Shown: one piece after another, positions 1-64,000 of the stretch | How the letters are laid out: every line of letters starts with the position of its first letter | Position numbering within the stretch: the stretch's first letter is position 1 | Source of the DNA: Escherichia coli | GTDB taxonomy: Bacteria > Pseudomonadota > Gammaproteobacteria > Enterobacterales > Enterobacteriaceae | DNA length: 64,000 bases | Reading direction: 5' to 3' (one strand) | NCBI RefSeq assembly: GCF_003334385.1 | Contig: NZ_QOWN01000007.1 | Notes under the pieces: generated by a model | The model's input: the letters and a program-made list of their open reading frames with translations, nothing else | Databases searched by the model: none | Told to the model about the DNA's origin: nothing | Program-made: the position numbers and the translations under genes

Positions 1-10316: not shown

Positions 10317-11401
10317 TACTGGCGGCCCTCATAGTTCTGTTCAATCCACGATTGATAGGCACCACTTTTCACATTCTCGACCCATTTTGCATTAGCCAGG
10401 TACCATTCCACCGTTTTACGAATCCCACTCTCAAACGTTTCCTGCGGTTTCCAGCCCAATTCGCGGCTAATCTTCTCTGCATCAATCGCATAACGGCGAT
10501 CGTGTCCCGGGCGATCGGCAACATAAGTAATTTGCTCGCGGTAAGATTTCTCTTTCGGTACAATCTCATCCAACAAATCACAAATAGTGAGCACTACATC
10601 GATGTTTTTCTTTTCGTTGTGTCCACCAATGTTATAAGTTTCACCCGCTTTACCTTCAGTAACGACTGTATATAACGCTCGAGCATGATCCTCGACATAC
10701 AACCAATCGCGAATTTGATCCCCTTTACCATAAATAGGTAATGCTTTACCTTCCAGAGCATTCAGAATAACCAATGGAATCAATTTTTCCGGGAAATGAT
10801 AAGGACCATAATTGTTAGAGCAGTTAGTCACAATGGTCGGTAAACCATAGGTTCGTTTCCACGCGCGGACTAAATGATCGCTTGATGCTTTCGAAGCAGA
10901 ATATGGGCTACTTGGTGCGTAAGCTGTTGTCTCAGTAAATAAGGGTAATTCTTCTTTATTATTTACTTCGTCAGGATGAGGCAGATCGCCATAAACTTCG
11001 TCAGTAGAAATATGATGAAAACGGAAGCTATTTTTCTTGTCGCCATCAAGAGCAGACCAGTAATTGCGAGCCGCTTCCAAAAGGACATAAGTACCAACAA
11101 TATTGGTTTCAATAAATGCCGCAGGGCCTGTAATTGAACGATCCACATGGCTTTCAGCAGCCAAGTGCATCACTGCATCCGGCTGATGCTGAGCAAAAAT
11201 CCGTGCCATTGCAGCAGCATCGCAAATATCCGCATGTTCAAAAACATAGCGTTCAGAGTCAGAAACATCAGCAAGTGATTCCAGGTTTCCGGCGTACGTT
11301 AATTTATCGACATTAACAACACTATCCTGAGTATTATTTATAATGTGACGAACTACAGCAGAACCAATAAATCCTGCGCCACCAGTAACAAGTATTTTCA
11401 C
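10316..11401 (-). CDS. rmlB: dTDP-glucose 4,6-dehydratase
   Basis: 361 aa; [43 protein letters not shown] with a YxxxK active-site region ([10 protein letters not shown]); first gene of the O-antigen operon on the minus strand. Confidence 0.95.
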
Positions 11402-11476
11402 TTAATTTATTCCATATTACTTCAGAGCATGCTGTGAAATAAGCGGCTCTCAGTTTGATTAATAGAGGTATTAATG

Positions 11477-11488
11477 CACGCTACCGCC
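11477..11488 (-). promoter_or_regulatory. ops element (GGCGGTAGCGTG) within a JUMPStart sequence in the galF-rmlB intergenic region; RfaH-dependent antitermination site for the O-antigen operon
   Basis: Plus strand reads cacgctaccgcc at 11477-11488, the reverse complement of the ops consensus, so it is on the transcribed strand of rmlB. The flanking sequence acgctaccgcccctggcttt is shared with the second copy at 36225. Confidence 0.85.
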
Positions 11489-11773
11489 CCTGGCTTTACA
11501 GCTACCAGAGCACTGCATGCATGCCTACGATGTGACGAGCGTTACCCACTCGCGCTTAACCCGAAAAATTCAAACGCTAATTGTCTTACCAATCCGCCCT
11601 GGAAACAAGGAAAATCCTGGAAAACTTTGACTAAAATCCTATTGCTAACTCGTTGTTATTCTGATTGTTTATATAAAACAACGGCAGGAATATTCGCAAC
11701 AAATTACTTTCGCCACGAATCTTCACTGCCGTTATAATTTTCTTATCAACCGTTACATTCGGTCAGATTTTCA

Positions 11774-12667
11774 TTATTCGCTTAACAGCTTCTCAATACC
11801 CTTACGGAACTTCGCCCCTTCTTTGAGGTTGCGTAGTCCATACTTCACAAACGCCTGCATATAACCCATTTTTTTACCGCAGTCGTAGCTGTCACCAGTC
11901 ATCAGCATTGCATCAACAGACTGTTTTTTCGCCAGTTCGGCAATGGCATCTGTCAGTTGGATACGTCCCCATGCACCTGGCTGAGTGCGTTCAAGTTCCG
12001 GCCAAATATCTGCAGAAAGCACATAGCGACCAACGGCCATGATGTCTGAGTCCAGCGTCTGCGGCTGATCCGGTTTTTCGATAAATTCAACAATGCGGCT
12101 GACTTTGCCTTCGCGATCCAGCGGTTCTTTGGTCTGAATGACGGAGTATTCAGAGAGATCGCCCGGCATACGTTTTGCCAGCACCTGGCTGCGTCCCGTT
12201 TCGTTGAAGCGCGCAATCATGGCTGCAAGGTTGTAGCGCAGCGGGTCGGCGCTGGCATCGTCGATCACAACGTCTGGCAGCACCACGACAAATGGGTTGT
12301 CACCAATGGCGGGTCGTGCACACAAAATGGAGTGGCCTAAACCTAAAGGTTCGCCCTGACGCACGTTCATAATGGTCACGCCCGGTGGACAGATGGACTG
12401 CACTTCCGCAAGCAGTTGACGCTTCACGCGCTGCTCAAGGAGAGATTCTAATTCATATGAGGTGTCGAAGTGGTTTTCGACCGCGTTCTTGGACGCGTGA
12501 GTTACCAGGAGGATTTCTTTGATCCCTGCAGCCACAATCTCGTCAACAATGTACTGAATCATTGGCTTGTCGACGATCGGTAGCATCTCTTTGGGAATCG
12601 CCTTAGTGGCAGGCAACATATGCATCCCAAGACCCGCTACAGGAATAACTGCTTTTAAATTCGTCAT
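11774..12667 (-). CDS. galF: UTP-glucose-1-phosphate uridylyltransferase-like regulatory subunit GalF
   Basis: [52 protein letters not shown]... ...[16 protein letters not shown] is recognised as GalF. The track ORF extends 4 codons upstream from a GTG; the ATG at 12665-12667 gives the usual 297 aa product. Confidence 0.95.
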
Positions 12668-12841
12668 TATTTCATCCACCTGTAAAATGGTTGCTGAATT
12701 ATAACTTGTTCGATTTTTTTCGCCAGCATCAATTACCCTGAATTGATTACTGAATTACTTGTGATGTTACGCCGCTTCGTTGTGGATTGCAGTAGCATTG
12801 TTCCTAAGTATGGCTCCATTTTTCCAGGAATGGTCGCAAAT

Positions 12842-14236
12842 CTACTCCCTCCGTTCCGGCAATCTAAAGTTAATCTTTTCCACATTAACAATATGGTGAT
12901 TTATCCTGTCGATATCGACGGAGCTTTGCCCTTTTTCATTCACCGCATGAACATTTGCAAGTGACAGCAGTGTTTCTTTTTTCGCCATAAAGACGCCGCG
13001 AACGTCTTTGCGCATGTCGAAGTTCATGCTCAATGCTGGTCCAACTGAGGATTCCTGCATCACCTTGATATTTCGCATAAAAAGATGTTGCGGTTTGTTG
13101 TGTAACTCCAGCGACGCACGCTTCATCTCAATGTTAGTCAGCGCCACAAAGGAGACAGCATTCCCGGCAGAGATTTGGATACCGCGCAATTTATAAGCAA
13201 GATGGGTGTTATCCATTTGAATATTATTCACTCGGAAATTTTGCGGTATCGAGAGATATTTGCCTTTAATTACCCCATAGCCGATTAACATCCCAGCGCT
13301 ATTAATCATTTCAATATTATCAATCACGAAATTGTCACAACCGTAAATAGCGACCGTCGCGTTATCAATACCTGCTTTCTTACTGAAATCCGGCGTGATA
13401 TTGCGGGCTTTGATATTACGAATAACAAAATGTTTACCATTTTCAACATGGATCAACTGCCGACAATCCGATCCCGTGATATTCGCCACGACAAAGTTTT
13501 TCACTGCCTGGTCTTCCGGGTAGTTATTATCATAAGTACTCCCCGCAAGGCCTATGCCGATGCCCCAGTTGATTTTGCCGTTAGTACAGTTGATGCGCTC
13601 GATGACATGGTCAGATATCAAAATATCATGGTCGTTAATCGCCACGTTCCATTCAATAGCGTCCCCCTGTAAGTCGCTGAACTTACAATTGGTGATGTTG
13701 GCACCGATAATCTGGTTATGAAATCCCTGGCGTAAGATGGCGTAATTAGCGTGGCTAACGGTGAGGTTATCGATGATCAGGTTGCGCATGACCCGTTTGT
13801 TTTTGCCACCAATATAAATCTGCGTTACCGGGCCAAAGCCGCTCATCGCCAGCCCTTTGATGGTGCAGTCAGAGCCGCGCACATCCAGGGTGATGTTATG
13901 CATACTGCCGCCCTTCTCCCCTGTCACCTGGCTGCCGTCCTGTAAGACAAATCGCCCTCTGCCGTTGCCGCGCAGGCTTCCAAGGATGTGTAACGTTTTG
14001 CCAGGAGGAATGAAGATGCCGGTGTTGATATTGTCACAAACGAATCCAGCAGGCACGACGACCGTTTGCCCTTCGCTGAAGGCTTGTTTAAATGAGGCGA
14101 TCCAGTCGTGAGGGGTGTAGTCGTTAATGTTAACGCTTTGTCGGGCGGGAAGCGCGCGGGCGAAAGGGGTATGGAGGAAGGCAAGCGCGGAGCTTGCCGT
14201 CAGGAAGGTGCGTCGGGAGAGTTTTTTAAATGGCAT
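12842..14236 (-). CDS. wcaM: Colanic acid biosynthesis protein WcaM (predicted beta-helix, Tat-type signal peptide)
   Basis: 464 aa; [29 protein letters not shown]-terminus with a twin-arginine motif; last gene of the colanic acid operon, adjacent to galF. Confidence 0.9.
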
Positions 14237-14246
14237 ACGTTCTCCT

Positions 14247-15467
14247 CTATAAAGCTTGCAGCAAGCTGGCGAGTTCTCGATTGATCACCTGCTGGTTAAA
14301 ATCGTGTTCGACTTTTTCGCGAGCACGTTTGACGACAGGAGCCAGTTCGTCGGTGTCCAGTTGGCTAAACGCCGCCAGTCGTTGCGCCAATGCGCGAGCA
14401 TCGTTCTCAGGCACCAGCCAGCCGGATTTATCGGCCTCCACCAGTTCCGGTATTCCACTATGCAGAGTAGAAACCACCGGAATGCCGACCGCCATCGCTT
14501 CCATTAGCGCCACCGGAATACCTTCCATATCGCCGTCCGCACCCGTTACCGAAGGCAGCAGGAAGACATCCGCGTCGTCGAGCATCGCTTTCACTTCATG
14601 GCTCGGTTTAAAACCCGGCATCTCCACCACATCTTCCAGTTGATATTGTTCGATAAGCGTGCGCAGGCGTCGTTCCCACGGGCCAATGCCGAGAATGCGA
14701 TAGCGAAATGCCACGCCCTGCTCTTTCAACTGACGGCAGGCTTCAATCGCCACATGCAGACCTTTTTTCTCGGTTAAGCGTGCGACGGAAATGATTTCCA
14801 GCGGCGTTGCAGGCGCTTTCACCGGACGCGGGCTAAAGCGCGTCATGTCCACACCCATACGCGATACGGCAATTTTTTCCCTCGGGCAGCCCATTTTTTG
14901 CAGCCTTCCGGCCCACAAATCGCTTATCGGTAACATCAGATCGCCACGGCGAAACAGTTGCTGATATTCGGGAGTGTAATGGTTGAGCACTTCCCGACTG
15001 GAAATATCAATGCCGTGGAAAATAGTGGCAATTTTGCCGCGAATGACACCCAGTTCGCGTAGTTTTGCTGCGGTTACCCCCGCAGGGCCAAAATGAGCGA
15101 TGAACACATCGGCGCGAAACGGTGTTGCGACCTGACCACAAATGGCAGACAAAATCAGGTTCCGCGACTCGGCACCATAGCGTTTGAGGTTGAGCGCCTG
15201 CCAGGTATTTTTACGATGAATGCCGCGTAAGGTCTGGCTGGCGCGGTGGCGCAGTTTCGCAACTTTGCCTTGTGGTTCGTCCTGTAACCAGCGGGTTCTG
15301 GCAGCAAGGTTGTATTTCGTCCATGCCGCGTGGGTGTTCTGGGTGTCGCCTTTTTGCAGCGCGACAATCTCCACCTCAAAGCCCATATCAATAAACGCGG
15401 TAATTTGATTGAGGACGAAGGTTTCCGAAGACAGCGGAAATTTCAGTAAAAAGAAGCCGACCTTCAT
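14247..15467 (-). CDS. wcaL: Colanic acid biosynthesis glycosyltransferase WcaL (GT4)
   Basis: 406 aa; [22 protein letters not shown]... position and length match WcaL; start overlaps the wcaK stop. Confidence 0.9.
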
Positions 15468-16744
15468 TTCACCTCCCCGATGCGCTCAAGCACAGATTGC
15501 ACCATCTGCATTCCCGTCTGACGCTCACGACTGACGGCTTCGCTAAGTCGTGCGTTCAGCGCCGGAAGCTGGCCTAAGGTATCCGCAACCATCGCTTGCA
15601 GGCTGCCGTCTAATAAATGACGGATATCAATTGCCATCTCCGGTAGTCCCAGCTGCTGCATAATCCCGGCGGATTTATGTTCATAGTTGATGGCAATCGC
15701 CGGAGTAGCAAAGTTCATTGAGATAATGGCGGAGTGCAGGCGCGTACCGACGGTGAGTTCACAGGCCCCCAGAATTTTGCCCATTTCCAGATCGTTGAGT
15801 TCATCCATCACTACGTGGTAACGGGCAGGATCGCTGATGTGCTGACGCAAGTTGAGCGCCACCATGCGGTCGTCTTTGTTATAGCTGTCGATGCCCGTAC
15901 AGGTGGAGAGCGCAATCACCTGATAGCCTTCGTCGAGAATGCGATTGACCACCCCGGCAAAGGCTTTTTCATACGCTTGCTGAGTGGTGCCGAGACGTTT
16001 GTCGAACGGTGCCAGTTCGCGCAGGGTAATTGCCACCGTTTTCTGTTGTGCGGCAACGTCCAGCCAGTGTTGAACGGCATAGCTGGCAGTGAAGTCTTCG
16101 GTGTGGTGATCGACCAGCCACGCAGTATCGACGCCATGTTCCACTTTTGCAGTGGTGATATTGCTGCGTTTCATCAGATCAAGGCTGACCGATTCGCGCA
16201 GGATCAGCGCGTCACAGTGACCAAAAACGTAGTTCGCCAGTTGGTTAAATTGCTCATCCTGGAAGGGACCGACGCTGTGACCAATCATAAACAGCGGCTT
16301 TTTCGCCATAAACGTGCAAAGTGCATGTTCAAACTGCGGCACGCCATAGAGATCGACAAAAAACGATCCGCCGACCTGGATAATGGCATCGTAACCTGAC
16401 AGTAGGCGCACGAAGTCAGTGAATCCCTGGGCGATGGCAATATTGCGCAGCTTGCCAGTGTCGGTGACGCGCGAGAGCAATACCTGGTGTTGATAGCGGC
16501 GACGGAGGACTTTTTTAACGCGCCCGACAACGCCCGCCGCGCTGTTGTGTTGTTTCATTTGAAGGAACAGCGGATCGCCCATTACCGGGCGGTTGAGCAG
16601 CCAGGAAGAACTGACCGGATAGCGGCTCATCACGTCCACTTCGGTATGTGGATTGAGGATGTTGATGGCATCAAGTAAGCCGCGCAAGATGGCGCTGTCG
16701 CCACGATTGCCGCAAGTGTGGTTGCCCAGAATAAGTAATTTCAT
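15464..16744 (-). CDS. wcaK: Colanic acid biosynthesis pyruvyl transferase WcaK
   Basis: 426 aa; MKLLILGNHTCGNRGDSAILRGLLDAI matches polysaccharide pyruvyl transferase (WcaK/CsaB family). Confidence 0.9.
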   Translation of the reverse strand: MKLLILGNHTCGNRGDSAILRGLLDAINILNPHTEVDVMSRYPVSSSWLLNRPVMGDPLFLQMKQHNSAAGVVGRVKKVLRRRYQHQVLLSRVTDTGKLRNIAIAQGFTDFVRLLSGYDAIIQVGGSFFVDLYGVPQFEHALCTFMAKKPLFMIGHSVGPFQDEQFNQLANYVFGHCDALILRESVSLDLMKRSNITTAKVEHGVDTAWLVDHHTEDFTASYAVQHWLDVAAQQKTVAITLRELAPFDKRLGTTQQAYEKAFAGVVNRILDEGYQVIALSTCTGIDSYNKDDRMVALNLRQHISDPARYHVVMDELNDLEMGKILGACELTVGTRLHSAIISMNFATPAIAINYEHKSAGIMQQLGLPEMAIDIRHLLDGSLQAMVADTLGQLPALNARLSEAVSRERQTGMQMVQSVLERIGEVK

Positions 16745-16805
16745 TTTTTCCTCATAAATTTGATGCCAGGTGAGGCTGTGTTTGTTGTGTTCGTTGCCGT
16801 TTTTT

Positions 16806-17280
16806 GCCTGATGCGACGCTGGCGCGTCTTATCAGGCCTACAAGACCCGAGCACAGAACCGTAGGCCGGATAAGGCGTTCACGCCGCATCCGGCATTCAG
16901 TGCCTGATGCGACGCTGACGCGTCTTATCAGGCCTACAGGTCCCGAGCACAGAACCGTAGGATGGATAAGGCGTTCACGCCGCATCCGGCATTCAGTGCC
17001 TGATGCGACGCTGGCGCGTCTTATCAGGCCTACAAGACCCGAGCACAGAACCGTAGGCCGGATAAGGCGTTTTACGCCGCATCCGGCATTCAGTGCCTGA
17101 TGCGACGCTGGCGCGTCTTATCGGGCCTACAAGATCCAAGCCCTGAACCGTAGGCCGGATAAGGCGTTCACGCCGCATCCGGCATTCAGTGCCTGATGCG
17201 ACGCTGACGCGTCTTATCAGGCCTACAGGTCCCGAGCACAGAACCGTAGGATGGATAAGGCGTTTTACGCTGCACCCGGC
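16806..17280. repeat. BIME array of about five tandem REP (repetitive extragenic palindromic) units between wcaK and wzxC
   Basis: The unit gcctgatgcgacgctg(g/a)cgcgtcttatcaggcctaca...ccgtaggccggataaggcg...cgccgcatccggca recurs with a period of about 100-120 bp. Track ORFs 16752..16985, 16804..17100 and 16993..17307 are translations of these repeats. Confidence 0.9.
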
Positions 17281-17308
17281 AACCGTTGTCGGAACCGAAA
17301 ACAACAAC

Positions 17309-18787
17309 TCACCCCGCCCGTAAAAGCATTTTCATTTTTTCGCTGCGACAAAACTGACGCTTCACTTCCACCACCAGCGGATGGCGCGACAGCACAATCA
17401 TCACCACAAACGCCAGCACGCCCGCGGCTATTTGCACCGCCAGCAGCATCCCCAGCGCCAGTTGCCCTTTCAGCACAATGCCCAGCACATAACTGACCAC
17501 CAGCGTCGGCAGCGAGAGATAAAACGGCAGCCACAAACTCAGGATGTACTGGCGATAACTGGAACCAAGAACCGGTTTAATCATCACGAAGTAACTCAGA
17601 ATGGTGTTGATAATCTGCACCAGCAGGAAACCGAGCGTGACGCCGATTGCGCCCGCCATCTGCCCACCAATAACAATCGCCGGAATAAACAGAAATGTTT
17701 TGAATACGTTGAATTTAAAGCTGATGTCGACCCGCGCTTTCGCCATCAGTAGCGAACCAATCGGGTTACCCACCGAACGCAGCAGACCCACCACACACAG
17801 CAATTGCAGCACCGGAATAATGCTGTTCCACTTCTCACCAAAGACCAGCGGTACAAAGTTATTTGACACCACCATCAGCCCCAGCAGCGCCGGAAAGTTG
17901 ATAATCCCCACCACCGACAGCAGCTTGTAGAAGTTGACGCGCAGCTTTTCGGTATCGTCCTGAATTTTGGCGAATGCCGGAAACAACACGCGGGTGATGA
18001 TCGGGTTCAGCTTCATCGGCGGCACAACGGCCACGTTGTACGCCAGGTTGTATCCCCCGGCCACGCCCGCGCCGAGAATACGCGCCAGCACCAGCGTCGA
18101 AAGGTTGGTGTTGAGATAGTTGATGATGCTGTCCGCCGTCAGCCAGGCACCAAAGCGTAAGTTCGGTGCCACCGACGCCAGCGAGAAATGCAGACCGGGG
18201 CGATAAATTTTGCGGCCAAAGTAGCCAAACAGCAGCGTTCTCACCGCACTATTGACCAGATAACCGAGGATCGCGGTCATCGCCAGCGGCCAGAAATGGG
18301 CGCTAACCACCGTAAAAGTGAAGCCCGCCAGTACCGCGCTGGTTTCGATCATGCCGATTTTGTTGAACTCCAGCTCCTTCTGCATCAACGCGCGGAACTG
18401 TTGCCCGTGGGGGATCACCACAAACGCCAGCGACAATGTTTTAATCAACGGTGCCAGGTCCGGGTTATTCAGCACGTCGCCGATGAGATCACTCAACAAA
18501 AACACCGCCACGCACACCACGATCCCCAGCCCGACGTTCAGCCAGTACAACGTGGTGAGTTCAAGGTGACTGATTTCTTTTCGCTGAATAATCGAGTTAG
18601 CGATACCAAAGTCAGAAAGCGTATCTGCCAGCGCGATGATCACCAGCGACACGGTAAGCAAACCGAACTGGTGGTTGTCGATAATCCGCGCCAGCACGGT
18701 CATCTGCACCAGCCCGAGGCCGATGATGATCACCGTGGCAATCGCCGACCACTTCGCGCCGCTGATGGTTTTTTCACGTAAGCTCAT
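17309..18787 (-). CDS. wzxC: Colanic acid repeat-unit flippase WzxC
   Basis: 492 aa polytopic membrane protein, MSLREKTISGAKWSAIATVIIIGLGLVQMTVLARI..., between wcaJ and wcaK as in the colanic acid operon. Confidence 0.9.
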   Translation of the reverse strand: MSLREKTISGAKWSAIATVIIIGLGLVQMTVLARIIDNHQFGLLTVSLVIIALADTLSDFGIANSIIQRKEISHLELTTLYWLNVGLGIVVCVAVFLLSDLIGDVLNNPDLAPLIKTLSLAFVVIPHGQQFRALMQKELEFNKIGMIETSAVLAGFTFTVVSAHFWPLAMTAILGYLVNSAVRTLLFGYFGRKIYRPGLHFSLASVAPNLRFGAWLTADSIINYLNTNLSTLVLARILGAGVAGGYNLAYNVAVVPPMKLNPIITRVLFPAFAKIQDDTEKLRVNFYKLLSVVGIINFPALLGLMVVSNNFVPLVFGEKWNSIIPVLQLLCVVGLLRSVGNPIGSLLMAKARVDISFKFNVFKTFLFIPAIVIGGQMAGAIGVTLGFLLVQIINTILSYFVMIKPVLGSSYRQYILSLWLPFYLSLPTLVVSYVLGIVLKGQLALGMLLAVQIAAGVLAFVVMIVLSRHPLVVEVKRQFCRSEKMKMLLRAG

Positions 18788-18788
18788 A

Positions 18789-20183
18789 TCAATATGCCGC
18801 TTTGTTAACGAAGCCTTTGAATACCGTCAGGAAAACGATTTTGATATCGAACCAGACGCTCCATTCGCGGATGTACTCAAGGTCGAACTCGACGCGTTTT
18901 TCCATTTTCTCCAGCGTGTCGGTTTCGCCGCGCCAGCCGTTAATCTGCGCCCAGCCGGTAATGCCCGGTTTCACCTTATGACGCAGCATGTAGCCTTCAA
19001 TGAGCTGTCGATACTGTTCGTTATGCGCCACCGCGTGCGGACGTGGACCGACAATCGACATCCCCCCGGTCAGCACATTGATAAACTGCGGCAATTCATC
19101 CAGCGAGGTGCGGCGCAGAAAGTTCCCCACTTTGGTGACGCGCGGATCGTTCTGCGTCGCCTGGGTCACCACTTTGTCGTTCTCCATCACTTTCATGGAA
19201 CGGAACTTCCACACTTTGATCGGCTTGCCATCCATGCCGTAGCGAGTCTGGCGGAAAATAACCGGCCCAGGTGAACTGAGTTTCACCGCCAGCGCAATGC
19301 AGCACAGCACCGGGGAGATCAGCAGCAGGATAAGCGTCGCCAGCACAATGTCTTCCGCACGTTTGAGCAGGCGGTTAACCCCGGAAAGCGGCGTGTCGTA
19401 AAGCGGCACCACCGGAACGCCGTTCATCTCTTCAAGACGTGAATGGAGAATGTTGAAGGTAAAGACATCGGGGATCAGCAGCACCGAACAGGTGGTGTCC
19501 GCCAGTTGATGGACCAGTTTTTTCACTCGCGCGCCGTCGCACATTTGCATCGCGATATAGACGTTATGAATCTTGCCTGCTTTAGCATCCTCGACCAGCT
19601 GTTGCAGGTTACCCGCCCAGTCGTTAGAAACGCCGCCCGGTTTCGGGTCGTGGTAAACCCCCACCACTTCAAACCCTAACCACGGCTGATTACGGAAGCT
19701 CTCCATCAGCATTTGTCCGGCGGCTAAATCCCCCGCCACCGCGACCATGCGCTTGTTATAGCCATGATTACGCAGCCAGCCCGCCCCAATGCGAATACAC
19801 GAACGGCAAACCACCAGTCCGATGCTGGTCAGCCCATACCACGCCAGCCAGATTTTCAGTTGCGTGTCGAAATCATTGTTGAACGCCACCAGTCCGGCGC
19901 TGAAAATCACGCTTAACGTCCAGTTTTGTAGCAACAGGGCAAATTCTGTCGCTGCCCGAACACCGCGCCATGAGCGATAAAAATCGGTGATGCCGCCCAG
20001 CATCTGGAACACCACCAGCGTAATCAGCGCCACCAACAGGTGCATGTAGAGGAATGACAGTCCGCTGACTTCGCAAACCAGCCATAGCCCGGCAAACATG
20101 ATGGTGATATCTGAAAAGCGTTGCACCATAGAGATTAACGATGCATTGGTTTTCGCTCGCTCGCGCTTTTTTAGATTTGTCAT
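18789..20183 (-). CDS. wcaJ: Undecaprenyl-phosphate glucose phosphotransferase WcaJ
   Basis: 464 aa; the C-terminal sugar transferase region (DELPQFINVLTGGMSIVGPRPH) is typical of the polyisoprenyl-phosphate hexose-1-phosphate transferase family. Confidence 0.9.
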   Translation of the reverse strand: MTNLKKRERAKTNASLISMVQRFSDITIMFAGLWLVCEVSGLSFLYMHLLVALITLVVFQMLGGITDFYRSWRGVRAATEFALLLQNWTLSVIFSAGLVAFNNDFDTQLKIWLAWYGLTSIGLVVCRSCIRIGAGWLRNHGYNKRMVAVAGDLAAGQMLMESFRNQPWLGFEVVGVYHDPKPGGVSNDWAGNLQQLVEDAKAGKIHNVYIAMQMCDGARVKKLVHQLADTTCSVLLIPDVFTFNILHSRLEEMNGVPVVPLYDTPLSGVNRLLKRAEDIVLATLILLLISPVLCCIALAVKLSSPGPVIFRQTRYGMDGKPIKVWKFRSMKVMENDKVVTQATQNDPRVTKVGNFLRRTSLDELPQFINVLTGGMSIVGPRPHAVAHNEQYRQLIEGYMLRHKVKPGITGWAQINGWRGETDTLEKMEKRVEFDLEYIREWSVWFDIKIVFLTVFKGFVNKAAY

Positions 20184-20237
20184 CGTTGTTCCTGTTATTA
20201 GCCCCTTACCCGCAATGGGGTAAGGGAAGATCCGACA

Positions 20238-21608
20238 TTACTCATTCAGCAACGTCAGCAGAGTTCGCGTTCGCGCTTCCATCAGCGGCACATCACCGCG
20301 CGATTCCACATTCAACCGCACCACCGGTTCGGTGTTGGAGGAGCGCAGGTTAAAACGCCAGTCGGCAAAGGTCATACTGATGCCATCGGTACGATCCACC
20401 GCCAGCGCCTCACGGCTAAAATGCTGTTCCACGCGGTTAATCGCCTCAGCGGGTTGCGCCAGTTTGCTGTTGATCTCACCGCTTGCCGGAAACGCCACCA
20501 TCCGGTCGCGTACCAGTTCGCCCAGCGTTTTCTCTTTCAGGCACACCAGTTCGGCTACCAGTAGCCACGGGATCATGCCGCTGTCGCAGTAAGCGAAATC
20601 ACGGAAGTAATGGTGAGCGCTCATTTCGCCACCGTAGATGGCGTCCTCCTTGCGCATACGTTCTTTAATAAAGGCGTGTCCGGTTTTCGACATTACCGGC
20701 GTGCCACCTGCGGCAGTCACCACATCAACGGTGTTCCAGGAGAGACGTGGATCGTGGATGATCTTCGCGCCGGGATTTTTTTCGAGGAATGCTTCTGCCA
20801 GCAGGCCGACAATGTAATAGCCCTCGATAAACTGCCCTTTTTCGTCAAACAGGAAACAGCGGTCAAAATCGCCATCAAAGGCAATGCCCATATCCGCGCC
20901 GTGTTTGATGACCGCATTGCGGGTGTCGTCGCGACATTCCGGTAGCAGCGGGTTAGGAATACCGTTGGGGAAATTGCCGTCCGGTGTGTTGTGTACTTTG
21001 ATTAATTCCACGGGCGCGCCGAGGGCTTTAAAGCGGGCTTCAATGGCGTCCACCACCGGACCCGCTGCGCCATTCCCGGAGTTGATCACCAGCTTGAGCG
21101 GCGTGAGATTTTTGACATTGATATAACCGAACAGGTGATCAACGTAAGCGTCACGCAGGTTGATTTGCTGATAGCGACCGCGTTTGGTTTCATCGACGGG
21201 AGGAAAGTCGTTGGCTTCAGCCAGACGCTGGACGTCGCGCAGTCCGGTATCACCGCTGATCGGGCGAGCCCCTTCGCGCACCAGCTTCATGCCGTTATAA
21301 TCCATCGGATTATGGCTGGCGGTGACTTCAATGCCGCCATCCACGCCGAGATGGAACGTGGCGAAATAGATCTCTTCGGTGCCGGACATACCGATATCCA
21401 GCACGTCAACGCCCGCATCCTGTAAACCTTTTGCCAGCGCCAGTTTTAAGGTTTCGCTGGTGAGACGGACATCACCGCCTAACACAATGGTTTTCGGTTT
21501 GAGAAATTCGCCATAGGCGCGACCAATGCGCCAGGCGATATCTTCATTCAGTTCTTCGCCTAATTTCCCGCGAATATCATAGGCTTTAAAGCAGGTTAAT
21601 TTTTTCAT
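20238..21608 (-). CDS. cpsG: Phosphomannomutase
   Basis: [35 protein letters not shown]... with the phosphoserine loop TASHNP; 456 aa from the ATG at 21606-21608. The track ORF starts 16 codons upstream, probably spuriously. Confidence 0.9.
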
Positions 21609-21698
21609 GTCGTTACCCTTTTTCAGGCAATAGTTGGCCCTGACCGAAACGGCCAATTTTGTTTTTGTCGTTATTTACATCTCGGTTTCGCATTCATT

Positions 21699-21800
<102 letters not shown>

Positions 21801-23237
21801 TTACACCCGTCCGTAGCGATCCGCGAAGCGCACCACATCATCCTCTTCGAGATAAGAGCCGGAGCGCACTTCAATTAAATCGAGCGGAATTTTCCCCGGG
21901 TTTTCCAGGCAATGCGTCGCCCCCAGCGGAATATAAATGGACTCGTTTTCACCAAGCAGTTTGATATCACCGTCAATGGTGACTTTTGCCGTTCCCGCGA
22001 CCACTACCCAGTGTTCCGCGCGGTGATGATGCATCTGTACTGACAAGCCTTCGCCCGGTTTCACGGTGATGCGTTTCACCTGATAGCGGTCGCCCGCGTC
22101 AATAGAGTCATATTTGCCCCACGGGCGATAGACCTCGCGATGTACCCGATGCTCATGGCGACCATCGGCTTTGATCTGCTCGACCACTTTTTTCACATCC
22201 TGCACCGCGTTACGGTCGGCAATCAGCACCGCATCTTTGGTCTGCACCACTACCAGATCTTTCACCCCGACGGTGGTGACCAGGCCAGATTCGGCGTACA
22301 CATAGCTGTTTTCAGTTTTGTGATTAATCACATCGCCGTGGCAAACGTTGCCCTCGGCGGTGTGGGCGCTGATCTCCCATAATGAAGACCAGGAACCGAC
22401 ATCACTCCAGCCCGCATCCATCGGCACCACAACGGCATCTGCCGTACGTTCCATGACCGCGTAATCCACCGACTCTTCCGGGCAGGCGAGAAACGCTTCT
22501 TCATCCACACGAATAAAATCGAGATCCGGATCAATGGCGCTCATCGCTTTTTCACAGGCATCGAGAATATCCGGGCGATATTTTTTCAGTTCTTCGAGAT
22601 AGCGTCCGGCGCGGAACAGGAACATACCGCTGTTCCAGTAATATTCGCCGCTTGCCACATAGGCCTGGGCGGTTTCCAGATTCGGTTTTTCGACAAACTG
22701 CGCCACTTCAAAGGCCACCGTATCCTGCTCACCCGCAGACACTTCACCGCGACGAATATAGCCATAACCGGTTTCTGGTAGATCCGGCACAATGCCGAAG
22801 GTCACCAGCTTGCCCGCTTCGGCATATGGCATGGCATTACGCACGGCGGCACGGAACGCGTCTTCATCGGCAATCACATGATCCGCCGCCAATACCAGCA
22901 TTAACGGGTCGCTCTCCGGGCTATGACGTTTTGCCGCCAGCGCCGCCAGTGCAATGGCAGGTGCAGTGTTACGCCCTGCCGGTTCGAGAATAATGTTCTC
23001 GGTGAGTTTGTTCAGTTGACGCAGCTGTTCCGCGACAATAAAGCGGTGCTGCTCATTGCAAATCACCACCGGGCTTTCGCACTCCACGCCGTTCAGGCGG
23101 CAGATGGTGGTTTGCAGCATGGTGAGATCGCCTTTCAGGCATAAAAACTGCTTGGGGTAAAGTACGCGGGAAAGCGGCCATAAGCGGCTACCGGAGCCAC
23201 CTGCCATCACAACTGGATAGAGTTTCGACTGCGCCAT
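21801..23237 (-). CDS. cpsB: Mannose-1-phosphate guanylyltransferase
   Basis: 478 aa; [32 protein letters not shown] is the ManC/CpsB N-terminus, with a C-terminal cupin region. Confidence 0.95.
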
Positions 23238-23239
23238 AA

Positions 23240-24463
23240 TTATCCCCGAATATCATTTATAAATTGACGTAACACGTTCTCTTTATCGAGTGTGCGTTCG
23301 GCATATTCACGTGCCACCGTGTTGTGTTTGGGCAGCAGGAGCGCCTGACGGATCCCCGCCACCAGCGCCTCGACCGATTCCGGTTCTACGCAAACCGCAA
23401 TGCCCGGAAAGGTTTCGCAAAGCTGCCCCAGTTCTGTGTGGGCCTCTGCGGTAATCACCGCGTTACCGCCTACCGCCAGAATATTGGTCAGTTTCGACGG
23501 CAATACGGCATCTGCCGCGCCGCGTTTTTGCACCACCAGATGGCAATCGCCCATCTTCAGCAGTGCGGGTAAAGCGTCATACGATTGCAGCGGGAAAAAT
23601 TGCATGTTGCGCAGTCCACGCTGCTGCGCCATTTTTTCCAGCCGCGCTTTGCCGCCGCCCTGCCCGACAATGGCAAAAATCAGCGGTTCATCGCGCAGAC
23701 GATCGGCAGCTTCAATAACGTTTTCCAGCCCCTGCTTTTCACCAATATTGCCGGAGTAAAGAATGATTTTTTTGTTATCCGGCAGGTCAAGCTGGTTACG
23801 AAGGGCGTCAACATCGGCATCTGCAACATGCTGAAAACGGGCAATTTCCGACCAGTTGGGGAAGAAGATGACGTTTTCCGCCGCCACGCCTTTTTCGATG
23901 GCTTTATTCATCATTGAACGCGAAATCGTGGAGACGTTATCGACGTTATGCAGTCCGCTACGTTCGAACGCCGTTGCCAGCTGTGCCACTTTGCCGCCTT
24001 TGCCTTTTCCGGCAAGGCCCAGCCCCAGCATGGCGTCCACTTCGTAATCCTGAATATGCAGCACGGTACGCGCACCAGAGAGCTTCGCCAGCAGGCGCAT
24101 TCCCGGCGTGCAAAACAGCGTTGGCACTACGCCGATAATGCGATCCGGCTTCCAGCGACGTTGCGCCATCAGTGGAAAGAAACTGCTGACGGCAAAACTG
24201 CCGAGATGCAACAAGCGTTTCAGGGTGCTCGGCTGTTTTGGCACGTACAGCGGGCAGCGCCACACCGTGGCGGCCCCCTCTTCTCGTTTGTAGCGCCAGG
24301 CGGAATAGTTCTCGCCCACCTGCCACTGCGGGTAGTAAGGCGGTGCGGTAATAACCCGCACCTCATGACCTTGTGCCGCCAGCCATTCCACCATCTCGCC
24401 GGTGTATTTGCCGATACCGGTTAACTCCGGCGAGTAGTTAATGCCGTAGACCAGTATTTTCAT
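23240..24463 (-). CDS. wcaI: Colanic acid biosynthesis glycosyltransferase WcaI (GT4)
   Basis: 407 aa; [47 protein letters not shown]. Confidence 0.9.
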
Positions 24464-24942
24464 AATCCGGGTACTCCGGCACGCTTCTCAGCGAGAAAAT
24501 AGGCGCGGCTGTTAGCGTGAACATCGTTACTGGCGAGCAGCGCGTCCGGCGTCAGCCAGCGGTAATCGTCATGCTGCTCATCCGGCAGTATCAGATCTTC
24601 TTCAGCGACTCTGAAGCGAAAACCGAGCACCACATAGTGAGTGGTGAAATCCGTGCCGGAGAAGTTATCGTCATAAAAGTGCTGCCAGACACCGTAAAAC
24701 TGGCCTGCTGTTATCGGCAGACGCAGCCCCAGTTCCGCCATCGTCAGCCGCTCGAATGCGGCTTCCAGCGTTTCGTCTTTCTGCACGCGCCCTCCCGGCA
24801 CAAACCAGTAACCCTGCGCCGGGCGGTTGGTTCTTTTGCCAAGCAGAAACTCGCCGCGACTGTTCTCGACAATAAAGTCGAGAGAGACAAGCGGAGTGGA
24901 GCGCACTACCGTGGCAAAGTCTTCCTGACGTAAAAACATCAT
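24460..24942 (-). CDS. gmm: GDP-mannose mannosyl hydrolase (Nudix)
   Basis: 160 aa; [72 protein letters not shown] contains a Nudix box. Confidence 0.9.
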
Positions 24943-25907
24943 TACCCCCGAAAGCGGTCTTGATTCTCAAGGAACCACTGGTAAGTGCTGGCAAGCCCCG
25001 CTTCCAGTGAGATTTCGTGATACCAGCCAAGCTGATGCAGGCGCGTCACATCCAGCAGTTTGCGCGGCGTACCATCCGGTTTACTGGCATCAAAAACCAC
25101 CCGACCTTTGTAACCCACCACTTTGGCGATGGTTTGCGCCAGCTCGCGGATAGTGCAGTCAACGCCCGTGCCGACGTTAATGTGCGACAGCATCGGCTGG
25201 GTGTTCTCCAGCCAGACTTCGTGCGCCAGCTCCATCACATGAATGCTTGCCGCCGCCATATCATCGACGTGCAGGAATTCACGCATCGGTGTACCGCTGC
25301 CCCACACCACCACGTCCGGCGCATTCTGTGCCGTCGCCTCGTGGAAGCGACGCAGCAATGCAGGGATCACATGCGAATTACTCGGGTGGAAGTTGTCGTG
25401 TGGCCCGTACAGGTTGGTCGGCATGACTGAACGGTAATCTCGTCCGTACTGGCGATTGTAAGATTCGCACAATTTGATCCCGGCGATTTTGGCAATAGCA
25501 TAAGGCTCGTTAGTCGGCTCCAGCGTGCCCTGCAACAACTCGCTTTCTGCCATCGGCTGTTTTGCCAGTTTCGGGTAGATGCAGGACGATCCGAGAAACA
25601 GCAGTTTGTTCACGTCGTTCTGATGCGCGGCGTGAATGATGTTGCTCTCAATCATCATGTTCTGGTAGATGAAATCCGCCGGATAGGTGTTGTTGGCAAC
25701 AATGCCGCCCACTTTCGCCGCCGCCAGATAGACCTGGTCAATACGTTCGCTGGCAAAGAAATCATGCACGGCGCGGCTGTCCAGCAGGTTCAGCTCGTCG
25801 CGGGTGCGTAATACCAGTTCCACATCACCGCGCTGTTCGAGCTGTCGCTTGATGGCGGAACCGACCATCCCGCGATGGCCAGCGATAAAAATTCGTTGTT
25901 TACTCAT
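24942..25907 (-). CDS. fcl: GDP-L-fucose synthase
   Basis: 321 aa; [43 protein letters not shown]. Confidence 0.95.
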
Positions 25908-25909
25908 GC

Positions 25910-27031
25910 TTATGACTCCAGCGCGATCGCCACGTCGTAGCCGTGAGATTTCAGCAGAGAGTGTTTTTTCGCCGCCTCGAGGTCATTAGCCACCATTTCA
26001 GACACCATCTCTCTGAGGGTGATTTCCGGTTTCCAGCCCAGTTTTTCGTGCGCTTTAGTCGGGTCGCCGAGCAGCGTTTCAACTTCAGCCGGACGGAAGT
26101 AACGCGGGTCAACGGCGATAATCACATCCCCCGGTTTAACGCCCGGCGCGTCATGCCCGGTGACGGAAACCACAATGCCCTTCTCTTCAACGCCCGTGCC
26201 TTCAAAGCGCAGTTTGATGCCCAGCTGTGCTGCCGCCATTTCTACGAACTGACGCACGGAGTACTGAACGCCGGTAGCAATAACGAAATCTTCTGGCTGT
26301 TCCTGTTGCAGCATCATCCACTGCATTTTTACGTAGTCTTTGGCATGGCCCCAGTCACGCAGGGAATCCATATTGCCGAGGTACAGGCACGACTCCAGCC
26401 CCTGGGCGATGTTGGCGATTGCGCGGGTTATTTTGCGGGTAACGAAGGTTTCGCCACGGCGCGGGGATTCATGGTTGAAGAGAATACCGTTGCAGGCGTA
26501 CATGCCGTAGGATTCGCGGTAGTTAACGGTGATCCAGTAGGCGTACAGTTTGGCGACCGCATACGGAGATCGCGGGTAGAACGGCGTGGTTTCTTTCTGC
26601 GGAATTTCCTGCACCAGACCATACAGTTCAGAGGTGGAAGCCTGATAGAAACGGGTTTTCTTTTCCAGACCGAGGAAGCGGATCGCCTCGAGCAGGCGCA
26701 GCGTACCCATCGCGTCGACGTCAGCGGTATATTCCGGTGACTCAAAAGAAACCGCAACGTGGCTCATTGCCCCCAGGTTGTACACTTCATCCGGCTGTAC
26801 TTCACGCAAAATGCGCGTCAGGTTGGAGGTATCACTCAGGTCGCCATAATGCAGATGGAATTTCGGGTTGCAGGTGTGCGGATCCTGATAAATGTGATCC
26901 ACGCGCTCGGTGTTGAATGACGATGCGCGACGCTTAATACCATGCACCTCGTAACCTTTTTCCAGCAGAAACTCTGCCAGGTAAGAACCGTCTTGTCCGG
27001 TTACACCGGTGATGAGAGCGACTTTTGACAT
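25910..27031 (-). CDS. gmd: GDP-mannose 4,6-dehydratase
   Basis: 373 aa; [50 protein letters not shown]. Confidence 0.95.
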
Positions 27032-27057
27032 GTCTTATTCCTCTGTATTTTTTGAAT

Positions 27058-27606
27058 TTATTCAGTTTCAACGCGTTCGCGTATCACCACTGCTGGATTC
27101 CCCCGGCAAACCACATTTGCCGGAAGCGATTTAAAAACACTGCTTCGCGCACCCACGACGGTGCCGTTACCGATCGTGACGCCTGGGGCAACAAAGACAT
27201 CGGTTGCCAGCCAGCATTTCTCGCCAATCACAATAGGCGTGGCGTTAATGGTGAAATGTTGACTTGCATGGTCGTGGCTCCCGGTGCATAAATAACTTTT
27301 TTGCGATATCACCGAATGTGCGCCAATGGTTATTTCACCGAGGGTATATAAATTGACGTCATCGCCGACCCACGCGTAATCACCTAAGGTTAATTTCCAC
27401 GGATAGGTAATTTTTACTGACGGACGAATAACTACGTTTTTTCCTATTTTTGCGCCGAATAAACGTAATAAAAATGCCCGCCAGCGATACAATACTTGTG
27501 GCGACCAGGCAAATATTGTTGCCTGTACTGCCCACCATAATTGCACTTTAATAGCGTTGCCGCCCCGGAACCCTTTCGGCACCGAGAAACCGCTTAAATC
27601 TTGCAT
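27058..27606 (-). CDS. wcaF: Colanic acid biosynthesis acetyltransferase WcaF (hexapeptide repeat)
   Basis: 182 aa with left-handed beta-helix hexapeptide repeats (IGEKCWLATDVFVAPGVTIGNGTVVGARSSV). Confidence 0.9.
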   Translation of the reverse strand: MQDLSGFSVPKGFRGGNAIKVQLWWAVQATIFAWSPQVLYRWRAFLLRLFGAKIGKNVVIRPSVKITYPWKLTLGDYAWVGDDVNLYTLGEITIGAHSVISQKSYLCTGSHDHASQHFTINATPIVIGEKCWLATDVFVAPGVTIGNGTVVGARSSVFKSLPANVVCRGNPAVVIRERVETE

Positions 27607-27621
27607 CGTTTTCCCTTATAT

Positions 27622-28368
27622 TCAGCTTTTGTTATATAAGGCTTTCGTCTTTGAGGTAGTACGTTGGCGTAAATGCCAGGATAATTCTGCCCAGAAGCCA
27701 GGCACATGTAATATCTGCCGTTGGACTTTTTTGGCGTCAGCACACAATTCCATATTATTGGTGGTTGATACCCCACCCATTGAAAATTCAGACACCAGGC
27801 CATTGAGTTTTTTAAATGCATAACCGGCTTTATACATTTTAGCCGCCAGCGCGTAATCGGAAGAAACTTTATATTCCAGGTCATAACGCCATTTTTTCAA
27901 GCCGGACACCGGGAAAAATATCGCCTGATGACTGGCGGGCAGACTGTGGTAAATATACCAGCCAGGTTTGGCGCTACGTTTAATTTTATGCCCGTCGCCA
28001 AAATCCAGCAGCGCATCGCCGGTGATCATCACGTTATCTTTTTGCATTTTTAACTTACGGACAAAATTTGCGGCATCCTGATGAAAAATATCGCCCGAGT
28101 TGAGAAACAACGCGAACTTGCCTTGTGCCATCGCAATGCCTTTGTTCATGGCGTCGTAGATACCGTTATCTGGCTCGCTGACAAAGCGTAGGTTATAGAT
28201 ACCATTGAGATTTTCCAGATACTCACGGGTGCCGTCATTGGAGCCGCCATCGACAACAATCCATTCGAAGCTGATATCGTCCGCCTGCGCCAGATGCGCC
28301 AGCGAGGCATGTGTTTTGACTATCCCTTCGAGGTTACGAAACGCGACAGTGATTATGCTAAGCAACAT
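27622..28368 (-). CDS. wcaE: Colanic acid biosynthesis glycosyltransferase WcaE (GT2)
   Basis: 248 aa; [47 protein letters not shown]. Confidence 0.9.
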
Positions 28369-28378
28369 GTTCTTATTA

Positions 28379-29596
28379 TTACCTCGTAATATTTAACGCT
28401 TTTCGCAAAATAAACGGACAGACGATTAAAAATGCATATTCCGGGCTAAATATCGAACCGGTAAAAAACAGCGATACCGGAGTAAAAAGATATAATTGCA
28501 CGCGAAAATTGCGGTTATCACCAAAAGCGTTGATCATCATTTTTATCACTTTCCCCATGTACCACAGCGATAAAAACACCGCGAACCAGGAAAAATAAAT
28601 AATCAGCAGATACAAACCATTGTCTATGGTTTTTCCGACATCCGCACCGTTAAATATTCCGAATGATGCGACATATTCATAAAGTGAGCCAAATCTGACT
28701 ACACCGTCAATATGGGTCAAAGAATAACCGACCATCACCAGCGGACCGACAATACGATAATACGATGACGATCCTTCCGTACCTAAATCGCCCAGACGGG
28801 TGGAAATATAAGGAAATGCGATTACCACACCAACCAGGAATACAGCCAGAGAAATCAATGCTAACGGTAACTTTTTCTTAATCGCCTCTTTATTCAGATA
28901 TTGAAATGCCCACTCCAGCAAATAAAACAGGATAAAGGTCATAACCCCTGAAAACGATCCGGATAATATTATCCCTGCGAGAATCATAGCATCTGTTTTA
29001 GGCGTTTTGATACCAAACTGTTTGATGCTGAGCCAAATTGAGATTAATGCCAGAGCGAAAAATGCCGGTTCGAAATAAAGTGCTGTCGTGCGCTTGCCGC
29101 CGAATTTAATGAAATTCAGCACATAGCTGTTGCTGTAAATCAGATATTTCGAAATCGACTCCATAATACTGCTGCCACCGGTGAGGATAATTTGCGCCAT
29201 CTCCACCGCCGCCAGCGCCACCACCAGCCCGACCACCAGATAAAAGAAACGTAATATCTTGCGATGGTTGTGTGGCGAAATCGTTTTAAAGCGAATACTC
29301 CACACCATGCCAATAATGATCACAATATAGACAAACAGCATGGTTGAAGTGACGTATTTACTGGCATCCAACGACTGACCAAACAGGTAGTTAAACGCCG
29401 TGAGTCCCGCACCAATCCCTAAGGCAATAATCAATTTTTTAACGCTGATGCGTTCTAAAAACAGCAGTAATAAGACAGGTAAAAAAGTGACGATGGTGAT
29501 GGGGAAACTTTCGCCAAGCTGGGCGATTTTGACGTTAACCAGCAGGTAGATCAGCGGCAGCAGCAGGTAGCTACAGATTCTGATAGAAGTTGACAT
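28379..29596 (-). CDS. wcaD: Colanic acid polymerase WcaD
   Basis: Polytopic membrane protein; [38 protein letters not shown] from the ATG at 29594-29596 gives about 405 aa. The track ORF extends a further 24 codons into wcaC. Confidence 0.85.
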
Positions 29597-30788
29597 ACTC
29601 CTCCAGCATCTGTTGTCCACTGTAGGCGGCGCGGCTGCGTTGGCTGAACTCAGCCAGCGTGGTACCAAATATCGCCTGCGCGATTTCCGGTTTGCTTAAC
29701 TGCACCAGTTGCAGCACGTCTTCTTCGCTGACGGTTTTACCGCCGGATTTTTGCAGCACTTCCCGCGCCGCGTCGCTATGGGTGGCAATCACCGGCACGC
29801 CAATCGATAGCGCCTCACACAAAATCAGCGGGTAGTTATCGACGCGAGAACTGAACACCAGCGCATCCATCTGATTGAGCGCGCTCATCAACTTGCGCTT
29901 GTCAGTTTCAAAGCCGTGATTAACCACGTTGCCAGCGGTGAACGGCGAGAACTTACCAAAGGTATGCAGTTCGATTTTATCGCCCAGCGCCATCATCTCA
30001 CGCACCAGTTGCTGGTTAGTCTTGCCGTCGTAACGCAGGTCATGCGCCACCACCGCGATTTTCGGCTTGCCCTGGGTTTCGCGTACCGGAGGCAAGTCCG
30101 CCAGAATCGCTTCTGTTGCCACATCAATACCATTATTGATAATCCGGCAACGCCCTGGACCGTACAGACTATTGAAAGCGTCAGCCACATGCTGGCTGGG
30201 GGAAATAAACTGACAGCCCAGTGCCAGCATCTCGCGGAATAACTGGCGTTTGCCCGCCACCAGCTGGTGCGCCCGATCAATCTTCACCGGCGGATAGTTA
30301 TTTAAGGTCGGGCATTTCTGGCAGCCCGTTTTCCAGCCTTCGCAACCGTCGGTAAAGGCGCAGCGTCCGGTAACGCTCCAGTGATCGTGCAGCGTCCAGA
30401 CCAGAGTGGCGTCCGGTTTATGGTTTTTCACCTTTTCGCAAAAGCGCACCACGCTGTTAAGATTCAACCAGTAGCTGTGCAGCACATGAAAATGCAGGAC
30501 CACCGGACCCGGTGTGCGAGTAATGGTGCGATATAACTCATTGAAATTGCCGAACAGATCGCGATTAAACAGACGAAACAGGGCAATGTTCGCCATCGCG
30601 GTCATCCGCGGCGTATGTTTGATGACCTGCGGATAGTTTTGATGGCTGACGCTCTCTTTGCCGCCTTTGCCGTAACCGTAGACAAAATGTGACGCCAGCC
30701 CCTGTTGCAGCGCACGCTGGTGGAGATCTAACGCCACACCTGCTGCCCCGCCTTCCGCCAGTCGCACATTAAATTGCAAAATATTCAT
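29571..30788 (-). CDS. wcaC: Colanic acid biosynthesis glycosyltransferase WcaC (GT4)
   Basis: 405 aa; MNILQFNVRLAEGGAAGVALDLHQRALQQGLASHFVYGYGKGG. Confidence 0.9.
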   Translation of the reverse strand: MNILQFNVRLAEGGAAGVALDLHQRALQQGLASHFVYGYGKGGKESVSHQNYPQVIKHTPRMTAMANIALFRLFNRDLFGNFNELYRTITRTPGPVVLHFHVLHSYWLNLNSVVRFCEKVKNHKPDATLVWTLHDHWSVTGRCAFTDGCEGWKTGCQKCPTLNNYPPVKIDRAHQLVAGKRQLFREMLALGCQFISPSQHVADAFNSLYGPGRCRIINNGIDVATEAILADLPPVRETQGKPKIAVVAHDLRYDGKTNQQLVREMMALGDKIELHTFGKFSPFTAGNVVNHGFETDKRKLMSALNQMDALVFSSRVDNYPLILCEALSIGVPVIATHSDAAREVLQKSGGKTVSEEDVLQLVQLSKPEIAQAIFGTTLAEFSQRSRAAYSGQQMLEEYVNFYQNL

Positions 30789-31273
30789 TTAATTACCTTC
30801 ACTCGCGCTTTTTCTCCCACCACCAGCGCGTTGTCCGGGACAGAGTCGAGCACCACGCTGCCCGCACCCACGGTGACGTTGTTACCAAGCGTGATATCAC
30901 CAAGAATAATGACGTTGGCACCGAGTTCGACGCCGTTGCCAATGTGTGGACATGCCATGTTATCGGCACCACGATTGCCGATAGTGACGCCGTGGCGAAT
31001 GGTGAAATCATCCCCCGCCACCACGTTTTTATTGATCACTACGGCGTAACCGTGATGGATAGTAAAGCGGCGGCCAATGGTCGCGGCGGCCTGGATTTCA
31101 TAACCGAAAAAGCATTCGGTGATAATGCGATACAGCACCAGCAGCGGGGCCGCCCACAGATTGTTGAGGACGTTCTTTTTGCGCCACACCGAACAAAAAT
31201 GAGCAACGCGATAGGCAAGAACCATGCAGCACGGGCGTAAACTCCAGCTGTTGGCGCGCAGATCTTCCAGCAT
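30785..31273 (-). CDS. wcaB: Colanic acid biosynthesis acetyltransferase WcaB (serine acetyltransferase-like hexapeptide repeat)
   Basis: 162 aa; hexapeptide repeats (IGRRFTIHHGYAVVINKNVVAGDDFTIRHGVTIGNRG). Confidence 0.9.
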   Translation of the reverse strand: MLEDLRANSWSLRPCCMVLAYRVAHFCSVWRKKNVLNNLWAAPLLVLYRIITECFFGYEIQAAATIGRRFTIHHGYAVVINKNVVAGDDFTIRHGVTIGNRGADNMACPHIGNGVELGANVIILGDITLGNNVTVGAGSVVLDSVPDNALVVGEKARVKVIK

Positions 31274-31275
31274 CT

Positions 31276-32115
31276 TTAGCGCCCCCGAATACCATCAGCC
31301 AGACGTTTGCCGTTACGCACCGACAGCAGCGTCAGCAAAGTGCGCCAGGTCATACGTTTATTGCGGATCTGGTAGAGGGTAAACAGCTGATATTTTTTGC
31401 TTGCACGGTCAAATTTATCTTTGTGCTTGCGGTAAAAGTGGAAGTACCCGGAGAATTTTTTCGGTGACGAGGTGATCTGCATTTCACCGTGATTGATATG
31501 CAGGATCTGCGTCGCCTCTTCCACTTTCCACGGTTCGCCATACTCCACCACCATCCGCAGGAAGATGTCGTAATCCTGTGCTGCTTTCAGTTCGGTATCG
31601 AACAAGCACTCTTTGAAACGCCACGCCCAGGTAAAAACCTGATTGCCAATGATATTGCGTTTATAGAACAGGCGGCGTGAGTACGGCGATTTGGGATACA
31701 GTGGTAAGCTTGCTGGTTGGGAATAAACTTCTCCCTGGCATACGTAGTCGTTAGCGTACAAAAAGGCGTGAGTGACCAGTTGCTGTTTATGGGCGAGGAA
31801 GACGCTCAGGCGGTTGGGCGTCCATTCATCATCGTCATCGATCCCGGTAATGTATTCCCCTTGCGCCAGCATAATCGCCTGGTTACGTACCGCGCACGCC
31901 CCGCTGTTAATGTCGTTGTGAATGTAGGTAATACGCGGATCGTTGAGGGCAGTGACGTACTGTTGCAGTTGTTCCCAGGAGGTGGAGCAATCATCCACGA
32001 TGATCATCTCCCAGTTGCTGTAGTCCTGGCGCAGGACCGATTTTATCGCCCGAATCGCCAGTTGTTGGCGGTTCCAGGTCGGCATATAGATTGAAATCAG
32101 CGGATTGTCTTTCAT
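31276..32115 (-). CDS. wcaA: Colanic acid biosynthesis glycosyltransferase WcaA (GT2)
   Basis: 279 aa; MKDNPLISIYMPTWNRQQLAIRAIKSVLRQDYSNWEMIIVDDCSTS. Confidence 0.9.
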   Translation of the reverse strand: MKDNPLISIYMPTWNRQQLAIRAIKSVLRQDYSNWEMIIVDDCSTSWEQLQQYVTALNDPRITYIHNDINSGACAVRNQAIMLAQGEYITGIDDDDEWTPNRLSVFLAHKQQLVTHAFLYANDYVCQGEVYSQPASLPLYPKSPYSRRLFYKRNIIGNQVFTWAWRFKECLFDTELKAAQDYDIFLRMVVEYGEPWKVEEATQILHINHGEMQITSSPKKFSGYFHFYRKHKDKFDRASKKYQLFTLYQIRNKRMTWRTLLTLLSVRNGKRLADGIRGR

Positions 32116-32178
32116 AGGTTGTTCTCCCGGAGTGTCGAGATGTTCTGCCGGTTTATAAGCTTGTTTACGGGTTCTGTT

Positions 32179-32285
32179 GCCGGATGCGGCGTGAGCGCCT
32201 TATCCGGCCTACGGAGCTGGTTTGCTTGCCGGATGCGGCGTGAAGGTAGGTCGGATAAGATGCGTCAGCATCGCATCCGACAGCG
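32179..32285. repeat. REP palindromic units between wcaA and wzc
   Basis: gccggatgcggcgtgagcgccttatccggcctac ... gccggatgcggcgtgaaggtaggtcggataag ... catcgcatccgaca. Confidence 0.8.
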
Positions 32286-32292
32286 GATGTCG

Positions 32293-34455
32293 TTATTTCG
32301 CATCCGACTTATATTCGTATTCGTAATAGCCATAATCCTGATACGCGCTGGCGCGGCGGAAGATGGAGTTCAGAATCACCCCTTTCACCGGAATACCGTT
32401 TTGCTCAAAGCGGCTCAGACTGGTTTCCACTTCTTTCAATGTGTTGACCGCATAACGCGCCACCATTAACGTGGTTCCGACATGACGACCAACAATTGCG
32501 GCATCGGTCACTGCCAGAATCGGCGGCGTATCAATCAACACCAGGTCATAGTTTTTACTCGCCCAGTTCACCAGTTCGGCAAAGCGTTCGCTCATCAACA
32601 GCTCAGAAGGATTTGGCGGCACCTGACCGCGCGGGATCAGGTCAAATTTGGCAATAGAGGTCGGTTTAGCAGCGGTAGTAATATCGCCCTGACCAATCAG
32701 AATTTCCGACAGACCATTGACGTTATTGGTGCCCAACAGCTCGTGGGTGTAGCCTTTGCGCATATCACAGTCGATCAACAACACCCGTTTATTGGTCTGG
32801 CTGATCACCGCCGCCAGGTTGGCGCAGACAAAGGTTTTACCAATTGACGGGCTAACCCCGGTCATCATCAACACATTGTTCTGCGCCTGCATCATCGCGA
32901 AGTGCAGACTGGTACGCAGACTACGGATGGCTTCAATCGCCAGATCGGTTGGATTCCCCACTGCCAGTAGCTGGCTCTGTTTATAGCGTTTAACCCCTTT
33001 GATGGTTTTGACGCTATCGCGCGCTTTCTGCCACTCCGACAGCGGGATGCTGGCATAGACGCTGATTCCGTGTTCTTCCAGCACTTGCGGGCTTTCGATG
33101 CCGCGATTAAACAACGAGCGCAGCAGCACACCCACGATAGAGAGCATCAGGCCAAGGATAATCGCGCCGAGGATAATCAGCCCTTTCTTCGGTTTTAGCA
33201 CGCCAGGCTGGGTGATTGCCGGGTCAACAATGCGCACATCGCCGACGGTGCTGGCTTCGGTGATTTTCAGCTCCTGCTCTTTATTCAGCAGTTGCATATA
33301 GACCTGCTGACCAGACTCGACATCGCGGGTCAGGCGCACAATCTCCTGCTGGGTTTTCGGCATCGCCGTTACGCGACCGTTAAGTTTGGCTTTCTCTTCT
33401 TCCAGCGCCTGACGTTTCTCCAGCAGCGTGCGGTACGCCGGGTGAACTTTGGTGTACAGCTTGGAGATTTCCGCCTCTTTAAAGGTCAGTTCGTTCAACT
33501 GCGCGTCAATGTTCACCATCGAATCGAGCACCGCTTTCGCTTCAAGCGGCAGATCAACAGAATCTTTATCCTGACGGAAGGCATTCAGTTTGTTTTCGGC
33601 AACATCGAGGCGGCTACGTACTTCCGGTAACTGTTGCGCGAGGAAAGCGAGGCTTTTCGACGCTTCCGCCGATTTGCGCTCAATATTTTGTTCCTGATAG
33701 TTACGGGCGATGCTGTTAAGAATGTCGCGGATCTGTTCGCGATCTTCACCGGTATAAGTCAGGCTCAGTACGCCTGCGTCTTTGCCGTTCTCCGTTACCG
33801 TCAGGCTGTTTTGCAGTTGGTTGATCATCCCCAACGTGGAGTATTTGGTGACGGTAAACTCACTGCCCGGGCGGGCGTGAATGGCTTCAACCATCAGCGT
33901 GACGCCTTCTTTTTTCAGCATCTGGCCCGCTTGCCCACGGGCGCTAAAGCCGCCATCACTGCTCAGGGTGTAGTTTTTATTGTCCAGCACATTAAGCGTA
34001 AACACCTGGTCCGCCATCTCTTTCGGGCGGTTAAAGGTGGTCACTTTCACCGTCTCGTTCTGACGTCCCATCAAACGATCCCAGCCCGCACCGAAAATCG
34101 GGAACGTGTTTTTGCTCACCGCAATATCGAGGTCTAGATCGTCCACCGTTTTACCAAGCACCAGACGCGAACGAATCAACTGGATCTCGGCGTCCGATGC
34201 AGGCGGTTTGTTGGCTAATGCCGAGCCGATATCCTGCACCAGCGAATTGCCGCTGCTTTGCTCGATTTGTACCAGTGCGTCGGCACTATAAATCGGCGTG
34301 GCGAAGAAGGTGTAAACCACGGCACAGAGGGCAAATACGGCGGTGATGCCAATCACCCACCAGCGCGCTTCAATGACGGTGCCGATCAGGCGACCAATAT
34401 CGATTTCATCACTGCCCGTTACCGGAGCGGCATGTTGTTTTACTTTTTCTGTCAT
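32293..34455 (-). CDS. wzc: Tyrosine-protein kinase Wzc (polysaccharide co-polymerase, BY-kinase)
   Basis: 720 aa from the ATG at 34453-34455 (MTEKVKQHAAPVTGSDEIDIGRL); Walker A (SPSIGKTF) and a C-terminal tyrosine cluster (YQDYGYYEYEYKSD). The track ORF adds 12 upstream codons. Confidence 0.95.
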   Translation of the reverse strand: MTEKVKQHAAPVTGSDEIDIGRLIGTVIEARWWVIGITAVFALCAVVYTFFATPIYSADALVQIEQSSGNSLVQDIGSALANKPPASDAEIQLIRSRLVLGKTVDDLDLDIAVSKNTFPIFGAGWDRLMGRQNETVKVTTFNRPKEMADQVFTLNVLDNKNYTLSSDGGFSARGQAGQMLKKEGVTLMVEAIHARPGSEFTVTKYSTLGMINQLQNSLTVTENGKDAGVLSLTYTGEDREQIRDILNSIARNYQEQNIERKSAEASKSLAFLAQQLPEVRSRLDVAENKLNAFRQDKDSVDLPLEAKAVLDSMVNIDAQLNELTFKEAEISKLYTKVHPAYRTLLEKRQALEEEKAKLNGRVTAMPKTQQEIVRLTRDVESGQQVYMQLLNKEQELKITEASTVGDVRIVDPAITQPGVLKPKKGLIILGAIILGLMLSIVGVLLRSLFNRGIESPQVLEEHGISVYASIPLSEWQKARDSVKTIKGVKRYKQSQLLAVGNPTDLAIEAIRSLRTSLHFAMMQAQNNVLMMTGVSPSIGKTFVCANLAAVISQTNKRVLLIDCDMRKGYTHELLGTNNVNGLSEILIGQGDITTAAKPTSIAKFDLIPRGQVPPNPSELLMSERFAELVNWASKNYDLVLIDTPPILAVTDAAIVGRHVGTTLMVARYAVNTLKEVETSLSRFEQNGIPVKGVILNSIFRRASAYQDYGYYEYEYKSDAK

Positions 34456-34457
34456 TC

Positions 34458-34901
34458 TTATACCTGCTCTGCGTTCAATGCCTGCGCCCACTGGCGGGCA
34501 GACCGTTCAAGTAATGTGTACACCGCTGCAAACGTTTCCCGGCTTTTGCGATACGGATCGGGGATTTCACATTCGTTATCCCAGTGACCAAACAGCATCA
34601 CTTTGCCGCGCATCTCAGGTGCCATCTCGCATAAGCGTTCGATATGGCGCTTTTCCATGGTCAAAATCAGGTCATAGTTGCGACACAGACGGCGGCTGAT
34701 TTGCCGTGCACAGTGACCTTCCAGAGACAGTTGATGTTCTGCGGCGACGCTGATAGCGGTAGGATCAGCGCCCTTACCGACCAGCGCGCCGAGTCCAGCG
34801 GACTCCACTTTCAGTTCCGGGTGATAACGTTGCAGTAAGCGTTCCGCCGTCGGGGAACGGCAAATATTGCCGACACAGACAACTAAGATGTTGTTAAACA
34901 T
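34458..34901 (-). CDS. wzb: Low-molecular-weight protein-tyrosine phosphatase Wzb
   Basis: 147 aa; MFNNILVVCVGNICRSPTAERL contains the CX5R P-loop (CVGNICRS). Confidence 0.95.
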   Translation of the reverse strand: MFNNILVVCVGNICRSPTAERLLQRYHPELKVESAGLGALVGKGADPTAISVAAEHQLSLEGHCARQISRRLCRNYDLILTMEKRHIERLCEMAPEMRGKVMLFGHWDNECEIPDPYRKSRETFAAVYTLLERSARQWAQALNAEQV

Positions 34902-34906
34902 GACGA

Positions 34907-36046
34907 TTACCAGTTATGAATGTCGCTGGCTGTATCCGTCATGTAACGGACACCGCTAATAGTTGGCAGCAACTGATTGATCAGACGGTTCCAGCGGGAA
35001 ACCGGGGCGGTGGTGACATACACCACGTCATAAGGTTGCAGGCGGAATTCTGTCGCCATCACCAGCGACGTCGCATCGGACATATCCAGCTGGTAGATAT
35101 TGGCAATCTTGCCATTACGCCCGCCCTCGCCTTTCAGCGGACGAATGACAAAGATGCCGCTGGCGTTGGAGGTGGTCATGTCGATGCCTTCAGCATTACC
35201 CAGGGCTTCAGTCAGGGTCATGCCGCTAAAGTCCATTTTCAGGGTGCTCTGTTTCTTCACTTCACCCATCACAAATACTTTCAGATCATCATTACGCGGC
35301 ACGTAGAGAATATCGCCGGGATAAAGCAGTCGGTTCTGATTGAGGTCGCCGTTTTGCATCAGCGCCTGCAAAGAAATGCGTTCTTCACGACCATTGTGTG
35401 TTAGCACCACGTTGCGCCAGTCAGCGGTGTCGGTCAGGCCACCTGCGGCGTTGATGGCGTCGAGAATAGTCAGTGGTACGTTGGTGATCGCCTGTTGACC
35501 GGATTTATTCACCTGACCTGAGATATAGGCCTTTTGTGAGCGGAAGGCGGCGATATTAACGTCCACCTGCGGGTCAGCGATGTACGTCGCTAAGCGCCCG
35601 GTAATATCACTGCGGATTTCAGCGAGCGTTTTCCCGACTACGTGAACCTTGCCGATATACGGGTAGAACATGGTGCCGTCAGGCTGTACCCAGTTGCCGG
35701 TGTCACTGGAGCTGCGGTACTGACCGGCTGGCGTGGTGAGTTCCGGGTGATCCCAGACGGTGACATTAAGAACGTCCCCCGGCCCGACGCGATACTGGTA
35801 ATTCGCGATCTCGCTTTCCAGCGTCATATTGGGGCGCGCTACGTTGGGTCGTGGACGTAATTGGTCAATCAGGCGCGGGGTCAACGGATAAACATTCACC
35901 ATTTTGTCGAGATCGAAATCAGCGTCCTGCTGTTTGATGACGTCTTTGCCCATCGTCGACATATTGCTGCCCGGAAGTACTGTGCAACCGCTTATCAAGG
36001 TTACTGACACCAATAATGGCATCAATTTCATTTTGGATTTCATCAT
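34907..36046 (-). CDS. wza: Outer membrane polysaccharide export lipoprotein Wza
   Basis: 379 aa; [24 protein letters not shown] has a lipobox (LISGC); first gene of the colanic acid operon. Confidence 0.95.
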
Positions 36047-36224
36047 TGTTTATTTATCACTTTGGCAGAGTAATTATCCTGTGCACTATTAATAGCAATG
36101 TCGCCATGCACATTTACCTTGCAGTTAATTGAATACAAATTTAACTGGCATCAGTCCTAAAAAAATTGATTTCATCCGCAGGCTATTGACAGAATAATTC
36201 AGACTGGTCTTTCAGGCATCCAGA

Positions 36225-36236
36225 CACGCTACCGCC
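36225..36236 (-). promoter_or_regulatory. ops element (GGCGGTAGCGTG) within the JUMPStart sequence upstream of wza (colanic acid operon leader)
   Basis: Plus strand reads cacgctaccgcc at 36225-36236, the reverse complement of ops, about 180 nt upstream of the wza start on the minus strand. Flanking sequence is shared with the copy at 11477. Confidence 0.85.
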
Positions 36237-36704
36237 CCTGGCTTTTTAGCTACCAATACACTGATTTAGCTTAATTTTTCAAACCCTCTCTGCATACAAT
36301 CGTTGATGAGAAAGGGTTATTGCGGAAATTAACTTCCGAATATAAGGTGACATTATGGTAATTGAATATTGGCTCTCCAATAATGCAGGAGGAAGTGTTA
36401 CAGCTAACGGAATAGCAGGCAAGGTAACAATTCGGCAATTGGCTATTTTTAAGAATTATATTAAGTGTCATTCAATATGGTTTTTAGGAGTTTCTTTAGG
36501 TTGACAATATTTAATATTGCGCCTCCACATGCGATATTTCTTAAATAATGTTTTATTATTACCACTTTTAATTCAGGGATAATGTGAGGTTATTACCCTC
36601 AAATAATATGAGATAAATAGTGCTGCAACATTGCATTTTTGCCCCGATTTATCCATGATCGAATTGTGACATTTGTCATACAACGAATAGGTTTTGTACT
36701 TACT

Positions 36705-38288
36705 ATGGAATGGATTGCCGATCCGTCTATCTGGGCCGGGTTAATCACGCTGATTGTGATCGAACTGGTCCTCGGCATTGATAACCTGGTCTTTATTGCC
36801 ATCCTCGCCGAAAAACTACCGCCGAAGCAGCGCGACCGCGCACGGGTTACCGGGCTGCTGCTGGCGATGTTAATGCGCCTGTTACTGCTGGCGTCAATCT
36901 CCTGGCTGGTCACCCTGACTCAACCGCTGTTCAGCTTCCGCTCGTTTACCTTTAGCGCCCGCGACTTAATCATGCTGTTTGGTGGTTTCTTCCTGTTGTT
37001 CAAAGCCACGATGGAGCTGAACGAACGGCTGGAAGGGAAAGACAGCAATAATCCCACACAACGCAAAGGTGCGAAGTTCTGGGGCGTGGTGACGCAAATT
37101 GTGGTACTGGACGCCATTTTCTCACTCGACTCAGTGATTACCGCCGTCGGGATGGTCGACCATTTACTGGTCATGATGGCCGCCGTGGTTATCGCTATCA
37201 GCCTGATGTTGATGGCCAGCAAGCCGTTAACGCAATTTGTTAACAGTCACCCGACGATCGTTATTCTCTGCTTAAGCTTCCTGTTGATGATTGGCTTTAG
37301 CCTGGTGGCAGAAGGTTTCGGCTTCGTCATTCCGAAAGGCTACCTGTACGCTGCCATTGGTTTCTCGGTGATGATCGAGGCGCTCAATCAGTTGGCTATC
37401 TTTAACCGGCGACGTTTTCTTTCCGCTAACCAGACACTGCGCCAGCGGACTACCGAAGCGGTAATGCGCCTGCTTAGCGGGCAAAAAGAAGATGCGGAAC
37501 TGGACGCCGAAACCGCGTCCATGCTGGTGGATCATGGTAACCAGCAGATCTTTAATCCGCAGGAACGGCGGATGATTGAGCGGGTACTTAATCTTAACCA
37601 GCGTACTGTCAGCAGCATTATGACGTCGCGCCACGATATTGAGCATATCGATCTCAACGCGCCGGAAGACGAGATCCGCCAGTTGCTGGAGCGAAATCAG
37701 CATACGCGGCTGGTGGTTACCGACGGTGATGACGCAGAAGATTTGCTCGGTGTTGTTCACGTTATCGACCTGCTACAACAGTCACTGCGTGGCGAACCGC
37801 TCAACCTGCGGGTGTTGATTCGCCAGCCGCTGGTGTTCCCGGAAACCTTGCCGTTGTTACCTGCCCTGGAGCAGTTCCGTAATGCCCGCACGCACTTTGC
37901 TTTTGTGGTGGATGAGTTTGGCTCGGTGGAAGGGATTGTGACATTAAGTGACGTCACTGAAACCATTGCCGGTAACTTACCGAACGAAGTGGAAGAGATC
38001 GACGCCCGCCATGATATTCAGAAGAATGCGGACGGTTCCTGGACGGCGAATGGTCATATGCCGCTGGAAGATCTAGTGCAATATGTGCCGCTGCCGCTGG
38101 ATGAAAAACGTGAATATCACACCATTGCCGGGCTGTTGATGGAATATTTACAGCGTATTCCAAAACCTGGCGAAGAAGTTCAGGTGGGGGATTATTTGCT
38201 TAAAACGTTGCAGGTGGAAAGCCATCGCGTGCAGAAGGTGCAGATTATTCCGCTGCATAAGGATGGCGAGTTGGAGTACGAGGTGTGA
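36705..38288 (+). CDS. yegH: Inner membrane protein YegH (TerC-family membrane domain with CBS and CorC/HlyC-type transporter-associated domains)
   Basis: [40 protein letters not shown] is a TerC-like N-terminus; the C-terminal half has a CBS-pair-like region. 527 aa from the ATG at 36705; the track ORF starts at an upstream TTG. Confidence 0.85.
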
Positions 38289-38514
38289 TGGTATCGGTCA
38301 TTTTACCCGATAGCCGAAAGGAATAAGATGAGGGAACCGCGCCAGCGGCGATTTACCTCCGGGAGCCCGGGTTGCCAGGGGGGTGGCGATTGAGCCACCC
38401 TGGCACGTTCACCGGCTTGAGCGTTCCATAGTAGTGAGGAACATCAAGTGAACGGAACAGCCTTCGATCTTACATATTCAGAATATAATGGTGCCGCCGC
38501 GAACGCCTGATGCG

Positions 38515-38542
38515 ACGCTTTACGCGTCTTATCAGGCCTACA
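38515..38542. repeat. Single REP palindromic unit downstream of asmA
   Basis: gcctgatgcgacgctttacgcgtcttatcaggcctaca. Confidence 0.75.
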
Positions 38543-38561
38543 GGACAGGTCACCTGGTAAC

Positions 38562-40415
38562 CTACATCTTCTCCAGCAACTTCTTCACATCTTTGCCATT
38601 GCGGGAATCTTTATTCCGCTCGGCCCAGTCATTCAGGCGACGTTTCGCTTCGTCCTGTAGATGTTTGCGCAGTAACTGATCCACTTGCAGACTGTAATTG
38701 AGTTGCTGCCAGTTGCCATAAACCCGCAGCGGTACTGGCGTTTCTTTGAGGAAATCAATCAGTTTGCTTTCCCCGTTCCAGCCACCCACGACCCGAATAT
38801 CAAACTGGGTGTCGCAGGTTTGATCTGCCAGATTCAACATGCCTTCCCCTGTCAGCGCCAGCACAGGCGATTGACCTTGCATGTCGTTTAACGTCACGAC
38901 GCCATCCTTCAACGTCAAATCGGTGGTAAAGCGGTCAAGACGCGTTACGTTATCGAAGTTTTCAGCGGCCTTCACATCACCACCATTACGTTCTACCGCT
39001 TGCTGAATCATCTGCTGGAAGTTCATCCCTTCCATGCGCGTGTCGGTCATTTCGACATGTGCCTGTCCTTGCCAGTTGTGGCGGAATGCGTCGGCATCTA
39101 TGTCAGCACCGGAGAAATCACCAGCCAGTGACATTTTTCCGGTCAACGAAATCGGATAGTTAAACGCCTTCAGAATGGTACCAATCTCAACGTTTTCCAG
39201 CCGTGGCTGGAAGTTTATCCGCGGATTTACTGATGTCGCGTCCAGCGTGCCCGGCAGTGAAACCTGTCCACCGTTAAGTTTGCCCTGCAACTGGATAATC
39301 TCCAGCAAACCCGACTTGTTGGTCATTTGCGTGGCAACATCTGTAAAATTCATTCCGCGCCAGCGCACGTTACTGGCCTGCAACAAAATATCAGCCGTAA
39401 AGCCTTGCAGTCCCTGATATGCCGGTTCATCAATACGCGAAGAAATGACCGGGCGCGGCAATGTTGATTGGCTCTGCCCCTGCTGCGCGGCACCGTTTTC
39501 ACCATTCGCTGTTTCATTAAGCGGGATGAGGTTGTCAAGATTCAGTTGCGGGAATTGCAGTCTCAGCTGCCATTCAGGTTTCTCTGTCAGCGTGACCTGT
39601 GCTTGCCCGCTCAGCGTGCTGTCATTGGCGGTCAAGCTGATTTGGTTAAATGAAAGGCGTTTATGTGACTCCTGCCACTGGGCCTGGAAACTCCCCTGCC
39701 CCTGAATACCTTGTTTTGGTAAATCTGCACCCTGCAACTGCCAGTTAATTTGTTCAATAGCCGCCGTTAAATCATGCGGATAATCAGAAGCATCTACCGT
39801 ACCGTTAAGGGATATCGTGAGATCGCGCTGATCGCGATTAACCCGCCCGGAGAACTCAAATGAACCACGATGTTGGGGATCTTGTTCCATTTGCAGGCGA
39901 ATATTGCGGATTGTCACCTGCTCGTCATCTTCATGCTGGAACACCAGCACGCTGTCCGCCACCTTAAGACTGGATATATCAAACGACCATCCGCGATCGT
40001 CTGACAGATCCGGCAAGGTATTGTCGCGCGGTGCAACCGGAGCGTCTTCACTGCGCACCGCTTCCGTCTGCGGCGTCAGTTGAATCACTGCCCCTTTTAG
40101 CATCACCTGCTTAACGCTCAGTTGATGACTCAGTAGTGGTAAAAGCGCCACGTCCAGACGCATGTTGTCGGCGCGAACCAGTGGCTGGCTTGCGCCCTGG
40201 GCGGTGAGAGACATTCGCCCGGAGAGGATACTAAGCTGCGGCCAGACGTGCCAACGCAGTGGCCCGTCGAGCTGCAATTGATAACCGCTACGTGCAGCAA
40301 CTTGCTTGACCATATAGTCGCGGAAATCATTCGGATTCACCAGCAACACTAACGCAGATAACCCGGCCACCAGCACGACCAGGAGTATCATCAGCGTCGT
40401 CAGAAATCGTCTCAT
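38562..40415 (-). CDS. asmA: Outer membrane assembly protein AsmA
   Basis: 617 aa; MRRFLTTLMILLVVLVAGLSALVLLVNPNDFRDYMVKQVAARSGYQLQLDGPLRWHVWP is the AsmA N-terminal anchor and repeat region. Confidence 0.9.
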   Translation of the reverse strand: MRRFLTTLMILLVVLVAGLSALVLLVNPNDFRDYMVKQVAARSGYQLQLDGPLRWHVWPQLSILSGRMSLTAQGASQPLVRADNMRLDVALLPLLSHQLSVKQVMLKGAVIQLTPQTEAVRSEDAPVAPRDNTLPDLSDDRGWSFDISSLKVADSVLVFQHEDDEQVTIRNIRLQMEQDPQHRGSFEFSGRVNRDQRDLTISLNGTVDASDYPHDLTAAIEQINWQLQGADLPKQGIQGQGSFQAQWQESHKRLSFNQISLTANDSTLSGQAQVTLTEKPEWQLRLQFPQLNLDNLIPLNETANGENGAAQQGQSQSTLPRPVISSRIDEPAYQGLQGFTADILLQASNVRWRGMNFTDVATQMTNKSGLLEIIQLQGKLNGGQVSLPGTLDATSVNPRINFQPRLENVEIGTILKAFNYPISLTGKMSLAGDFSGADIDADAFRHNWQGQAHVEMTDTRMEGMNFQQMIQQAVERNGGDVKAAENFDNVTRLDRFTTDLTLKDGVVTLNDMQGQSPVLALTGEGMLNLADQTCDTQFDIRVVGGWNGESKLIDFLKETPVPLRVYGNWQQLNYSLQVDQLLRKHLQDEAKRRLNDWAERNKDSRNGKDVKKLLEKM

Positions 40416-40436
40416 GGTATCCTCAATGGGCCTGAA

Positions 40437-41018
40437 TTAGTCTTTATCGATTCGGCTGGCTACCGCGCCCTGCTGATTGCGATATTTCGCATCTTCACGG
40501 CGGTTGTAAGGTCGCGCCGCCGGGCCGGAAAGCGGCTCAAAGCTCAGCGCACCAATTAACATGCCCGGACGCAGCGCCAGCGGCAGCTTACCGGAGTTGT
40601 AGAACTCCAGCACAATGCAACCAGACCAGCCCGGATCGATACGGTGCGCGGTGACGTGCACCATCAGCCCCAGACGCGCCAGTGAGGAACGCCCGTCCAG
40701 CCAGCCCACCAGATCGGCTGGCAGCGTCACCGACTCCAGCGTCACCGCCAGCGCCAGCTCTCCTGGGTGAAGATAGAACGCCTCGCCCTCGTCGAGAACG
40801 ATCTCATCGCTCATCACGCGGTCAAGCGCGGCGCTCACTTCATCTTTGGGACCGCTCAGATCGATAAACGCTGCCGTGTGACCACGGAAGGTACGAAATT
40901 TATTGCCCAGGCGTACATCCACCGTCGCGCCGTTAATACGCTCCACTGGCGGACGTGGGTTGATCGACAAACGGCCTTCATCAAGCCAGGCTTCAATATC
41001 TCGGTCACACAGACGCAT
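40437..41018 (-). CDS. dcd: dCTP deaminase
   Basis: 193 aa; [44 protein letters not shown]. Confidence 0.95.
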
Positions 41019-41109
41019 GGCATTTTCTCCTTTCGCGCATCACTCCCTTAACGCCAATTACGTCAAGGGCATACCAGGTTATCACTGAACGGTACACAAT
41101 TTATCAAGC

Positions 41110-41751
41110 TTATTCAAAGAACTGACTTATTTTCGCTTTCAATATATCGATCGCGATGCGGTTTTTCCCGCCGCGCGGCACGATAATGTCCGCATATTGT
41201 TTAGAAGGCTCAATGAATTGCAGGAACATCGGGCGCACGGTTTTTTGATATTGCGCCATCACGGAATCCATTGAACGCCCACGCTCGTTAACGTCACGCT
41301 TGATGCGGCGCATCAGGCAGATATCCAGCGGGGTATCAACGAAAATGGAGAAGTTAAGTTCGTCACGCAAACGCGCATCCGTCAGCAACAAAATGCCTTC
41401 GAGAATGATGACCTTCTTCGGCTCAACCGTCACCGTTTCTTTCATACGCGTATGTTCAACATAGCTGTAAACCGGCAGGTCAATTGCCGAGCCGCGTTTC
41501 AACGCTTGTAAATGCTCAAGCAACAGGCTGTGATCCATCGCGCTGGGATGGTCGTAGTTGGTCTTAACGCGTTCTTCCATCGACAGATGGCTTTGATCTT
41601 TGTAATAGCAGTCTTCGGGAATTACGCCGATGTGTTCATCACCGACTTGCTCACGTAATTCACGATAAAGGGTACTGGCAATAAGACTCTTGCCGGAAGC
41701 CGATGCGCCAGCGATACCGATAATGACGCACTGATGAGACTGATCAGTCAT
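41110..41751 (-). CDS. udk: Uridine/cytidine kinase
   Basis: [32 protein letters not shown] (Walker A GASASGKS), 213 aa from the internal ATG at 41749-41751. The track ORF adds 21 upstream codons. Confidence 0.9.
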
Positions 41752-42068
41752 ATATTTAGCGACCTGATTAACCTGGATGTTAGGAAGGGGGCGACGAAGC
41801 GCCAAACGCGGCAATTATAGGGATTTCATCCGTCTGATACCAGTCGAATAGCGTTGCCGCGCGCTCAGAGTTAATTGTTGACAAAGAATTCCCGGTGGCA
41901 AATTACGTTGATCAGTTTTATGTAAGGTAAAAAATGTTATACGCAGTTGCGCAAATTATCCGCCTTTACGTCACTTTATGAGCAATTCGCATATAAAATG
42001 TAAAACTTTTGTACTAGCATAAACACAGAAACGAATACTGGCGACCTGGTCTTGCGGATAAAGCGGTA

Positions 42069-45000
42069 ATGAGCAAACAATCACAGCATGTATTAATTGC
42101 CCTGCCCCACCCGCTGCTTCACCTGGTCAGTTTAGGTTTAGTCTCGTTTATCTTTACCCTTTTCTCGCTTGAGCTTTCGCAGTTTGGCACCCAACTCGCC
42201 CCACTGTGGTTCCCGACGTCCATCATGATGGTGGCGTTTTATCGCCATGCCGGGCGCATGTGGCCGGGAATTGCGCTGAGCTGTTCGCTGGGAAATATCG
42301 CCGCATCCATCCTGCTTTTTTCCACCAGCTCGCTGAACATGACCTGGACGACCATCAATATTGTTGAAGCCGTGGTCGGGGCAGTGCTGCTACGTAAATT
42401 GCTGCCGTGGTATAACCCCTTGCAAAATCTGGCTGACTGGCTGCGTCTGGCACTCGGCAGCGCCATTGTTCCGCCTCTGTTGGGGGGGGTTCTGGTTGTC
42501 CTGCTGACGCCCGGAGACGATCCTCTCAGGGCATTTTTGATATGGGTACTGTCAGAATCCATCGGCGCTCTGGCACTGGTGCCGCTGGGATTGTTATTTA
42601 AACCACACTATCTGCTGCGCCATCGCAACCCACGGTTGCTTTTTGAGTCGCTGCTCACGTTAGCCATCACACTGACGTTAAGCTGGCTTTCGATGCTGTA
42701 TCTGCCGTGGCCTTTTACTTTCATTATTGTGCTGTTGATGTGGAGCGCCGTGCGTCTGCCACGAATGGAAGCCTTTTTGATCTTCCTTACCACGGTGATG
42801 ATGGTGTCGCTGATGATGGCCGCGGATCCCTCCCTGCTTGCTACGCCGCGTACGTACCTGATGAGCCATATGCCGTGGCTACCGTTTTTGCTGATCCTGC
42901 TGCCCGCCAACATCATGACCATGGTGATGTATGCCTTTCGTGCGGAACGCAAACACATTTCCGAAAGCGAAACCCACTTTCGGAACGCGATGGAATATTC
43001 CGCTATCGGTATGGCGTTAGTGGGCACCGAGGGACAATGGCTGCAAACCAACAAAGCGCTCTGCCAGTTTCTCGGGTACAGTCAGGAAGAGCTGCGCGGA
43101 CTCACCTTTCAGCAACTGACCTGGCCGGAGGATCTCAATAAAGATCTCCAACAGGTTGAAAAGCTGATAAGCGGTGAAATAAACACCTATTCAATGGAAA
43201 AACGCTACTACAACCGCAATGGCGATGTTGTCTGGGCGTTGCTTGCCGTCTCACTGGTGCGCCACACGGATGGCACGCCGCTCTATTTTATCGCTCAGAT
43301 TGAAGACATTAACGAGCTAAAACGCACCGAACAGGTCAATCAGCAACTGATGGAGCGCATCACTCTGGCTAACGAAGCGGGCGGGATTGGCATCTGGGAG
43401 TGGGAGTTGAAGCCGAATATTTTTAGCTGGGATAAGCGGATGTTCGAGCTGTATGAAATTCCTCCACATATCAAACCGAACTGGCAGGTGTGGTACGAGT
43501 GCGTGCTGCCGGAAGATCGCCAGCATGCCGAAAAAGTGATTCGTGATTCGTTGCAATCACGCTCGCCCTTTAAACTGGAATTTCGCATTACCGTAAAAGA
43601 CGGTATTCGCCATATCCGCGCCCTCGCCAACCGGGTACTGAATAAAGAAGGCGAAGTCGAACGTCTCCTCGGCATCAATATGGATATGACCGAAGTGAAA
43701 CAGCTTAACGAGGCATTGTTTCAGGAAAAAGAGCGCCTGCACATTACGCTTGATTCCATCGGTGAAGCCGTGGTCTGTATTGATATGGCGATGAAAATTA
43801 CCTTTATGAATCCAGTGGCGGAGAAGATGAGCGGCTGGACGCAGGAAGAAGCGTTAGGTGTTCCGCTCCTGACGGTGTTGCATATTACTTTTGGCGACAA
43901 CGGACCATTAATGGAGAACATTTACAGTGCCGACACCTCACGTTCCGCGATCGAGCAAGATGTGGTGTTGCACTGTCGGAGCGGCGGCAGTTACGACGTG
44001 CATTACAGTATTACGCCGTTAAGTACTCTGGACGGCAGCAATATTGGTTCGGTTCTGGTGATTCAGGACGTTACCGAATCACGCAAAATGCTGCGCCAGC
44101 TGAGCTACAGCGCCTCCCATGATGCACTGACGCATCTCGCCAACCGCGCCAGTTTTGAGAAACAACTGCGTATCCTGCTGCAAACGGTAAACAGTACACA
44201 TCAGCGACATGCCCTGGTGTTTATCGATCTTGATCGCTTTAAAGCGGTGAATGACAGCGCCGGGCATGCGGCGGGTGACGCTTTGCTGCGCGAACTGGCG
44301 TCGTTAATGCTGAGTATGCTGCGTTCCAGCGACGTGCTGGCGCGACTCGGTGGGGATGAATTTGGTCTGCTGCTACCAGACTGTAATGTTGAAAGCGCGC
44401 GTTTTATCGCTACACGCATTATCAGTGCCGTGAATGACTATCACTTTATATGGGAAGGCCGTGTGCATCGGGTAGGTGCCAGTGCCGGGATTACCTTGAT
44501 TGATGACAACAATCATCAGGCGGCAGAAGTGATGTCGCAGGCTGATATCGCCTGTTATGCCTCCAAAAATGGTGGCCGGGGCCGGGTGACGGTTTACGAA
44601 CCGCAGCAAGCTGCCGCACATAGCGAACGGGCGGCGATGTCGCTTGATGAACAGTGGCGGATGATTAAAGAGAATCAGTTGATGATGCTCGCCCACGGTG
44701 TCGCTTCGCCACGGATCCCGGAAGCGCGTAATTTGTGGCTGATTTCACTTAAGCTCTGGAGTTGCGAAGGCGAGATTATTGATGAACAAACATTTCGTCG
44801 TAGCTTCAGCGATCCGGCACTTAGCCATGCTCTTGACCGACGGGTATTCCACGAATTTTTCCAGCAGGCCGCAAAAGCGGTTGCCAGTAAAGGCATAAGC
44901 ATCGCCCTCCCCCTTTCCGTTGCCGGTTTGAGTAGCGCCACGCTGGTGAATGATCTGCTTGAGCAGCTGGATAATAGCCCTCTACCACCACGGTTATTAC

Positions 45001-64000: not shown

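Follow-up and report, generated by a model that had tools for sequence, protein, structure and literature searches.

The taxonomic spread of JUMPstart elements was reportedly documented by Hobbs and Reeves in 1994, as it also is in Rfam. Among the operons of the RfaH regulon, waaQ, hlyCABD, kps and tra are all long, encode surface or secreted components, and have the same 12-nt ops sequence set in a JUMPstart context within a long untranslated leader. Their leaders are of different lengths and unrelated in sequence to the ones considered here; in hly the leader is 1616 nt long and ops lies 634 bp upstream of hlyC, whereas in the present sequence the distances from ops to the start codon are 76 and 179 nt. 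A nearer relative is found in the K30-type group 1 capsule loci, in which a near-identical JUMPstart lies downstream of galF and upstream of wzi (PMC6128206). Strains of this type have the capsule locus in place of colanic acid, their ops has C instead of G at position 12, and the leader around the element shows no relation to the present one.

The way in which RfaH recognizes ops on non-template DNA has been established by structure and mutagenesis. At the ops pause a small hairpin arises in the non-template strand, held by a C3:G8 pair, and the N-terminal domain of RfaH reads G5 and the flipped-out T6 (PMC5995543). According to a review, the rfb and waaQ operons have ops and JUMPstart in their 5'UTRs and are without ribosome-binding sites (PMC6358824), and the transcription of the colanic acid genes has been cited as a case of JUMPStart-RfaH antitermination (PMC9976346). 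ChIP-seq of RfaH in strain CFT073 (Hustmyer et al. 2022) revealed eight bound loci, all of which have just one ops on the non-template strand of their leader; 34 ops-like sites within coding regions showed no RfaH binding, and all of the signals were gone in a delta-rfaH strain (PMC9765446).

The pair of sites described below is already known, since these are the textbook JUMPstart/ops sites that precede the O-antigen and colanic acid clusters in E. coli, and they are near-identical to those of K-12. Descriptions of the elements, of where they lie and of how they work date from 1994-2002 onwards, with genome-wide ChIP confirmation in 2022.

Results and discussion

Two ops sequences, each within a JUMPstart element

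The window, by which we mean the whole 64-kb stretch of E. coli chromosomal DNA that was analysed, contains two exact copies of the 12-nt ops sequence GGCGGTAGCGTG, where approximately none would be expected: not one of 100 dinucleotide-preserving shuffles gave any match. When both strands were searched with the looser pattern GGCGGTAGNNTG, the same two sites were recovered and nothing further. The original prediction that ops occurs twice on the minus strand is therefore exact, both in number and in position (Table 1). Both copies satisfy the ops consensus GGCGGTAGnnTG (8-nt core GGCGGTAG) without exception, both have the C3:G8 pair, G5 and T6 that make up the hairpin and the RfaH contacts, and the 12-mer was found by folding to form a small DNA hairpin. 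Allowing up to two mismatches raised the total in the window to ten sites, against 5.0 +/- 2.1 expected. The eight sites beyond the exact pair were not considered functional, given that their number is near chance and that all of them lie inside listed ORFs.

Table 1. Positions of the JUMPstart/ops elements, leaders, promoters and operons in the 64-kb window
Feature	Position	Strand	Description and basis
O-antigen operon	577..11401	-	rfbB, rfbD, rfbA, rfbC, glycosyltransferases, wzx, wzy, galE; VE-T2 annotation and ORFs
galF-rfbB intergenic region	11402..11773	-	Promoter(s) and untranslated leader; ORFs and annotated genomes with 99.8% identity
ops element 1	11477..11488	-	GGCGGTAGCGTG, exact match; starts 87 nt and ends 76 nt upstream of the rfbB start
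JUMPstart element 1	11477..11515	-	CAGTGCTCTGGTAGCTGTAAAGCCAGGGGCGGTAGCGTG, 39 nt; Rfam RF01707, 60.0 bits, E=2.6e-11
Putative main rfb promoter	11580..11608	-	-35 TTGTTT (11608-11603), 17-nt spacer, -10 GACAAT (11585-11580)
Equivalent of the K-12 rfbB TSS	11718	-	Via the gap-free 372-column K-12 alignment; 230 nt upstream of ops
galF	11774..12667	-	Between the two ops-controlled operons; own K-12 TSS, equivalent to window 12691
Colanic acid operon	12842..36046	-	wza-wzb-wzc-wcaA...wcaM, 23.2 kb; ORFs, K-12 and VE-T2 annotation
wzc-wcaA gap	32116..32292	-	REP-type palindromes; candidate internal attenuator
ops element 2	36225..36236	-	GGCGGTAGCGTG, exact match; starts 190 nt and ends 179 nt upstream of the wza start
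JUMPstart element 2	36225..36263	-	CAGTGTATTGGTAGCTAAAAAGCCAGGGGCGGTAGCGTG; Rfam RF01707, 57.3 bits, E=1.6e-10
Candidate wza promoter	36352..36379	-	TGGAGA-16-CATAAT, sole sigma70-like hexamer pair on the wza strand in a consensus scan; would place ops at about +110

At each site ops forms the 3' end of a 39-nt JUMPstart that is recognized by Rfam model RF01707, with model positions 1-38 of 38 matched in both cases and with scores well above the gathering score of 35. Both sites are bona fide JUMPstart/ops elements, and the shuffles and Rfam scores together rule out the idea that the pair arose by chance. An extended conserved context had also been noticed around ops, and the 21-nt stretch aaagccaggggcggtagcgtg is indeed found in both copies, although the conserved block is really the whole 39-nt JUMPstart. 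Of its 39 positions 34 are the same in the two copies, their flanks are unrelated, and this element is the only sequence that the two leaders have in common.

The conservation of the element was examined in an alignment of nine leaders, consisting of the wza copy and eight galF-linked leaders, six of which were fetched from divergent loci. In the divergent loci the element lies downstream of galF and before unrelated first genes, namely rfbB, an O6-type wzx (CFT073 type), tviB (O98), glycosyltransferase genes of two different kinds, and the wzi gene of a group 1 capsule. Inside JUMPstart 30 of the 39 columns are invariant, compared with 9 of 279 outside it. Positions 1-11 of ops do not vary at all, the hairpin and contact bases included; at position 12, G, A and C all occur. 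A sensitive BLAST search of 5426 E. coli genomes with the rfb leader gave matches in 4302, the weakest of which keep query positions 125-172 alone, corresponding to JUMPstart, and many of the alignments end a few bases past ops.

Between O-antigen leaders of different serogroups, homology breaks a few bases after ops (window 11470-11480), and the O-antigen cluster therefore has its upstream recombination junction at JUMPstart.

A different reading of the conservation is that JUMPstart is mainly a structured RNA element of the 5'UTR, acting by an RNA-level mechanism, with ops matched only incidentally. Weinberg et al. 2010 detected a conserved stem-loop in JUMPstart sequences (PMC2864571), and both copies in the window have a 5-bp stem (CUGGU/GCCAG) whose single change, a U in place of C in wza, leaves a G-U pair. 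However, the nine-sequence alignment contains no two-sided compensatory change in this stem and consequently offers no covariation support, folding of the 173-nt leader is no more stable than that of its shuffles (z=-0.51), and the 39-mers are not unusually stable against their own shuffles (z=+0.1 to +0.4). Moreover, the most invariant part of the element is the unpaired ops 11-mer, and structural and mutational work has RfaH reading ops on the non-template DNA (PMC5995543). We consider it very improbable that the RNA structure is the main function of these elements.

The leader and promoter of the O-antigen operon

The nearest genome to the one analysed is that of strain VE-T2, with 99.8% identity across the galF-rfbB junction, and in its annotation PGAP labels wzx and wzy as 'O48 family'. 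The O-antigen operon is 10.8 kb long, and on the minus-strand reading galE is followed by gnd. The O-unit genes have a GC content of approximately 30% (window 1000-8000), as against approximately 54% for the colanic acid genes. So low a value in the serogroup-specific genes (glycosyltransferases, wzx, wzy) is typical of horizontally acquired, H-NS-bound DNA, and this fits the proposal that RfaH counteracts both H-NS and Rho on DNA of such origin.

In K-12 MG1655 (O16) the rfb leader is found at the same position with the same length of 372 nt, and can be aligned without gaps at 98% identity. The 13 substitutions fall within its upstream half, the last at leader position 246 of 372. JUMPstart begins at position 260, and from 14 nt upstream of it to rfbB the two sequences are 100% identical. 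The genes rfbBDAC are the first four in both K-12 and the window, whereas the O-unit genes downstream of them differ, being of O16 type in K-12 and of the PGAP 'O48 family' here.

The intergenic region is bounded by ORFs at 10316..11401 and 11774..12679, and the sole ORF of at least 20 aa on its minus strand is a 31-aa GTG ORF at 11631-11726. No same-strand ORF of at least 20 aa was found to overlap either ops, and near-identical genomes are annotated with both sites between genes; inside a translated gene, RfaH would be kept out by coupled ribosomes and NusG. It had been proposed that 11402-11773 and 36047-36400 are leaders rather than unannotated coding sequence; the noncoding nature of the ops regions is upheld by this result, but the two ranges are wider than the leaders, as they also include promoters and non-transcribed upstream DNA. 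On the wza side, the first range limit, 36047, directly precedes the ATG, and the other, 36400, was set arbitrarily within the 658-nt wza-yegH intergenic region, beyond which yegH lies on the opposite strand. Neither the sequence upstream of the rfbB GTG (..atatggaataaattaaGTG) nor that upstream of the wza ATG (..gtgataaataaacaATG) contains an AGGAGG-like site, and this lack of a Shine-Dalgarno-like site before either gene fits RfaH-assisted recruitment of ribosomes.

A promoter for the rfb genes is suggested by a conserved block, cTTGTTTc...TTGGTAAGA(C/T)AATTAG, which is present in seven of the eight galF-linked leaders, including two that are approximately 71% identical overall. In these seven, GA(C/T)AAT follows 17 nt after cTTGTTTc; the group 1 capsule (wzi) leader is without the TTGTTT/GACAAT block. 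From the position of the block, transcription of rfb is predicted to start near 11573, which would place ops at about +87. A leader of 173 nt was reportedly mapped for the O7 cluster by Marolda and Valvano in 1998, and this agrees with the promoter predicted here.

Experimental start sites are available for K-12. The table of Kim et al. 2012 assigns a single TSS to rfbB, at 2111402(-) for a gene at 2110000-2111085, with a 5'UTR of 317 nt and 8 reads (PMC3415461). When carried over to the window this site is upstream of ops, and the same table contains no TSS between ops and rfbB (PMC3415461), so that the available K-12 data for rfb place the start of transcription before ops and not after it. 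The K-12 site (window 11718, 8 reads) does not coincide with the start expected from the conserved block (approximately 11573, with a leader of approximately 173 nt). There may be two rfb promoters, or one of the two signals may be minor. The galF gene has a K-12 TSS of its own, 24 nt upstream of the gene (PMC3415461).

The leader and promoter of the colanic acid operon

The region upstream of wza is 100% identical over 801 nt to that of K-12 DH5alpha and of many other strains, so there are no differences from DH5alpha in JUMPstart or ops over this length. More widely, among 5426 complete E. coli genomes 4829 have a wza leader with an identity of at least 95%. The candidate promoter listed in Table 1 is a weak match to the consensus, and one sigma70-like hexamer pair was found near wza where 3.8 would be expected by chance. 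No wza TSS is present in the K-12 table of Kim et al. 2012, which covers three conditions (PMC3415461). In CFT073 a sigma70 peak upstream of wza appears only when hns and stpA are both deleted (PMC9765446). Under standard conditions the wza promoter is silent or repressed by H-NS. The two indirect indications of where wza transcription starts, the CFT073 sigma70 peak of this double deletion and the weak hexamer pair, are both upstream of ops.

Upstream of wza, no match to the RcsAB-box consensus TAAGAATATTCCTA was found with up to three mismatches allowed. By eye, the nearest candidate was TAAGAATTATATTA at 36450-36463(+), which has four mismatches and is not claimed as an RcsAB box. On the other side, TGCGAATATTCCTG at 11685-11698(-) matches the consensus with three mismatches upstream of the predicted rfb promoter, which is at chance level for the window.

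Many genomes carry a PGAP call for a 49-aa 'hypothetical protein' (WP_162829205.1) at the equivalent of 36355-36504(+). It runs antisense to wza within AT-rich promoter DNA and lies upstream of JUMPstart. No equivalent gene is present in MG1655, and for this reason we judge the ORF to be probably spurious.

Group 1 capsule loci have a stem-loop attenuator after wzc, and at the equivalent place in the colanic acid operon the gap between wzc and wcaA contains REP-type palindromes. By analogy, this gap is a candidate for an internal attenuator that would be read through by RfaH-modified RNA polymerase.

Probable loading of RfaH on the two operons

Both copies of ops read 5' to 3' on the minus strand, as do all genes of both operons, and are thus on the non-template strand. 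This confirms the direction that had been assigned to the rfbB... and wza... operons from the ops sites. The rfaH gene itself is outside the 64-kb window. Terminator scans found intrinsic-terminator-like sites inside both operons in numbers at chance level.

Occupancy by RfaH has been determined at the homologous loci of CFT073. RfaH is present on the O-antigen operon in the wild type, where the ChIP peaks of sigma70 fall at predicted TSSs upstream of ops; on wza-wcaM it is absent in the wild type and present when both hns and stpA are deleted (PMC9765446). By analogy with these loci, RfaH would be expected to occupy both operons of the present strain as well, from starts upstream of each ops. 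The original prediction that both long operons depend on RfaH is supported by the ChIP-seq data in this way, with the qualification that for colanic acid the dependence is conditional, the promoter being normally silent.

With the position, strand, family membership and strong conservation of both elements observed directly in the window, we consider it highly probable that they form the canonical JUMPstart/ops pair of the his-linked polysaccharide region of E. coli and load RfaH on both operons. According to this model, RNA polymerase would initiate upstream of each JUMPstart and transcribe into the leader, pausing once the 12-nt ops is exposed on the non-template strand, where a small hairpin would form with a C3:G8 stem and with G5 and T6 presented. 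Autoinhibited RfaH would recognize the hairpin, bind RNA polymerase, exclude NusG and stay to the end of the operon. While on the polymerase it would suppress pausing, Rho-dependent polarity and H-NS roadblocks, and its refolded C-terminal domain would help to recruit ribosomes where a gene has a poor Shine-Dalgarno site. The expected outcome is full-length expression of the AT-rich O-antigen operon and likewise, once Rcs signalling turns on the wza promoter, of the 23-kb colanic acid operon.

The absence of a wza start from the three K-12 conditions of Kim et al. (PMC3415461), and of RfaH from wza-wcaM in wild-type CFT073 (PMC9765446), might also be explained if the wza ops were conserved but idle, with colanic acid set by RcsAB-dependent initiation alone and only the O-antigen operon dependent on RfaH. 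The GC content of the colanic acid genes, at approximately 54%, does make them less obviously prone to H-NS and Rho than the O-unit genes. However, once initiation is de-repressed RfaH is loaded on wza-wcaM in an rfaH-dependent manner (PMC9765446), which argues against an idle element. Nor would an idle element be expected to be 100% conserved, within a leader as widely shared as this one. RfaH control of colanic acid is also cited in the literature, for which Stout (1996) and Navasa (2014) are reportedly the sources. We regard an idle wza ops as even less probable than a mainly RNA-level role for JUMPstart, and we retain RfaH loading at both operons.

Loading of RfaH at two successive ops sites might also link the operons to each other. 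RfaH-modified polymerase from an Rcs-induced wza promoter could conceivably read through galF into the O-antigen cluster, where the second ops would re-load RfaH on any complexes from which it had been lost. The terminator scans showed no convincing intrinsic terminator between wcaM, galF and rfbB, and thus read-through from the wza promoter could occur. According to Hustmyer et al., RfaH-bound complexes sometimes run past predicted transcription units (PMC9765446). Such a relay, which we think unlikely, would if true couple O-antigen output to envelope-stress signalling.

The value of the two elements is mainly for annotation, as they fix the direction and the 5' boundaries of both polysaccharide operons. 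They also flag both operons as RfaH-dependent, which bears on virulence, on serum resistance and on the engineering of colanic acid or O-antigen production. As such, the JUMPstart pair raises no new biological question.

Other RNA and repeat elements in the window

Several further elements were seen in the window. The gap between wzxC and wcaK is filled by four tandem REP/BIME-type units at 16864-17223(+), which match Rfam naRNA4 (RF02564) with 72-80 bits. This gap is 564 nt here against 275 nt in K-12, so that the number of repeat copies inside the colanic acid operon varies. Also inside the operon, an algC RNA motif (RF02929, 78 bits) at 21613-21662(-) lies directly upstream of the phosphomannomutase gene cpsG/manB. 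Finally, the SibA and SibB antitoxin RNAs (RF00113, 150 and 142 bits) are found at 52087-52235 and 52422-52564(+), upstream of mdtA as in K-12.

What the first reader, a model, noticed from the sequence alone, without database searches (positions are those of the whole stretch)
12842..14236. WcaM carries a twin-arginine (Tat) signal peptide
The N-terminus [28 protein letters not shown] has a consensus S-R-R-x-F-L Tat motif followed by a hydrophobic h-region and an A-x-A cleavage site. This predicts that the last colanic acid operon product is exported folded to the periplasm. Its role in colanic acid synthesis is poorly defined as far as I know, and a folded periplasmic beta-helix protein would fit a glycan-modifying function.
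Basis: partly seen in the sequence, partly recalled or inferred. Interest (0 to 1): 0.2.

Follow-up and report, generated by a model that had tools for sequence, protein, structure and literature searches.

The report
WcaM's known Tat export signal
The last gene of the E. coli colanic acid (slime) operon, wcaM, does carry a twin-arginine export signal, but this is already in the literature; the more useful result is that the exported protein closely resembles the phage enzymes that cut colanic acid.

Summary
Window 12842..14236 (minus strand) encodes the 464-aa WcaM, the last colanic acid gene before galF. Its N-terminus is [28 protein letters not shown], with SRRTFL, a weakly hydrophobic core and ARA at 26-28.

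The motif is not a chance match. R8 and R9 are invariant in 118 aligned sequences, the query plus 117 orthologues, while the flanking residues vary. Distant cellular relatives (about 22-41% identity) mostly carry twin-arginine signals too.

It is not new. The identical 28-aa peptide is tabulated as a TatP-predicted Tat signal (PMC7549933). WcaM appears in published E. coli and Salmonella Tat-substrate lists, and "ssWcaM" is used as a standard Tat signal.

Beyond the finding, the mature protein models confidently (pLDDT 93) as a right-handed beta-helix. Its only close solved relative is the colanidase tailspike gp150 of phage Phi92 (TM 0.79). It matches PHROG 6117 "colanic acid degradation" (E 1e-52). 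It shares the motifs GDxIExN, NWGIGIG and RQxxHxE with the characterised NST1 colanidase.

WcaM is therefore most likely a Tat-exported periplasmic glycanase acting on the cell's own colanic acid. That function is inferred, not shown. I found no paper stating it in the library I could search.

Interest is low for the finding as written and moderate for the functional lead.

The parts
12842..14236 (-). wcaM coding sequence (464 codons plus stop), the last gene of the colanic acid cluster
   Evidence: ORF listing. NCBIfam WcaM equivalogs NF007517 and TIGR04004 score above their cutoffs. RefSeq annotates the 99.9%-identical region as wcaM.
14242..14247 (-). Ribosome-binding site GAGGAG, 5 nt upstream of the ATG, overlapping the wcaL stop codon TAG (14247-14249)
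   Evidence: Read from the sequence. There is no other start codon in the first 50 codons.
14153..14236 (-). Signal peptide, residues 1-28 ([28 protein letters not shown]): n-region 1-9, h-region about 10-25, c-region 26-28
   Evidence: Residues 1-28 are exactly the segment with pLDDT below 50 in the AlphaFold2 model. The identical peptide is tabulated as a Tat signal in PMC7549933.
14201..14218 (-). Twin-arginine motif S7-R8-R9-T10-F11-L12
   Evidence: The codons TCC CGA CGC ACC TTC CTG were read. In the 118-sequence alignment R8 and R9 are 100% conserved and F11 97%.
14153..14161 (-). A26-R27-A28: predicted signal peptidase I site (cleavage after A28, mature N-terminus LPARQ...), with a basic residue at -2
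   Evidence: The codons GCC CGC GCG were read. A28 is 99% conserved and R27 60%. The c-region basic residue is counted.
12845..14152 (-). Mature WcaM (residues 29-464): single-domain right-handed parallel beta-helix
   Evidence: AlphaFold2 gives pLDDT 93 and pTM 0.90, with strands throughout residues 32-455. The top Foldseek hit is the 6e0v_A colanidase tailspike, with E 6.8e-17 and TM 0.79.
13313..13777 (-). Conserved core (residues 154-308) shared with phage colanidases. It holds the candidate catalytic residues D192, E195, H263 and E265, plus N197, W224, G225 and Q260.
   Evidence: phmmer against PDB 6e0v gives E 1.5e-24 over residues 163-348. BLASTP against the NST1 colanic acid-degrading protein gives 35% identity and E 1e-12 over residues 154-308. 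Invariant and near-invariant columns come from the 61-sequence alignment A1. These residues are 100% conserved in the orthologue alignment.

Best explanation
wcaM encodes a precursor with a genuine, cleavable twin-arginine (Tat/SPase I) signal peptide at residues 1-28.

Proposed mechanism:
1. The protein folds in the cytoplasm into a right-handed beta-helix.
2. TatABC recognises it through S-R-R-T-F-L and moves it across the inner membrane in the folded state.
3. Signal peptidase I cuts after A-R-A (28|29), releasing the protein into the periplasm.
4. There it most likely acts as a glycanase (colanidase-type hydrolase) on the cell's own colanic acid. Candidate catalytic residues are the acidic cluster D192/E195/E265, with H263.

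Its role would be chain trimming or release, or clearing polymer that goes astray in the periplasm. That is the role played by the periplasmic glycanases encoded in other exopolysaccharide operons.

Shown here: the ORF, the motif and its conservation, the fold, and the homology to phage colanidases.
Taken from the literature: the Tat-substrate status.
Inferred: folded export of the native protein, the cleavage position, enzymatic activity and the physiological role.

My confidence is about 0.9 for the Tat signal and about 0.55 for the glycanase function. The figure given below is a blend of the two.
For: Signal features:
- Exact sequence and start codon.
- Matches the TatP regular expression RR.[FGAVML][LITMVF].
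- The peak 12-residue Kyte-Doolittle hydrophobicity is 1.62. Fifteen accepted E. coli Tat signals average 1.72 +/- 0.19 and ten classical Sec signals average 2.42 +/- 0.32.
- Arg lies at -2 of the AxA site. A basic c-region is a known Sec-avoidance feature (established knowledge).
- No lipobox.

Conservation:
- R8 and R9 are invariant in the 118-sequence alignment despite a fast-evolving signal region.
- 11 of about 17 full-length short cellular relatives, at about 22-41% identity, also have twin-arginine N-termini.
- The three cellular relatives examined (P0123, P0132, P0184) sit next to glycosyltransferases and, in two of them (P0123, P0132), WcaD-type polymerases.

Literature:
- The identical peptide is listed as TatP-predicted (PMC7549933).
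- WcaM is in Tat-substrate tables (PMC3027627; PMC8262268).
- It is used as a Tat substrate or signal (PMC9604234; PMC6965018).

Fold:
- pLDDT 93, with residues 1-28 disordered and the rest a beta-helix.

Function:
- PDB 6e0v, Phi92 gp150 colanidase: sequence E 1.5e-24; Foldseek E 6.8e-17, TM 0.79, rmsd 3.2 A. The next-best hit is only 1e-5 with TM about 0.4.
- phrog_6117 'colanic acid degradation', E 1.2e-52 over residues 86-460.
- 255 phage records hold a homologue, mostly annotated as colanidase tailspike or colanic acid degradation.
- 35% identity and shared motifs with the NST1 colanic acid-degrading protein. PMC4179555 calls that enzyme a well-characterised colanidase.
- D192, E195, H263 and E265 are conserved across cellular and phage members.
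Against: - Generic Tat-signal profile HMMs do not reach threshold. Pfam PF10518 gives 11.7 bits (E 0.27). TIGR01409 gives 13.4-14.8 bits against a cutoff of 16.7. However, five of nine accepted E. coli Tat signals (AmiA, AmiC, FhuD, YcbK, EfeO) give no TIGR01409 hit at all in the same run, so this miss carries little weight.
- The consensus Lys after F-L is a Thr here.
- I could not read the primary reporter-fusion study. One paper calls these substrates 'experimentally verified' (PMC8262268) and another, from the same group, calls them 'predicted' (PMC9604234).
- A few distant family members appear to have Sec or lipoprotein signals (P0189, P0203, P0230), so the fold does not strictly require Tat.
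- No biochemical activity of WcaM is reported in the searchable library.
- Salmonella delta-wcaM strains are used as 'colanic acid-deficient' (PMC8171120). That fits a biosynthetic requirement at least as well as a purely degradative role.
- WcaM lacks the N-terminal adaptor and the C-terminal extension of the trimeric tailspikes. If the phage active site needs a trimer, a monomeric WcaM might be inactive. This was not testable here.
Confidence: 0.8

Rival explanations
1. The signal is functionally promiscuous or mainly a Sec signal. WcaM would reach the periplasm unfolded through SecYEG, and the RR pair would be incidental or only partly used.
For: - Tat-signal HMMs are below threshold.
- The literature notes that several E. 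coli Tat signals (AmiA, AmiC, SufI) can use Sec with reporters (PMC8262268, citing Tullman-Ercek 2007).
- Some distant family members carry Sec-like or lipoprotein-like N-termini.
Against: - The h-region hydrophobicity of 1.62 lies in the Tat range and more than 2 SD below the Sec sample.
- There is a basic residue in the c-region and another at +4 of the mature protein.
- RR is invariant in the 118-sequence alignment and recurs in relatives at about 30% identity, while the neighbouring residues drift.
- TatP classifies the identical peptide as Tat (PMC7549933).
Confidence: 0.1
2. WcaM is exported by Tat but is not an enzyme. It would be a colanic-acid-binding beta-helix that acts as a periplasmic scaffold or chaperone for polymerisation and export with WcaD, Wzc and Wza.
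For: - It is named and used as a 'biosynthesis' gene, and Salmonella delta-wcaM is treated as colanic acid-deficient (PMC8171120).
- No activity has been reported.
- It lacks the tailspike trimerisation parts.
- From established knowledge, periplasmic beta-helix proteins such as AlgG also have structural roles.
Against: The acidic and histidine residues shared with phage colanidases (D192, E195, H263, E265) and the surrounding motifs are 100% conserved in the orthologue alignment. They are retained in the characterised NST1 enzyme and in Phi92 gp150. A mere binding protein would not need to keep them.
Confidence: 0.2
3. WcaM is a periplasmic polysaccharide-modifying enzyme of another kind, such as a lyase, C5-epimerase or esterase, rather than a colanidase-type hydrolase.
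For: Foldseek also finds the beta-helix epimerase AlgE4, the polysaccharide lyase RbmB, and GH28 and GH87 enzymes at E about 1e-5. A distant member has weak Pect-lyase, Beta_helix and NosD Pfam hits.
Against: Those matches are 12 orders of magnitude weaker, with TM about 0.3-0.45 against 0.79 for the colanidase. Sequence homology is detectable only to colanidase-type proteins.
Confidence: 0.08
4. The motif is a chance resemblance and WcaM stays in the cytoplasm.
For: The short regular expression alone would occur by chance in roughly 1% of N-termini (my own estimate from amino-acid frequencies).
Against: - Full tripartite signal architecture.
- Strict conservation of RR and of the AxA alanine.
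- The model's disordered segment ends exactly at the predicted cleavage site.
- Consistent listing as a Tat substrate.
Confidence: 0.02

Closest known systems
Accepted E. coli Tat signal peptides without a redox cofactor (SufI/FtsP, CueO, AmiA, AmiC, FhuD, MepK/YcbK, MdoD)
   Same: An S/T-R-R-x-F-L type motif at the n/h boundary, a weakly hydrophobic h-region, an AxA site and a length of 26-34 aa. WcaM is listed alongside them in the same tables.
   Different: Thr replaces the consensus Lys after F-L. The TIGR01409 score of 14.8 bits is below the cutoff, whereas SufI, CueO, MdoD and HybA score 23-26. It is still better than AmiA, AmiC, FhuD, YcbK and EfeO, which give no hit. The passenger is a beta-helix, which to my knowledge none of the other E. 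coli Tat substrates is.
Phage colanidase tailspikes: Phi92 gp150 (PDB 6E0V/6E0W), the NST1 colanic acid-degrading protein (HM214492), J8-65 tailspike; PHROG 6117
   Same: A homologous beta-helix catalytic domain. Evidence: sequence E 1.5e-24, Foldseek TM 0.79, phrog_6117 E 1e-52, and 35% identity to NST1 over the core. The motifs GDxIExN, NWGIGIG, RQxxHxE and YGC are shared. The cognate polysaccharide, colanic acid, is the same.
   Different: WcaM is chromosomal and sits inside the biosynthesis operon. It has a Tat signal in place of the virion-attachment N-domain and lacks the roughly 140-300 extra tailspike residues. Its oligomeric state and activity are unknown.
Periplasmic glycanases encoded within exopolysaccharide operons (AlgL for alginate, BcsZ for cellulose, PslG for Psl, PelA for Pel). 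Named from established knowledge, not tested here.
   Same: An enzyme predicted to degrade the polymer, encoded in the operon that makes that polymer and located in the periplasm.
   Different: The folds and families are unrelated. Those systems are synthase-dependent or differ in other ways, and to my knowledge those enzymes use Sec signals. Colanic acid is a Wzy-dependent polymer, and no such self-glycanase is established for it.
PnlH of Dickeya dadantii, a Tat-exported pectin-lyase-like beta-helix protein (recalled from Ferrandez and Condemine 2008; not checked here)
   Same: A right-handed beta-helix carbohydrate-active-like protein carrying a twin-arginine signal in an enterobacterium.
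   Different: As I recall, the PnlH signal is not cleaved and anchors the protein to the outer membrane. WcaM has a conserved AxA site (A28 99%) and is predicted to be soluble.

Membership tests
Twin-arginine (Tat) signal peptides | Consensus S/T-R-R-x-F-L-K motif with both arginines, at the n-region/h-region boundary within about the first 35 residues | tested here: met
   S7-R8-R9-T10-F11-L12 (T13 in place of K). Matches the TatP regular expression. RR is invariant in the 118-sequence alignment.
Twin-arginine (Tat) signal peptides | h-region less hydrophobic than in Sec signals | tested here: met
Twin-arginine (Tat) signal peptides | Signal peptidase I site (AxA) and, often, a basic residue in the c-region (Sec avoidance) | tested here: met
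   A26-R27-A28. A28 is 99% conserved and R27 60%. There is no lipobox, and the first Cys is residue 67.
Twin-arginine (Tat) signal peptides | Score above threshold with curated Tat-signal profiles (TIGR01409, Pfam PF10518) | tested here: not met
   TIGR01409 gives 13.4-14.8 bits against a cutoff of 16.7. PF10518 gives 11.7 bits, E 0.27. This test is weak: five of nine accepted E. coli Tat signals give no TIGR01409 hit in the same run.
Twin-arginine (Tat) signal peptides | Classification as Tat by a dedicated predictor (TatP, TATFIND, SignalP 6) | not testable with these tools
   No predictor is available here. The published TatP 1.0 run lists the identical 28-aa peptide as a Tat signal (PMC7549933).
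Twin-arginine (Tat) signal peptides | Export abolished in tat mutants or by an RR-to-KK substitution | not testable with these tools
   This needs an experiment. The literature lists WcaM as a Tat substrate.
WcaM family (NCBIfam NF007517 / TIGR04004; Pfam PF27800) | Full-length match above the curated equivalog cutoff, and location at the end of the colanic acid cluster | tested here: met
   1025.9 bits against a cutoff of 808, and 974.1 against 794.6. Gene order is wcaK-wcaL-wcaM-galF. Homologues carry PF27800.
Colanidase-type beta-helix glycanases (Phi92 gp150 / NST1 / PHROG 6117) | Significant sequence homology across the catalytic beta-helix | tested here: met
   phrog_6117 gives E 1.2e-52 over residues 86-460. 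PDB 6e0v gives E 1.5e-24. NST1 gives E 1e-12.
Colanidase-type beta-helix glycanases (Phi92 gp150 / NST1 / PHROG 6117) | The same three-dimensional fold | tested here: met
   The AlphaFold2 model (pLDDT 93) against 6e0v_A gives Foldseek E 6.8e-17, TM 0.79 and rmsd 3.2 A. All other hits are at 1e-5 or weaker.
Colanidase-type beta-helix glycanases (Phi92 gp150 / NST1 / PHROG 6117) | Conserved candidate catalytic residues | tested here: inconclusive
   D192, E195, H263 and E265 are conserved in WcaM, gp150, NST1 and 61 diverse members. Which residues are catalytic in the phage enzymes is not known to me and could not be looked up.
Colanidase-type beta-helix glycanases (Phi92 gp150 / NST1 / PHROG 6117) | Tailspike architecture (N-terminal virion adaptor, trimer) | tested here: not met
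   WcaM has a signal peptide in place of the adaptor and is 464 aa against 600-1000 aa. Oligomeric state was not tested. WcaM is therefore a homologue of the catalytic domain, not a tailspike.
Colanidase-type beta-helix glycanases (Phi92 gp150 / NST1 / PHROG 6117) | Depolymerisation of colanic acid | not testable with these tools
   This needs an enzyme assay. No report was found in the searchable library.

The most novel reading that the evidence does not exclude
WcaM is a host-encoded, Tat-exported periplasmic colanidase. It would be an active glycanase that cuts the cell's own colanic acid, controlling chain length, releasing the polymer as free slime, or clearing polymer stranded in the periplasm. 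It would belong to the same enzyme lineage that enterobacterial phages use as colanidase tailspikes. That would assign a function to the one gene of the colanic acid operon for which I found no assigned role. It would also make colanic acid a Wzy-dependent polymer with a dedicated self-glycanase.
Probability: 0.5. Interest if true: 0.45.

Novelty: already known. Interest (0 to 1): 0.12.

Why it matters
The finding as written adds nothing new, because WcaM has been on E. coli and Salmonella Tat-substrate lists for years.

What could matter is the follow-on. WcaM is the one colanic acid operon product to which the operon summary I read assigns no role (PMC9143390).

The evidence here points to one specific, cheap experiment. 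Purify the mature protein, add colanic acid, and repeat with point mutants of D192, E195 and E265.

If WcaM is active, three things would follow:
- The operon map would be complete.
- It would explain why a Tat-dependent protein sits in a slime operon.
- It would link host polysaccharide processing to the origin of phage depolymerases.

It would also clean up inconsistent phage annotation, where the same domain is called 'colanic acid biosynthesis protein', 'colanic acid degradation' or 'hypothetical'.

Tried and rejected
- **Lipoprotein signal.** Rejected. There is no Cys before residue 67 and no lipobox.
- **Alternative downstream start that would remove the signal.** Rejected. There is no ATG, GTG or TTG in codons 2-50, and a strong RBS precedes codon 1.
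- **Pfam-A scan of the whole protein.** It gave only a weak TAT_signal hit (E 0.27) and no domain. The Pfam copy used evidently predates PF27800 'WcaM', which appears in precomputed annotations.
- **TIGR01409 as a Tat test.** The score was sub-threshold. I calibrated it on nine accepted E. coli Tat signals and found it misses five of them, so I set it aside as uninformative.
- **Primary papers.** I tried to read Tullman-Ercek et al. 2007 (PMID 17218314, PMC2730154) and Schwarzer et al. 2012 on phage Phi92 (I guessed PMC3457257). None is held.
- **Literature searches for a published WcaM function.** I searched 'WcaM' with 'colanic acid', with 'depolymerase', and alone up to 2014, plus 'colanidase'. 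None returned a paper assigning a WcaM activity. A phage paper only mentions a 'wcaM superfamily protein'.
- **Promoter and terminator scan of the wcaM region.** Nothing above the shuffle expectation.
- **Spatial clustering of the conserved residues in the model.** Not possible, because model coordinates are not exposed to the scripting tool. I inferred only that they lie on three successive rungs (strands 194-197, 226-231 and 260-265).
Full report

Yes. The window holds a 464-codon ORF at 12842..14236 on the minus strand. Its product begins [33 protein letters not shown].

- Reading the DNA directly, the codons TCC CGA CGC ACC TTC CTG (14201..14218) give S-R-R-T-F-L. GCC CGC GCG (14153..14161) gives A-R-A.
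- The ATG at 14234..14236 is the only possible start in the first 50 codons. A GAGGAG ribosome-binding site lies 5 nt upstream and overlaps the TAG stop of the preceding gene.
- The protein is WcaM. NCBIfam equivalogs NF007517 (1025.9 bits, cutoff 808) and TIGR04004 (974 bits, cutoff 794.6) match end to end.
- The neighbours are WcaK, WcaL and, downstream, GalF.
- The region is 99.9% identical to E. coli chromosomes where RefSeq annotates the same genes. A homologous region is found in 4642 of 5426 complete E. coli genomes.

**2. Is it more than chance?**

The short motif alone is weak evidence, but its conservation is not.

- In an alignment of 118 sequences (the query plus 117 orthologues from Escherichia, Citrobacter, Salmonella, Enterobacter, Kosakonia, Leclercia and others), R8 and R9 are 100% conserved, F11 97% and A28 99%.
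- The positions around them are only 32-74% conserved. The signal region as a whole evolves faster than the mature protein (mean top-residue frequency 0.67 against 0.86).
- 119 of 120 listed homologues match the TatP regular expression. The exception is a 761-aa WcaJ-WcaM fusion or misassembly.
- At greater distance (about 22-41% identity), 11 of about 17 full-length short cellular relatives again begin with a twin-arginine signal.
- The three cellular relatives whose contigs I could inspect lie next to glycosyltransferases. Two of them also sit beside WcaD-type polymerases, and one is in a colanic-acid-like cluster.
- Within the window, only one other ORF of at least 100 aa has the motif followed by an uncharged stretch. 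It is an RR at positions 2-3 before a very hydrophobic anchor, which is not Tat-like.

**3. Does it look like Tat rather than Sec or lipoprotein?**

- The peak 12-residue hydrophobicity is 1.62. Fifteen accepted E. coli Tat signals (taken from Table 2 of PMC7549933) average 1.72 +/- 0.19.
- There is an Arg at -2 of the cleavage site and another at +4 of the mature protein. From established knowledge, basic charge there disfavours Sec.
- There is no lipobox, and the first Cys is residue 67.
- The AlphaFold2 model has pLDDT below 50 for exactly residues 1-28 and above 90 from about residue 31. This agrees with cleavage after A28.

One test was not met. The generic profile HMMs fall short: Pfam TAT_signal gives 11.7 bits (E 0.27), and TIGR01409 gives 13.4-14.8 bits against a cutoff of 16.7. 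I calibrated this on accepted signals. SufI, CueO, MdoD and HybA pass with 23-26 bits. AmiA, AmiC, FhuD, YcbK and EfeO give no hit at all. The miss therefore says little.

**4. Is it new?**

No.

- The identical 28-residue peptide is printed as the TatP 1.0-predicted Tat signal of WcaM in ExPEC strain PCN033. That study also made and tested a delta-wcaM mutant, which showed no significant competitive defect (PMC7549933).
- WcaM (b2043 / STM2099) is in the Tat-substrate comparison table of PMC3027627 and in the substrate table of PMC8262268.
- It was cloned as one of 'several Tat substrates' in PMC9604234.
- 'ssWcaM' is used as a standard non-chaperone-binding Tat signal in PMC6965018.
- These papers cite Tullman-Ercek et al. 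2007 for the systematic reporter-fusion test of E. coli Tat signals. I could not open that paper, so I cannot quote its result for WcaM.
- PMC8262268 calls the Salmonella set 'experimentally verified', while PMC9604234 calls it 'predicted'.

**5. What is the exported protein?**

- With a 61-sequence alignment, AlphaFold2 gives a confident model (pLDDT 93.0, pTM 0.90). It is a single right-handed beta-helix from about residue 31 to 455.
- Against the PDB, the top Foldseek match is the colanidase tailspike gp150 of phage Phi92 (6e0v_A): E 6.8e-17, query TM-score 0.79, rmsd 3.2 A.
- Every other hit is at E of 1e-5 or weaker with TM about 0.3-0.5. These include the Sf6, HK620 and P22 tailspikes, AlgE4 epimerase, GH28 and GH87 enzymes and the RbmB lyase.
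- Plain sequence search finds the same single PDB relative, with E 1.5e-24 over residues 163-348.
- WcaM matches PHROG 6117 'colanic acid degradation' at E 1.2e-52 over residues 86-460.
- tblastn finds homologues in 255 phage records. Most are annotated as colanidase tailspike or colanic acid-degrading protein, though some are labelled 'colanic acid biosynthesis protein' or 'hypothetical'.
- The hits include the NST1 colanic acid-degrading protein (HM214492) and the J8-65 tailspike. PMC4179555 describes the NST1 enzyme as a well-characterised colanidase.
- WcaM and NST1 share 35% identity over residues 154-308 (E 1e-12). The motifs QGDxIExNV, NWGIGIGxAG, RQxxHxE and YGC are aligned.
- Across 61 diverse cellular and phage members, G225, H263 and E265 are invariant. 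D192, E195, N197, W224 and Q260 are at least 90% conserved. All are 100% conserved in the orthologue alignment.
- These residues lie on three successive rungs of the helix (strands 194-197, 226-231 and 260-265). That is the usual layout of a beta-helix glycanase active-site groove. The spatial arrangement is my inference, because I could not measure distances.
- The long relatives (600-1000 aa) carry phage tail-fibre N-terminal domains in place of a signal peptide.

**6. How it most likely works**

Shown here:
- a conserved twin-arginine signal directly abuts a compact beta-helix domain;
- that domain is homologous to phage enzymes that depolymerise colanic acid.

From the literature:
- WcaM is treated as a Tat substrate.

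Inferred:
- The protein folds in the cytoplasm, is exported folded by TatABC, and is cleaved after A28.
- It then acts in the periplasm as a glycanase on colanic acid, using D192, E195 and E265 (with H263).

Plausible roles are trimming or releasing the polymer, or removing polymer that accumulates in the periplasm. This would parallel the periplasmic glycanases of other exopolysaccharide operons (AlgL, BcsZ, PslG, PelA; established knowledge, not tested here).

Five cysteines (67, 124, 217, 258, 300) are invariant in the orthologue alignment. Folding before exposure to the oxidising periplasm is one possible reason for using Tat, but that is speculation.

I put about 0.9 on the Tat signal being genuine and about 0.55 on the glycanase function.

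**7. Rivals**

- **Sec or dual-pathway use (about 0.1).** Disfavoured by the hydrophobicity, the charge pattern and the deep conservation of RR.
- **Non-catalytic scaffold or binding protein (about 0.2).** Consistent with Salmonella delta-wcaM being used as a colanic acid-deficient strain (PMC8171120) and with the absence of any reported activity. It does not explain the retention of the acidic and histidine residues shared with the phage enzymes.
- **Another enzyme type, such as lyase or epimerase (about 0.08).** Supported only by far weaker structural matches.
- **Chance motif (about 0.02).**

**8. Comparison with known systems, and verdict**

- As a signal peptide, this is an ordinary, already catalogued member of the E. 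coli Tat signal set.
- As a protein, WcaM is a member of the WcaM family (PF27800, TIGR04004).
- It is a homologue of the catalytic domain of phage colanidases, but it is not a tailspike: it has no adaptor domain, and its trimer status is unknown.
- The homology is implicit in phage annotation and in PHROG 6117. In the searchable library I found no paper stating or testing that WcaM itself is a periplasmic colanidase. One recent summary of the operon assigns roles to all the other products and none to WcaM (PMC9143390).

The finding as written is correct and already known, so its interest is low (0.12). The functional lead is a modest but directly testable hypothesis.

Noticed in passing
window 57198..60246 (+): The gene in the mdtC position is split into two overlapping ORFs in different frames: 57198..57689 (163 aa) and 57652..60246 (864 aa). 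They lie between an mdtB-sized ORF (54075..57197, 1040 aa) and an mdtD-sized ORF (60247..61662). This suggests a frameshift, which could be a pseudogene or a sequencing error.
   Followed up: partly
window 38562..40415 (-): A 617-aa ORF starts MRRFLTTLMILLVVLVAGLSALVLLV. It matches the TatP regular expression followed by an uncharged stretch. However, the RR is at positions 2-3 and the 19-residue segment is very hydrophobic, so it looks like a Sec/SRP signal-anchor. It is a false-positive example for motif-only Tat calls.
   Followed up: no
window about 1..11400 (-), downstream of galF; locus L001 1..1642: In the nearest complete genome (E. coli MSI001), the O-antigen region next to galF starts with a UDP-GlcNAc 4,6-dehydratase and a LegC-family aminotransferase. 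That points to an O-antigen containing a nonulosonic acid (legionaminic or pseudaminic type).
   Followed up: no
phage records H11-H100 (e.g. PP777464.1, MW822008.1, LT603033.1): The same WcaM-like domain is annotated inconsistently in phage genomes: 'colanidase tailspike', 'colanic acid degradation', 'colanic acid biosynthesis protein', 'lateral tail fiber protein' or 'hypothetical protein'. Records labelled Campylobacter and Acinetobacter phages carry copies that look identical to those of Escherichia phages, which suggests mislabelled hosts.
   Followed up: no
proteins P0126, P0128, P0131: Tailspike-architecture relatives (683-807 aa) are 36-40% identical to E. coli WcaM. That is closer than many cellular, Tat-bearing family members from other environments (about 22-33%). 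This hints at relatively recent exchange of the catalytic domain between enterobacteria and their phages.
   Followed up: partly
locus L002 10001..11344 (GCA_000737915.1): A 41%-identical WcaM homologue with a Tat signal lies on the opposite strand, between gnd and a wcaJ-like gene. The cluster is colanic-acid-like or capsule-like, with a WcaD polymerase, a pyruvyl transferase and GDP-fucose genes. The WcaM family is therefore not restricted to the canonical operon position.
   Followed up: no
protein P0086: A 761-aa database protein joins WcaJ-type domains (PF13727, PF02397) to a 95%-identical WcaM region. It is probably an assembly or gene-calling artefact. It was the only homologue lacking the N-terminal RR motif.
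   Followed up: no

Follow-up and report, generated by a model that had tools for sequence, protein, structure and literature searches.

A five-unit BIME-2 array at the REP144 locus, between wzxC and wcaK in the colanic acid operon of Escherichia coli

The spacer between wzxC and wcaK in the colanic acid operon is filled by an array that is, with near certainty, the BIME-2 of the REP144 locus, expanded to five units and ten REPs. The array was analyzed in a window of 64,000 nt of Escherichia coli DNA (the whole stretch of DNA that was studied, to which all positions below refer). BIME-2 arrays, their variable copy number, and the presence of REPs between wcaK and wzxC are already known (PMC3333891; PMC3158064, 2011), and the array in the window is one such locus, ordinary and described before, in an allele with an expanded number of units. 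The following analysis defines its anatomy, the unoccupied form of the site, and the range of alleles among E. coli strains, and weighs what the array may do within the operon.

The genes on either side of the array were identified from end-to-end matches to equivalog models. wcaK, the downstream gene of the junction, encodes the colanic acid pyruvyl transferase and lies at 15464 to 16744 on the minus strand (TIGR04006 equivalog, 935 bits, positions 1 to 426 of 426). wzxC, the upstream gene, encodes the colanic acid repeat-unit flippase and lies at 17309 to 18787, also on the minus strand (NCBIfam NF007773 equivalog, 835 bits, positions 1 to 492 of 492; the RefSeq annotation of matching genomes agrees). 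Positions 16745 to 17308 (564 nt) therefore constitute the entire wzxC-wcaK intergenic gap, and the limits that the sequence-only reading had given for it proved exact. Because both genes are on the minus strand, transcription proceeds from wzxC through the array to wcaK. The outer neighbors of the pair are wcaL and wcaJ, and the earlier placement of the array within the colanic acid operon is correct. The sequence of the spacer is 100% identical to that of mouse isolate strain MSI001. REP features were sought under the spacer in the RefSeq annotation of K-12 and of matching genomes, and none was present there.

Signals that could separate the two genes transcriptionally were examined on both strands of the region from 16400 to 17700. 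A consensus scan of this region found no sigma-70-like promoter and no intrinsic terminator (hairpin plus U-tract), which rules out such a promoter or terminator within the spacer; the last hairpin in the mRNA is followed by AAAAAA, not by a U-tract. A JUMPstart element with an ops sequence (GGCGGTAGCGTG) is located in the wza leader at 36225 to 36263 on the minus strand (Rfam RF01707, 57.3 bits versus a gathering score of 35). This element marks the colanic operon as an RfaH target, which is relevant to any Rho-dependent effect of the array. In CFT073 without H-NS and StpA, RfaH was reported to give a ChIP signal on wza-wcaM (PMC9765446). A second JUMPstart element, at 11477 to 11515 on the minus strand, precedes the next downstream gene cluster, which probably comprises O-antigen genes.

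The array occupies positions 16805 to 17281 and consists of five units of 96 to 97 nt. Tandem Repeats Finder reported a period of 96, 4.9 copies, 91% matches, and a score of 803; an alternative period of 193 nt described the same array at 93%. Each unit is composed, in order, of a 37-nt Z2 REP on the plus strand, a 19-nt linker (AAGACCCGAGCACAGAACC or a close variant), a 35- to 36-nt inverted Y REP, and a 5-nt linker, TTCAG. The five Z2 REPs (16805 to 16841, 16901 to 16937, 16997 to 17033, 17094 to 17130, and 17190 to 17226, plus strand) have 0 or 1 mismatch to the Z2 consensus. The five Y REPs, on the minus strand, lie at 16861 to 16895, 16957 to 16991, 17053 to 17088, 17150 to 17184, and 17246 to 17281, the second and the fifth being degenerate. 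The window contained seven matches to the Z2 consensus and five to the Y consensus, versus none for either in 100 shuffles. The sequence-only reading had counted roughly five REP units. The five tandem units stand, but each carries two REPs (Z2 plus Y), so that the REPs number ten and the earlier count was short by half. Two positions distinguish unit 1 from unit 3, and units 2 and 5 have diagnostic variants in common. Protein-coding ORFs across the array were ruled out, since the translations on both strands are periodic repeats: an ORF at 16804 to 17100 on the plus strand yields LPDATLARLIRPT... with a 32-residue periodicity and overlaps ORFs on the opposite strand, just as expected of the artifacts that these reading frames had been taken to be.

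The composition of the array was compared with the definition of BIME-2, namely, z2 plus y in multiple tandem copies with short linkers and a strain-variable copy number (PMC3333891). The array contains Y and Z2 and no Z1, with three Y copies near consensus and two degenerate. Z2 on the plus strand and Y on the minus strand alternate strictly over 4.9 copies of the 96-nt unit, and the 5-nt and 19-nt linkers are too short for the BIME-1 L motif with its IHF site. The array is also extragenic, lying in the wzxC-wcaK spacer, and varies from 0 to 6 units among E. coli strains. The BIME/REP name given to it earlier is thus appropriate, the Y/Z2 composition and alternation fitting BIME-2 specifically. 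The corresponding K-12 MG1655 locus is REP144, at 2118467 to 2118652 between the tandem pair wzxC/wcaK (10.64898/2026.03.23.713779, supplement). Four matches to the Rfam naRNA4 model (RF02564) were obtained at 16864 to 16934, 16960 to 17030, 17056 to 17127, and 17153 to 17223, all on the plus strand, antisense to the operon, with scores of 71.6 to 79.7 bits versus a gathering score of 59.5. Each match coincides with one Y-TTCAG-Z2 pair; the Rfam model in effect recognizes any Y-Z2 REP pair.

Folding predictions were made for individual REPs and for the whole spacer. Eight of the ten REPs fold singly at −17 to −22 kcal/mol, with nearly equal values on either strand. On the mRNA strand, the Z2 hairpins range from −17.2 to −21.9 kcal/mol and the three intact Y hairpins from −21.3 to −22.1 kcal/mol, while the degenerate Y copies at 16957 and 17246, which have changes in the stem, fold weakly, at −12.9 and −8.6 kcal/mol, respectively. 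The whole spacer folds at −303.9 kcal/mol on the mRNA strand (z = −13.4 versus shuffles), and the other strand gave a z of −11.0 versus shuffles. In the global minimum fold, pairing is between adjacent Y and Z2 copies. With the span limited to 50 nt, the predicted structures are local stems, partly single REP hairpins and partly pairings between the facing halves of neighboring REPs.

To define the unoccupied site, alleles without any unit were compared with occupied alleles. The 0-unit allele has a 71-nt spacer with a perfect 13-bp inverted repeat and a 10-nt loop directly after the wzxC stop codon. In the empty allele L002, the arms are GTTGTTGTTTTCG and CGAAAACAACAAC, and the hairpin has a predicted energy of −23.5 kcal/mol (z = −2.9). 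In occupied alleles, the array lies inside the loop of this hairpin, splitting the inverted repeat, and has one copy of an 8-bp direct repeat on each side. In the window, the wzxC-side arm is at 17296 to 17308, adjoining the wzxC stop codon, and the wcaK-side arm, at 16781 to 16793, has decayed, with one internal mismatch and the outermost position unpaired. The left copy of the direct repeat is CGTTGCCG (plus strand; 16792 to 16799) and the right copy is CGTTGTCG (plus strand; 17284 to 17291), with one mismatch in the window; in the mRNA sense the repeat reads CGGCAACG, and neither copy has a mismatch in the six-unit allele L007. The direct repeat is present even though the IS200/IS605 relatives thought to mobilize REPs make no target duplications (PMC3333891). 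It could equally serve for exact excision of the array, so that either state may be ancestral. A lone Z2 REP lies within the corresponding hairpin of E. whittamii.

The sequence-only reading had proposed that REP copy number at this junction be compared among E. coli genomes. Flank-only queries were run against the complete E. coli genomes (5,426), with spacer length taken from the span of the match; a second flank query was able to bridge gaps of up to 1,500 nt. Alleles were counted in two systematic samples of 60 records each, 120 genomes in all, and the number of units varied from 0 to 6. Two units were commonest (41 of 120 genomes), followed by none (19), one (16), four (12), five (11), six (5), and three (3). 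A 65-nt remnant was present in 4 genomes, an unrelated spacer in 6, and a divergent or partial match in 3. Unit-free alleles thus accounted for about 16% of the sampled genomes and alleles with five or six units for about 13%. No array of more than six units was seen among the 120 sampled genomes, and rare larger alleles are possible. One allele of each class was checked by sequence, and all were in-register multiples of the Z2/Y unit. Within the sample, lineages look uniform: O157:H7 has one unit, K-12 derivatives have two, and O25:H4 has four. Flanks 99.1 to 99.3% identical to those of the window carry one unit versus the five in the window.

How the number of units changes is suggested by the units themselves. 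The six-unit allele corresponds to the four-unit allele with a two-unit block repeated. Together with the likeness of units 1 and 3 and of units 2 and 5 in the window, this block repeat points to unequal recombination or slippage; the comparisons fit growth and shrinkage in register, in steps of 96 or 193 nt and often in two-unit blocks. In the remnant allele (L003, strain 2009C_3612), the start of a Z2 is fused to the end of a linker and one degenerate Y is left, an arrangement suggestive of a one-unit BIME that has undergone an internal deletion. Strain B and the type strain ATCC 11775 are among the approximately 5% of E. coli genomes (275 of 5,426) in which a 161-nt boxC-like spacer takes the place of the BIME. 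In E. coli B (L008, 646 to 806), this spacer contains the G/C-rich palindrome cccctcgccccctggggagagggttagggtgaggggg and is accompanied by divergent gene ends; the allele looks like an imported junction. In approximately 715 to 770 of the 5,426 complete genomes, megablast found nothing that matched the wcaK/wzxC flanks, and in 69 the identity was only 80 to 90%; the distal colanic acid genes are therefore missing or divergent in a sizeable minority.

The junction was next placed in the context of the Enterobacteriaceae by scanning species-representative genomes with WcaK, which yielded 80 loci. Inserts of at least 50 nt were found between wzxC and wcaK in 27 of 77 species representatives (50 to 271 nt) and inserts of at least 100 nt in 17 of 77; in most species the spacer is 14 to 32 nt and barely exceeds the wcaK ribosome-binding site. 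Adjacent junctions are tighter. Between wcaJ and wzxC the median is 9 nt (at least 50 nt in 5 of 76 and at least 100 nt in 3 of 76), wcaK and wcaL overlap by 4 nt in nearly all genomes (no insert of either size in 80), and wcaL and wcaM are separated by a median of 11 nt (at least 50 nt in 5 of 75 and at least 100 nt in none of 75). At least three repeat families are represented among the wzxC-wcaK inserts. REP-type palindromes occur in E. coli, E. whittamii, Citrobacter amalonaticus, and Salmonella enterica subsp. arizonae. Many Enterobacter, Lelliottia, Pluralibacter, Kosakonia, and other genomes carry G/C-rich palindromes (CCCTCACCCTAACCCTCTCCCC...GGGGAGAGGG), which we take to be boxC-like, and one insert matches what is presumably the ERIC core, as judged from ERIC primer sequences. 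The wzxC-wcaK junction is a recurrent landing site, a pattern for which permissiveness (it is the only uncoupled junction) and selection for structure are both possible explanations. Under one reading, the junction would be selected across the Enterobacteriaceae for stable RNA or DNA structure, having captured repeats independently in about a third of the species, with the number of units in E. coli acting as a heritable dial for WcaK, WcaL, and WcaM relative to the upstream genes. Lineages would thereby differ in how much colanic acid they make or in its finishing chemistry; this we consider improbable.

Smaller REP sites elsewhere in the window had been listed at 21699, 32179, 38515, and 45404. 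Such sites are present at 21699 to 21790 (Z2 plus Y plus a fragment, forming a BIME in the cpsB-cpsG spacer), at 32179 to 32290 (two to three REPs in the wzc-wcaA spacer), and at 45404 (Z2 plus Y), whereas the one listed at 38515 is a single REP at 38505. The colanic operon therefore has three REP-occupied junctions (16805, 21699, and 32179). At the position that corresponds to the wzc-wcaA spacer, group 1 capsule clusters carry a stem-loop attenuator. An algC RNA motif (21613 to 21662, minus strand; 78.2 bits versus a gathering score of 33.8) is found just upstream of cpsG/manB (phosphomannomutase), adjoining the BIME at 21699 to 21790. Two SIB RNA (Sib antitoxin) genes, unrelated to the array, are located at 52087 to 52235 and 52422 to 52564 on the plus strand (149.5 and 142 bits). 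The plus strand is strongly C-rich at 17300 to 17500, over the 3' end of wzxC, with a GC skew of −0.39. In K-12, an in vitro NusG-dependent Rho-binding peak at the equivalent antisense place touches REP144 by 1 nt (10.64898/2026.03.23.713779); this peak at the wzxC 3' end may terminate antisense transcription.

With these features in hand, the possible function of the array was considered. The nearest system examined by experiment is REP325, a six-unit Y/Z2 array within the yjdMN operon (10.64898/2026.03.23.713779). Deletion of REP325 lowered expression of the upstream gene and raised that of the downstream gene, so that the upstream/downstream ratio fell from 35 to 1, and the array gives rise to a ladder of hairpin-ended RNAs (10.64898/2026.03.23.713779). 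Genome-wide, tandem gene pairs that contain REPs had a median log upstream/downstream ratio of 0.96, versus −0.09 for controls, with wide scatter (10.64898/2026.03.23.713779). Because the array in the window would be cotranscribed with wzxC and wcaK, as the shared strand of the two genes, the negative consensus scan, and the JUMPstart/ops leader suggest, its stable hairpins are likely candidates for a modest, context-dependent barrier to 3'-to-5' exonucleases. Such a barrier would shield the wza...wzxC portion of the mRNA, and the array could dampen expression of wcaK-wcaL-wcaM; more units would mean more hairpins. On DNA, the array is probably also a site of gyrase binding and cleavage. The presence of unit-free alleles in about 16% of the sampled genomes and of 14- to 32-nt junctions in most other Enterobacteriaceae indicates that the array is dispensable for colanic acid synthesis. 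We tentatively favor, at a level somewhat short of probable, this reading of the array as a quantitative, dispensable exonuclease barrier with a gyrase site, rather than as a dedicated regulator.

The main rival to the exonuclease-barrier reading is that the array is a neutral passenger, a selfish or slippage-prone repeat that persists at the only junction of the distal operon without translational coupling and has no selected effect on expression. Several observations are consistent with this: alleles of 0 to 6 units coexist and some 16% of genomes have none, near-identical flanks (99.1 to 99.3%) accompany either one or five units, and two of the Y copies are decaying. The tightness of the adjacent junctions (the 4-nt wcaK-wcaL overlap and the median of 9 nt between wcaJ and wzxC) also agrees with this view. 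Counts from uninduced K-12, which has two units, are without upstream bias (mean counts of 90.9 for wcaK versus 36.2 for wzxC) (10.64898/2026.03.23.713779); this comparison is weak because the counts are low and not length normalized and the operon is off. However, stable hairpins in an mRNA are unlikely to be free of effect, given the REP325 deletion and the genome-wide bias. Three unrelated families of structured repeats at the junction in many species also need to be accounted for, and permissiveness may or may not explain them fully. On balance, a purely neutral array is possible but doubtful.

Alternatively, the primary role of the array could be at the level of DNA, as a topological insulator or a strong gyrase site serving an operon that is long and strongly inducible, as a recombination junction for exchange of the adjacent O-antigen region, or both. 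Gyrase cleavage sites are overrepresented in BIME-2 independently of transcription, y being cut more often than z2 (PMC6379681). A change in similarity in O157 coincides with the wcaK-wzxC REP region (PMC3158064), and the 275 genomes described above carry an entirely unlike spacer between divergent gene ends. However, only a subset of BIME-2 elements is cleaved, and a search of the gyrase supplementary tables for wcaK/wzxC gave no occurrence. Empty alleles are also common, and a breakpoint in an indel-rich spacer may be a coincidence; the authors who raised the idea in 2011 themselves called it speculation (PMC3158064). We therefore regard a primary DNA-level role as unlikely, as distinct from the accessory gyrase site that forms part of the exonuclease-barrier reading.

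Rho-dependent termination within the array was considered because the spacer leaves 564 nt within the operon untranslated and because REP325, as the full-length array only, shows partial Rho dependence, with read-through rising from 23% to 39% in the presence of bicyclomycin (10.64898/2026.03.23.713779). The orientation of the wca array argues against it. The wca array is inverted relative to REP325, and its C-rich linkers are therefore antisense, so that Rho loading on the sense transcript is not favored; the linkers in the mRNA, GGUUCUGUGCUCGGGUCUU, are G/U-rich. The only listed in vitro Rho-binding peak near REP144 is on the plus strand, antisense to wzxC. In addition, ops/RfaH on the colanic operon suppresses Rho, there are no U-tract terminators, and the K-12 counts are higher downstream of the array. 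Termination by Rho within the array thus appears quite unlikely. The same two features, orientation and RfaH, weaken the role as mRNA stabilizer or partial terminator that the sequence-only reading had proposed, for which REP325 provides the analogy; such a role for the wca array is best described as plausible.

That the array encodes naRNA4-like small RNAs that act with HU in nucleoid condensation, as originally proposed for REP325 (PMC4550694), is scarcely credible in spite of the four RF02564 matches above the gathering score, since these matches are antisense to the sole evident transcription unit, lack a promoter-like site on either strand, and are of a kind that the model returns for Y-Z2 REP pairs generally, and since a 2026 reexamination found no effect of REP325/naRNA4 on nucleoid volume or long-range contacts (10.64898/2026.03.23.713779). 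An naRNA4 gene as the main explanation of the array was rejected on these grounds, the matches being antisense to the operon and the nucleoid role contradicted.

For annotation, these results mean that ORFs called over the array are spurious and that an naRNA4 match signifies only a Y-Z2 REP pair. The alleles with 0 to 6 units at a single operon junction form a natural series, a ready test bed for whether REP arrays tune upstream versus downstream expression. Likewise, the recurrent capture of three repeat families at one junction across genera offers a possible test of a permissive site versus a selected structure. Both the series of alleles and the hotspot seen across species are a resource for further work, rather than a discovery per se.

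Several known systems provide a framework for the array in the window. The REP element of malE-malF, reportedly shown by Newbury et al. in 1987 to be an mRNA stabilizer, is like the wca array in placing REP hairpins between two cistrons of a polycistronic mRNA. It has two REPs and is said to have been established as an exonuclease barrier by experiment, whereas the wca array has ten REPs and is known from its sequence. REP325 is closer in architecture: both are tandem Y/Z2 arrays with a period of about 100 nt, both lie between cotranscribed genes (yjdM/yjdN for REP325), both match the naRNA4 model, and both are thus multihairpin REP arrays between tandem genes of one transcription unit. They differ in polarity, the naRNA4 match being on the sense strand in the yjdMN operon and on the antisense strand in the wca array. 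The linkers differ as well, with a C-rich linker of 17 nt and another of 11 to 12 nt in REP325 versus linkers of 19 nt and 5 nt with other sequences in the wca array. The C/G content of the mRNA is 159/165 in the wca array and 219/170 in REP325. The wca array therefore lacks the combination of REP325 polarity with C-rich, G-poor mRNA linkers, a combination whose use as an indicator of Rho loading is our own and not a published defining feature. The terminator/stabilizer function of REP325 was demonstrated by deletion, whereas such a function of the wca array is putative.

At the locus itself, the closest precedents are from other E. coli strains. The O157 strains studied by Iguchi et al. in 2011 (PMC3158064) also showed REP indels between strains at the wcaK-wzxC junction and a similarity break at the spacer. 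That study covered six strains with two or four REPs, whereas here alleles of 0 to 6 units were sampled across approximately 4,700 genomes and the empty site was defined. REP144 of K-12 agrees with the array in the window in locus, flanking genes, Y/Z2 types, linkers, and orientation. It differs in having two units in a 275-nt spacer, versus five units in 564 nt, and in a few point variants between units.
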